Source of the DNA: Antedon mediterranea
Lineage: Eukaryota; Animalia; Echinodermata
Assembly: GCF_964355755.1 (NCBI RefSeq)
Contig: NC_092679.1
Span: 11,391,432-11,455,431, forward strand
Direction: 5' to 3'
Length of the DNA: 64,000 nt
Part shown: piece after piece, positions 1 through 64,000 of the stretch
Layout of the letters: the number at the start of each line of letters is the position of its first letter
How positions within the stretch are numbered: position 1 is the first letter of the stretch
Notes under the pieces: model-generated
What the model saw: the letters and a program-made list of their open reading frames with translations, nothing else
Told to the model about the DNA's origin: nothing
The model's database searches: none
Made by a program: the position numbers and the translations under genes

Positions 1-360
1 CGTTCATTTCGTTACTATTTAGTATTATGGTGATCAAATGCATTCGATTCTGGCATTGCGACGGCGAGAAATTCACTTTTAACTTCAACTTTATCAACTT
101 GAAAGAATTCAGCTTTATACCATTAGTAATCAATTCGAAGCAGGTGGCTGCTCTCGGGTGGTAGGATTTGTTACTCTGGTAGGTATCTGGTGGTGTTTTG
201 TAGGACCCTATAAAATAAAACTTACATTTTGATCAGAAACTGAAATGCAAAATGATGGTGGCCAATGCTGTGAAAATGTTAGGTAATCCCAATCATTTCT
301 TAAAGAAGATATAACATAAAAACTTAAGTGAGGTATAATTATAGTTTAATAATAAGTAAT

Positions 361-872
361 ATACAGGTAACACCTAAATAAATTCCTGTCATTTGATTGG
401 ACGATTGTGGGTCACATGGCGTGCAATAGTACACACTATTAAACGATCGTTTAATATAATAGTACTTTTTTTGTGTAAGAAAGAAAAATCTGTTCGCGTT
501 TGGAAAATATTTTTTTAATTCTATTGCTTTTGAAATACAACACTCAGCGCCACTTATTTTGTACTTTCGTTGCCAATGTTATATTGTTGTGACTGGTTTA
601 GCGATGGAAGTACATTTTTGGAGATATATATATACTAATTTAGATAAAAAAGGCATTTAAATAATAACTTTAGATCGAGTTTAATTTATGATTTTGATTA
701 ATGGGAATATTTCTAAAAGACATGGAATCGTTGGAAAAAACATAATTAGCATGAGTTTCAGACTGTCGATGTTTCGTATTGCTGCCTGGCTGTCGCCTTG
801 TTGATACATTTCATCATTCACCTCATGCCATTATTTATACCATTACACTCATAAACATCATTATTTGTATAC
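361..872 (+). mobile_element. Non-autonomous dispersed repeat of the 'long hairpin' family (possibly Crypton-like), partial copy
   Basis: 5' part (aacacctaaataaattcctgtcatttgattggacga..gtgggtcacatggcgtgcaatagtac) matches 60055-60150. 3' part (tttcatcattcacctcatgccatta..cattacactcataaacat) matches 30827-30890 and 60298-60362. The middle matches 28135-28410 and, inverted, 31500-31567. Confidence 0.6.
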
Positions 873-2746
873 TGTAATACTTGAAGATGAAAAATGAAGA
901 TTAATATTTTAATCAGTTTTTAAAGATTTTTCCAGGACAATATCATTTTTTTAAATTTTGAAATTTCTTCAAATTGCTCATAACATTAAATAATGCGGTG
1001 TATAAAGTTCCGGCAGAATGAACACAAATTTTAGGGATCTAGTGGTTTTGTAGGTTCAATTCTCGATCAATTGTCTTTATTCATCATCATCTTAATAACC
1101 CACCATTCCTAGAGAGATTTTTTGGATAGGTTTTTGGGCCGATCGTCTCAGCGTTAGCATAGGCCTATGTTGGATTCTGTGTATGTAACAATGGGCAGTT
1201 GAATACCGGTGCCAGAACCCTAACCACAGCATTATTAATATTATGATGAGCAGAGATTTCATTTTCAAGTTAGGTGCGAAATACAGCACCCTACATGAAT
1301 ACCCAGCCCAGCCTACAGTATACTGTTATCTAGGGTGCTTGCTGTATGCCTAGCTAGTGTAGTAGCCAGATTCTAGTCAAGGCACCCTATCGCAAAGTTG
1401 CCCCTCACAAAGTCGCCCAGACACAGTCGCCCCATCACAAAGTTTTCCATCGCAAAAATCGCCCCAACACAGGGTCGCCCCATCGCAAAGTCGCCCCTAA
1501 ACGTTAAAATAGTTTATAAATAAGTGCGTCAAATCACGCAATTGATATTCTTGGGCAATTTGAACACAAAATAACACGAAACAGGTAGGCATACAAAGGG
1601 AAAGCCCCGCCATGTAATACCAGTAGTCTTAGGGCACAGTACATCGGCAACAAAGAGGAAGCCCCAACGTAATTACTTCACTGTCGGGCGCACTTACACG
1701 ATAGCTCACTATCGGGGAAACCCGTAATTGCTCTGCATTACTCCAAATTGTTACGATGTCGGTCGCATTCAAAATCGGTCTTGTTTAATTTTGGTCGTGA
1801 TAAAATCTAAATAATTTTTACTTTAGTCGATGAATATTTATTATTAATAATACATTTTTTTTAATTGTTTATTTTACAGGTCTAGGAGAAAGATGTGTGC
1901 ATTCAAAAATGACAATTTAAGATAATAATATTATTTAGCATACTGTATGTTAACAGTACAGTTACATAATTATTTAAATGTGAAATTTTACAGGGACCGT
2001 AGGCTATGTCTGTGTCTCTCTTTTTATATGCAACAAACTACATGAAACAATTTTTATTAATAAACATTCAGTTTACTATTATTAGTATTACAATGAACAT
2101 TTGATTAATAACCACAGAAAGGCAATCCCATCATTATCCATTATAAAATTGCATCATATTACCAAATATGTCGTAAAAATGATGATGTGTGTGTGTATTC
2201 ATCGTATGTCCGTGTACGCATGCATGTATAAAATAATCATATCGGCGATGAGATTTATAACCATAATAATATTAAATAACAATAGACATACAGTACTTGT
2301 CAATAAATGCAAATGTTTTAACTAATCTATACGATTGGCCTACTACTACAGTACAGTATATCACTTTTATACATTTATTATTATATTATCCTAAAAAATG
2401 AACTGGTAACCACTTGTTGAAAAAAGATTCGTAATTGTGGCTATTGGTAACTAATTTTAAAATCATATTAAATTAACATTCTTAGAAACTTTCAAAATAA
2501 GGAACTATTTTTAAAATGATTTTCAAAAAGCATATTACTCCATTAAAACCTGTAAAATAAAAATTCAAACACAAATTATGTATATAAATTAAATAATTTA
2601 GTAATTGAATATTTTGCGTTTTGTAATGATTTATGACACTTTGAATTTAAGATACAAAGCTGTAAATTGGTATCTAGGGTCAATACTTTTCTATTTAATT
2701 TATTGTACCGGTCTAATTAATTTTCATTTTTAGAGACTCTCTTAAT

Positions 2747-2794
2747 GGGTGTCACGGGGTCTTAGCTTTCGTGGTCTTAGGTTTCGTGACACCC
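2747..2794. mobile_element. 48-bp miniature MULE-like insertion
   Basis: 10-bp TIRs GGGTGTCACG/CGTGACACCC flanked by a perfect 10-bp direct repeat CTCTCTTAAT (2737-2746 and 2795-2804). Confidence 0.75.
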
Positions 2795-2804
2795 CTCTCT
2801 TAAT

Positions 2805-3420
2805 GGTAAGTAAGAACAATCAGAAAAGCTTTACCGTATATTGTATATACAGTATGCATTTGTTATTAGCACTTGTGGTTGCCTCGATGAAATATTAAAC
2901 CATTTAACTCTTTTCAACTTTGTCTGGCATGGCTTTAAAGTTGGTTATACAGACCGAAAATGGGCAGAAAACGTTGATATTTACAGTGACCATTGACCTA
3001 CTGTAGGCAACATTTAATTATAATGCAACTTTTCTTTTAAATACAAATGATGATGCTATTGCATAATGATAATGTGATGTTTGACTGGTTGCAATTCCTG
3101 ATCTGTGTCTGGTCTAGATGTTTTAAATTATTTATAAATAGACAGCCTTCATATCTCTTCAGATATACACCAGACATGTGTTAACAAGTGGTACAAAAAA
3201 TAAATGTGAGTGGGTAAATATTGTCTAGGTAAAAAGGCAGTGAAAAAATGTTGATGCTTTTTCACAATTTTCTGCCTGTAACCAAATTTAGAGCCATGTC
3301 AGACACAGTTCAAAAAAAGTAAATGGTCTAATATTTATTTTAGGCAACCACAAGTGCTTCAACAATACTTACTGTACATATGTACAATATACAAAATTTC
3401 TGATTGATATTAATTACCTT
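2805..3420. mobile_element. MITE with about 200-bp imperfect TIRs, TTAA-flanked (Kolobok-like)
   Basis: gcacttgtggttgcct (2869) is the reverse complement of aggcaaccacaagtgc (3342), and the homology extends over 2805-3000 vs 3225-3418. TTAA lies at both boundaries. Confidence 0.55.
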
Positions 3421-4304
3421 TTAACACTTTGACTGCCAAATACGAAGATCTTCGTGTTTCGCGTTTTTTTACGAAATCCGGTAGATAGGTTAATTATTGG
3501 TATATACTATAAATATGGACACTATGTTCGGTCTGGACCGTCAATATTTTACTATTTGAAAGTAACTAATCTGGTTACGAACGACTGTCAAAATGGTACC
3601 TGTCGAAATAACATACACCGCGCATAACAGTAGCGCGTCGAGTGATTGCTTGGCGCATTGTGTATCGGTCACGCGCTAGCTATGCCGCCGAAGCATTAAA
3701 AAGGTTTTTGTGGATTGGCATGTTTGTTTGCTATCTGAATAAAAAATAATCGAGTCATTTTCAATATGAAGTCATTATTTTTATTATTGTATGTACAGTA
3801 TACCCTAATTGTTTTGGTGTTTCATTGTAAGTGACCGAGTTTCACACAACAAACTTGTTTAGAAATGGTATGGACATTATCATCAGTTTACTAGCTAGGC
3901 TAGCCTAGTCGTAAAACAGTTCCGGACCAACTTTAGGCCTGGTTAACTAGGCATGATGGGTTTACTATGTGGATTTTGCCGAAACATTAATGTAAGATTT
4001 ATGATTTATAAAATGTAATACATTTTTTACAAAAAGTGAATTATTGCTAGGCCTAAAGTTAGCTAGGCCTACAGTAGGCCATTACATTTTTCAGTTAATA
4101 ATAATATTGATATACAGATAGAATAGGCCTAGAGGCTAGGCCTAAATATTTTCATAAAACATGCCTATTTTTTTGCATATTAGTTAAAAAAAAAAATTAA
4201 TAACTATATTAGATTACACGTTTATAAACATACAATGTTTATACCAAGTTTGATGGTCATGTGTTATTGAATTTTCCAGTTACATCATTTATGCACATTT
4301 AATT
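3421..4304 (+). mobile_element. piggyBac-like non-autonomous element, left portion (may resume at about 8114-8740)
   Basis: Begins TTAA|CACTTTGACTGCC, typical of piggyBac-type termini. The ccaagttt..gttacatca.ttatgca motif at about 4243-4297 recurs at about 8322-8377. No matching right terminus found. Confidence 0.35.
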
Positions 4305-5643
4305 TACTCTAGTAGCTAGATCAACTTTCGTATGCACTTTGAGGTCCAGAGAATTCGACTTCAGAAATTGGTTTAGGGTGGTCAAACAATCATTTTTGGC
4401 TTGGTTACACATTTTGAAAATGTGGCGAAAGGTCAAAAGGTCAGGGTCAAAGGTTATAAGATCAAACACCATTATGTCCTTAAATCTCGACAACCACTGG
4501 TCACAGCGAGGTAATTTTGGTCTCAAATTGATCAGAAGGTATACATTCATATTCAGTCTAATGAAACATTTTAGTCGAAAATGACCGGAAATGCCATTTC
4601 TGACCTTTGACCCATAAACCAGGGCATGTCTGTATCTCCGTAACTATTGACCGTAGAGACTTGAATTTGGGCTCAAATTGTTCGAAATATACATTTAGTT
4701 ATTTGTTACACATTTTGAACAATGTTACAAAAGGTCAAAAGGTCAAGGCCAGGGGTTATATGAATAAACACAAATAGGTATTTGTATCTCGGCAACCACT
4801 GGTCACAGCGAGTAAATTTTGGTCTCAAAATGTTTAGAAGCTATACATTCATATTCAGTCTAATGAAACATTTTAGTAAAAAATGACCGGAAATGACATT
4901 TCTGACCTTTGACATACATACCAGGGCATCTTCTTATCTCTGTAAGTACAGGTCGTAGAAACTTAAATTTAGTATCAAATTGTTAGAAATACACATATTT
5001 ACATTCATTCTAACAGAAAATTTGGATAAAAGATGATCATAAATACTATTAATTACTAATCTTTTAAATGAAAAACATATCTACCCAACTTATCATTAGA
5101 CAGTAATGTTATGCAATAATTGATGCCTAATGATTTCATTATACTGTAGGAATTAAAACAAATCCTTTACTGTTTGTAATAATTGTAGGCCTACTTTTGC
5201 TTATAATAATGCTAGAAATTATTGTTTACCCCCGAACATTTTGAGAATGCTAGAAGTAATTTACTGTAGTTACCCGTATAAAAGCCTCGGGCATTTATTT
5301 ATTCAGGGAAGGCGTTTATTTTGTTGGGTGTAATAATGGTAACATGTATAATCAAAATAAATACACCCCAGATATATATATATAAATTCAAATTAATTAA
5401 TTAAATTTCAGTATATCACCGGGCGGTTTAGAATTAATGTTCTTTGCCTGATTTGTTTATATATATAAAAGTATCTCTTCGGAGATCCCGCCTCGTGAAT
5501 AAAAATACTGTATGTAAGATGAGGTCGTATCAATTTGATCTCTGGTGCGCGTGCGTACAACTGAGGACTAGTGCTGTTCCGCCGTACCACGCCGAGAATG
5601 TTAAAGAGTCGCTATCCAATCGAGTTCGAACAATACCATGAAA

Positions 5644-5715
5644 GCCCCAGTGGTCTAATGGTTAGGACATCTGCATATCAAGCAGGCGGTCCGAGTTCGA
5701 GTCTCGGTTGGGGCG
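5644..5715 (+). tRNA. tRNA-like gene, anticodon ATC (Asp), inside the repeat unit; copy 1
   Basis: 72-nt cloverleaf: acceptor GCCCCAG/TTGGGGC, D-stem GTCT/GGAC, anticodon stem TCTGC/GCAGG with loop ATATCAA, T-stem CCGAG/CTCGG with loop TTCGAGT, discriminator G. A box TGGTCTAATGG, B box GAGTTCGAGTC, and TTTTT 2 nt downstream. Confidence 0.75.
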
Positions 5716-6011
5716 ACTTTTTCTCATTCTCACAGATTTCCTCATCTTTATCGTTTCAAATTAATTAATTAAATTTCAGTATATCACCGGGCGGTTTAGA
5801 ATTAATGTTCTTTGCCTGATTTGTTTATATATATAAAAGTATCTCTTCGGAGATCCCGCCTCGTGAATAAAAATACTGTATGTAAGATGAGGTCGTATCA
5901 ATTTGATCTCTGGTGCGCGTGCGTACAACTGAGGACTAGTGCTGTTCCGCCGTACCACGCCGAGAATGTTAAAGAGTCGCTATCCAATCGAGTTCGAACA
6001 ATACCATGAAA

Positions 6012-6083
6012 GCCCCAGTGGTCTAATGGTTAGGACATCTGCATATCAAGCAGGCGGTCCGAGTTCGAGTCTCGGTTGGGGCG
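6012..6083 (+). tRNA. tRNA-like gene, anticodon ATC (Asp), inside the repeat unit; copy 2
   Basis: Identical to 5644-5715, 368 bp downstream. Confidence 0.75.
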
Positions 6084-9000
6084 ACTTTTTCTCATTCTCA
6101 CAGATTTCCTCATCTTTATCGTTTCAAATTAATTAATTAAATTTCAGTATATCACCGGGCGGTTTAGAATTAATGTTCTTTGCCTGATTTGTTTATATAT
6201 AAAAAAAATATATATTATATAATAAGAATAATAACGGGATTAAACCTCATTCTATCCTGGAGGAAGTACAATCATGTAATAAAAGGTATCGGAGACCACA
6301 ATAATAGACCAAGTCATTGTCATTATTACGTAACACTGTTGCATAATAGTTTTGAATGTCAACGACAAAACTTATACATATACACGTCTGTTCCCAGTGT
6401 AGATAATAAAACAATATATATTTCTGGAGATTTATTATCAATACCACTAGAAACTTTGACATGTTTTAGGTACTGAATGCATTGACAATAAAAGCATCAG
6501 AAGTTTATCATGATAAAATCATACTACAACACTGTACTACAGTACACAAGGGTGTTTTCAGGAAAGCTGGACATATTGTACAATAGTAATGAAACTATGT
6601 ATTGGCATTTAAAACTATGCAAAAGATTGTTGTCAAATTGTAGTTACAAACAAATAGATGATAGAATGAAGATCCATTATGAGTGCAATCGTGTCAGGAT
6701 AATGATGTGTCATTGTTTTATATCATTATACTGGCACCTAGAGGTGAAGATCCATTTAATGGAATCTATCACTTTTATTTTAAAAGACAGAAACATTTCG
6801 TTAAAAAGCATAAAGAGGAAAACGAATCATGTAAAGTACCTTTTATCAGTTGAGAAACGAAATACAATTATTAATATTAGAGTATTCCTTCAAATAAACG
6901 CCACCATTCCCTCAAATAGAACACCATGTGGAATAAACATGCCACATGCATTTACACAATAATTGTATCACGTCAACACATTTCATTAACTACCATAATC
7001 TACAATTTACCAAGCTTTTTGACATAATTTTATCACTTTTTGATATTAATTGTGCAGTATTTTTTCCCATCTAGGTGGTATTTATTTGATTATACATGTT
7101 ACCATATTATACCCCAAATAAAGATGCCTCCTTTCCCCCTAAAAACCATTTTGAACAATAAATGCCAGGGGCGTTTAATCGGATACATATGGCAAGTTAC
7201 TTCTAGCATTCTGAAAAGAACTGTTGAGCTTAACGTTTCTATCAAAATGTCCTCGGGGACAGCAATAACTAGTACTTGAAATTAAAACAATTTAAAGTAT
7301 CAGTTATTGCATAACATTACTGTCTAAGGATAAGTTGTGTAGATATGTTTTTTGTTTGAGACATTAGTAAGAGTATTTCTGTTCATCTTTTAACCACATT
7401 TTCTATTACAATGAATGTAAATATGTATATTTCGAACAATTTGATACCAAATTTAAGTTTCTACGACCTGTACTTTATGAGATATGAAGATGCCCTGGTA
7501 TGTGGGTCAAAGGTCAGAAATGGCATTTCTTATCATTTTTGACTAAAATGCCCCATTAGATGGAATATAAATGCATGCCTTCTGAACATTTTGAGACCAA
7601 AATTGACTTGCTGCGACCAGTGGTTGCCGAGATAAAAGTACCTTTTTTATTTGTTCAAATAACCCTTGACCTTGATTCTTTGACCTTTTGTAACATTTTT
7701 CAAAATGTGTAACAAATAACAAAACATATATTTCGAACAATTTAAAACCAAATTCAAGTGTCTACGACCAGTAGTTACGGAGATACATACATGCCCTGGG
7801 TTGTGGGTCAAAGGTCATAAATGGCATTTCCGGTCATTTTTTACTAAAATGTCCCATTAGACTGAATATAAATGTATACCTTCTGATTAATTTAAGACCA
7901 AAATTACCTCGTTGTGACAAGTGGTTGCTGAGATTTAAGGACATATTTATGTTTGGTCTTATGACCTTTCACCTTGACCTTTTGACCTTTCGCCACATTT
8001 TCAAAATGTGTAACCAAGCCAAATATGATTGTTTGACCACCCTAAACCAATTTCTGAAGTCAAATTCTCTGGACCTCAAAGTGCATACGAAAGTTGATCT
8101 AGCTACTAGAGTAATTAGGCTTTTTCATTCATTCATTCATCTTTTTATTTCAAAATATCATGGTGACATAACATATCCATAGAAAAAGAGAGAAAACAAA
8201 ATCTAAGTAAGAGCTCATTTTGCATACAAATGCATATTAAGTAGATAATTTGAATAATGTTGTACCTGTTACCTTGAAATTGCATTTAAAAATAGACATA
8301 CTGTATGCAGACATAAACTGTGCCAAGTTTCTTTGTTATGGAATATTGTACACTGAAGTTACATCAATTATGCATATTACTTAGCTAGACTTTTATTGGT
8401 TTTCAATTACATTAAAAACAAATATTTTAGCAGTTTTCATGAGCACGTAAAAATGTTTCAGGACATTACAGCTCCTACTTTTTTTTTAACCAAAGGTTTC
8501 ATTCTAAGAAAAAGTTAATTCACAATATATACAGATTATATTTTTACTTTTTTAAGACTTTAATATTGGCAAAAAAGCGATTTTGAAATTGGCTGAAATC
8601 GGCATTGAAATTGGGTAACATTTAACATAACTCAACAACCGGTAGTCCAATTTTAAAAGGTTTTTCTGTTCTGAGTTCCTCTCACCCAGCTGCATCTTAT
8701 AAGCACTGAATACAATTTTAAAATGTGTGTGCTATGCCTAAATTAGTATTATACGACATTTAGCGCGACCAAAGTAACAACACGATCAATATCAAATGCA
8801 ACCGATATGATTAAAAACAGCGTACTAGCTTCATAACGCAATAAATCTGTGGGGCAACTTTGTGGTGGGGTAACTTTGTGATAGGGTGACTTTGCGTTGG
8901 GCCGACTTTGCGTTGGGGCGAGTTAGGCTAACTATATGAATATGATGTCTGGTTACTAGGGGTAGCGGGACGATTCGGCCCGGAGACAATTAGGCACACT

Positions 9001-10305
9001 GAAATTTATCGGCTTTGATATGCATTTTATAAGCATAAATTAGCTTTTTTCCCAAAACTTTATTTTCAGAGAGACTATGGGTATTAATTACTACTAACTA
9101 CAGTAGGGCCTAGTAGTAGGGGTTTACGATGAAATCGGTCGCGTCTGAAATCGGTCGCGTTTAAAATCGGTCGCGATAAAATCAACTTCCGGTATTTTGT
9201 ATGGCGCGCCGCTAGAGCTATATGTTTGATGATATCGGTCGCGTTTCAAATCGGTCGCGCTATTTTGTATGGAGCGAGATACATGCTAGCGGGATTTACA
9301 TTTTCTTCGTTTATATATAGTCTAGATTTAATTGACATTTTTTATGTAGAAACTAGATTATTTATGTGGATATTTTTTATTTTGGTAATAAATATTTATT
9401 ATCAATAATTTTTTTTTTATTTCACAGGTCTCGGAGAAGGACTGTGTTTTTCAAAATGGCCATTTCTAAACACGTTTAAATATTTTATTAGGCATATAAT
9501 AATTTACCTCTATTTTATTATGTACTGTAATTAATATAATTATTATATAGAAAATATACGTCTGTGTCTTATTATGCAAATAATTACGTAAAAGAGAACA
9601 ATTTATTTAAAAACAATAATTGTTACAATGTGTAGCCCGTAAAGCCAGCGTATCCATTTGTATACTTATGCATACTGTGGCAGATATATCATATCCATGT
9701 CGTTAAAAACTTACTATTGGATCACCTTATTTTAATTTCTATTTTATTTATGTTCGTACGTTATGTAGGATAATATTATTAAGTATATAATGATTATTGT
9801 TGAGGCAAATCACGTGTATATTTTTATTTCTAATGTTTAGGCCTAAAATAGTTTCTAGTAAAAATGATTATTATATGCGGATCGTTAAAAGGCGAGTTAC
9901 TGAAATAAACCCCGAAATAAGCCATATCGTGGATGCGCCTTCTACAGTATGATCGTGCAGCCGTTAACTGCACGTTATTTTGCTGACGGGGGATTCCCCT
10001 TTTTTAAATCATGGACAAAACATGTACGATCGTTTGTAACATCTATAGGCCTCCTGCACATGTTTTTGTGAAACCTAGTTCCATGTTGAAACGATGTATA
10101 TAATTTACGTATATATACGTCGGCGATACTATAGTTTTTAATTTGAATATCTTTTATTTCTTTCTGTAAATAATTAAGTACCACTCCCTTTGACCCGGAA
10201 GGAGAGTACCCGTCAGGGTACCTACCAAGGGTTAAAGGTCTCAGGTTTTTAGTTGTTTTTAAATTTATTAGTGTTCCATGACCTTCTCATCAAAATTAAT
10301 GTCTC

Positions 10306-10618
10306 TCATTGTTGTGCTATGTCAACATAATGTCAATGACGGCGAAATGTCCTCAATAATGGGGATAGCTATGCAAACAAGTAACAAGTAAGTAACTCAG
10401 TGTCTCACATCCGTACGTCGTTCGTAAATCTACATTGACATTATGTTGACATAGCACAACAATGATAGGCCTAGATGTGAGAATAATAATGGATGGATAA
10501 TAAAGGTGGACACGATTCTCAAAGAGGTAATCTTGCACTGATATTTAATCCTCTTTGAGAATCGTGTCCACCTTTATTATCCATCCATTATTATTCTCAC
10601 ATCTAGGCCTATCATTGT
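10306..10618. repeat. Interlocked perfect inverted repeats (33 bp and 69 bp)
   Basis: 10306-10338 = rc of 10433-10465, and 10459-10527 = rc of 10550-10618. TCATTGT lies at both outer ends. Confidence 0.9.
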
Positions 10619-10996
10619 ACATCATAGTCGTACTGTATAGGCCCGGTAGATTGATTTATAACGGCACATTATTTTATTATAGTATTATCCTAAAACAGTG
10701 CTCACGTAAGAGTGGCGGATAAAAGGTAAAAATCATTGTCATACATCATCTCCCTTTATTGCATAATATAGGCTCGTCTACTTGTTTAATATTAAATTAT
10801 TTCAAAATGTTCAAAACTTTAAATAGTGGCATGCTAATCTTTTCAAAAACTTAAACAATATCCAATAAAACTTTTTAAAACGAACACATTATAATTATTC
10901 ATTGACACCTGCAAGATAAAATGAAAACCCAAATTATTTATAATTTATATTTACTGTACTTAAAAAATAATAACGATCGAGGTAAAAAAATGTTAA

Positions 10997-11607
10997 AGCC
11001 CCCTTCCCTACGTTTTTTAGATCTAATTTAAGATCACAAACTATATTTAATGTAAAAATAATACTATATGGTCCTATTGCGATAACTTTTTTCGTCTTTA
11101 AACGGTTAAAAATGTGAAAAATAAGTTGATTCTAATAATTATAGCGGCCCGCTATAAATCCCAAAATGCATTGCACGCGGATTGATATTTTTGTTTTTCA
11201 CCTGTAATTCGCCCACTTTTCGATCGATCGTGAGGCCAAAACAAATGGAAAACTCCTAACTTTTCAGCGAAAATACCGGGTTTTCCCCAATTTGTATCAA
11301 CGGAGTTTGGCAAAAATAGAAAGACAATTAATGCAGCAACTATACAACGTCAGGCTAGGTATATAGCTAGCGTACGATGTTCGTACGTTATCGATGTTTA
11401 CCAGCTAGGCCTACAAAACTAAGCCTAGCTAGGCTAGGCCAAAGACCGTCCACGAGAGGTCGATCGCCGCGAGCTACTTAGGTAGTGCATTGTTTCTCAC
11501 TTTTTATCATAATTTACCATAAAACGTACATTTAACTTTAAGACAAGGAATGACATGATATATATGTATTTTTCCAAAAAACGTCCAAAATTGCAGGGAA
11601 GGGGTCT
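10997..11607. mobile_element. Kolobok-like MITE
   Basis: TTAA|AGCCCCCTTCCCTAC ... GCAGGGAAGGGGTCT|TTAA: TTAA TSD, AG...CT termini and short TIRs. Confidence 0.7.
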
Positions 11608-11958
11608 TTAATAGTATTAGAAATTCTATATTCAAAATTAACTAAAAACATAATTAGCGTTTTCATTAAAAATGCATCTGGGCCTAGTGCGTCCCATGCA
11701 AAATAGCGCGACCGATTTCAAACGCGACCGATATCATCAAACGTATAGCTCTAGCAGCGCGCCATACAAAATACCGGAAGTTGATTTTATCGCGACCGAT
11801 TTTAAACGCGACCGATTTCATCTGACACCACAGTACTAGGCCCTAGTAGTAGTAGGGATAAAGATGCAATAAAAGCAAACATTTTGAAAACATTGTCGAA
11901 ATGTATTTCGAAGTAATAAATAATTGAATATAAAATTACGTTTTTTTACTAATTTATA

Positions 11959-13043
11959 CGGTAGCCTATAAGTGTCACGGCAACTTTAAAAAAATATCAC
12001 GGCAACTTTAAAAAAAAAGCCACGGCAATTTGAAAAAAGCCACGGCAATTTGAAAAAAGCCACTGCAATTTGAAAAAAGCCACGGCAAATTAAAAATAAA
12101 ACATCACGGCAAATTAAAAATAAAACATCGCGGCAATTTAACAAAAATACCACGGCAACTTAAAAATGAAACACCACGGCAAATTAGTATTGAAACACCA
12201 CGGCAAATTAGTAATGAAACACCACGGCAAATTACAGAATGCCACGGCGGAAGTGAGTTACCATGGCGGAAGTGAAACCTTTGGAATCTTCGATTTTTTC
12301 TGAGGTAAAGTAATTATTTGTGCATTGAAGTAAATAAATAATTATTATATTATTATTAATTTATTTAACTGCAGCATTTACGTGTTTATTGCACTAGGTC
12401 TAGCTATGCCTACTACTAGCCTAAGGCCTTAGGCCTACAGTAGTAGCTAGGTCTACTGTAAAAAAACTTGTTATATAAAAAACAGATTTATACTGTAAAT
12501 ATATTAAAACATTGTAGAATGTTATAGGGCCTAGGCCTACCTTGTAATAAGGCCTATGGTCTAGCCCGGCCTAGAAAGTTCAAGAAGAGTGCAATAAAGA
12601 CGTAAACTGCTGCAGTTAAATATATTAATATAATATCATATTTACGATACTAATTGATGTGAAGCGACGCTGATTATAATTAATGTTGTATACATGTGCG
12701 CTATACAAGTAATAATAATAATAATAATATTTACATCAATGCACAAATAATGACTTACCTCAGAAAAAATCGAAGATTCCAAAGGTTTCACTTCCGCCGT
12801 GGTAACTCACTTCCGCCGTGGCATTCTGTAATTTGCTGTGGTGTTTCATTATTAATTTGCCGTGGTGTTTCAATACTAATTTGCCGTGGTGTTTCATTTT
12901 TAAGTTGCCGTGGTATTTTTGTTAAATTGCCGCGATGTTTTATTTTTAATTTGCCGTGATGTTTTATTTTTAATTTGCTGTGGCTTTTTTCAAATTGCCG
13001 TGGCTTTTTTTGAAAAAATTGCCGTGACACTTATAGGCCACCG
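11959..13043. mobile_element. TA-flanked MITE with about 420-bp TIRs made of 20-22-bp (ccacggcaaatt) repeats
   Basis: TA|CGGTAGCCTATAAGTGTCACGGCAA ... TTGCCGTGACACTTATAGGCCACCG|TA. Tandem subterminal repeats at 11975-12250, mirrored at 12810-13030. Confidence 0.8.
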
Positions 13044-14074
13044 TAAATTTATTTTATCAACATTGTCAATATCAATAAAATACGGATTGTTAAACACCTT
13101 TAAAAACATGATAAAAAAGTGGGCCGAATCGTCCCGGGCCGAATCATCAGGGCCGAATCGTCCCGGATTCGTTACCAGGTCAGGTGATTAATAATAATAA
13201 TATACTCACGATGCCGTAGCAGAAGAATTTCCGCACGGATATGTTATACATGACACAAAAAGCACATTGAATGACAACAGTAGAAAATAAATCTGATACA
13301 TTTTTAGTAGTGTGTAGAGAGGATATCTTAGGAGAAGAAGATCGATGTGTATCATCACCACATAACAAAGCGTCGTTGTCTCTGTCTCTGGGTGGTCTCA
13401 GCTCTCTCTCTGTCGTCTGCTGTACGGTATCACAAGAATGAGTATTCCGCGATTTTTGCATGAGAAATTTGTCACAGAGAGCTCCAGATAGTGATGCCCG
13501 CCCTCATAAGGGCGGATGTATACATACTAAATAAGACTTGATTTAATAGATATGATACATGTCACATTAAATAGAATTATGATAATATATTTTGCAATTG
13601 TAAACCATTTTATAATACATATTTATTAACAAACTAATGTACATTCACTTTTACAGACAATTATTTACTAACTTGCTAAATTAGTTCACAAAAAAGGCCT
13701 AACACAGCAACACCAAAAATCAACGAATCGTTACTCAGCACGGCCTATTCTTTACCATTGCCGAGAGTACTACTCCACGCCCGGTAAATTCAGTTTTTTT
13801 TTATGATATAAATTAGTATAAAATACATGTTATTAATAGGATAAAATGTTAAATTTCATTAACATTTATTTGTTTTACCAGAAACAAGTTAAACATAGGA
13901 ATATTATTAAACTATCCTCCGTGAAAACGCGTAAACACCAACACGCCCGGTCACGCTATCGTAGCGCCCGGTTGATGAAGCGAACTGTTTATACGGCAGT
14001 TTTTACTAAATAAATTACCCATGTTTCACATGCGTATGTTGCAATTGGGAAAACTAGAGCTGCGATAAATCTAA

Positions 14075-16865
14075 TTGTTGTTGCCTTGCTGATGCTTCTG
14101 TCTTTCCATATCTTGTGCATTAAACACATTGATGATTTTGCTATTGCCGGGACGACGTTTGATCTCAATGGAACATCCGCCCATGGTTTGAAATCATCGA
14201 ACCAAGGAAGTTAAAGTGGTTGACAACTTCAATTAATTGGTTTCCTGCATGATCATTTTCAGCATACCTGATATTATTTAAAGTTCTGCCACCAATAGAT
14301 ATTCCGCTATTGCAGTTTTATAGAGCCAATCTCATAATATATTCTGCATAGACATTAAATAAGTTTGGAGACAGTATGCAACCTTGTCTCACCCCTTGTT
14401 TTATTTTAAACCAAGTACTGTCGCCGCATGCAGTCCTCATAGCAGCTTCCTGGTTATCATATAATGTCCTGAGGAGTTCTACTACATGTCTTGGAAAGCC
14501 CATTGCTATTAAAACATTCCAGAGTCTTTGATTCTGGACAGTATCAAAAGCTTTTGATCAATAAAGCACATATATATAGCGGACGGTTAAATTCAATAGC
14601 TCTTTCCATTATATTTCTAATATTTGCTATTTAGTCTCTTGTACCTCTTCCATCCACAAAACCTGCTTGTTCTTGAGGAATTTCACGACGAATGTATTGT
14701 TTAGTCCTCTCAACAATTATTTACAGCATAATTTTACTCGCGTGTGATATCAGAGAGATAGTTTTGTTATTGTTTTTGCATTCTCTTGTATCTCCTTTCT
14801 TGGGGAGCGGTATAAATATTGATCTAGCCCAGTCAGTTGGCCAGCTCTTATCGGTCCATATCAAGTTACATAGATTATGCATTAAAGTGATACCTTCATC
14901 CCCTGTCTCCTTAAGAAGCTCAGCTGGAATATCATCATATTCCGGTGTTTTCCCATCCTTAATTTTCTTTATTACAAATTCCACTTCTGATCTTAGTATA
15001 TTTGGCATGTCATGTTGATCTACCTCCATTGCTTTTATAACTTGGTCTGAATATTTACTATCATACAACCTTTGACAATATTCTTTCCACCTATCCTTGA
15101 TTTGGTGACTCTCAATTAGAATCGTACCGTCCCCATCTTTAATAACATTTAATTTTACAGCCCTCTTGCCAGTAATTTCTTTTACAGCTTTGAAGAAGTC
15201 TCTAGAATGATTGGTAACGAAATGCGATTCAACCTCTCTGCATTTTCTTTTAAGGAAAGGTCCGTTTATCTTGTCTAGTAACACGTTGGATACTTCTACT
15301 AAGATGTTTATATTGACTGCCGTCTCTCTCACTGTGTAAACCATTTGCTTTTATTTGCAGCCTCTCATCTGCCAGTGCAACCACCTTGTCCGATATCCAA
15401 GGGGCTCGGCATTTCTTTAGTTTTGGTAAATTTTTCCGAGCTGCTAATGAGATTGCATTTTTTGTCAACTCCCACAATTCATTCTGTTTCCATGTTTTTT
15501 CCTTTTTAAGAATTACTTTAAAAGAATTTCTGACTCCAGCTTGATATTGGTCATTTATTTGTTTAACATCATATCTGCGTGGTAGAGCGTCTCGTTTTAC
15601 TATCTTTAGTTTGCAACGGATTTCAGCAGTTAAAAGTTGGTGATCTGAGTCGCAGTCTGCTCCTGGGTACGTTTTTGCCACTTTGACACTTGATCTCCAC
15701 CGATGTATAATCAAAATGTAATCTAGGCCTATTTGATTTCGGTAATTTCCATCTGGTGATATCCAAGTAGGCCTATATAGTCGTCGTGGGTGCTGTGGAA
15801 ATAATGTATTTGTTAAAACCAGGTCATTCTCAATGCAGAAATCCACCAGTTTTTCACCTCTCTCGTTAGCATGGCCAAGCCCAAACCTTCCCATTGCATG
15901 ATTCTTCTCCAGGTTACTTCCAACTTTGGCATTAAAATCACCCATAATAATAACAATGTCTCTATTTGGGGTTTTATTAATAGTTTCTTGGAGTTTTGGT
16001 AAAAGTAATTAATTATCTCCTCATCTACTGAAGAGGTTGAAGCATACACTTGAATTATTGAGATATTGATTGGTTTTGCTTGAAGACGAATGGATATAAT
16101 TCTGTCACTGATTGGGTTATATCCAAGAATAGATTTTGCAGATTGTCTTGACATTATAAAACCAACTCCATTACGCCTTAGTCTATCTGAGCCAGAAAAG
16201 TACACAGTGCATCCATCATCTGTTCTGAAATGACCTTTCCCAATCCATCTGTCTTCTGATAAGCCACATATCGGAATTTTGCATCTATTCAATTCTCTCT
16301 GGAGAATGTGCAGTTTGCTAGGATCAGTCATACTTCTTACATTCCATGTTCCGGTACGCAAGTTATGTCTTAAATTAATTTTTTCCTTTGTTTCATTCCT
16401 TTCATCAGCCTGTGGAGCGTCATTACAGGAACTTCCGTAGGAAAACAGTTGTTGCCCATTACTTTCCCCTCTGGGTCCAGAGGTATCACCTTGGTATGCC
16501 AGGCTGGCGACTACCCCACTATTTGAAGACTTCATCATTTAGGTTGGGAAAAAATAGTGAAGTGGGTTCCCGTTTCCTTCTTCACCAACAGTAGTCATCT
16601 AACTAGACTCTTCTTGCCAGCTATTGTCTATAAAGATCATTTGCCTGCCAAAATATATTTATCCATCAACGCTGTTGTCCATTGACGGCCACTTTTAACA
16701 TAATTTCGTCTGTTCAGGATGTGGCTGTTACCAACATTTTTACTGCTAAAACATTGCTTGCCGTTGACCAATCCCAAACAAAGTATGGCAGAGGGCGTCC
16801 ATCGCCGACTAACTGTGGTTGGTCAGCACCAGTTGCGTTTCGGTCATCCCGGATGGAAGCCCCTT
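14075..16865 (-). mobile_element. Degenerate RTE-clade (BovB-like) non-LTR retrotransposon: APE endonuclease plus RT, frameshifted and internally deleted
   Basis: ORF pieces 15813..16538 (GTWNVRSM, NGVGFI, SDRIISIRL), 15250..15945 (MGDFNAKVG, DCDSDHQLL), 14721..15344 (IPAELLK, WPTDW..IFIPLPKKGD) and 14318..14503 (GVRQGCILSPNLFNVYAE). Confidence 0.9.
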
Positions 16866-16904
16866 GTGATGTTGTAAAATTAGATTAATATTAAGATATA
16901 AACC

Positions 16905-19900
16905 TTTTTTTTCTTTTTTTTTATTATTCATATTTCATACAGAGAAAAAAAAGAAAAAAAAGGAAAAAATAAACAAAAAGACGTGTCTTTCTATAACAAG
17001 CAGTAAAAAAGATTAATATTACAATAAATTAATAAAGTCTACCCATTGTTTCTCAAAATCAGATTCTCCATTTTGCCTTGCAATATACCTTAACATCATT
17101 AAATAATTACGTAAATAAATATTTAAAGCCTTAATACTTGGCAAAGTTTTACCAATTCTACATTTATAAATTAAATACTTTGTAAGAATAATAATTGTAT
17201 TAACAGAAAAACATTGTGAAATATCTCCAAACAAAAGCGAATCAATTGTAAAAGTTATTTTTTTAAAGGAAATACTAATTTTGTGTTCTATATTTGACCA
17301 TAGTGATTTTACATATTTACAGCTTACAAACAGATGAGGAAGTGTTTCAGGTACATCACAGAAAGTACATGCTTCATTTTGTCGAATACCAATTCTTGTC
17401 AAAAAAACATTTGTTGCAATTATTCTATTATTTATTCTATATTGGAACCATTGTTCCAAAACAAATTTGGAAAGGACGCAGTCAAGGCGGTTTTAATATG
17501 GTTCAAATAGAAGATTTTTTTGTGTGACAGTTTGTCTGTCACATTTAAAAGGAAGTTTGTACATTTGTTTCAATTCCTCATCTGTTTTATTGACATTAAT
17601 TTTTTCTTCCCATTTTCTCATACTTTTCGGTCTGACAAAAATATGTTCTTTAAATTTGTTGTAAAAAGCTTTACACCCTGTTGGATTTTTAATAAAAATA
17701 TCTAAATGAAAAGGAATTATTGGTGCTTGCAGTTTAGTTACTATGTTTTATTGAATTAATTATACCTTGGTACTGTAAAAAATTACATTGAATATTATAA
17801 TGTTTTTTGAAATGTTCCCATGACATAAAAGATTTTTTTTTCTGAATGTAATACATCGTTAATATAAACTATTCCCCCTTCATACCAATTTTTAAAAAAC
17901 ACTGGCCTATTGGCAACTTTTATTTCGTTATTTTCCCACAAAAATATTCTTGGGATATCTATATTTGTTTCTGGGTAATTACTTTGATTCAGATTATTCC
18001 AGGCAGTTACAACATCATTCCAAAAGGCATTCCTTTCAGAAGTTAAAAAAACACTTTTTTCCGATATTATACCACTCATAAGAGGAACAAAACAATTAGA
18101 AAGAGATTTCCATTTACCCGAAGAAAACATGTATCTCCGGATCCATGTTAACTTTAAGGACTGAAAAAAATCTTCTATTTGAACCATATTAAAACCGCCT
18201 TGACTGCGTCCTTTCCAATTTTTAAAAAAACACTGGCCTATTGGCAACTTTTATTTCGTTATTTCACCACAAACATATTCTTGGGATATCTATATTTGTT
18301 TCTGGGTAATTACTTTGATTCAGATTATTCCAGGCAGTTACAACATCATTCCAAAAGGCATTCCTTTCAGAAGTTAAAAAAACACTTTTTCCCGATATTA
18401 TACCACTCATAAGAGGAACAAAAAAATTAGAAAGAGATTTCCATTTACCCGAAGAAAACATGTATCTCCGGATCCATGTTAACTTTAAGGACTGAAAAAA
18501 ATCTTCTATTTGAACCATATTAAAACCGCCTTGACTGCGTCCTTTCCAAATTTGTTTTCTACTTATTTTCTCACTAGATTTCCAAATAAATTTATAAAGT
18601 AATGTATTGAGCTTTGCAACACAATTTTTATTGGGGTTTGGTATGGTTAGAATTATGTGATTTATTTTTGGAATAATTAGAGATTTTACAATAGTAAGCC
18701 TTCCAAGAGGCGTGAGATATCTTTTTGACCATTATGCTAGTGAATTTTGTATAGATGTCATAAATTTATTATAATTTAGTTCTGGCATTTGAGTGTAGTC
18801 AACACAATACATGATGCCAAGAAGATTAAAGTGTCCATCATCTGGGCAATAGAAATCTTTTTCTTTACAAATTCTTTCTTTACAATGCGTTTTGCTCCCA
18901 ATCCACATAGCACATGTTTTTTGGTAGTTAACCTTTAAACCAGATATGTTGTAAAAACTATCTAACTCTTTAGGCCTAAATGCTTCTAGCATACTATTTT
19001 CTGAGCCATCAATGTATATAGTGGCATCGTCAGAGTACATACTGATTTTAAACTCGGTGCCTTCTACATTAATACCTTTCATGTACTCATTTGATCTGAT
19101 ATACATAAAATAAATAAATATGGTGAAAGAGGGTCGCCTTGACGACATCCTCTTTATATATTAAAAAAAGGTGTTGGGTAACCATTTACAAGAACACTTG
19201 ATTTACATTCGTTATAAAAAATGTCAATCCACCTTAAAATATCATCACCAAAATTATAGTTTAAAAGGACTTTTTTCATAAAAGTGTGGGAAACCGTGTC
19301 AAAAGCCTTTTCAAAATCAATAATTAACACAAGACCAGGAATATTACGTAATTTGGTGTAAACTAGGATGTCGTACATTGTTCTAGTACACTCACCTATA
19401 TATCTACCCTTCATGAAACCTTGTTGGTCCTCATTAATTAGAAGATTTAAAACACATTTTATTCTTTCGGCTATACATGATGAGGCAATCTTATATACAA
19501 CATTTAAAAGTGAAATAGGTCTCCAGTTTTGAATCAATTCACGTGGTTTATCAGATTTAGGTAATAGTGTTATTAAGCCCTGTGTCTGACTTATTGAGAG
19601 ATGACCTGTATCGAATGCATAATTTAATTAGTTAACAACAAATTGTCCCAGACTTTTCCACAAAAATTTAAAAAACTCTACTGAAAAACCATCTGTGCCA
19701 GGACTTTTGTTATGTTTCATTAATTTTGTTTGAGGACTTTACTAACTTCTTCAAATGTGTGTTTTCCTTCTATTTTTAATTTATCACTTTCAGCTAAAGT
19801 TGTTTAGCACGCTTTAAAACCTCCTCAGCCTTGGCTGTATCAATAGGGTGTTCACTGTATAAATGTTTATAGAAAATATATATGCTTTCTTTGATTTCTA

Positions 19901-22611
19901 TTTGGCTATTAACTAAAAGAGAATCGTTTTCTTTTATGCAGGTTAAGAAAATTTTTGATAGATTTTTTGCCGTCTTCACACCACTGTGCCCTTGATCTAA
20001 TTATAATTCCTGCTATCCTGATCTTACGTATTTTCTCTAACTCTTCTTTTTTAACCGTCAAATCTTCTAATACATATATTTATAACTGCAAAGTTAACGA
20101 ACAAAAACCTCACATAAATCACTTTAAATCGGTATATGAGAGGTATAAAGAAATTGAAAAGTACATTGTTTTTAAAAATAGCTAGGCTGTTGATATTTAT
20201 GTATAAAAATAGCCATATATGTTTTGTAACTTGAAAAGGTTACTTTATTATTATTTTGTATTACTTTGTAATGTAACCAAGTTAAGTAATGTATACTGTT
20301 TTATGAAATATAGAAAATAAAATAATAAAAAAAAAAAAAGAAAAAAAAAAAGATTTTTCTTTTGGATTTAAATTAAAAATATTTTCCAGAATTTCCTTTA
20401 CTAGTTTCTTTTCGATTTCATTATTTTTTTTGTTTTTTTGGCTAGAGTATTTTAGTGTTACGCTTCTGATTTCCATCAAAAGTACATCTAAAAAAAGTTG
20501 ATTATTTATACTAAACTCTCGGACATCCTCGTGATTTTCTTTCTTTGAATATTGATCGATAATTTGTTTTATTTTTTCTTCTACAATAGTGCAATAATCC
20601 ATATCCTTAAGTAATGAGTTGTTAAACTTCCAAAACCCAGTACCTTTTTTAATATCGTTAAATTGTATTGAAAGTAGAACAATTGAATGGTCGGTCCTAT
20701 ACCCCGGCTTAATAATACAATTTGTAACTACAGTAAATGCGTAAGGTCTCTAGAGATTAAAAAGAAATCTAATCTCGCTTGTTTGAATGGATTTTGTTGT
20801 TTCCATGTATAGGATTTAGTATTCCTGTTTTTTTCTCGCCAAATATCAATTAGATTGTCATTTTGAATTAGTTCTATAACTTGGTTACATGCATTCGGAT
20901 TATTGGTGTTTGTATAGTTTAGGTAATCGACATTAGGATTTAAAACCAAGTTCCAGTCGCCACAAATTATAGTATAAAGGTTTTCAAAATTATGTATGAT
21001 ATCCTCAATATCAGTATAAAATTGTGGGTTATCTCTATTTTGGCCATATAAATTAATTAAAGTAATACGTGTCTCTTTAATTGTTATGTCAAGAGCTACT
21101 AAGTTTCCAATTGTATCTGTTTTTTGATTATGAACTTTAAATTGCATCTTATTACCAAACAATATGGCCGTTCCTCTAGAATTTGAGGTCCCAGGTGAAT
21201 AAAAAAACATCATATCCCCATTCTGCCCTAATGATATTTTCACTTTCTTTATTTATATGAATATCCTGAAGACAATATATGGACCATTCTTTCTCTCTTA
21301 AGTATTCAAAGACATCACATCTTTTCTTTTTGTCTCCTAAACCTCTACAGTTAATTGTAAAAATGTTTAACTCAGTCATGGTAATTTAATATATTTATTA
21401 CAATATGCAAAAGAACAGACTTAAATAACTTTTTATTAGAGCGATAAGACACACAAAAAAAATAAATAAAAAGAAAAAAACAACAAAAATAGAGAATAAT
21501 CATTCGCATGTTCAGATAGTTCGGGTAGTATGTTAATGATATATTCTCAAATCTAGTTGGGCTCATCCTTACTAGCTGCGCATCTCCTGCGTGTTCTTGA
21601 TTTCTTACTGTGGACAGTTTGGTATCGGATGCATGGTGGAAGTAACATCGGTATGAACGCAAATTTAACATCTGATTTTGCTTTTATATTTTCTAGATGC
21701 GTATCTTTTAATTTCTTTCTCCTTGCTGAGAGGTCGTCCGAAATAAAGATTTTATGTCCGTTCAACGTGTTGTTTTTCAGCGTTTTTGCAGTATTTGAGA
21801 GTATGTGCAATTTATCTCCATATCTCAATAGTTTCACGTGGATCGGTCTTGGATATTCTTTTCGTGATTTTTGTTTCCGTGCTGGTGTACGGTGTGCTCG
21901 CTCTATTTCAATGTCTACTGCTTCTTCAAGCTTCATGTGGTTGAAAAGGATAAACCTGACTACGTCCTCGCTTGACATGTTGTCTCCTGCACCGTAATTT
22001 TCCGGAACGTTATGAAACACAATATTATTCCTGCATGATCTATTCCTTAAATCGTCTATTTTGTTTTCAAGCCTTACAATTGCTTGTGACCTATGTTCTT
22101 CTGACTCTTTGTTCTTTAATTGTTCGGTAAAGGTTTGGTCTACCATATTTAATGACGTTTTTAGCTCCTCTATACTTTTCTTATTTGTAACATTTACCTC
22201 TTCTACTTTATTTAATCTGTTTTCTACCTTTGATATTTTTGTTTCCATAGAGTCTAGTTTATTTAGAATTGTATCTAGCTTTGAATGAATATCGTCAAGC
22301 GAAACAGGTATGCATTCCTCACCTGTGTTTTATTCCCGCCTTTCCTACTATCGGCACCTTTGTTCTTTTGTTTACTACGATCGTCAGGCGCTACCGATCT
22401 CAGGTGATACGTTATATTTTCCTGTTTATCCTGCTTACTTTAGCTATAGATTTTTCCATTTAGCTGATCTTGATAGTCAGGATGTTATTGAAATGTACTT
22501 ACAGTTTATTGCAGTCGACAAGACGATTTAGGTACAAAAACTGCTATATATATTTTTTTTTCAGGAGCTCTCGATATGTACACGTCTTACTCCATAGCTA
22601 GTCAGACGCCC
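16905..22611 (-). mobile_element. Near full-length but decayed Tx1/L1-clade LINE (ORF1, APE, RT, zf-RVT)
   Basis: ORF1 21553..22248 (coiled coil, RNNIVFHNVPE, IERAHR, RPIHVKLLRY). APE 21176..21379 and 20728..21243 (TINCRGLG, CLQD, CGDWN, ARLDFFL). RT 19154..19537 (NWRPISLLN, DFEKAFD) and 18732..19148 (YSDD). C-terminal CxxC..H..C in 17019..17459. A-rich tail at about 16905-16925; L1-like 5' end GGGCGTCTGACTAGCTATGGAGTAAGACGTG. Confidence 0.9.
20070..20351 (+). mobile_element. 5'-truncated 3' end of another Tx1/L1-like LINE inserted antisense in the element above
   Basis: YIYNCKVNEQKP..YKEIEKYI resembles the Tx1 ORF2 C-terminus (cf. YLIYKCRI..LP in 17019..17459). Followed by a short UTR, AATAAA and poly(A) at 20327-20351. 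Confidence 0.6.
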
Positions 22612-23149
22612 TCAATGTAAGTTGGTGGAAGACAAACTAAACAGAAGGTAATAAAGACAAGTTTATCTTTGTACATCTAATAGATTAGCATCTATTATAA
22701 AACTCTTATCATAGAAAAAGTGACGTTTTAATTTTCCCTCGTAATATATTTCACTTTTTATGTGTTTAGAAAATCAAATTACCAATCGTCAGTCAAAATG
22801 AAACTGACTGTCTTTGAACATCTAATAGATTAGCAGCTATTAAAAAACTCTAATCAGAAAAAAAAAAAGAAAAGCTTTTTGATAATCCCTCGAAATATAT
22901 TTCTCTTTCTATGTGTTTAGGAAATCAAATTAACAATCGTCATTGTAGAAACATAGCAGGAATTTTTTTCTTTTTTTCTTCTATTCCTTCCTTTTCATTT
23001 TCTTTTCTCTTTCTCCTTTTTCTCTTTTTCCTTCATTCCACCCCCCCCCCTTTTTTTCTCTTTTTCTTTTTTCTCCCTTCCCTTTCCTTTCCTTTTCTCT
23101 CTTATCTTTTTTATTTAAAAAAAAAAAAAATCTTATCTTATCTTATTAC

Positions 23150-24120
23150 ATATAAATCATGCATCTATTCAGTGTGCTTTATTCTCAGCTTATCTCCTGT
23201 CGATTGTGGCCTATGTGGGTTTATTTTCACGATCATTCAGTTTTTGATCAACATAACATATTTTTCTCGTTCATTCTTCGTTCTATCTCTAGATATCCCT
23301 TTTATATTATGATGTCCTGTAAACCTCATAACTGCTTCCCTTTCCTTTACTTCTTCGAATACAATTTTTATTGGTCTGTTCTTTTTATCTTCTCTTTTTC
23401 CTATTCTTATTATTACTCTTATTATTTTTTTTCGAGATGGTACTCTTTGTCTTCCAACATTTCTTGTATTTTTACTAGATCTTCTTGCATTCTTTTAGTA
23501 GTATCCTCTATTTTAGATTCAACTATATCATATACAATCAAGTTCATTTTTCTTCTTTCTTTGTCTTCGTATTCTTTGAACATATCTTCAAGAACTACTG
23601 AAACTTGTTTATTCTCTCCTATTTTATTCATCTCTGGCGTTACTCTATTTACCTTCTCATCTAATTTATCTTGCTTAGTTTCTAAATCTTTAATTCTTTC
23701 ATTGAACACATTAACCGTCTTCTTATTTTGTTCTTCCATATTTTTATTTACTTTTTTCTCTACATCTGATATTCTTTTTTCCACTTCATTTACTCTCTTA
23801 TTAATTTTTATGTCCAACTCTTTAATTTGTATTTCAAGATCTCTATTTCTTTGTAGCAACCTCTTTTCTATTTCCTTAATTCTGTCTAGAATTACCCAAC
23901 CCCGTGTTACTTCATTACATCAGACTCGAGCTACTTTTTGGTCTGGGACGTTTTGCTTTATGTTTTTTACTCATAGATTTATCGCTTACATTCTCATCCC
24001 CAGTAGGTGAAGGATAATCATCTTGACTGCTATTTCTGTTATCACGATCGTCAGGCCTGTCATTATGTTCAATAAATTGATGCATTGTTTTTTGTGCCAT
24101 TATGCTAGGCCTAAGTCTCT
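23150..24120 (-). mobile_element. Decayed ORF1-like (coiled-coil) fragment of a CR1/L2-group LINE
   Basis: ORF 23422..23859 is a charged coiled coil followed by ERRKMNLIVYDIVE, typical of LINE ORF1 proteins. Stops on both sides. Confidence 0.55.
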
Positions 24121-24244
24121 GTATGTAACCTGGTAGGTGTTAATTAGTGTTTGATAAACAAATTTGTCACACTCAATAGCCTACTAGGATGAAAGGAAAA
24201 GTGGCAAGCTTATTTGTACCAATAAACCTATATCATGGTAAATG

Positions 24245-26725
24245 GTAAATTGGAATGGTATTACCGCCAGTGGCGACGTAAGTCAGAGTGCCAAACTTCT
24301 CGAAACTACTCTAACCAACATTTTAGATAAACATGCTCCTTGGAAAAAACACAGGGTACGTAAAAAAAACAGCTCCTTGGCTCTCTGGTGATGTAATTGA
24401 AAATATGAGAGAAAGAGATAAACTCAAAAGAGAATGTAAACATTCTAAAAATGAATCACTCTGGAAAAGGTACAGAAAGTATAAAAATATGTGCAATAAA
24501 TTAATACGTAAAAGTAAAGCTAATTTTATTCAAGAAAGTATAAAAGAAAATAAAAACGATGTAAAAAAAACATGGGATACCATAAGATATTATATCGTCA
24601 AAAAAGAAAACTCAAACTATTCAAACAATTTGCAATGATAATGGCGATGTCCTCTATAAAGCCAAGGACATCGCAAATGAAATTAATACATTTTTCTCAA
24701 ATATAGGTTTAAATCTTGCATCACAAATACATGAGCCGATAAATGATATAAATTATGATGAAATCGATGCTTTCACCGAAAATAATTTTGAATTTGAACA
24801 CATCACATGTGAATTTGTATATAAATACTTAAATAATCTTTCAAAAAACAAAGCCACTGGTCATGATAACTTACCACCGGGCATTCTAAAACTGTCTGCC
24901 CCGATTATATCCCCAACAATTACAAGAATCATAAATCACTCCTTCACAACATGTAAATTCCCAAATACGTGGAAAATAGCAAAGGTCACGCCAATTTTTA
25001 AGAATGGTGAAAAAACTAACCCTAATAATTATCGTCCCATTTCCGTCCTACCTATACTTTCAAAAATAATTGAACGAGTCGTTTTTAATCAACTTTATGC
25101 TTTTTTGAATAATAATAATCTGTTATGTATAAATCAATCAGGTTTTCGACAATCATACTCAACATCTACTGCACTTACAAAAGTGACGGCAGACTGGTAT
25201 AGTGCAATAGACGAGGGTAAGCTGGTCGGAATCTGTTTACTAGATTTTAAAAAGGCCTTTGATACGGTAAACCATAACATACTATTAAGCAAATTGAGAC
25301 TTTATGGTTTAAGTAAATATGTTTTAAAATGGTTCGAGAGCTATCTGTCTGAGCGAAAGCAATTCACAAATGTAAATAATACATTGTCTGACTATACACA
25401 CATCCAATGTGGAGTGCCTCAGGGGTCAATCGTGGGCCCACTTGCTTTCCTCTTATATATAAATGACCTATCGAAAGTTGCAAACAAATGTAAAATAAGT
25501 ATGTATGCTGACGATACTATAATTTATTGTTCTTCAAAAAATGAAAATGAAATATACCAAAGTATAAATGAAGAACTTATACAAATCGACGATTGGCTAA
25601 AAAATAATAAATTGAGTCTAAATGTCTCTAAATCCGAGTTCATGTTGATCGGATCGACAAACCGATTGGCAACCACCAAAGAAAAAAATAGATCAGTTAA
25701 TATAGATAACGATGTTGTACCACGCGTTCGATTTTGCAAACATCTCGGTATCATAATAGACGAACATTTATCATGGAAAAATCAGATTGAATACATTCGA
25801 GGTAAAGCTCTAAATGGATTGGGTATGCTTAGACGATGTAGCTATTATTTTCCACAAAACATATTAAAACATATTGCAAACTCTATTGTAATACCTTACT
25901 TGAGCTATTGTAACATAATTTGGGGAAATAGTAGTCAAACTCTAATGAAAAGAGTTCAAACTATCCAAAACAGAACAGCTCGAATCGTGTGTGGTCTAAC
26001 ATGGGACACACCTAGTAGTGAGGCACTAAGGCAAATTAATTGGTCACCTTTATTTTATCAAGATAGATATGAATGTTGTATGGTTATATATAAGGTTTTG
26101 ACAGATAATGCCCCACCTTACCTAAATAATGTATTTACATTCAATGATATAAATTATAATCTAAGGCACAGTGATACACATCTATTCATCCCAAAGCCAA
26201 AAACCGATTTTAAAAAACGAAGTCTGTCTTATCGTGGAGCAATTATATGGAATAGTCTCAATGTTGATACCCTTCCAAATTCAGTTAAGTTGTTTAAAAC
26301 GTATCTGAAAAATGCATTGTAAACAAAATGGTATGGTAATCTACGATCTAGGCCTACATCCAACTTTTAAAATGGCTAAATACTATGTAAAATGTGTGTT
26401 TTATCACTATTATTTTAAGGTAAATGAAATCCAAAAGATTTATTATGTATTACAGTTGAATCCCCATGAATTATACACTTCGATAAGGGTTTCCGTTTAC
26501 ACGGGAAGTACCGGTATGGTGTACCCTAAAAAGAGGTGTCAGATGAAGGGGATTCTGCTGTAATTTTGTTTCTTTTCAATTTCAATTTTTTTCGTTTCTG
26601 TTGTATTTATATGGTGTTGATTTCTTTTTGTTTTGTAATACAGTATCACGAACTTGTGTAAAAACAATCAATATTGATTGAACGAGTTGTACTGCACATC
26701 AGTCTCGTGTCTAAATAAAGTTTAT
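24245..26725 (+). mobile_element. 5'-truncated CR1/L2-group (Crack/Daphne-like) LINE with RT domain
   Basis: APWLS..RERDKLK (24333..24638), then a frameshift, then a frame that appears open from about 24640 to 26322 with NYRPISVLP, LDFKKAFDTV, GVPQGSIVGP and YADD. 3' UTR ends in AATAAA at about 26714. Confidence 0.9.
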
Positions 26726-26854
26726 ATATATATCATCAAGACAGAATGATTTAAGCAAAAACTTATGTCCTGCCTTGGCTAGCAAAATGTAAAAACCGCT
26801 GTGTGGTTGAAGGCCTAGCAAACTATACCTCTAACTCCTTCTCCAGAATTGTAT

Positions 26855-27254
26855 TGTAACGTTTCCCTGCCTCGTTGTTAGCGGGTTCGGCGTCGGTGTT
26901 ATTCCGACGAAGATAAGTTAAGTAAGTACAGTAATATGACGTACAGAAGCACAAATTACAATCTGTTACGAATTCAGGAGGTGTTTTATTCTTTTCACAA
27001 CTGCTGATACAGTACACAATAGAAATGATATTCGTATGCCCTACCTAATAATTGCGTGTAACTTCAGGTACAAAGTAATTCCTAGTATGGATTGGATCAG
27101 AAAATTTTAAGCCTATGACTCTTCCTGTTCAAGGTTGGAGCTCCACTCCTCACATGTGGGTTTCTTCCTCCTCAGATTACAAATCCACCCACCAATCAGA
27201 AGCCTTCTAAGAGGACTATTCCATAACAATAAGAGGGGTATCAAAATCGTTACA
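26855..27254 (-). mobile_element. 3' LTR of a Gypsy-type LTR retrotransposon
   Basis: TGTAACG...CGTTACA termini (400 bp). Polypurine tract GGGAGCGGGG on the minus strand at about 27258-27267, just upstream. AATAAA on the minus strand at about 26984. Confidence 0.7.
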
Positions 27255-27972
27255 CTGCCCCGCTCCCAGAACGATTCGTCCCCTGAATCGTCAATAAAAA
27301 AAATAAAACGAAATCAAACAAACAAAACTTAGACAGAGGGTCTACTATGCCTCTGCCGCATTCCTTAAGGGATTAAAAAAAAACAACTAGCTAATCCAAC
27401 AAGTATTCTTCTGTCACTTCAATTCCTCCACTAGGCTAACACTTCCGTCTCGGTAATGTGTGAGTTTCTTCTTTTTGATTACTTTAATCTTGGAGAAACC
27501 GTGCAGGACGGTTCCTCTGTCGCCTTTTCGGATAGCGGGATGAGTTATCTGGTTCGGGTTCTGCCGAGCCTGACGAGTCTGGTACCTCAGGGATAATAGA
27601 TGTGTGCCCTGTATTTGCATTTGGATCTGGTTCTGTATCGACATTCCCTCCCCCCGGTGTAGCCCAGCACGTTCCTGTAACGTTTCCCTCATAGAACTTG
27701 AGGAGGTCGAAGTGAACTACCCGGTACTTCCCTTTGGGACTTAGCTGGATCCGGTACGTTACTTCCGACATCTTTTTGCAGATCAGGTACGGACCACGCC
27801 AACGACTCTCCAGTTTTGGAGAGACTCCTTTTCTCTTGGTTTTGTCGTACATGAGTACAAAACTTCCCTCGTTCAAGGAAGGTCCACCTGCCAATCGGTC
27901 ATATAACCGCTTCTGCCTCCGGGCGCTCTTCTTCAATGCTTCTCGCGCACGTACAGCATCAAATCTGCGCAC
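27255..27972 (-). mobile_element. Gypsy integrase C-terminal (GPY/F module) fragment and 3' untranslated region
   Basis: ORF 27484..27972: RQKRLYD..KLESRWRGPYLI..VTYRIQ..VVHFDLLK..RYPKR.R.RPARF. Confidence 0.85.
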
Positions 27973-28130
27973 TCATGGCAATTTTTGAAACGCTTAAAAT
28001 TGCCTGAAACGTACTCTAATAAATAGTGCTAAGGAAAGAATAAATAAATAAATAAATAAATAAAGAAATAAATAAAGATTGTGACAGAATCAAGAGGTTA
28101 TATGCATGATAATGCATTATAACCTAATTA
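27973..28130 (+). mobile_element. 3' end of a DINE-1/Helentron-associated-like element: (AAAT)n microsatellite plus terminal hairpin
   Basis: (AAAT)n at 28039-28075, followed by the hairpin aggttatatgcat-gata-atgcattataacct. Confidence 0.4.
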
Positions 28131-28427
28131 CTGTGAAATACAACAGCGCCACCTGTTGTCTTGCCTTTATTTTGTATGTAAACACCACCACGATATGCAG
28201 TAGTAGCAGCAGATTTTTGTGTACGCTTTGGAGATATAGGCCTATAGGTATAGATACTAATTTAATTCAAAAGGGCATTTAAATTAGCTTTAGATCGTTT
28301 TAGAATTTTGATTAATTAATGGGAACATCTCTACAAGACATGGAATCGTTGGAAAAAACATAATTAGTCTGGATTAATTCCAGTTTCCCGTCGAATTTTC
28401 ATATTGGGACTATTGCTTTCTTTCAGC

Positions 28428-30447
28428 GATGCTAGTCAAGTCGCCCCATCGCAAAGTCGCCCCATACAAAGTCGCCCCTTACACAGTCGCCCCATCGCAA
28501 AGTCGCCCCGACACAGTCGCCCCATCGCAAAGTCGCCCCATCGCAAAGTCGCCCCAACGCAAAGTCGCCCCATCGCAAAGTCGCCCTAACACAAAGTCGC
28601 CCCATCGCAAAGTCGCCCCAAAACGTTAAAAAAATAGTTTAAAAGTGCGTAAAATGTCGCAATGATACACAAAATAACACGGAACGTGTAGGCATAAAAG
28701 GGGAAGCCCCGCCATGTAGTCTCAGGTCACACGATCATCCCCCATCATCATGAGAGGAAACCCCGTAATTACTCCGCCGTTGTCGCACTACAAACAACGC
28801 ACCATCTGAAGATGGGGAAACCCCGCCGGAGTTTTACGATATCAGTCGCGTTCGAAATCGGTCGCGTTTAATTTTGGTCGCGATAAAATGATGTTATACG
28901 ATCTAGATTATTTTTACTTTGGTCGATAAATATTTATTATTATTAGGCCTATATTATATTAATAATTGATTTTTGTTTTTATTTTACAGGTCTATGATGA
29001 GAAAGATGTGTGCCTTAAAAAATGACAATTTGTAAACATAGTTTAAGATTATAGTATTATTCAGCATAATGTCATTTAACAGTACATAATTATTTAAATG
29101 TGAAATATTTTATTGGGAACGTAGGCTACGTCTGTAACTTTTATTTTATATGCAACAAATTACGTAAAACAATTTATTTATAAACATTCAGTTTACTAAT
29201 AGTATTACAATGAACATTGATTATAAGCCTGGAAAGGCAATCCCATCATTATATCCATTATAAAATTGCATCATATCACCACTATATGTCGTAAATGATG
29301 ACGTGTGTGTATGTATTCGTCGTACGTCCGTGTACGTATTATTCCGTGCATCTTCACTGTCTTGTTTAATTTGAAATTAAATAAACACCCGATATGAGGA
29401 TATTTATTAGGCATGAGATAATTAGAATGTTCTATAACCAAAAGGGTTGAAAAGAATTTCTTCAGTAAAATGATCATTCTGCTGTTGAATAAAAAGCGAC
29501 TCGCAATCTGAAACATTCTCTGAAACCAATCGGAGCTGCGCCTTCTGGTATCTGTTTCCTCACAGCTGCTACGACGTCTTTCTGCTGCCCGTCGGGGATT
29601 CCCCTTTTTAAAAAACACGCACAAGATACGATGGTTTTCCATGGTCAAAATGTAGCGTACGATCATATCGGCGCGGCGATGAAATCCTTTTTTTTTATTT
29701 CTTCATTTTGAAAAGTCATAATAAAATTAAATAACAATAGACACATAACTTGTCAATAAATGCAAAGTGATCAATAAGTAGCCTATAACACTATTGTCTT
29801 ACAACTACTGTAAATCTATACGAAGGCCTACTACACATTTATACACTTATTATATTATCATAAAAAATGAGCTGGTAGGTTGAATAAAGATTCGTAATTG
29901 TGGCTCTGGTAACTAATTTTAAAATCATATTAAATTAACATTTTCGAAACTATAAATCAGGGATAATCTTTTTAGAACTTTCAAACAAGGAAGGGACTGT
30001 TTTTTTAATGATTTCTAAAAAGCACATCACTCCATTAAAACCTGTAAAATAAAAATAAAAATACAAATTATGTATATAATAGGATAAACATTATAATGTA
30101 AGCCTAGGCCTATACGACATTTAGCGCGACCAAAGTAACAACGCAATCGATATCAAACGCAACCGATATGATTAAAACAGCGTACTACTAGTATTAGTAA
30201 TAGCGGCGGCGCTTCATAGTCATACCGAAATAAAACCGTGGGCGACTTTGCGATAGGGCGACTTTGCGATAGGGCGACTTTGCGATGGGGCGACTTTGCG
30301 ATGGGGCGACTTTGTAATGGGGCGACTTTGCGATGGGGCGACTGTGCCGGGGCGACTTTGTTTTGGGGCGACTTTGCGATGGGGCGACTTTGTATTGGGC
30401 GACTTTGTATGGGGCGACTTTGCGATGGGGCGACTTGACTGGATCCC
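28428..30447. mobile_element. MULE/Foldback-like non-autonomous element with tandem 16-17-bp subterminal repeats
   Basis: Left agtcaagtcgccccatcgcaaagtcgcc.. (about 11 units, to 28620) mirrors right ..ggcgactttgcgatggggcgacttgact (30239-30440). No transposase ORF and no clear TSD. Confidence 0.8.
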
Positions 30448-30679
30448 GTCTAGGATAGTAGTAGGCCTAGGCCTGTTAGTATTAATTTGGCTGGGCCTAG
30501 GCGTTTTAGCCTTGCTATGCCTAGGATTGTTTGGTCGTTTGTTAACATAATTAGCACAGTAATTAAATAATAATATCGAATATAATTATTAAAAAACAAA
30601 TGTTACTGTTAATATGTAATAAAAAATGTAGGCCTTGGGTTATAGCGTACCTTTTATTTGATTCAAATGAAAGGAATCT

Positions 30680-30891
30680 ATTTAGATGTTATATAAAACA
30701 TATAATGAATGTTTTATGTTTGTGTAATGGTACAATTTACAAATGAGTGTAATGGTACAAATAATGGAATTTGGTGAATGATGAAAGGTTAAATATCAAC
30801 TCGGCGTTGCCTCGTTGATATATAACCTTTCATCATTCACCTCATGCCATTTTTTGTACCATTACACTCATAAACATTCATTATTTGTATA
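30680..30891 (+). repeat. Long palindrome, 3' end of the hairpin-family element whose upstream part lies at 28135-28427
   Basis: ggtgaatgatgaaaggtta..tatcaac-tcggcgttgcctc-gttgatatataacctttcatcattcacc with extended arms. Nearly the same as 60180-60362. Confidence 0.7.
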
Positions 30892-31449
30892 TTATTTTAT
30901 AATAATTAGCCGAAGTTGATAGTTGATTTACTGTCAGAGAGATCGACGTACGCTACAGGGTACGAATTATTCGCGATCTATTAAAAAAAACTATTCATTC
31001 ATGTAGGCCTACATTACTATACAAAAACCATCCCATTTTCGTTTAGCCAACATCTTATTATAGCTACGTTATTACATTTCAAATGTCATGTTCATCGTAC
31101 ATCGAAAGTCCAGATGGTACGCACGCATATACATGAAATATACTGATTTCCCCGACGGAAAATAGTAGACCATTTTTTTTTTTAAATTGAAAAAAGTGAA
31201 CATAAATCGTAACCTCTTGCTACAGCGTAAAGTACGTCGATACACAGTACACGACGTAACGCGTCGGTAAACTTCGCCTGGAAAGTAACTACAGTACACA
31301 TTACACAGTACACCGCCACCACTGAGAATAATTGCGCGCATTCGATTAATTGATTTTGGAACGAAACAAAGTTTCGTTCATCATTTCACTTGTGATAATT
31401 TTCCTTAATCATTTAATATTGTTCAAAATTAAAAATTTTTAATATAGTA

Positions 31450-31880
31450 TATTAACAAATAGTTATATCTACCAGCTTAAATTTTAACTTATATATATCT
31501 CTTCAAAAATGTACTTCCATCGCGAAACCAGTCATAACAATAACATTCGCGGCGAAAGTACAAAATAGGAATTTTATTTTATATTATATTTATTCTTTAT
31601 ACAATTTGTTGTTTAAAAAAAAAATAATTTATCAAAGTATACGGTACCATGTACGTGTCTTTTTATATGCATTTAAAATTTTTAAAATTAACTTCGGCAC
31701 TTTTATCAGGAAATAGTGCGCTTTTATTACACATGGGCCTACTCCTCCCATGCGAATTTTATATAACCACATATTAAGGCAAAACAAGAAAAAAGACCGC
31801 ACAGATAACTGTTAGTAGAACTTAATAATATTAACCAACGCTACATGAAACAAAATCAACCAATCAGATGACAAGGATGA
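31450..31880 (-). mobile_element. Inverted degenerate copy of the hairpin-family element
   Basis: 31501-31567 is the reverse complement of 555-623. ccaatcagatgacaagga at about 31860 mirrors tcctgtcatttgattgg at 384. Confidence 0.45.
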
Positions 31881-32211
31881 TATCCTAGATGTGTTAAAAA
31901 GTCATAATAATAGATTTCCTTATATAATAGTCTTTGTTGTTAAAAATTCACCAAACATGGTAAATAATTTTTTTCCAATTCATTCTATGGCATTTTATCG
32001 TTTGGTCACGGAGCAATATTTTGTTGCCTCGTTGTTTGATCGAACTTCTTCAAGTATTCCTTTGTTTACAAAAGAATGGATCAATACATAGTATTAAATT
32101 ATTATTACTAGCCGGTCGACAGACAATAAGTCTGTTAATTCAGATGACACATTCAACGCGTTTAATTTGACATGTTGTTGTTTTCATTCACGAACATATT
32201 GATTTACAACA

Positions 32212-35200
32212 ATGAAGACTAGACATCGGCTAGCTTGCGTTACGATTATGTCACCGTTTCTGTTGTATTTATGGTAGGCCTAAGTCAAAACTGTATGTAT
32301 TCTTAAGTATAAATCTTTAGTTTGTCTTGCTTGAAAATAAGTTCTGTGTTTTTAATGAATCTGTTGATTTTAACTACTCAATTTTCGCACGGTTGGGGCC
32401 TAGGCCTATGGTTTGTCTATGAATCTAGTATCTTGTTCGCTTCTTGTCGGAAAATTGTAACCTCACAGAGAGCCCAGGTATGATCAGTTTCTGTGTGTGT
32501 ACTACTCGAAATATGAGCTAAATGTGTACACTGTACCTACGGTTTATTAGTCCTTATCCGAGAAGACTTGGTTTACCACCAGAACCATGGAGCGAGTGTT
32601 ACCATCGAATCCTTGCCGAATGGCTACGTGATTATCTATAGATAAAGGATACGTGTTACATTTTTTGTATAGTTTCTTGTTACTATACTAAGTATTTTAT
32701 GTAGGTATTTGATTTTTGCAATTCTGCGAAGTTGCTTTCTGTGATATGTATTTATTTATATATTTTATTCTTTGTGCATGAATTTTAAGTTAGTATTGGT
32801 TTTACTAACGAGTTGTACAGTCAATGTTTTATCTTAAATTTTATTTTATATGTTTCGTATTCCAAAGTAGTGGTAATCTGTTCTTAGTTCTTGTTTATAT
32901 TTGCTTTCTTTTTTTCATGTCTTCCTTCTTTTGACGTATCTGCTCTCCGTTTTATTAAGTACATTTAATTTTTTCTTTAAGGTTTTGCCAAATGTTCTAC
33001 GGTTTGGTCGATATTTTGTTTTTTGTTCAGACTGACAAAATCGACATTGTCTGCGTAGGCTATTTCAGTTGAAATTCGATTAATATTGTCGATGTATGAT
33101 GTATCTGATTTGTACCATACCACTCATAAACCTTCATTATCGACAATAAACGGCTTGGTAAACTAGTCAACTGTACTTAATTATAGGGTTCCTTATCGCA
33201 CTTTTACAAGAAGTATATTTTATATAGGGCTTAATATACTATTTTTTATCATTGATATTATGTATTTAGGTGGTGGAAAAAATACGAACTAAGTATCTAC
33301 AATGGTGTGCAGAATTTTGGTAATCCATTATTGCCTAATCAAGAATTACAGAAATTAGTCAGTGAATCAAGCAAAACAAAAAACCCAGAACTAATAGGTT
33401 ATCAAAAAACCGTCGAAAAACTCAAGTATATTATGAATGTTTCAATTGATAATGAAAGTACTCACCACGTATCTACTATATTTAATACAACTTGGCAACA
33501 AAACATATCCAATCTGCAGGATATAAGGTAAACAGAAACTATTTTTTAATTAATGTCACAGTAGTTAATTAATTAACAGCCAAATTATATTAACGATGAA
33601 TTTTTTTATTTTTAAAAATTTTTATTTTATTCAGTTGTCAACAGCGATGAAACCGCCACTAACAGGTTGAATCTAAATATAACGACAATAAATTAACTTT
33701 CGGCTGTTGTATGAAACTGTTCCAGCTACCATTTTTCTTTTTTATCTAAAATACTAAAGTAGCTTTTATATCCGAAGCCATAGTGGTAATTATTTATGAT
33801 AACATGTGGTAGGAATTTATTTATGGAGTAGTGATAAACTGTTGCGTACAATATGAACATATTGTGCGACGATTTCTCTCTGCAGCATTGATATTGTATT
33901 ATTGATTTATGTCTTAATGACTTTAGCTCAGTCCTGTACATCAAACAATTGCTGTCATGACAACGTCGATATCACCACTCTTGTATTTATTGTACAACAG
34001 CTATTATTAGTCCTATATTGTTTAACAACATGATTGCATTAAAAAAAATATTATAGGGCCGTTATTTTCAGTTAAAAAAAATTGGTTTGTTGGTATTCAA
34101 AGAATGATTAAGATCTATTGGTCATTTAGTCTAATTTATTTCAAATTAGTATTATTTTTTACATTTTAGGTCTGATTTGAAGAAATATGTACACACAGGA
34201 ATGATTCTTAACCAGAAACAAGTTAGAACATCTCAAAGATTTGATTATTTGCTAATGTCAGGAGGTATAGGTATCAGGGAGAAGTTCCACAGAACGTTGC
34301 CAAAAGTATATTTATTTTAAATGTATTTTGCTAATCAGTTTTAATTTGATATAAAACTCTCTAGATATATAATGTTTGTTGAATGCAGGGTTATAACCTC
34401 GTTTATTACAGCATTATACAGTATGTGCCCATACATACCATGCACTCCTATTCATTTTCATTGAAAGTCCCGATGCTTGATAACGTTGTAAATACTAATC
34501 TCTAATATTTGTTAACATTTTAGCAAAATGGCTTTGAAACAGATTCTTTGAACTAATTCATTTTCAACTCTAATGTTATGAATATGATACATACAATATT
34601 GTACTGAGAAAAATAAAAATGATCATACTTTACAGTATTCTCTCGAAAAGAATGTATACAAGAGATGTTCTATTGTTGGTAATGGAGGAATATTAAATAG
34701 AAGTAAATGTGGCAAAGAAATAGATAAAGCTGATTTCGTTATTAGGTTTGTAGTATTCAATTATCATTTATTACAGCACATTAATCATGTTATCATCATC
34801 ATCGTCATCATTATCTCAGCTTGTCTGTTTTGTGTTGTTTTATGAATTAATCCTACACGCCTTCAAATTGAATTTTTGTCTTACTCAGTCTGTCATTGGA
34901 AAATCAAAATTGTGGCATTGAAGGACAAATGCGTGACATACTGTATTATGCCCCTATATTGAATTAATAAAGTTCGAAATATTTAATCAAATGTCTTGCC
35001 TCCTCACCCTTTTTCGAAGTTGATTATTATGGTGACATATTCTTCTACAAAATTTAAAATCGTTTGTAATAGTTATTCAAATATAAAATTTTCACAAATA
35101 ATGTGTGAACCAACCGTAATTAAATTGTATTGAATTATTCTTTTCCTTCTTTTTAGATGTAATGCACCACCAATCGATCAATTCAGAGAAGACGCAGGTG

Positions 35201-36387
35201 TTAAAAGTAATTTAACTACAGTTAACCCTTCTATTATTAAGGACAGGTAGATATTTAAAATCATATCAAATCAAATTTATTATCACCAATAAAACCATAT
35301 ATTTTTTTCACTAACTGTATTTAACTAAATAATTTAAAAACAAATATCTGATTTTAAAATAATTTTTTTTCTGGCATCAACAACCATAGGATCATACAGA
35401 GCTTTCTTAATGTTGAAATTATACTTTCATTTCACCCTAATCACATTTAACGTTTTTTGTTTAAGTTCTTATTTAATAAAATAATTACTCTATTTATTTA
35501 GATTTGGTAACGCAAAGAAAATTGATCAACAATCCAAGTTAATAAATAAAATGAAAGAATACACCAACTATATTTTCTTTCCAAGTTTTGCTTCTGATTG
35601 GATCTATGGCTTGAGCATTAGATTAAATGATTTACTGAACAGTAAATTGAGATCTGCAAAATTGGTACATGGAAATCCGAATCATTTCAAAGCAATTAGA
35701 GCATATTGGTCTAATAAGGGTATACATACATTTCTATCAACAGGTTAGTAGGCTACTCTACTTTTTCTTTCCACTAAATAAAAAAGGCAACCAAACAAAT
35801 AGCTTTATAATGGGAAAATGTTGATTTTGCCCATTACGCCAATCTAAAATAATCTATTAGGAACTTTAGTCTGCAACATCCAAACTTTGCCAGTTGACAA
35901 ACTTCGACACAAACTGCAGAAAACGTTACTGCATGGAGGAAGGTACGATGTACCTCCTGACAAATCCTGACGAATCAAATCAGTGATATTGAAAATAGAC
36001 AAAATGATAACCTCCAGTAACAGGAACTGTGTGTAGGCATGACAAATTCATAGGTTTGGTCAATATGTTTGCTAGAGTAGAAGACTTATCATGTTACTTG
36101 TGTATTTCATGGTCCTCTTTAACATTTTTAAAGTTCTAACTTTTCTGTTATGTCTTTTAGGTTTTTACTTAACAACTTCGTCCCTATTGTTTTGCAATGA
36201 GATTCATCTTTATGGATTTTGGCCGTTCTTTACTGATATACACAACCGTCCAACCCCATACCATTACTTTGAAAATGTGGAATTAAAAAGAAGTCGCCAT
36301 GCATTTGACAAAGAATTTAATGAACTTGCCAAACTACACAGTGATGGTGTTCTACAACTTCATGTCGACGATTGCAGTGTTGGCTGA
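32212..36387 (+). CDS. Alpha-2,8-sialyltransferase-like protein (GT29, ST8Sia family), 7 exons, 374 aa
   Basis: Exons 32212-32273, 33270-33527, 34170-34305, 34636-34745, 35157-35246, 35502-35743, 36161-36387. All introns are GT-AG with consistent phases, 1125 nt in total. N-terminal signal anchor LACVTIMSPFLLYLWWW; sialylmotif L [43 protein letters not shown]; motif S LSTGFYL..FCNEIHLYGFWPF; motif III YHYFE; VS HAFDKE; ST8-type C-terminal Cys. Confidence 0.92.
32458..32635 (-). mobile_element. Degenerate fragment of the Deu/Nin-domain SINE family
   Basis: gagctaaatgtgtacactgtacctacggtttattagtccttatccgagaagact..accaccagaaccatggag matches 41405-41482. Confidence 0.65.
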
Positions 36388-36657
36388 TGTTAAATTTTTA
36401 ACTTTAAATAGATTGTAAATTGGCATTGAGTCTAATTTGTAATTTAGTTAGTTTTGTCATACAATGAAAGGTGGAGCAGATTATTATAATATGCAAGCAA
36501 ATAAACTTATTTAACAATTTGAAGATACGATGCGCAACCTGTATAATCTACGCAAGCATAACCCTACCAACGTAGACCCACAAGACTATGTTCCATAATC
36601 TATGATAGGTATTTATGAGTGATAAATAAAATATGTTGATATAGGACTGTTTTGCGA

Positions 36658-37565
36658 ATCGATTGATTGATTGATTGAATTTATTTGATGCTCAACATTA
36701 AAATAACAAACAGACAAAAGACAAAATAACGAGCGTCAGGAACACCCATTAGGCCGGAAAAACCAGCCCATTTCCAATGGGGTCCAAATTGCACATAACA
36801 AACAAGAGAAAATACAACATTTATAAAAAAAAAAATATATATATATATACTTTACAATAAAGCCCAGTAAAACAGAAAAATAAAAAGAGAAAGCAAACAA
36901 GTAATGAGAAAAATTGCACGTTATCAAGACCATTATAGTTATCAAAATTATTCTAAATATAAAATATTGCGTTCAAAATGTTTTTTAATATGAGATTTGA
37001 AGGTAGTTAAGTTGGAAATTAATTTTAAGTTTGATGGAAGAGCGTTCCAGTCTTTGATATCAGAGAAGAAAAAAGTAGAATGAGACTGTTTATTTCCTTT
37101 AAGTAGAGGTAAAATCAGATTAACATTACGTTGGCGTGTGTTATGTGTGTGGATTGTGGATGTCCGTGAGAAATGTTCAGATAGATATTGAGCTGCATTG
37201 TTATTGACAATTTTATGAACATTACAAAGCCTGAGAAATTTTACTCTACTTTCCACCTTAAGCATGCCAATGTCTGATAACTCCTTCTGACCAATATGAG
37301 ATCGTGGTCCGAAACCGTAAATAAAACGCACAAATTTGTTCTGAGTGGTCTGTAGTTTTTGCTTCAAAACTTTGTCAATACCTTCATACCAAGTCGAAGC
37401 ACAATAATCAAACAAGCATTGAATTAAGGCAGAGCATAACAGTTTTTTTCGTATTTTTGTCTAAGCAACTAGCCTGACGATATAAATACCTTAATCTACT
37501 ATTCGCCTTTTTTATTACACTTTTGGCGATGTTGTTACAAGAGGCAGAACTATCAAGTTCTATAC
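36658..37565 (-). mobile_element. 3' fragment of a CR1/L2-group LINE with (AATC)n tail
   Basis: ORF 36948..37415 (FDYCASTW..KLQTTQNK.VRFI..HTHNTR..KDWNALP..FKSHIKK). (GATT)n at 36661-36677 next to a minus-strand AATAAA. Confidence 0.85.
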
Positions 37566-39668
37566 CTCGCAGGATATGGAAGTACTACAAAATCGGGTAG
37601 ACGAACTACATAGTTATTTTTGGCATTCCAGAGCAGTCGGAAGGTAATAACTGTTCAGATTATATCCTAGGCTTCTTTAAAACATACCTGAAAGTGGATA
37701 GTAATAGGCCTATGGACATAGAACGAGCTCACCGTACCCCGACATTCCTGCCCACAGGCCACTTGTTAGATTGGAGTGGGGCCTTGATTGTTTTTTTAGT
37801 TCATATCGTAGTAATGCAAGGGGAGTCGCAATCTTTTTCAATAATAACTTTCCCTACACTGTTACAAAGCATAAAAAAGATAATGATGGAAATATGTTAG
37901 CTTTGGAGGTAAAGGTTGATGATCTAAAATTTACGCTAATCTCAATTTATGGGCCCAACAACGACACCCCCGGTTTTTACGACAATATGAGGGAAGTTGT
38001 TTTAGAATATGAAAACCCACATAATATCGTTTGCGGCGACTGGAACTGTATTTTTGACAAAAAATTAGACTGTAAAAATTATCTAAAACTTAATAATCCA
38101 AAGGCAAGAGAAAAGATAATAAATATTTGTAGTGAATTTAATCTTACAGATGTTTGGCGTGTTTACAACCAAGATGAACAAAAGTTTACCTGGAGACAGA
38201 ATAAATTCAATAAACAAGCCAGGCTTGATTATTTCCTAATCTCATCTGAACTAAACAGCAAAATGCTGGATTGTAATATAAAACTAGGTTACCGAACCGA
38301 TCACTCACTCGTAGATATTAAAATGACGATGAAGCAGATAAAACACGGGCCAGGATACTGGAAATTTGACAATACCTTATTAAAAGATATTCAATACGTG
38401 CAACAAGTTAAAGAAACCATAAATAGAGTCCTAAAACAATATATAGTGCAAAACGAAAAAGATAATAAAGATGCTAATAAAGCGCTGTTTAGCATCAGTG
38501 ATCAACTTCTTTTAGAAATGATATTAATGGAAATTAGAGCAAAAACAATTTCTTACGGGGCTTATAAGAAAAAGATTGAAAATAAAAAAAAAAAAAAATT
38601 AGAAAGGGAAATAGAAAAAATAACACTTGATATCAATAATGGCGACGCCACGTTAAATGATACACTAGAACTTAAGTCCGGCGAACTTATGAGTAACAGA
38701 AAAGTGAAGATGGAAAGAATAATGATGAAAACTAAACTTAAATGGATCGAAGAAGGCGAAAGGCCCACCAAATTTTTTTTTAACATGGAAAAGAAAAATT
38801 TTGTTGATAAAACTATAAATAAAATAGTAAAGGAAAGCAACAATAGTATTCTGCAAAACACAAATGAAATTCTTGTTGAGTCTAGACACTTTTATAAAAA
38901 CCTTTATTCCTCAAACCACAATACAGATGATGAAAAAAATATTGTAAAACTTCTTAAAACTATGAATACATTACCAACATTAAGAAAAGAACAACAAAAT
39001 AAAATTGAAGGGCCAATTACTTATAATGAACTTTTAGTGGCTCTTAAGAGGTCACAAAATGGAAAGTCACCTGGTATTGACGGCTTTAGCTATGAGTTTT
39101 TTAAGTTCTTTTTTGCGGATTTAGTTTGCTATCTTTTGAGAGCTATTAACGAGTCATATAAATCAGGTCAACTGTCAACTTCCCAAAAGTCAGGAATAAT
39201 TACTTTACTCCCTAAGGGGGATAAACCCAGAGAGTATCTAAAAAGCTGGAGACCTATTACCCTGTTAAGTGTCACTTATAAACTTGTTTCGTCATGCATT
39301 GCAGAACGAATAAAATCGGTCCTTGATATATTAATTAGTGAACAACAGAAAGGATTTATTAATGGGAGATATATAGGCGAAAATACAAGACTTATGTATG
39401 ATATTATTCAAATTTGTGAAAAGAAGAAAATTCCTGGTCTGCTTTTACTGATAGACTTTGAAAAAGCGTTCGACTGCATTTCTCACACATTTGTTAACTG
39501 CGTTCTTAAACATTTTAACTTCGGACAATCCATTCAAAAATGGGTGAAAGTACTATATAAAGATGCAAGATCCTCAGTTCTTGTCAATGGCTTTCTCTCC
39601 GAATCATTCTTAATCGAAAGAGGATGTAGACAAGGGGATGGGTTGAGTCCATACCTGTTTCTTCTGTG
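37566..39668 (+). mobile_element. Tx1/L1-clade LINE fragment: ORF1 remnant joined by deletion to APE and the N-terminal half of RT
   Basis: DIERAHRTP (37694..). ORF 37771..39705 has ARGVAIFF, CGDWN, ARLDYFL, TDH, GKSPGIDG, WRPITLL, DFEKAFD and RQGDGLSPYLF, and is truncated before YADD. Confidence 0.9.
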
Positions 39669-40243
39669 CGATTCCACTACACGATATATTCTGCGAGTTT
39701 GCTAGTGTAGACTGCGCATTACTTTTATACATACAAACATTTCTAGAGATATTAGAAAAAGAACTATCGGAAATACCTTCAATTACTTTTTTACAGTCTC
39801 GTGCGATTCCACTATACGATATATTCACGTCGAAGCCGGTTTGGGCCATTGCCGTTGCAAAGTGTTCTACTACATTTGCTAACAACTTCTTTCTAATTGA
39901 AGTACCTACATTTTTGTCGAACATGTTTGGGGTTAATGTAAACAAGGTGAGATATAAAAATGATAAAAATGTGGTTATAGATCTCATTTCTGTGACGTGT
40001 TGGACAGATATTTTTTTTTTCTCTTTTGTGGCGTGAACCACCACCTTTATTCTTTCATATCATAATTAAATACATTACAAATAAATCAGTAATATCTGTC
40101 TTCATATGTTCTTTCTTTAATTATATTGTTTTCCGTTAATATTCTACATTTTTGTTGGACAGATATAGCTTTCTGATAATACAGTTAAAGCTGTAAGATT
40201 CTCATTTTAATTTGTTATTATTATGTTACTGTTTATCATTTAG

Positions 40244-41839
40244 ATTGGTGTGTTAACCTCAATGCCAAGTTTTATTGCAGCAGTGACTGGCTTATTATCT
40301 GCTGCTGTTGCGGACTATATCATTCAACAAAAATACCTTAGTATTCTGAAAACAAGACATCTATTTGTTGTATTAGGTAGGACTAATCTTTCACAGTGCA
40401 GTTTTAAAACTTTAGTGGAATCTAAGCGGAAGTAATTTCATCCACTTTTAAACGATCTAGTTAAAACATTATTAAAAGTGTAAATTTTTATTTTTTCTAA
40501 TATCTGAGTTGAAACAGGTGTTGTCCTATCTGTTGTCGGTTTTATTCCACTTGTTGTCAATGATTATAATGTATTGGCGGTTGAGATTCTGTATATTGTG
40601 TTTTTCGCTGTTTATGGTTTCAATAGTGCTTCGGTTTTTCCAAACGCAATGGATATAACAGACGAATATGCTGGATGTGTGGCGGGAGCCACACACACAT
40701 TTGCAAGCTGCACTGGAATCATCCCGATTGTTACTGGACTTGTAATTAAAGAACAGGTAGGCCTAAATAAAACCACAATGGTAATTCGTAGTCTATTTAA
40801 CCATTAAACAAAATAAACTTAGGCCTGTACTAGGGATAATCCGGAATAACTATAGATTTTTATTTAAAGAAAAAAAAATTAAGGTCAAAATATTCTAAAT
40901 TTGAATTGGCCATATCAAAGTAATATTAAAGTTGTTCACTTTAAGTCGAAAATTCGAGCCAAAAACAAAAAGTTTACGTAATTAACATGTAAATTAGTTT
41001 GATTACATTTCGTCTGGAAAATCGTCGCGAGCTAAAGTAAACAAAGATTTCAAACCACGAGTATGCATTAGCATTATGCTAATTTGGATTGTTTACAACT
41101 CGTCACTGTTGAGAAGGTGTTTTCACACAGATCGCGAGGAAGTTTATGATTATGCATACAGAGTGGCCAAACAAGCGCGTTCCATTATGGGACATTTTTT
41201 GATCGAAAACTTTGTCTGTAAGTCAAAGTTATTTTTGAACAAAAAAACATTTGATTGAAATTTATATTTATACTGGGTAACCTCTTCAGTCAAAGACTGA
41301 TCTCCCAGAGGGCCCAGTTGGTGATCAGTGGCTGTGATGTACTAATACACCGGGGTAACCCCCTACTCGTCTCGAAAGATGTACTAGGTTCTTTAAAGTG
41401 CACACGAGCTAGATGTGTACACTGGACCTACGGTTTATAGTCCTTATCCGAGAAGACTCGTTCTACCACCAGAACCATGGAGTGAGTGAGCCTCGAACCC
41501 CTGCCGATGTTATGGCTACGTAAACATCTGTATTTCAGTTAAATGGTTTTTTTTCCGACTAATTTTTGGTGAAAGTTAATTACTATTATGATACTTTATC
41601 CATAAACGTGCTTCTCACCATGATAATTATGTCCATAAAATGTTTATTTTCAGAATTCTCTCGAAAGATGGATTGTCTTATTTTCAGAATTCTCTCGAAC
41701 GATGGATTGTCTTATTTTAACGGGTGGAATCAATTTACTAGGAATGGTGTATTTTATCATGTTTTCCGAAGCTGAACAGCAAGTTTGGTCAGAGCAGAAA
41801 AACAAGAAAGATGAGAGAAGCGGTCTAATTATAAAATAA
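40244..41839 (+). CDS. SLC17 family (sialin/VGLUT-like) MFS transporter, last three coding exons only; possibly a gene fragment
   Basis: Exons 40244-40376, 40518-40756 and 41654-41839 (GT-AG, phases 1 and 0). GVLTSMP..AAVADYIIQQKYLSILKTRHLF, NAMDITDEYAGCVAGATHTFASCTGIIPIVTG, ERW.VLF..G...F..F.EAEQQVW are SLC17-type C-terminal helices. No upstream exons recognised in the window. Confidence 0.75.
41265..41523 (-). mobile_element. tRNA-derived SINE with a Deu/Nin-type central domain
   Basis: Minus strand: B box GGTTCGAGGC, then GTCTTCTCGGATAAGGACTATAAACCGTAGGTCC..AAAGAACC..GAGTAGGGGGTTACCCCGGTGT, which resembles the Deu/Nin core as I recall it. Relatives at 32458 and 50690. Confidence 0.7.
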
Positions 41840-42931
41840 ATAAATATCATATCATAACATAGCCACGAAACGAGAATATGGACTAGGCTATAACAATTTA
41901 CATTATAACACCAAGAATGTAGCCAAGAACAAAATAAGAAAAACTGCAGAGACTTTAACGTAGCCGGGGAACGATGTTTTTAATATCTATTCTTTATTTT
42001 ATTTTATTTTATTTTATTTTATTCAGTCAAAACCAACAGCAATAATTACCGCCACTAACAAGTTTATCAAACTAATTTTTTTTTTATTCGTGTGTTGGTT
42101 CTGTTTATTATTCATAGCAAAACAAACAATAGACCCACCGAATGAACAGATAGCATTTTGTTTCTATTCAAATGGGAATGAGATCATATAATTTGAGATG
42201 GATAGATCAAATACCTCTCAACTCTGGTGTCACTATCAGGTTGTGAGTAAGTAAGTGATCCTCCATAACTTAGTTTACGTTTAATATACACAAGCTCATA
42301 AATGTGGGCCCATAGCCCGACATACAGTGCGATGAAGACCATCGTTTTCTTTTCATAATAACTCTTTAATTAATCTGTAAAAACTCAAGGATAATATTTA
42401 AGTTCGATTATCAATGACTTAAACACTTAGCACTCCTCCTAAAGGCCTTTTGAATGGTGTATATAATACTGTATCATCTGTTTTGTTGTAAATATTAATG
42501 TATTGCTGTTGTTAATGTTTTAAATACGAATACACATGGATAAAAAAGTTTAAAAATACACAAAAATAAAGGAAAAAAGAGGAGAATATTGGTTAATAAC
42601 AAATTAAACATATGTGCATATAAAGATACAACAACAATAATATTTTAATTGTTATTATGCCCTTTATTAGGCCTATATTTGATTGATTTAGGTGTTTTCA
42701 AATAAAACAATTCTGCAAAACTACTTACTAACTAGTTTATTTTTGTAGTTGAAATCGTATATTTTTAATTTTGAAAAGACTGAATTTTACTATATTTTGT
42801 ATTAATATGGAAATTTTTTTTTTATTCGGATCGTCTTCTGAAAAAGGCAGTGGCTGTCAAAGATGATCAATTTCATCCGGCCTGTAGTATGTTCCAGTTG
42901 ATGCGCAGCGGTCGGCGATTTCGTTCTATTA

Positions 42932-43112
42932 AGCTTGGTTCCCACTAGAACGTAACGCAAGGATGTAAACGCAACGCAAGCGTTTTAACCAATGACAAGG
43001 GAAGTTAAGACAGTTAGCAACCACAAGCGAATAAGCCATCGATTGTGATTGGTCAATTCACTTGCGTTGCGTTGTTACGTCCTTGTGTTGCGTCGCTAGT
43101 GGGAACCTAGCT
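42932..43112. mobile_element. Short MITE (Harbinger-like)
   Basis: AGCTTGGTTCCCACTAG..AACGCAAGGA / TCCTTGTGTT..CTAGTGGGAACCTAGCT, set in TTAA context at both ends. Confidence 0.7.
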
Positions 43113-43741
43113 TAAAGGCCAATAAGGCACGATTTACAAATAGTTTCTTTCCAGGAGCTATTAGAGTCTTAAACATCATGTAGACACTTTTTGTAATGTT
43201 TTTGTTCTGAGTTCGTGTTGTGTCCGTTGGATATTGTGCTTCGCCAACAGAGCAAACAAAATTTCTATGTTTTTTCTTAAAACAAATGACAATAAATGAT
43301 ACTTGACTTGACTTGATAATGTAATATTCATGTACAGAACCTTGAGCCCTCTATAGTAATTAATAATAAAATATAATAGTTAATTAATTAATTAATAGTT
43401 TTGACTTCCTAGTTTGAAGAGAGCGCTCCATGCTGTGAATCAGAGCTGTCACGTCTGTGAAAATCGTAGCTCAGTTTTGACCCTGTACTTCAAATACCGT
43501 GTTTTGGATACCGGCACGAAGTTGGTTACTTATTCCTTATTCGATATTCAATTTTTGTTGTGAAGTTGGATCCTTATTCGACATTTACATTCACATGTAT
43601 GGGGCGCAATATGTGTAATATTTTAATTAAATGATTTTATACTTACGGCTTAGACTAACTAGGGCTATGATTTATAGGGCTATAACTGCGTTATAAACGG
43701 CATGGACCGGGATGACGATACATGGGTTGGGGCGAGTAGGG

Positions 43742-45550
43742 CAGGCCCGTAGCCAGGGGGTTTTTGGGGTTCGGGCGAACCCCCACTTTTGCGCGAACCC
43801 CCTTTTACCAGCGAACCCCCCTTGAAAAACAAAGGCCCCACTTCCAAAATCGTGCAATTAATTATCAATTATAGCAGGTTTTTTGGTCATTTTACTTCTA
43901 TTGACTATGTTTAAATCGATCGAATTGTCCGATGTCAAAGTCACTGCTGAGCGTGAGATCGAGAGATTGTTGAGAGATGATGGTTATAAATATGACAGAA
44001 AATGGATTGACCAATCGCGTGCTTCGGTCGGGCTTTTCGGAACGCACAAGATCACGTTCAGTTCAGTTCAATCTTTTTGGGGATTTTTATTTTTTTCCTG
44101 GAAATATTTTTCATTAAACCAAAGAATTTCACTGTGTAAACTTGAATAAAAATGGTGCTGATTTAAATTGATACGTGTACGTAGGCCTACCGTATATTTC
44201 GGTGTATAAGACGCACTTTTGACACGCAAATTTGACCTCTAAATGTTACCCTAATTAATTTAATTACAGTACCTACTAATACTTAAATTAATTAAAAATA
44301 GTGTACTACTCTGCAATGTAGGCCTAGCTAGTTCTCACTTCTGTCTAACCACAGTGTGGTAACAAGTTTATTGAATTTTTAGTTAAGGTAAATTGTCATC
44401 CTCAACTGCATTAATTAATATTACAGTACGCATTAGATATTCTACCCAGGCTAGGCCTAGTAGTACTCGCGGGTGTGTATTCTAGCAGCATGCAGCATCA
44501 CAGCGCAACACATTTATGGAAGAGTCCATTAATTACGGTGGTGTCACATTTTAATTACACAATAACTATTTCCCTTGATCACGGTGGTTTATTTTTATTA
44601 CATCTCTATGTCAACAATCACATAATTTTATAATCATGTAGGCAATAGTTCGTATGTCAAGCGATATCTAAAAGAGTGTGTTGTTATTGTGTTAAGTAGC
44701 TTCCCCTAATCTCATAGTGTATATGGCCAACAGTGCTGGCCACCAGGCAAGGAGCACATGGTTAGTAATATTGCTGTAATGCATGCATGGAAATAGGAAA
44801 GATTTCATATAGGCCTACCCACCATGATATTCCTGGTTCATTACCAGCCCAAAAAACTGAACATCATTTGGATTGATTTTATAATGGTCATACACACAAT
44901 AAGAAGGTATATATTTAAATAATATGAAATTAAAGTTACTTAAATAGACATAGGCTAGCCCTACCCACACAGTGCATCGTAACCCTTTTCATTGAACGTT
45001 CAGTTGAAGTAGAGTACGATGTAATAAAGGCAATCAAACAAAATTATATCATTTGATTCTAATAAATATGTCTCAAATATCGTTGTTTTATTATTAAAAT
45101 ACCATTGTTTTGATTGTAAAATGTTTAAATTTCGGCCTAGAAATAAGTGCGTCTTATGCATCGACAACATAAAAAATACTAATATTTCAGTCTCCGTTAT
45201 GGGTGCGTCTTATACACAGGTGCGACTTGTACACCGAAATATACGGTACTATTTGTTTTTTATGTTTATAGGATAAGAAATTATTTAAGGGCCTAATATA
45301 ATATACTTTTTTGCAACAATAAAGCTGTATTTCATGATCAGTACTACTAACTTCCATAATACTGTACTATATAATTTCTCTGCATAACTCAGATTTTAGT
45401 AGGCAAAAAATGTCTCTGTAAGCTTATTAAAACAACCGAAATTGCTCTGAGAGCCAAAGCTTCCAGGGGCCTTCGCCCCCTGGACCCCGACCGGGGGCCC
45501 TTGGCGGCCCCCTGGCCCCCACCCTACAGTTGCTCGCTGCGCTCGCAAAA
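43742..45550. mobile_element. hAT-like non-autonomous element, left end and internal part; right TIR missing
   Basis: Begins CAGGCCCGTAGCCAGGGGG followed by gcgaacccc repeats. Internal gcttccaggggccttcgccccctggacccc GC-rich motif at 45460-45530. Confidence 0.5.
44190..45246. mobile_element. Tc1/mariner (pogo/Tigger-like) MITE
   Basis: TA|CCGTATATTTCGGTGTATAAGACGCAC ... GTGCGACTTGTACACCGAAATATACGG|TA. The right about 300 bp is duplicated at 45572-45897. Confidence 0.8.
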
Positions 45551-46322
45551 TACTTGGTGTCTAGTATTCTAAGGCTAGCCCTACCCACACAGCAGTGCAT
45601 CGTAACTGAAACAATATGGGGATTTTCCTATTCATTGAACGTTCAGTTGAAGTAGAGACTGATTACGATGTAATAAAGGCAATCAAACAAAATTATATCA
45701 TTTGATTCTAATAAATATGTCTCAAATATCGTTGTTTTATTATTAAAAAATACCATTGTTTTGATTGTAAAATGTTTAAATTTCGGCCTAGAAATAAGTG
45801 CGTCTTATGCATCGACTACATAAAAAATACTAATATTTCAGTCTCCGTTATGGGTACGTCTTATACACAGGTGCGACTTCTACACCGAAATATACGGTGT
45901 TGCGTCGCTAGTGGGAACCTAGCTTAAAGGCCAATAAGGCACGATTTACAAATAGTTTCTTTCCAGGAGCTATTAGAGTCTTAAACATCATGTAGACACT
46001 TTTTGTAATGTTTTTGTTCTGAGTTCGTGTTGTGTCCGTTGGATATTGTGCTTCGCCAACAGAGCAAACAGAATTTCTATGTTTTTTCTTAAAACAAATG
46101 ACAATAAATGATACTTGACTTGACTTGATAATGTAATATTCATGTACAGAACCTTGAGCCCTCTATAGTAATTAATAATAAAATATAATAGTTAATTAAT
46201 TAATTAATTAATAGTTTTGACTTCCTAGTTTGGAGAGAGCGCTCCATGCTGTGAATCAGAGCTGTCACGTCTGTGAAAATCGTAGCTCAGTTTTGACCCT
46301 GTACTTCAAATACCGTGTTTTG

Positions 46323-47435
46323 AATACCGTCGCGAAGTTGGTTACTTAATTCCTTATTCGATATTCAATTTTTGTTGTGAAGTTGGATCCTTATTCGACA
46401 TTCACAATCACATGTATGGGGCGCAATATGTGTAATATTTTAATTAAATGATTTTATACTTACGGCTTAGACTAACTAGGGCTATGATTTATAGGGCTAT
46501 AACTTCGTTATAAACGGCATGGACCGGGATGACGATACATGGGTTGGGGCGAGTAGGGTCCAGTCATTTCAGAAAAATACCACTTGCCCCGGTGCATGCC
46601 GTCTAGCTGTCATTTTACGCCATTTTAAAACGTTACTACAATTTAAGTTTTTTTAAAATAAAAAATGCAATATAACCGCATGATTTATAGGGCTATAATT
46701 ACGTTATAAACGGCATGGACCGGGATGACGATACATGGGTTGGGGCTAGTAGGGCCCAGTCGTTTCAGAAAAATACCACTTGCCCCGGTCCATGCCGCGC
46801 CGTCTAGCTGCCATTTTACGCCATTTTAAATCGTTACTACAATTTAACGTATTTTAAAATAAAAAATCCAATATAACCGCATGATTATACCGGGACTAGT
46901 GGTATTTTTCTGAAATGACTGGACCCTACTCGCCCCAACCCATGTATCGTCATCCCGGTCCATGCCGTTTATAACGAAGTTATAGCCCTATAGCCCTAGT
47001 TAGTCTAAGCCGTAAGTATAAAATCATTTAATCCCGGTCCATGCCGTTTATAACGTAATTATAGCCCTATAAATCATACGTTTATATTTCATTTTTTATT
47101 TAAAAAAAAGTTAAATTGTGGTAACGTTTTAAAATGGCGTAAAATGACAGCTAGACGGCATGGACCGGGGCAAGTGGTATTTTTCTGAAATGAATGGACC
47201 CTACTCGCCCCAACCCATGTATCGTCATCCCGGTCCATGCCGTTTATAACGAAGTTATAGCCCTATAAATCATAGCCCTAGTTAGTCTAAGCCGTTAAGT
47301 ATAAAATCATTTAATTAAAATATTACACATATTGCGCCCCATACATGTGATTGTGAATGTCGAATAAGGATCCAACTTCACAACAAAAATTGAATATCGA
47401 ATAAGGAATAAGTAACCAACTTCACGCCGGTGTTC
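46323..47435. mobile_element. Foldback-like element (about 1.1 kb), almost entirely inverted repeat with internal ~190-bp units
   Basis: 46330-46690 is the reverse complement of 47065-47428. The unit ataaacggcatggaccgggatgacgatacatgggttgggg occurs at about 46510 and 46706 (+), and inverted at about 46932 and 47207. Confidence 0.75.
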
Positions 47436-47799
47436 TTTGCTGTCCTGTTAGTTTACCGTCGACGGCTAGTTAGCTAGGCCTAGCTGTAAAAACCTGTTTT
47501 ATCAGAATATAAAAGCTAGAACTTTTTGGTAATATAATTATTTCAATTGTTTTTTTTTATTTTGCGTGGTTCTTTGGCGCGCCGGTTCTTTTACTTACTT
47601 AGGCTAGCCATAGAGATATTATAAATATCTCTAGGCCTAGGCCTAGGCCTAGTAGGGCCTATATGACATGTATGGGCTAGAAAGAGGCCTAACTAGTAGG
47701 GCTAGGCCTATACTAGGCCTAGCCTACTACTAGCTAGGCCTAGGCCTACTAGTGCTAACTAGGCTAGGCCTAGTACAGTAGGCCTAGCTAGGTAGGCCC

Positions 47800-49851
47800 T
47801 AGTCGGGTAGTAACAAAGTGCGAGGCACGCGAGGCAGAGAAGGCATGCGAGGCAAGTCAGAAATTTATGCGAGGCATCGTTTTACCATCATCAAAAAATG
47901 CGAGGCATCATTTTATCATTTCTCAAAATTGCAAGGCAGGAAATCACCGAAATTGAAGTAGCCTAGGCCTAGGCCCGCTAGGCTAGTTTCCTTTTGCACC
48001 TGCCTTGTATTTTAACCAACTTTATCCTGAATACCACAGCTTAGAATTAGTAGGCCTACTTTAATGAAGAAAAATCACATAAAAGTAACAATAAATCCAT
48101 TAAATTGGTGATTTTACAGACGTTGTTTTTCTCGCATTTCGCACACTCAATGTTCAATATTTTGGTTTCTATGGAACGCCAAAAGAGCAAAATTAATTAG
48201 AGGGCTAAAAACTCTGTGGAATCCATTTATATTTAACGCATTATTTGGTGAAAATCAAGTACAATTTCAATAGATTTTGTCACTGTCAGTAATGAAAAAT
48301 GTTACTGTTGATAATGTACACGGTTTCGTTAACATTTTAAAGAATAAAATAGAAAAATTCATCATAATATCCTTAGTAGGATGTCCTAGGTCTAGACTAG
48401 GTAGTGATGTTGATTTAGGATCGATTATTATTCTTTGAAAACAGAACAGTATCAGCAGTAACATATTACAGCATTTTTATTGACAAATTAACAAATATAT
48501 TGAAATAAAACGTGTTTTTCACCAATAAATGCATGAGAAATTGACGCATTCCACTGAGTTTTAGTCCTCTATTATCGTTGCTCTTTTGGCGCTCCATAGA
48601 AACAAAAATATTGAACATTGAATAAGTGAAATTCGCGAACAGTGTGCGAGAAACACGCCTGTAAAATCATTAATTTAAGGATTTATTTGTTACTTTTTAT
48701 GTGATTCTTTCATTAAAGTACTCATGAGGTATACTTCTAAGGTGTGGTATTCACACGATAAAGTTAGTTATCAAATTTGGAGTAAAAATACAAGCGAAGG
48801 AAACTAGCGCCAGGTTTATTAATACGTACATGGACAACAATAAATAAAAATCGTTCGTAATATATCTAGCTTACTAAAACAGGAATAGTGTATCATTATT
48901 AAATATTACACCAATTATTATTATATCAAAATTGATTAAATTATTTTCTACATAGGCCTCTTATCTAGGTTAGGGCTAAGCATATTAGCTAAAGTTTAAT
49001 TTTAGGCCTAGTATTACAATTGTCGGACGTAAATCTTTTTTCACACGCGCTCCAGAATTCTGTCGCAATTTTTTTTCTTTGCGGCATGTTATTGGATCGC
49101 CATATCAGTTACCTTTTATTCACCGCCAGTTATTGAACTTGTCCTGGCAATCGCTGTTCACCTTATTTGCGAGAGAGGTACACCACACGTGTTGTTCCTA
49201 GAGAATGGAATGTCAAAAATGTCTTTGGCACGCCGCTCAGAGAGATGTCTGTGCGTTGCTGCTGAAACCACGTGCTATAGGAGGGGAATGCACCACAATC
49301 CTCTGAGCTGAGGGCTGAATCATTCCGCTACCTGCTAAATAGTAAAGAGGGATTTTCCATCTCTCGGGTCTACCGGATCTAGGCGCAGGGGTGTGACAAA
49401 ATATTATTTTCACTCTGCTATGTTCGAGAGACATGTGAGTGAACACGCTCGAAATGCCAACAAACATTGCAGTCATTTGATGAGTGTGTCGCTTTAACAA
49501 TTATTGTTTATCGAAAGTTAGAGACTGTCGTTCAGATTTTTGAACCGTAGTTTGGGCACTTTTGACACGATATGACTTGAATGAAAAAACAATCGTTACA
49601 TAAAAATAAACAACATGATGAGTGTATACACGAATCTATTTAGATACGCTTGTATCGATTGATTATTAGGCCTATAATATAGCATAATAGCACGTTAAGA
49701 TTTGCCTCGCACCTTTTTGAAATTGTAAACTATATGCCTCGCATGCCTCGCACTTTTGGAAATGATAAAATGATGCCTCGCACAAATATTTGGCATGCCG
49801 CGCATGCCTCGCTTGCCTCGCTGCCTCGCACTTTGTCAACACTCGCCCTAG
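47800..49851. mobile_element. hAT-like non-autonomous element with (gcgaggca) subterminal repeats, containing a nested ~830-bp MITE (about 47980-48810)
   Basis: acaaagtgcgaggca repeats at 47813-47940 mirror tgcctcgca..ctttgt at 49703-49836. Inner inverted repeat ctagtttcctt..ttgtatttta (47983) vs taaaaatacaag..aaggaaactag (48783-48807), extending about 280 bp. Confidence 0.6.
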
Positions 49852-50533
49852 TCTAGAGGCCTAGATTCCCGGGAACTAGCCTAGCTAGGCTAGGCCTATC
49901 CGCATAAGACTTCATTCATGGTCATATTTGTTGGTCACTCACCATCACCGCCGCACAGCGGGTGAATTTTTTCAAATTGCCTAAGTGGAGCTTAGCCTAA
50001 GCTCGAGAGATTCTTTTGTACGAAAGTGCAATAGCACCCATTCTCGGCCTATCTGGCTAGCTAGTAGGCCGAGGCTACCTACGGTACCTACAACCTCTTA
50101 CTACTGTACTACTAGTACTAGGCTAGGCCTAGCCTGTACTAGCTGTAGGCTAGTCTCTCTAGCTATCTATGAAGTAGCCTAGCTAGTAGTCTAGAGTAGC
50201 CTAGTAGGCCTAGTACTAGTAGTACATAATAGACAGACGGCATTATAAACCAAAAGACCATCCGGTATACCAACCAGCTGCTTGGATGATTACGGGACGG
50301 TGAAATGTGCATTTCTAATTTAAAATTGATTAGTCTTAGGCCTAGAATATTAATTATTTATTGTTCTGCCGACCAATCTTAATTCTTACTCTTTTAAATT
50401 TATCCAAAAATGTCTGGTTTAACAAAGGCTTTTTTTATTATTAAATATTAAAATGTCGTCTTAAAATATACTGTCAATAACATTGTTATACAATCTTCAT
50501 CAGGGTTAATGAAGTCTGATGATGAATACTGAG

Positions 50534-53500
50534 ATGTCAATAAAGAAACAAGGTAATGCCAGTGGTAAATTTAAGCTAGCATGCCAACAAATTGTTGCTG
50601 GTGGTACAGCTGGTGAGTATAAAAGTTAAAATATCATTCATAACCACTCATCTTAATTATTCATTCTTTACATCGAGTTAAGTAAGGACAGTTAAGGCAG
50701 GGGCACCTCAAATAATAACCATACAAAAGTCATAGGTTCAAAAGCCATAGTTCTTGTGATAAAACAAGTCTTCTCGAATAATAATAAGCCTAAGGTAGAG
50801 TGTACACAGTAAGCTAATGAACCCAGTTGATCTTTCAGAAGAGTAGGGGTTTAACCGGTGTACTGGTCCATCTCAGCCCCTCAACCGAAAGAGACTCGTA
50901 ATGGAGGAAATCGTCTATACCAGCTGTGTGGAATTCAGCCAAGTAGACTGCGAGTTGCATGTTGTCATTTATCTATTATTTTCACTTTTTGTTATCTTTA
51001 ATGAATTTAATTGAAGCTGATACTTCTACTACAGTACTTATTGATAATAAATGTTTCTTTTATATGGACATTAGTGGCACATATGAAAAAGGAGGATGTG
51101 ATCATCATTAATTTGACAATATTATTCTGTTGTAGGTTTTGTTGAAGTTAGTCTTATGCAACCATTGGATTTGATTAAAACAAGGTAAATGGAAAATTAA
51201 TTGAATACAAACTTAAAAACAAATTTCAGTGACCAACTGATACCTCTGACAAAAGATTTTTCATATATTGTGATTATTATTGTGATGATCTATCATAACT
51301 TTATTTATGCTTATGAGATGTCTTCTGCATAAAAGCTTGGCCCACACCAATGTGTACACACACACATGCAATGCAATTTTAAACTGATTATGATCATGGA
51401 GCATGTTACAATCATGTTAAAACTAATAACATCCTCCACTTGATCATGGTCAGTAGAAGCATGGTCAGTAGAAGCATGGTCAGTAGAAGCATGGTCAGTA
51501 GAAGCATGGTCAGTAGAAGCATGATCATTATCATCTATAGTACTGTCATAACAATGAACTACATTCATTATCATACTTTTTGATGTTTTGTAAGCATGCA
51601 TTTTATTCTAAAATTGCATGTTTTTCTTTTCCAGATTTCAAATTCAATCCATCCATACAGAACAGTACTCATCAATAGGTGATTGCATAAAGAAAATATA
51701 CCAAAATGAAGGGTAAGATACCAATATCTACTAAGACATGCTTTTTAAAAGCTTACTGGTGGACAATCTGTAAATCCTTGGATGAAGTTTGTGTTTCTCA
51801 TTTAAAAAAACATGAAAAATGAAAATTAATTAAATCAGACTTTGAATAGGTTATTTTGTAGTGTTAATAGGGAGGTTTCGCAACCGTACGAATACGAAAA
51901 CGGATACGTCATACATTTGTGAAACTTTTGAGCTGATCCCCACTTCATATTCGTAAAGCGTATTTGTGTTGACGAATATCACCAGTCATATTCGTAACTA
52001 CAAAACGAGTATAGTTTTTGATCTATTTTGCACATTTTGCATTTGAATTAGGAATGATTCATGATTATAATACTAAAGTAATTTACTAAAATGCCAAGTC
52101 AATTTTGATAAATAGCAGTTTTTAAAGTCCTCACTTGCTTTGATGTTACGCTAGGCCTAGACAGCCAAGCACCAAGCAACACGTACCTGCGCTTCGCTCA
52201 AATTTAACGCAGTCATATTTTGGACGCGCCTCAATATTTCGTTGCCATGCGAAACAGATTTTTTTATGGCTTACGAAAACGAATACGTGTGCGTGACGTA
52301 TCCGTTTTCGTTATCGTATTCGTAAGATTGCGAAACCTCTCTAATAAGGTTAATCACTTCCGTAGAATAAACTAAATAATGCTTTCACTTATAAAATAAC
52401 AAAAAAATGGTTAAATTTATGAGAGACAACCTCTCATTCGTATTCGTATTCGTATTCGTATTATTGGAGTGTCATTTCCAGCCAACTAGAGGTGCTATTT
52501 ATCATGATTTTAACGTCGCGAGGAGTACCATTTCCAGCCATCTTCGAATGAGAGACAACCTTATTGTTAAGTATCCCTTAAAACAGATCGTTAAAGTTTC
52601 AACTAGGGATCGCGCATCACTTGATTTAATATATACTAATATGAGCGATGTTTTTAATGCACCTACTAAAGAATCACCTTTAGGACTGTCTGATCACAAC
52701 GTCATCGTATGCACCCCAATCGTAGGAACATTTAAGTCGCCTAACGTCTTCGCTTACCATACAAAACGTAGCTGTAAACCGGGTGCCAAGGAAAACTTTG
52801 AATGCGACATTAATAACATTAGATGGCAAGATCTATACCGAATGGATGGATGCTGTAACCAGTTTGAACTGTATCATAAGAACATTTCTGAACTCTTAAA
52901 TTTACAGTTCCCCCAAGTAACGATCAAAAGACTTCTTAAAGATAAGCCATGGGTAAATACTGCGTTTAAAGGTATCGTTTCTAGACGGCAAGCTGCTTTT
53001 GCAATTGACCCCATGTCTGCAGAATATAAGAAACTTAGAAATTTATCTAACCGAATGGCTAAATCTTTGAGAGGTGATTTTTATCGTAATAGTATTGCCC
53101 AGTTATTCTCGTCCGATTCTAATTCTTGGTGGAGGGGTATCAAACAATTTCTTAACCTAGGCAAGAGTACTAAGTACTTTAAAACTATGGCTAATGACTT
53201 ATGTAACGGTAACGTATACGATCTTACCACGAAAGTTAGTGGTTTTTTCCAGTCCCTTACTTCTGAGTTCAAACCCCTTGAACCAAAAACCAATGATAGT
53301 AACACTGTAGTACCACCCCATTTAATTATCACGCCAGAGACAATTGAGTCTAAGCTTAAACGTGTGAAATGTAATAAAGCCCCAGGCCCGGACGGAATCC
53401 CTCCGTGGGTACTACGTGATTTCGCCAATGTCCTCTCCAAGCCAATAAGTGCAATAGTTAACTCCAGTTTAAGGGAAGGGGTCCTTCCCATGCTTTGGAA

Positions 53501-56500
53501 GTCAGCCGATATAATCCTCATTCCAAAGGTTAACCCACCTAAGGTTCTTGAGAATGACTTGCGTCCTATTTCGCAGACTTCCACCACCATGAAAGTTATT
53601 GAAGGGATTGTAGGGGAAATGATTTGGGTCCAAATTAAAGATAAAATCAAGTTGAATCAATTTGGTTGCTCTAAGGGTGTGTCTACCACTGACGCTCTTA
53701 TAAATTTGTTAACCGAATGTTTTACTGCTACTGACCAAGGAGATGAAATGAGATTATTATTGCTTGATTTCAAAAAGGCTTATGATTTAATTGACCATAA
53801 TATATTAATTGAGAAGTTGCATAATTTAGGGGATGAAGACCATCTAATCTCTTGGATCTATGCTTTTCTCTATGATAGAAAACAACGTGTTAAACTAGGC
53901 GATGAATTGTCCCCATGGACAGTCGTTAAGGGCGGTATCCCCCAGGGATCCTGGTTGGGGCCCATGTTGTTTATCATCTTTGTTGACGATCTTCTGGATG
54001 GGGTGCCGTGCATGAAATACATGGACGACACCTCCATCCATGAACGCGTCGGCAACGATGGGGCAACTGTACTCCAAACCACTCTTGACGAAACTGTCCA
54101 GTGGGCTAATGATAACAATATGTCCCTTAATATTAAGAAAACGAAAGAGATGAGAATTAGTTGTAAAAGGTCAAAGACTGCTTTTGAGCCACTCCATGTT
54201 GGAGATTGTAATCTGGAACGTGTTGACGAATTTAAACTCCTTGGTGTAATTATTTCTCATAATTTATCATGGCAACCTCATATTGACAAAATGATTAGTA
54301 AATGTAATTCTAGAATGTACTTTCTCAAACAGGTGCGGAGGGCAGGCCTGGATGCCCCCGCACTTGTCCAATTTTATACTAGTATCATTAGACCAATATT
54401 AGAATATGCGGCCCCAGTTTGGGGATCAAATATTACGAAACAACAGAGTCAACAACTTGAACAAATTCAGAGAAGGGCCTTTAAATGTATTTTTCCGCAT
54501 GCTTCTTATTTCGATGCCCGCAGCTTCCTTGGTTTTTCTACCTTAGAAGACCGCCGTGTTCGACTGTGCAAGGATTTTTTTGTTAAAATCAGACCCCAGT
54601 CACAGATTGAATCATTTGTTACCGGAGGCTCCTTCTGCTGCTTATAATCTTAGAAGACTCAGTGAGTTCTGTATCCCTAGAGTTAAAACTAACCGTTCAA
54701 AAATGTTTATTATTAATCACGGACTATTCCAAAAATGGTAAACATTTAGTGTTCTGTTTTCCGCGACCTTTTGTACCATTGTGTGTAAATATTATTGAAT
54801 AGTTCTGAAGTTTTTGAAATGTTTGAACTTTTTAAAAATTTAAAAAATTTTTAAATTTTTATACTGCAGGCCTATATCAATATTCTGTTGTTTTCAGTTA
54901 AACTTGTTTTTAACATTGTGAATATATATATATATAGTTTTTATAATAATTAATATTTAATTGAAATTTTGTTTTAAATTTTTGATTGTATGTTCTACCT
55001 TTCTTAATGTTTTTTATATTTTTTTATTGCATTTTATTTTTCTGAGTGAAACGCTTTTGTTAAACTTCAATCTTTCGTTTGATTGCAATAAAGTTCTATT
55101 CGTATTCGTATTCATTCGTATTCGTATTCAACCAAAATCCTATTGGCTGGCAGACAATTTGACTATTTTTCGCTTTAAATTACAGTTTTTTCAGGTAAAT
55201 AATTTTTTTTTTTCGATTCAATGTTTGGTCAAGATAACTAATATGTGACATTAAAATAGCATATTAAAAAAAAATAAATTGTAAAAATTATTTTTTCAGG
55301 GCGACAATACATCTTTAACAGTAAATACTACATAAAATCTTTTTTTTTTTCAGTGCACCGATTAAATACATCATATAGGCACTCAGAAGTATGATAAAAT
55401 TATTGATGTTTTGTAAAAAATATATACTGTATATTACATTACAAACATATCAGGTCATTCCTTGTTCTATGATTAATTGTGATAAAAAGATAAAACAATG
55501 TAGCTTAGATGTAGTTTGCATGAGGCTCCAGTCGTAGCCTTCTAACAGCGGTAACCTACCAACATCATACCCTAGCTATAGATAGATCTAGCTTTGTCTC
55601 ATTGCTGAATTCATTGTCTTTTTTTTTTGGCAGAATCCATTATACAAATCGGGGAAGACATGGTATTTAAAAAGTTTATGGTTCTTGCCTTTTTTTTTCT
55701 TAACGATTGACTCTTACTTAAAGGTGGGTGCATCACAGGAGCAAAATGAAAATATCAATTCGTGCGTGATGCATGCTGGTATTTATAGCGGGCCACTTAA
55801 ATTATTGGTTATCCGTACTTGGCGGATAACCCCTTGTTATTGTCAGGATCTGTTTTTTGTTTTTCTTTTTTTTTCTATATTCTTCTTTCTTTCCATGAAA
55901 TTTGTTCGCAGCATATCACTAATTCTGGCCAACATAAGATTGTATAACTTTGTCATAAGATTGACCTGTAGCTGTAGATGTGCAAGAAACTTGCTTGTTT
56001 TATGATTTTCGAGTCGCGCAGCGTAAGTTATGCGCGATTTTATGAATGTCAATGCTTAATCATAGATCAAAAACCAAAAGTCATTTTGTATTGAAACTTG
56101 GTGAAAATTTATGTCATATCATGCGCAAACTTTCTATGGATTTAAAATTGCATGTTTCACATTGCAAGATTTCAAAAAATAAATTTTTAATCAACTTTCT
56201 ATGCATTTCATGTCCTTTTGAGCATTTCAAAAATTCCCACGTGCACGTAGCGCAAAACAAGTATTTTTTTGGCATGATTTTTGTTTTTCCAACCTTTTCT
56301 AGTATTTTATCAACTTTTCAAACAATTTCGACTTAAAATCACGTCATACGAGCATCTCAAATTGGACAATTTGCGCGTGTTTTTGATGAAAAAGTTCCAA
56401 AAGTTGTGAAAATTATCTTTCTTTTAAACAGTCGTAGATTCTAAACTACGTGGTGAACTTTTTAAAAATTATATATTCTGGAAGTAGATGAGTTGTAAAT

Positions 56501-59500
56501 ATCGAAACATGCATGAATCTGGCTAACCGGACATTGTGACATCATCATATGGCCACTCAAATATAAAATATAGGATTTTTGTATCTTTCGTCATAGCTCA
56601 TCACATTAAATAGAGCGCATTTCCACTTATCCGTATTCAATTTTCTCCCATTTTTTTTATACAGTATTGTCTAGTTTAATAAATTATCTTTCGCATGATT
56701 CACCATTTTTAAAATTGTGATAACGTCATCATGTTCAAAAGCATCAATAACTTTGATCACTTATTTTCACCTATTCTGCACTGTATGTAGTATGTATACA
56801 GTATATAGTGTATACTGTATATACTTAGACGTGACACAAACTTTAAGTTATAGTTTACTTTTTTTTCACATGTTTACTGAAAATTTATTGCAATACCTCA
56901 TATAGTATTTATGTAGTTTGTGACTTTAAAATAAACCCAAAAATTGTTGGGAAAGTATCTTTAAGGCTACTTTGATCTATATTTCTTTAGCTTCCTTCCA
57001 TCACCTAACTTTATCTTCTTCATCTTTTCTTATTTTTCAGTATTCTATCCTTCTACAAAGGGATTTTGCCTCCAATTTTGGCAGATGTTCCAAAACGTGC
57101 AACAAAATTCTTCACATTTGAACAGTATAAACAGTTGTTTTCCTTTGGTGCTCCCTCTCCAACTGCTCTTGTAAGTATGATTAAATCATTTATTAGACCC
57201 AATTAAAATGATTTGATGTTTTTCCAACGGCGATAAAAATTAGATTAAAAAGCGCAGTAAAAATCATGTTTTCCCAAATGTTTATACCAAAAGGCCATGC
57301 ACTTTTAGTTTACATACATTTTAAACAGTGTTGGAATGGGCCAAAACAATTACGTTTTACCAGATCCTGAAAGCTATAAATCTGCTTTCACATTACGCTA
57401 CGCTGAGAAAAATATCGTGGAAAATAGGAGCTTTCACACCAAATTTGTTCAGGGTGTCGAACCGAATCCGTGCTTTAATGGGATCAAGTTTAATTTAAGT
57501 TTATTTCGTAAATTGCCAATTGTAACATTATCTTTCTCTCATTATTTTTAGAGAGTTGCAGTTATAAATACATTTTTACATTATTTTGAATTTAATCTAG
57601 AGCTTCACTTTAGCTGGTTTGGCATCAGGGGTTACGGAAGGATTTCTGATTAATCCGTTTGAGGTAGTTAAAGTTAGACTTCAAGCAGAAAATCAAGTTT
57701 TTTCAAAGGTGAGAAAAATTATTGATTCAATTATTATTAAAACACAGCACAAAACCTTTTTGATCATAAGGTTTTTTTAGGGAAAGCAATGTTCATAATT
57801 TACTAGCATTTTCTGGTATGATTTGCATGTTATGATGATGCATTATATCTAGTTATTTTGTTTTACTGTATTCTATGTGCATCCAACATCATAACTTATG
57901 TGTCTTCATAAAATTCAAAACAATTATGCATGTTTCTACATGAAACAAAATTTAAATACAAACTAGAAAGCCACTCCGAGAGTGCCTACTGTAAAATTCT
58001 CCTACATAAGATTTCTCCGGTAAAAAAAGAAATATATATATATTTGTGTGTTTCTTAATGCTGTTTGTGATTTAGGCTAATTTCACTTTAAGCATGTGTA
58101 TGCGAGTTTGGTGTAATGGTTATGTAACCAGCCTTTCAATTAACAATAGCTTCAGTTGATTAACAATAGAACAGCAACGCGAAAATCAAACGAGTGAATT
58201 TGAAAAGAAATAGGTTTTTTAAACTACTCGCATAAAAAAACGTGCACATTAAATCAAATTATGTTTTAAAATTACAAATCACAAATTATAACTCTTGCCT
58301 CTTGTACAAAAATGAAATTTTTTGGACAAGTAGTTCTAAAAAAAATGCAATTTCAGTTTATTCTTACTTTAAGACTGCTCGCCGGCTTTTGAAAAAATTT
58401 GTCCTATCTTTTAACACTAGCAGGTCTGAAAAGTATACTAAAAAAGTGGTCCAGAATTGGGACCATGGTCCCAAATGGTCCCAACATTTAATGGAATGGT
58501 CCTTGACCACATATCTATCTGTATATTCATTTTTATAAAGATCTTGTAATTACTTTTTGAGTAATTCTGCTAACAAACAAACAAACAGACGCTACCGACT
58601 ACATATACCTTCTTGGCGGAGGTAAAAAATAATTAGAAAAAAAGATACAGATCAGAACTAAAAAATATTGTTATGTACATACCCACAAGCACAAAAGAGC
58701 CACACATTTGTTCATAAATGTTGGACAATAGTGTGATAATAAGCTGTTTTAATGTTGAGAAATTGTTCTAGCTATCAATTTCTTTTTTCATTATCTTCTG
58801 TCACTTTAATTAATTAAAAAAACATTAAAAGCATGAAACACTTTTTTTGAATATTTATAGTAAATTTTGTTTGAGTATTAAATTTTAATTTTAATGAAGT
58901 TCATTTATTGTACTCTTTGTCTTAAATATGTAATTGCATACTGTGTCATTTTTTATATTGACAGCAAATTAGTGCATGGTCTATGGCAAAAGTCATTGTA
59001 CATGAAAATGGTTTTGGTCTGTCAGGCTTGAATAAAGGCCTCACGTCAACACTTTTTAGACATGGCATCTTCAATATGATCTACTTTAGTTTTTATCATA
59101 ATATCAAAGGATACATGAAACCATACCAGGTGAGATTTTTTTATTTGAACTTCAATTTAACTAAATTTATAACTGTAAACAGATGAATTTGTGATAAGCA
59201 AAAATGGGTAAACACACGGCATGAAGCAAACACAAAAGGCACAATTGTGTTACAATACAGAATGATGTTACTTTTATGGCTTTTGTAACATTTTCATATT
59301 TCTAGAAAATCATATCGAATTAAGACATGCATTATATAATAAGTACATTAGTAAGTAAAAATAAGTTGTGAATAGTGGCTGTAGCTTGGTGGTTACTTAC
59401 CAGTCCCTGGATTGTAGGCTGGGTTGTCAGCACTAGAGACGATTAGGCCTGGACAATCGGGTTAAGGTTAACTTAACTAAGGGCTAACCTAACTAAGGGC

Positions 59501-61133
59501 TAACCTCTACATAAACAACCAATAATCATCCAAATACAAAATCATGCAGCCAATTTTCCTAAAGGAATTAAACTACCGGGCTATGATACTATCAGGCCCT
59601 TAAAAATTGTTCTTCGGTCGTCCTGGTTGACATCCTGTTTCTGAGTACAAAGATTGACAACGACTATAAACTACCGAAGCCTTATTCACAGAAGATTTAA
59701 GAAAGCATTGTTTTATTTCTGACAAAGAAGTTTTACAGCCAAACACACCCATGAATAATAAACATTGTATGAAAACCACTGACATTAAGTTTGGCGGTGG
59801 TGTTTGATTGCTTTGCAAACGTGCCCTTTTACAAAGTAACACACCTTGCCACTTGCTTGCTTAATTTCTGTTTTAGTTTTTGTTTTTATGTACGTTCATT
59901 ACGACTGTGACGGCCAGACGTTCTAAAGTCAATCATTACTGTGTACTGTCTGAGAGCTGCCTTATTGGACATTTATTCAAAATTAAACAGTAAAACAAAA
60001 CAAAATAGATTGTACATTCAGGCTTTCAATGAAAGTAAATATTTGATTTTATATAACACCTATATAAATTCCTGTCGTTTGATTGGACGAATGTGGGTCA
60101 CATGGCGTGCAATAGTACGCACTATTCAACGATCGTTAAATAGTACTTTTTGAAACATTTTTGTGTACGAAAAAAAAACGTCTAGATGTTATATAAAACA
60201 AATAATGAATGTTTTGTATTCGTGTAATGGTACAAGTAATGGCACTTGGTGAATGATGAAAGGTTATATCAACTCGGCTTTGCCTCGTTGATATAACCTT
60301 TCATCATTCACCTTGTGCCATTATTTGTACCATTGCACTCATAAACATTCATTATTTGTATACCATTCAACTCATAATCGTTCAATGTACAATTATTGAA
60401 CAAAATATAAGCATAATTATATCAATCAATATGGTTGCTTTAATAGTTGAAATGCTTATTTTTGTTAGGATAAAAAACTTGAATTTCTTCGTAAATTCAT
60501 GATAGGTCTTACTGGTGGAAGTATAGCATCATGTATTAACATTCCATTTGATGTTGCCAAGAGTCGTATACAAGGACCACAACCTACTGCTGGCCACATC
60601 AAATATAAAACCTGTTTACGTACGATTCATACTGTCTATGTGGAAGAAGGGTATGTTGAAAATATTACATTTATATTTACTATAGTTGAAACAAAATGAT
60701 TCCATATATATATCCACTAACCCCGAGTTGAATGATAGTTAAGTGAGTATGTTCTGTACATCACCCCAAACCATTCAAGAATTAAGACTTACACATTATT
60801 ATCAAGAAAGCCATAAAATTGCCTACTGTACATGATCACATTTTCACATCATCCACTGTTTCGAATAGTGTACCAAGTTCTTTATCATGCCCATGCGCAA
60901 TATTATAGTGTAGGTTTAAAAAAGATTGCTAACAGTTAGTATAGGAGTATTTTTTATATATATAAACACTATATTTCTTGAAAATTAAACACTTTGGTCA
61001 TATGTATTTACATTTCAGGGTGAAAGCTTTGTATAAAGGTCTTTTACCAAAAATGCTACGTCTAGGTCCTGGGGGCGCTATAATGCTGCTTGTTAATGAG
61101 CATGTGCTTGATTGGTTGCAGAATAACACTTGA
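50534..61133 (+). CDS. SLC25A21: Mitochondrial 2-oxodicarboxylate carrier (ODC), 8 coding exons, 301 aa
   Basis: Exons 50534-50612, 51136-51184, 51635-51712, 57041-57170, 57601-57708, 58965-59129, 60469-60650, 61019-61133. All introns are GT-AG with consistent phases, 906 nt in total. Three carrier signatures (PLDLIKTRFQ, PFEVVKVRLQ, PFDVAKSRIQ) plus ODC-typical FYKGILPPILA..PKRA.KFFTFEQYK, RHGIFNMIYF and LYKGLLPK.LRLGPGGAIMLLV. Confidence 0.95.
50690..50975 (+). mobile_element. Old copy of the Deu/Nin-domain SINE in SLC25A21 intron 1
   Basis: ggttcaaaa..ccatagttcttgtgat..gtcttctcgaata..gtgtacaca..gagtaggggtttaaccggtgtactgg parallels the reverse complement of 41340-41500. Confidence 0.55.
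51443..51523. repeat. 15-bp minisatellite (catggtcagtagaag) x5
   Basis: Directly visible. It produces the DHAST repeat in spurious ORF 51311..51601. Confidence 0.9.
51869..52342. mobile_element. PIF/Harbinger-like MITE
   Basis: AAT|AGGGAGGTTTCGCAACCGTACGAATACGA..CGGATACGTCA and TGACGTATCCG..TCGTATTCGTAAGATTGCGAAACCTCTCT|AAT, with a 3-bp TSD AAT. Confidence 0.75.
52420..55129 (+). mobile_element. Young 5'-truncated CR1/L2-group LINE (APE C-terminus plus complete RT), in SLC25A21 intron 3
   Basis: ORF 52407..54647 has LDLIYTN, LGLSDH, KAPGPDGIP, LDFKKAYD, GIPQGSWLGP and KYMDD. One frameshift near 54590 continues into 54556..54741 (HRLNHLLP..YNLR). 3' UTR, AATAAA at 55088 and an (ATTCGT)n tail. 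Confidence 0.92.
55803..56640 (-). mobile_element. DINE-1/Helentron-associated-like non-autonomous element (tentative)
   Basis: Terminal hairpin ggttatccg-tacttgg-cggataacc at 55807-55831, next to a T-rich simple repeat. The far boundary is uncertain. Confidence 0.35.
57958..58625 (+). mobile_element. DINE-1/Helentron-associated-like non-autonomous element
   Basis: Starts aactagaaagccactccgagagtgc (short hairpin). Ends with (CAAA)n and the stem-loop accttcttggcggaggt followed by an A-run. Confidence 0.5.
60050..60363 (+). mobile_element. Compact copy of the hairpin-family (Crypton-like) element in SLC25A21 intron 6
   Basis: 5' end is shared with 366-470. The 3' ~165 bp is a palindrome centred on caac-tcggctttgcctc-gttg. 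Confidence 0.65.
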
Positions 61134-62547
61134 TGAATGAAGATGAATTTGATAAAGGTAAGAGAAATCATCAGTTTTTTTAAGTTCTCTTAAATATCTT
61201 GCATTCTGTAATCTCCTTCGCTCTTGCACATTCTCTCCCACCCAGTGATTTGGATTGTAAAAGTTATAGCTAGTTCATTCAATATCTGTAGCTAAAAAAA
61301 ATGATAATTCCTTCATAAAATTGTAAAGATTAGTTGGGATTATAAAAGAATAATAAATTAATGTAGACTCAACTGGGAAATAGTATACAAATGAATGAAT
61401 GGTACAAATAATTTCATAAGGTAAAAATAGAACTATGTAATTATTAGTTCCATTGCAGGAATATAAAACATTTATTATAAATAACACGCCTACTTTTAAC
61501 GAGAGGCAAAGATCTTAAACCATTTGACGAGTGTTCCAATTTTATAACAATTATAGACTCTGCACGAATGCACATATAAAATTCAATGGGCATATAACAA
61601 AATTGCACTCTTGATAATGTAAGAGTTTAATGGAAGTGGTTGAGTTGAATATCACGTGATCCACAATCCTCCAATCAAATGACAAGATTCTAGTTAGGTG
61701 CTGAAAATGCTTGAGCTTGCTGTAAATGTTGATTTTGTCGTGATACTATTCTACATCCCTTGACTTTATCTTTATCAACCCATTCAATATTTTTAGAATA
61801 ATGAATGTTTTTTTTTTCTTGAAAGTTGACCGGAAGAATCAATTAACATGAGCAGTATTCAACGCAATCATTTTAGAATAATACATCAACACATTTGGAT
61901 ATTTTTAAAGGAATGAATGTAGAGAATTAGTATACAGTACTTTTAAAACAAGAGATGAGCTATTTAATTTTTAACAATTCATACCAAAATGTATTTTACT
62001 ATAGTTCAATTATTTGTTATAAAATACTTTGATTGTCGTCTACTAGTTAAAATCTGTATTGGAAAAAATATTTCTACTATTTTTGTACAATTATTAATGC
62101 TGCTAAATATTTACTACCAATAATGTATTTATGAAATGTGTTAGTATAAGTTAACTAATTATGTAAAAAAAATAGTTTTACATATAAAATCTTCCATATT
62201 TTTTGACTAATATATATTTTAACATTCTATAAAATATGCAGTTTCGAATGAAATGAGAAAAACTGCCCAGTGATTTACTGAAATGATTAATTTATTATAA
62301 GCAAATTGGCGAAAATGAGTCTGCTAAATATATATATATTTTAAATAATCAGTGCTGAAATGTACCAAACAAATAAATGTCTGTTTTTCAGTGTATTTGT
62401 CATTTGTGTACATTATTTTCCATCGAAGAGAAGTCTCGTATATTGAAATAATCGTTCAGTTATGGACGAATAAAGAATCTTTAATCCTAAATTATGGATT
62501 ATAACATGGATTATAACATGGATTATAACATAGTATAGTTAGATAGA

Positions 62548-63420
62548 GGGACTGTTGAACCCACAAATGTGAAAACGCCCACAAATGTGAAAACAACCAC
62601 AAATGTGAAAACGCATCACCCACAAATGTGAAAACAACCACAAATGTGAAAACGCATCACCCACAAATGTGAAAACAACCACAAATGTGAAAACGCATCA
62701 ACCACAAATGTGAAAACAGCGCCCACAAATGTGAAAACGATCATCGCCCACAAATGTGATAACGCCCACAAATGTAAAAACAAGAGAGACTTTTTCGCCC
62801 ACAAATGTAAAAAAATCAGATCAAATTTAATGCTAGATTCAGACAAACATTATATCATGATTGTATTGAGTTGTTTGTTCACGATACGTCTGTTAGGGTC
62901 GTCGTTAACACGTTGGATAATAATCATTTGCTGCTCGTGCGCGCGATATTTGCACGTTAACTCGTTTGTTTAATGAACGTAATAGTTCAAGACGATATTT
63001 GTTATTTGCTGCGCGCGTGCACGATACTACAAGGTCAAGGCCATGTTATATCATTGTTGCTTCTACTGTGTGGTTGTTGGCTTACTATTATGTACGTATA
63101 GTTATAAGTCGATGTTCGATATTTTTTTTTTGCGCGCACACGATACAATAAGGTCAAGGTTAAATTGCTACTTGTATGTAGTGTGTGGTTATTAACTCGT
63201 TGGCTTACTGTTATGTACGTATGTTCCAAGTCGATGCTCGATTCGATGTTTTTGGGCGCGTACACGATACTACAAGGTCATATATCATTGCTGCTTGAAG
63301 TGCAGTTGGGCTTACTATATTTATTAGTATTATGTACGTATTATAGCTCCAAGTCGATGCTCGGTGTACACGATACTACAAGATCAATGCTATACTCGTC
63401 GTTCAGTTATTGCAGTAGTT
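62548..63420. mobile_element. Left end of a MULE-like element with (cccacaaatgtgaaaac) subterminal repeats and internal ~110-125-bp repeats
   Basis: GGGACTGTTGAACCCACAAATGTG.. about 11 units to 62810. cacgatac(t)acaaggtca-like motif recurs at about 63020, 63139, 63263 and 63369. Right end not seen in the window. Confidence 0.6.
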
Positions 63421-64000
63421 CCTAATGTTCAATTTTTTTACAAAACTATAACCACAAGATAATAATACAAGAGCTAGAGCAAGAACAACTAATAAAAGAA
63501 TATTTCTTTATTTTAGAGCGATAAACAAATTGTAACATAGAATAATACCGTAACACCAATATCCAACCAAACATAATACACGATACGATAGTATCAAACT
63601 TGTCACGAACATGTATTCTATAAAACATACTATGAAATCTATAACAATTATACTAATGGACAAAACTTCCTACTATAGGCCTACTACTATTTACATTCGT
63701 GGTTTAATCTGATGCTTATTGTTTAATTTGTATATCTATTTTTAGCGGATAATTATAAAGATATACGGAGAATAATATTACCTATTGAATGCATTACAAT
63801 TTAACTGATTTACTATCAAACGTATATTCGACAATTTTTATGTATAATATAATTATAAGTAAATAAGTCAACGTACAAGGTATAACGGTATTGTTAATGA
63901 GGAACAAACTGGCTTCATGAATTACCTAACAAAATATTTAAGGAGGAGTTGCAATGCGATTAAATAATGTTATCTACTAATAGTAGGCTTACACTTGATT

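Follow-up and report, generated by a model that had tools for sequence, protein, structure and literature searches.

Tandem arrays of short non-coding units are known from several retroelement systems. Penelope-like elements (PLEs) of the Naiad group are described as targeting (TA)n, lacking hammerheads and inserting in tandem and inverted arrangements, and MRC1 as a non-autonomous head-to-tail PLE (PMC8557442). For animal non-LTR retrozymes, the literature proposes mobilisation by PLEs through RtcB-closed circles, with two processing sites per cycle (PMC7229834; 10.64898/2026.07.22.740005). Retrozyme monomers are reported to carry the same ends as the products of the tRNA splicing endonuclease TSEN, and RtcB closes them in vitro (PMC7229834). 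TSEN itself leaves a 5'-OH and a 2',3'-cyclic phosphate, and RtcB circularises metazoan tRNA introns (10.1101/497545; PMC4536317). The unit described below bears on how ribozyme-free Penelope-type elements and tRNA-related tandem repeats build their head-to-tail arrays.

Here, we describe a 368-bp unit in a 64,000-nucleotide window, the whole stretch of DNA analysed, from the echinoderm Antedon mediterranea. The array is a recently inserted copy of a plentiful non-coding tandem repeat, which with good confidence belongs to a class of abundant tRNA-bearing tandem non-coding retroelements. Its best complete explanation, put forward tentatively, is a Penelope-copied repeat whose unit is released as a circle by tRNA splicing.

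A young tandem array and its abundant family

Identity at a period of 368 is exact over 5387..6201 of the + strand (815 bp), giving 2.21 identical head-to-tail copies (5387-5754, 5755-6122 and a partial copy, 6123-6201); none of the listed contigs spans the locus, and the copy count is that of the assembled window. A first-pass annotation of the same DNA had claimed about 2.2 identical copies that start on the left after a (TA)n tract and end on the right inside the unit's own TA tract, and both points hold. The unit is non-coding with a GC content of 42%, and no GIY-YIG domain was matched in the 14 scanned of the window's 44 open reading frames. The array is inserted in an older host element (4304..8114), which is not part of the unit and is bounded by 821-bp terminal inverted repeats that are 88.7% identical.

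A low-complexity 10-bp word resembling a target-site duplication, TATATATAAA, lies on the + strand at 5377..5386 on the left and 6194..6203 on the right. Eight nucleotides of the right word overlap the unit's own TA tract, an overlap that is likely to represent priming microhomology. This internal tract (5458..5467, + strand; repeated at 5826-5835 and 6194-6201) is where family copies break off. The 79-bp terminal repeat of the array begins with TTC and ends in the TA tract, with no tRNA inside. Alleles seldom seen in the family occur in both window copies, which a single template would explain: a T at 5525 (below 1.2% of depth in 4/4 runs) and four extra bases near 5511-5515.

The unit is present in 20 of 23 listed public sequencing runs from eight studies, seven of which runs were examined contig by contig. 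Its summed contig depth is 69-169x that of the left flank, itself repetitive, in 4/4 runs, a ratio that does not give copy number. The family contains subfamilies. Given this abundance, a single-locus duplication, which the first-pass annotation had named as an alternative, is not upheld; nor is an assembly artefact at the tandem joint, since head-to-tail joints occur in other samples too (7/7 distinct runs examined). In one run (X3), at least 56 contigs exit the unit at the TA tract and at least 65 do so some 30 nt short of it, through a diverged form of that stretch. Two opposite-strand joints were seen, in one contig each and with orientation not resolvable, and none at the window locus.

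Four runs from other organisms (X10, X11, X12 and X15) contain the unit at depths of 3-225, with letters nearly identical to the family majority; they are read as trace DNA rather than as horizontal transfer. A further run (X8) covers the flank at the same unit-to-flank ratio as the others and was consequently treated as DNA rather than RNA. Relatives among viral contigs numbered zero. The only metagenome match proved to be an unrelated tRNA-derived head, and the only prokaryote match a chance match in coding DNA.

Head-to-tail or partial tandem insertion, a fixed 3' end in a microsatellite and a variable 5' end together give a footprint that fits a non-autonomous Penelope-type element, and the repeat was likely copied by a Penelope-type reverse transcriptase. 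The organisation is not that of a tRNA-derived SINE: the tRNA is internal, a T5 run directly follows it and the copies are tandem.

Ribozyme searches of the unit were empty. Rfam ribozymes gave no match at E values up to 10, HDV-like, pistol and twister ribozymes gave none, and a relaxed type I/III hammerhead descriptor gave 0 matches on both strands. A hammerhead, including one of type I in each unit, was therefore rejected, in keeping with the initial view that no canonical one is present. The only CUGANGA in the unit lies at 5561, and a 12.5% variant affects its first base. A 9-mer at 5411 resembles loop B of the hairpin ribozyme; this candidate was rejected because the 9-mer has no partner strands and sits within ordinary stems. 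Rfam matches to DUF2693 and mir-1277 were weak, far under their thresholds, and were set aside. Together with the abundance in public runs, these searches support the earlier proposal of a retrozyme-like tandem element that is dispersed and abundant and in which no ribozyme can be recognised.

The tRNA module and its antisense segment

Each full unit embeds a tRNA, as first annotated: ARAGORN finds one at 5644-5715 and another at 6012-6083, both with anticodon ATC, and the Rfam tRNA score is 57.9 bits. The first cloverleaf (5644..5715, + strand) is tRNA-Glu-like, with an A box at 5651-5661, a B box at 5695-5703 and the anticodon AUC; the second occupies 6012..6083 of the same strand. All four stems are intact, which is more than promoter function requires. 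Unlike in a functional tRNA gene, body and anticodon do not belong to one isotype: AUC is called as Asp, and the body is Glu-like (four of its five BLAST matches, all partial tRNA matches and in phage records only, are annotated as tRNA-Glu).

A T5 Pol III terminator follows at 5718..5722 (+ strand), the sole run of at least four T on the unit's + strand, and recurs after the second copy at 6086-6090. The role of Pol III promoter that had been suggested for the tRNA is supported as likely. Human Pol III is reported to show no read-through at T5 in vitro and some in cells (PMC3141230). Because the T5 lies immediately after the tRNA and read-through at T5 is limited, most transcripts should be bare tRNA-like RNAs.

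Positions 32-38 of the anticodon loop (5675..5681, + strand) contain a palindrome at 32-35 (5675-5678), and the predicted TSEN cuts fall at 5680|5681 and, in the second copy, at 6048|6049. A Watson-Crick palindrome at 32-35 arises in 4/64 possible loops with U33, or 12/64 if G:U is allowed; it was spotted post hoc. As A32 is already present in one of two aligned phage tRNA-Glu sequences, a single substitution, at position 34, would be enough to create it. In run X3 the loop carries no variant of at least 2% among those listed, which over seven positions is not significant alone. Elsewhere in the arm, a 15% family variant (5670 T>A) disrupts pair 27-43 and a 26% variant (5686 G>A) strengthens the anticodon stem. 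The palindromic loop, the T5 terminator and the duplication-like 10-bp flanking word are all absent from the first-pass annotation.

The antisense segment (5594..5631, + strand) is complementary to the T arm, the acceptor 3' strand and the trailer (5695-5731). The pairing claimed at the outset is confirmed as a helix of 34 predicted pairs, 30 Watson-Crick and four G:U, nearly all with P >0.9. A primer-binding-site reading of the segment was rejected, the match being to the genomic trailer rather than to a CCA end. In a read-through RNA, the pairing partner of tRNA copy 1 would be the second copy of the segment (5962..5999, + strand).

Folded as a circle, the + strand monomer reaches -112.5 kcal/mol, an energy attained by 0/150 dinucleotide shuffles (z -5.8) and 0/100 tRNA-preserving shuffles; the minus strand is less exceptional (z -4.0), and the assignment of + as the structured strand stands. 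Removal of the 38-nt antisense segment leaves the + strand no better than shuffles (z -0.74, 40 shuffles), indicating that all of the excess folding energy comes from this single helix. Of the smaller stems proposed earlier, 5516-5524/5740-5748, 5409-5426/5488-5510 and the C(UUCG)G hairpin are all present in the circular minimum-energy fold. The 5543/5583 stem is absent from that fold and is disrupted by a 33% variant at 5545; this middle part of the unit folds unremarkably (z -0.82). The left multibranched domain (5409..5510, + strand), which contains the UUCG hairpin at 5473-5486, has a z of -2.6 and no ribozyme match. A viroid-like quasi-rod has to be given up, since the fold is multibranched and its paired fraction of 63% compares with 60.6 +/- 3.1% in shuffles. 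The suggestion that cloverleaf and antisense helix exclude each other does apply to the monomer, in which forming the cloverleaf costs about 22 kcal/mol.

A predicted chimeric tRNA and competing routes

The tRNA module is predicted to have two roles: that of Pol III promoter and, in two-copy transcripts, that of a signal for tRNA splicing, which would free the unit as a circle. Pol III would start at tRNA copy n, sometimes pass the first T5 and terminate at the second; the resulting RNA would be 446 nt long and have tRNAs at both ends. In models of this RNA (5644-6089), the antisense pairs with copy n at its T arm, acceptor 3' strand and trailer, so that the 5' half of that tRNA is predicted to pair with the 3' half of copy n+1; the acceptor stem across copies has P=0.997. 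The antisense is thus predicted to force a chimeric tRNA, which together with a bulge-helix-bulge lies 20 kcal/mol below two separate cloverleaves, a gap that shrinks to 1.5 +/- 1.9 on scrambling the antisense (40 scrambles).

The palindrome at loop positions 32-35 lets the anticodon arms of the two copies pair with each other, and they are predicted to form a textbook bulge-helix-bulge at 37/38, in which a 4-bp helix with a 3-nt bulge on either side joins two outer helices. Both cuts would fall at 37|38, and the RNA would resemble a single pre-tRNA with a 368-nt intron (5681..6048, + strand), one full unit and the proposed circular RNA. This geometry, that of tricRNA precursors, is fully possible in the two-copy RNA at 4.3 kcal/mol above the minimum, with an equilibrium probability of 0.006 for the central helix; at -144.0 kcal/mol it ranks level with a chimera in which the anticodon hairpins stay local (-144.1 kcal/mol). 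The central helix consists of A-U pairs only and is paired throughout. Each of these features lowered yield in a fly reporter, and 16/16 fly intron tRNAs are reported to have C-G at that position (10.1101/497545); an A-U proximal pair is described as lowering splicing without abolishing it (10.1101/497545; PMC4536317). The natural metazoan tRNA introns cited in one account reach about 250 nt (PMC4536317), and the one predicted here would be 368 nt.

By analogy with tricRNA biology, TSEN would then cut, leaving hammerhead-like ends, and RtcB would close the intron into a 368-nt circle. The circle is predicted to hold a masked cloverleaf and a single anticodon arm and, for these reasons, would not be recut. 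A Penelope-type reverse transcriptase could take a nicked (TA)n target, annealed to the internal UA tract, as its primer and roll round the circle, laying down head-to-tail copies that end at the TA tract. Put more boldly, and with slightly less assurance than the explanation as a whole, a selfish retroelement may here serve as its own tRNA intron, one unit being circularised by TSEN and RtcB and rolled into TA repeats by a Penelope-type enzyme. No host tRNA-splicing route for such a mobile element was found in listings of open-access papers, and the antisense-driven chimeric tRNA with a bulge-helix-bulge, predicted in the two-copy transcript, is new. If correct, the route would make this a mobile element that is a parasite of tRNA splicing; it would supply 368-nt circles in nature and offer a compact layout for expressing circular RNA.

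An unlikely alternative accepts the same element and chimeric fold and dispenses with the anticodon-loop cut. RNase P and RNase Z would trim the RNA to a stable linear form that ends like a tRNA and carries a terminal repeat of 72 nt; reverse transcriptase jumping from its 5' end to an adjacent 3' end would generate multimers. The cross-copy acceptor stem suits this account, and the local-hairpin chimera is as good as or better than the bulge-helix-bulge; transcription of Cassandra, moreover, is described as running from one small-RNA module into the following one, with a terminally redundant product (PMC10886601). However, A34 and the palindrome are left unexplained, the 815-bp insertion would require two exact jumps, and priming appears internal, at the TA tract, rather than at the RNA 3' end.

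Similarly improbable is a scheme in which the tRNA has no role beyond that of a promoter, or is a relic, the antisense does no more than protect the RNA from being processed as a tRNA, and a Penelope reverse transcriptase copies long array transcripts, produced by Pol II or read-through as for MRC1-like elements, with no circle. The acceptor and anticodon stems are fully paired though a promoter needs neither, the 5686 variant improves the anticodon stem, and in Helenus, by the published description, the tRNA fold is mostly lost (PMC10886601). Such a scheme draws on the ribozyme-free PLEs and non-autonomous head-to-tail derivatives already described (PMC8557442), on a TATA-like word (5464-5471, + strand) overlapping the internal TA tract and on the T5 block to most Pol III read-through. 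It also accords with the variants at pairs with P >=0.9, of which 13/20 preserve the pair, near the 56% expected for transitions, variant linkage not being visible.

The first-pass annotation had suggested release of monomers through RNase P or RNase Z cut sites, which here would mean cuts in successive cloverleaves and 368-nt products. After RNase Z cuts, the antisense could splint the ends for ligation or template jumping. In keeping with this, the two terminal bases of the folded monomer 5716-6083 pair with the neighbouring positions 5977 and 5978, as at a nick in a helix, and only 16/368 cut sites have at least four stacked pairs on both sides. Compared with cutting by the tRNA splicing endonuclease, this route is nevertheless judged less likely, and is doubtful in itself, because, by prediction, the antisense disrupts the cloverleaf of a single copy, which these enzymes need, and favours the chimeric tRNA: two separate cloverleaves are 20-25 kcal/mol worse than the antisense fold. 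Both enzymes together would also excise the tRNA and destroy the unit, and 5'-phosphate/3'-OH ends are not known to be RtcB substrates.

A very improbable reading is that of a satellite derived from a tRNA, or of a leftover SINE, that spread as DNA through unequal crossover, local duplication or transport within the surrounding inverted-repeat element, with the antisense a chance inverted duplication. In its favour, satellites have been described that derive from SINEs, as have tandem repeats related to tRNAs (PMC10702118), the array sits within a terminal-inverted-repeat element and one 38-nt inverted segment supplies the excess folding energy. Against it, the array is short, has a duplication-like flanking word and ends at a TA tract common to many other copies, the unit is far more abundant than the host element, and the helix has four G:U and no A:C pairs, with 4/4 variants above 10% keeping + strand pairing (joint p about 0.006, post hoc).

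Should the tRNA-splicing route prove false, the case for a new family of tandem retroelements that carry a tRNA and target TA would remain well supported.

Comparison with described systems

Helenus TRIMs are likewise described as non-autonomous retroelements with a tRNA-derived Pol III promoter, but carry the tRNA within LTRs, together with a PBS and PPT and 4-bp duplications in animals (PMC10886601); the window array does not have the TRIM organisation of TG...CA LTRs with tRNA, PBS, PPT and a 4-5 bp duplication. Closer in form are newt PolIII/TAN, OAX and Rana/polIII, reported as tRNA-related tandem repeats of 250-360 nt with no matching SINE (PMC10702118; PMC12054243). PolIII/TAN, compared here by description only, is about 360 nt long, derived from tRNA-Glu and transcribed in vitro (PMC10702118; PMC12054243). 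The tRNA-splicing route, if true, may account for such long-unexplained tRNA-related tandem repeats of animals.

The Naiad PLEs and Chlamys/MRC1 share with the unit (TA)n targets, the lack of a hammerhead, 5' truncation and tandem insertions; their inverted insertions may have a counterpart in the two opposite-strand joints, and MRC1 also resembles the unit in its multicopy head-to-tail arrays (PMC8557442). They differ in that the window unit has no ORF and that a tRNA module is not mentioned in the account given of them (PMC8557442).

Natural tricRNAs arise by a TSEN cut at 37/38 and closure by RtcB, and reverse transcription of circles yields concatemers (PMC4536317; 10.1101/497545). In these descriptions, however, they are introns of single functional tRNA genes, with no mobility described (PMC4536317; 10.1101/497545), whereas the 'intron' predicted here would be the element itself, drawn from two tandem copies.

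Schistosoma Sm-alpha and Sj-alpha are described as Pol III-driven, SINE-like tandem repeats in which each copy is transcribed from the one upstream and monomers are released at a processing site (PMC6765202). Theirs is a hammerhead (PMC6765202); the cut in the window unit would be made by the host tRNA splicing endonuclease. Animal non-LTR retrozymes, finally, are reported as non-coding head-to-tail units of 150-450 bp in many copies, with a GC content below 45-50%, to be set beside 42% here, and target duplications longer than 4 bp, to be set beside the low-complexity 10-bp flanking word (PMC7229834; 10.64898/2026.07.22.740005). The window unit differs from them in having no hammerhead and, in its place, a tRNA module with an antisense lock, its circle being a prediction; if that prediction is true, host tRNA splicing stands in for the retrozyme hammerhead.

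Array, tRNA module and monomer fold

The first-pass annotation described about 2.2 identical tandem copies of a 368-bp unit, which is borne out by an exact 368 period over 5387–6201 (2.21 copies, 42% GC; TRF concordant). A 72-nt tRNA-like gene (ARAGORN, anticodon ATC) lies on the plus strand of each full copy, at 5644–5715 and 6012–6083, with complete pairing in all four stems and intact A and B boxes. Its Rfam match scores 57.9 bits, tRNA being the sole family to reach the gathering threshold in the whole window. The tRNA body is tRNA-Glu-like, with a gapless alignment and four of five phage matches annotated as tRNA-Glu. In the D arm of 5644–5715, 17 consecutive bases are identical to two phage tRNA-Glu genes, a comparison made with phage rather than animal tRNAs. 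A functional tRNA gene is not a plausible identity for this module. The Pol III terminator T5 (5718–5722), directly behind the first tRNA, is the only plus-strand run of at least four T in the unit. A relaxed hammerhead descriptor found no match over the unit, as had been suggested for the canonical motif, and a ribozyme search of Rfam to E 10 returned only tRNA and weak noise.

The circular plus-strand monomer is predicted to fold at −112.5 kcal/mol (z −5.8), matched by none of 150 dinucleotide shuffles and none of 100 shuffles sparing the tRNA; the minus strand gives z −4.0 against dinucleotide shuffles. The main stems annotated earlier are genuine. The viroid-like rod is not retained, since the monomer fold is branched and its paired fraction (63%) resembles that of shuffles (60.6%). 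The folding excess is attributed to a helix of 34 pairs, four of them G:U, between an antisense segment (5594–5631) and the tRNA T arm, acceptor 3′ strand and trailer (5695–5731), because z drops to −0.74 when that segment is deleted.

Variants of at least 2% in the public sequencing run X3 were mapped onto this predicted fold. Within the antisense helix, all four variants above 10% (5598, 5612, 5627, 5701) preserve pairing, and the fixed mismatches are four G:U and zero A:C (joint p ~0.006 with the variants, post hoc), a pattern suggestive of selection on the plus-strand helix. Over all pairs with probability ≥0.9, however, only 13 of 20 variants preserve the pair, a fraction close to what transitions would give (56%). 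The top anticodon pair is disrupted by 5670 T>A (15%). With variant linkage invisible, no compensatory change is shown, and the suggestion of selection stays with the antisense helix.

Insertion site and family

The window is AT-rich and, among the 14 of its 44 ORFs scanned, carries several LINE fragments encoding APE endonuclease or RT, as well as a piece of an LTR-type integrase (14721–27972, 36948–39705, 52395–54647), a make-up pointing to an invertebrate animal; a GIY-YIG domain is absent from these 14. A 331-bp direct duplication (97%) occupies 17885–18553 within a LINE-type RT gene. The array is nested in an older element (4304–8114) with 821-bp inverted arms, 88.7% identical. This host element contains subrepeats of 302 bp together with a second, older inverted pair nested within it (5239–5373/7069–7217); it has no clear ORF. 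An identical 10-bp word occurs at 5377–5386 and 6194–6203, with 8 nt shared with the unit's own TA tract; though of low complexity, it can be read as a possible target duplication with priming microhomology. On the minus strand, 62260–62297 matches unit positions 5394–5429 at 84% over 38 columns, with a TA run nearby, and may represent a degenerate piece of a family copy. Dispersed 16-bp minisatellites (1385–1498, 8849–8919, 28438–28620, 30240–30436) share 13–14 bases with the tRNA 3′ end, probably by chance.

The unit is present in 20 of 23 listed public runs from eight studies, none recorded as RNA; contigs from seven distinct runs were aligned to it. Summed contig depth is 69–169-fold that of the left flank in four of four runs, a ratio that is not a copy number. 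Depths of 3–29 in runs of organisms D, E and F are read as trace DNA. Head-to-tail joints occur in all seven distinct runs. Run X3 places 7,288 contigs on the 368 bases, 630 of them <90% identical. At least 56 exit at the TA tract and run on in TA-rich sequence; these may partly be longer internal TA tracts, because the loose ends are short (median 13 letters). At least 65 exit ~30 nt before the tract by way of a divergent counterpart of that stretch, and never rejoin the unit (median 231 letters). Among the joints listed, two single X3 contigs join opposite strands. Both window copies carry two family-rare alleles and so share a single template or a single source array. One X3 contig skips 71 bases (5643 to 5715), nearly the whole tRNA body and one base short of clean RNase P/Z excision; slippage over the acceptor stem, by RT or during replication, might account for the skip. 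Near 5685–5695, runs X1, X3, X8 and X10 contain a diverged subfamily whose variable loop is 5 nt long and whose T stem differs, but which keeps loop positions 32–35 in its loose-end consensus (agreement ~0.6).

A candidate tRNA-splicing route

Modeling suggests, tentatively, that the unit may be released as a circle by host tRNA splicing. Pol III would initiate at one tRNA copy and leak past the first T5, producing a 446-nt transcript bounded at either end by a tRNA. A like arrangement has been described in Sm-alpha, whose next copy is transcribed from the upstream one (partial text of PMC6765202). T5 is marginal as a terminator in yeast (10.1101/2021.08.27.457903); human Pol III shows no read-through at T5 in vitro but detectable read-through in cells (PMC3141230, in part). 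In the modeled RNA (5644–6089), the first tRNA loses its 3′ half to pairing with the antisense segment, and the between-copy acceptor stem has probability 0.997. The anticodon loop reads A32 U33 A34 U35 C36 A37 A38, and the two anticodon arms could cross-pair because positions 32–35 are palindromic. The predicted arms (5 bp, 3-nt bulge, 4 bp, 3-nt bulge, 5 bp) match the bulge-helix-bulge definition of PMC10485636 and would place each cut at the canonical 37|38 position. Animal TSEN requires a complete mature tRNA domain (PMC10485636), which the two-copy chimera supplies in the predicted fold. Relative to a pair of independent cloverleaves, this chimera gains 20 kcal/mol, against only 1.5 ± 1.9 when the antisense is scrambled; ten variants tried left the ranking unaltered.

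TSEN would then cut both 37|38 sites, the predicted excised piece (5681–6048) being exactly one unit, and RtcB would close it, much as TSEN-generated ends are closed into tricRNAs (10.1101/497545; PMC4536317; both in part). Hammerhead-cut retrozymes share such ends (PMC7229834). The circle would escape recutting because its predicted acceptor stem is almost absent (probability near 1e-14), a protection paralleled in viroids and plant retrozymes, whose ribozymes are blocked (available sections of PMC7229834). Internal TA-tract priming, rather than terminator priming, fits a circle since it has no 3′ end.

Against this route, the bulge-helix-bulge fold lies 4.3 kcal/mol above the minimum and ties with a chimera retaining local anticodon hairpins. 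Its central helix has an equilibrium probability of 0.006, so the route depends on enzyme capture. In a fly reporter, yield fell with an A-U proximal pair and likewise when the helix was fully paired (10.1101/497545, in part). The palindrome, spotted post hoc, has a chance of 4/64, or 12/64 allowing G:U, and A34 alone is left to explain because A32 already occurs in one of two aligned phage tRNA-Glu. It is unlikely that a linear tRNA-capped RNA forms multimers by template jumps, and equally unlikely that the tRNA is only a promoter for long array transcripts that are then copied. Release of monomers by RNase P/Z with the antisense as splint is less likely still, although in the predicted fold the RNase Z site falls within an uninterrupted helix, as do just 16 of the 368 positions in all. 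Spread as a satellite at the DNA level is highly improbable.

Element class and known systems

By analogy, the family very probably belongs to the non-autonomous Penelope-type tandem retroelements, because its footprint (TA-tract ends and head-to-tail joints) matches Penelope-like elements (PLEs). In the available part of PMC8557442, Naiads are described with (TA)n targets, tandem and inverted insertions and no hammerheads, and MRC1 as a non-autonomous, multicopy head-to-tail PLE derivative. PLE dependence has been proposed for animal retrozymes (partial texts of PMC7229834 and 10.64898/2026.07.22.740005).

SINE identity was rejected, as was Helenus TRIM identity on comparison with part of PMC10886601. 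The eukaryote-like metagenome contig L001 carries, at 1485–1570, a head of tRNA origin that is unrelated to the unit and probably a SINE. The open-access literature searched contained no element using tRNA-splicing release. The mechanism is specific and cheap to test, and would, if confirmed, make the unit a new kind of element. Newt PolIII/TAN (~360 nt, tRNA-Glu-derived) resembles the unit in size and ancestry as compared by description (PMC10702118 and PMC12054243, in part). Animal non-LTR retrozymes and Sm-alpha work similarly, but the unit is not a member, its sequence lacking the hammerhead tested for.
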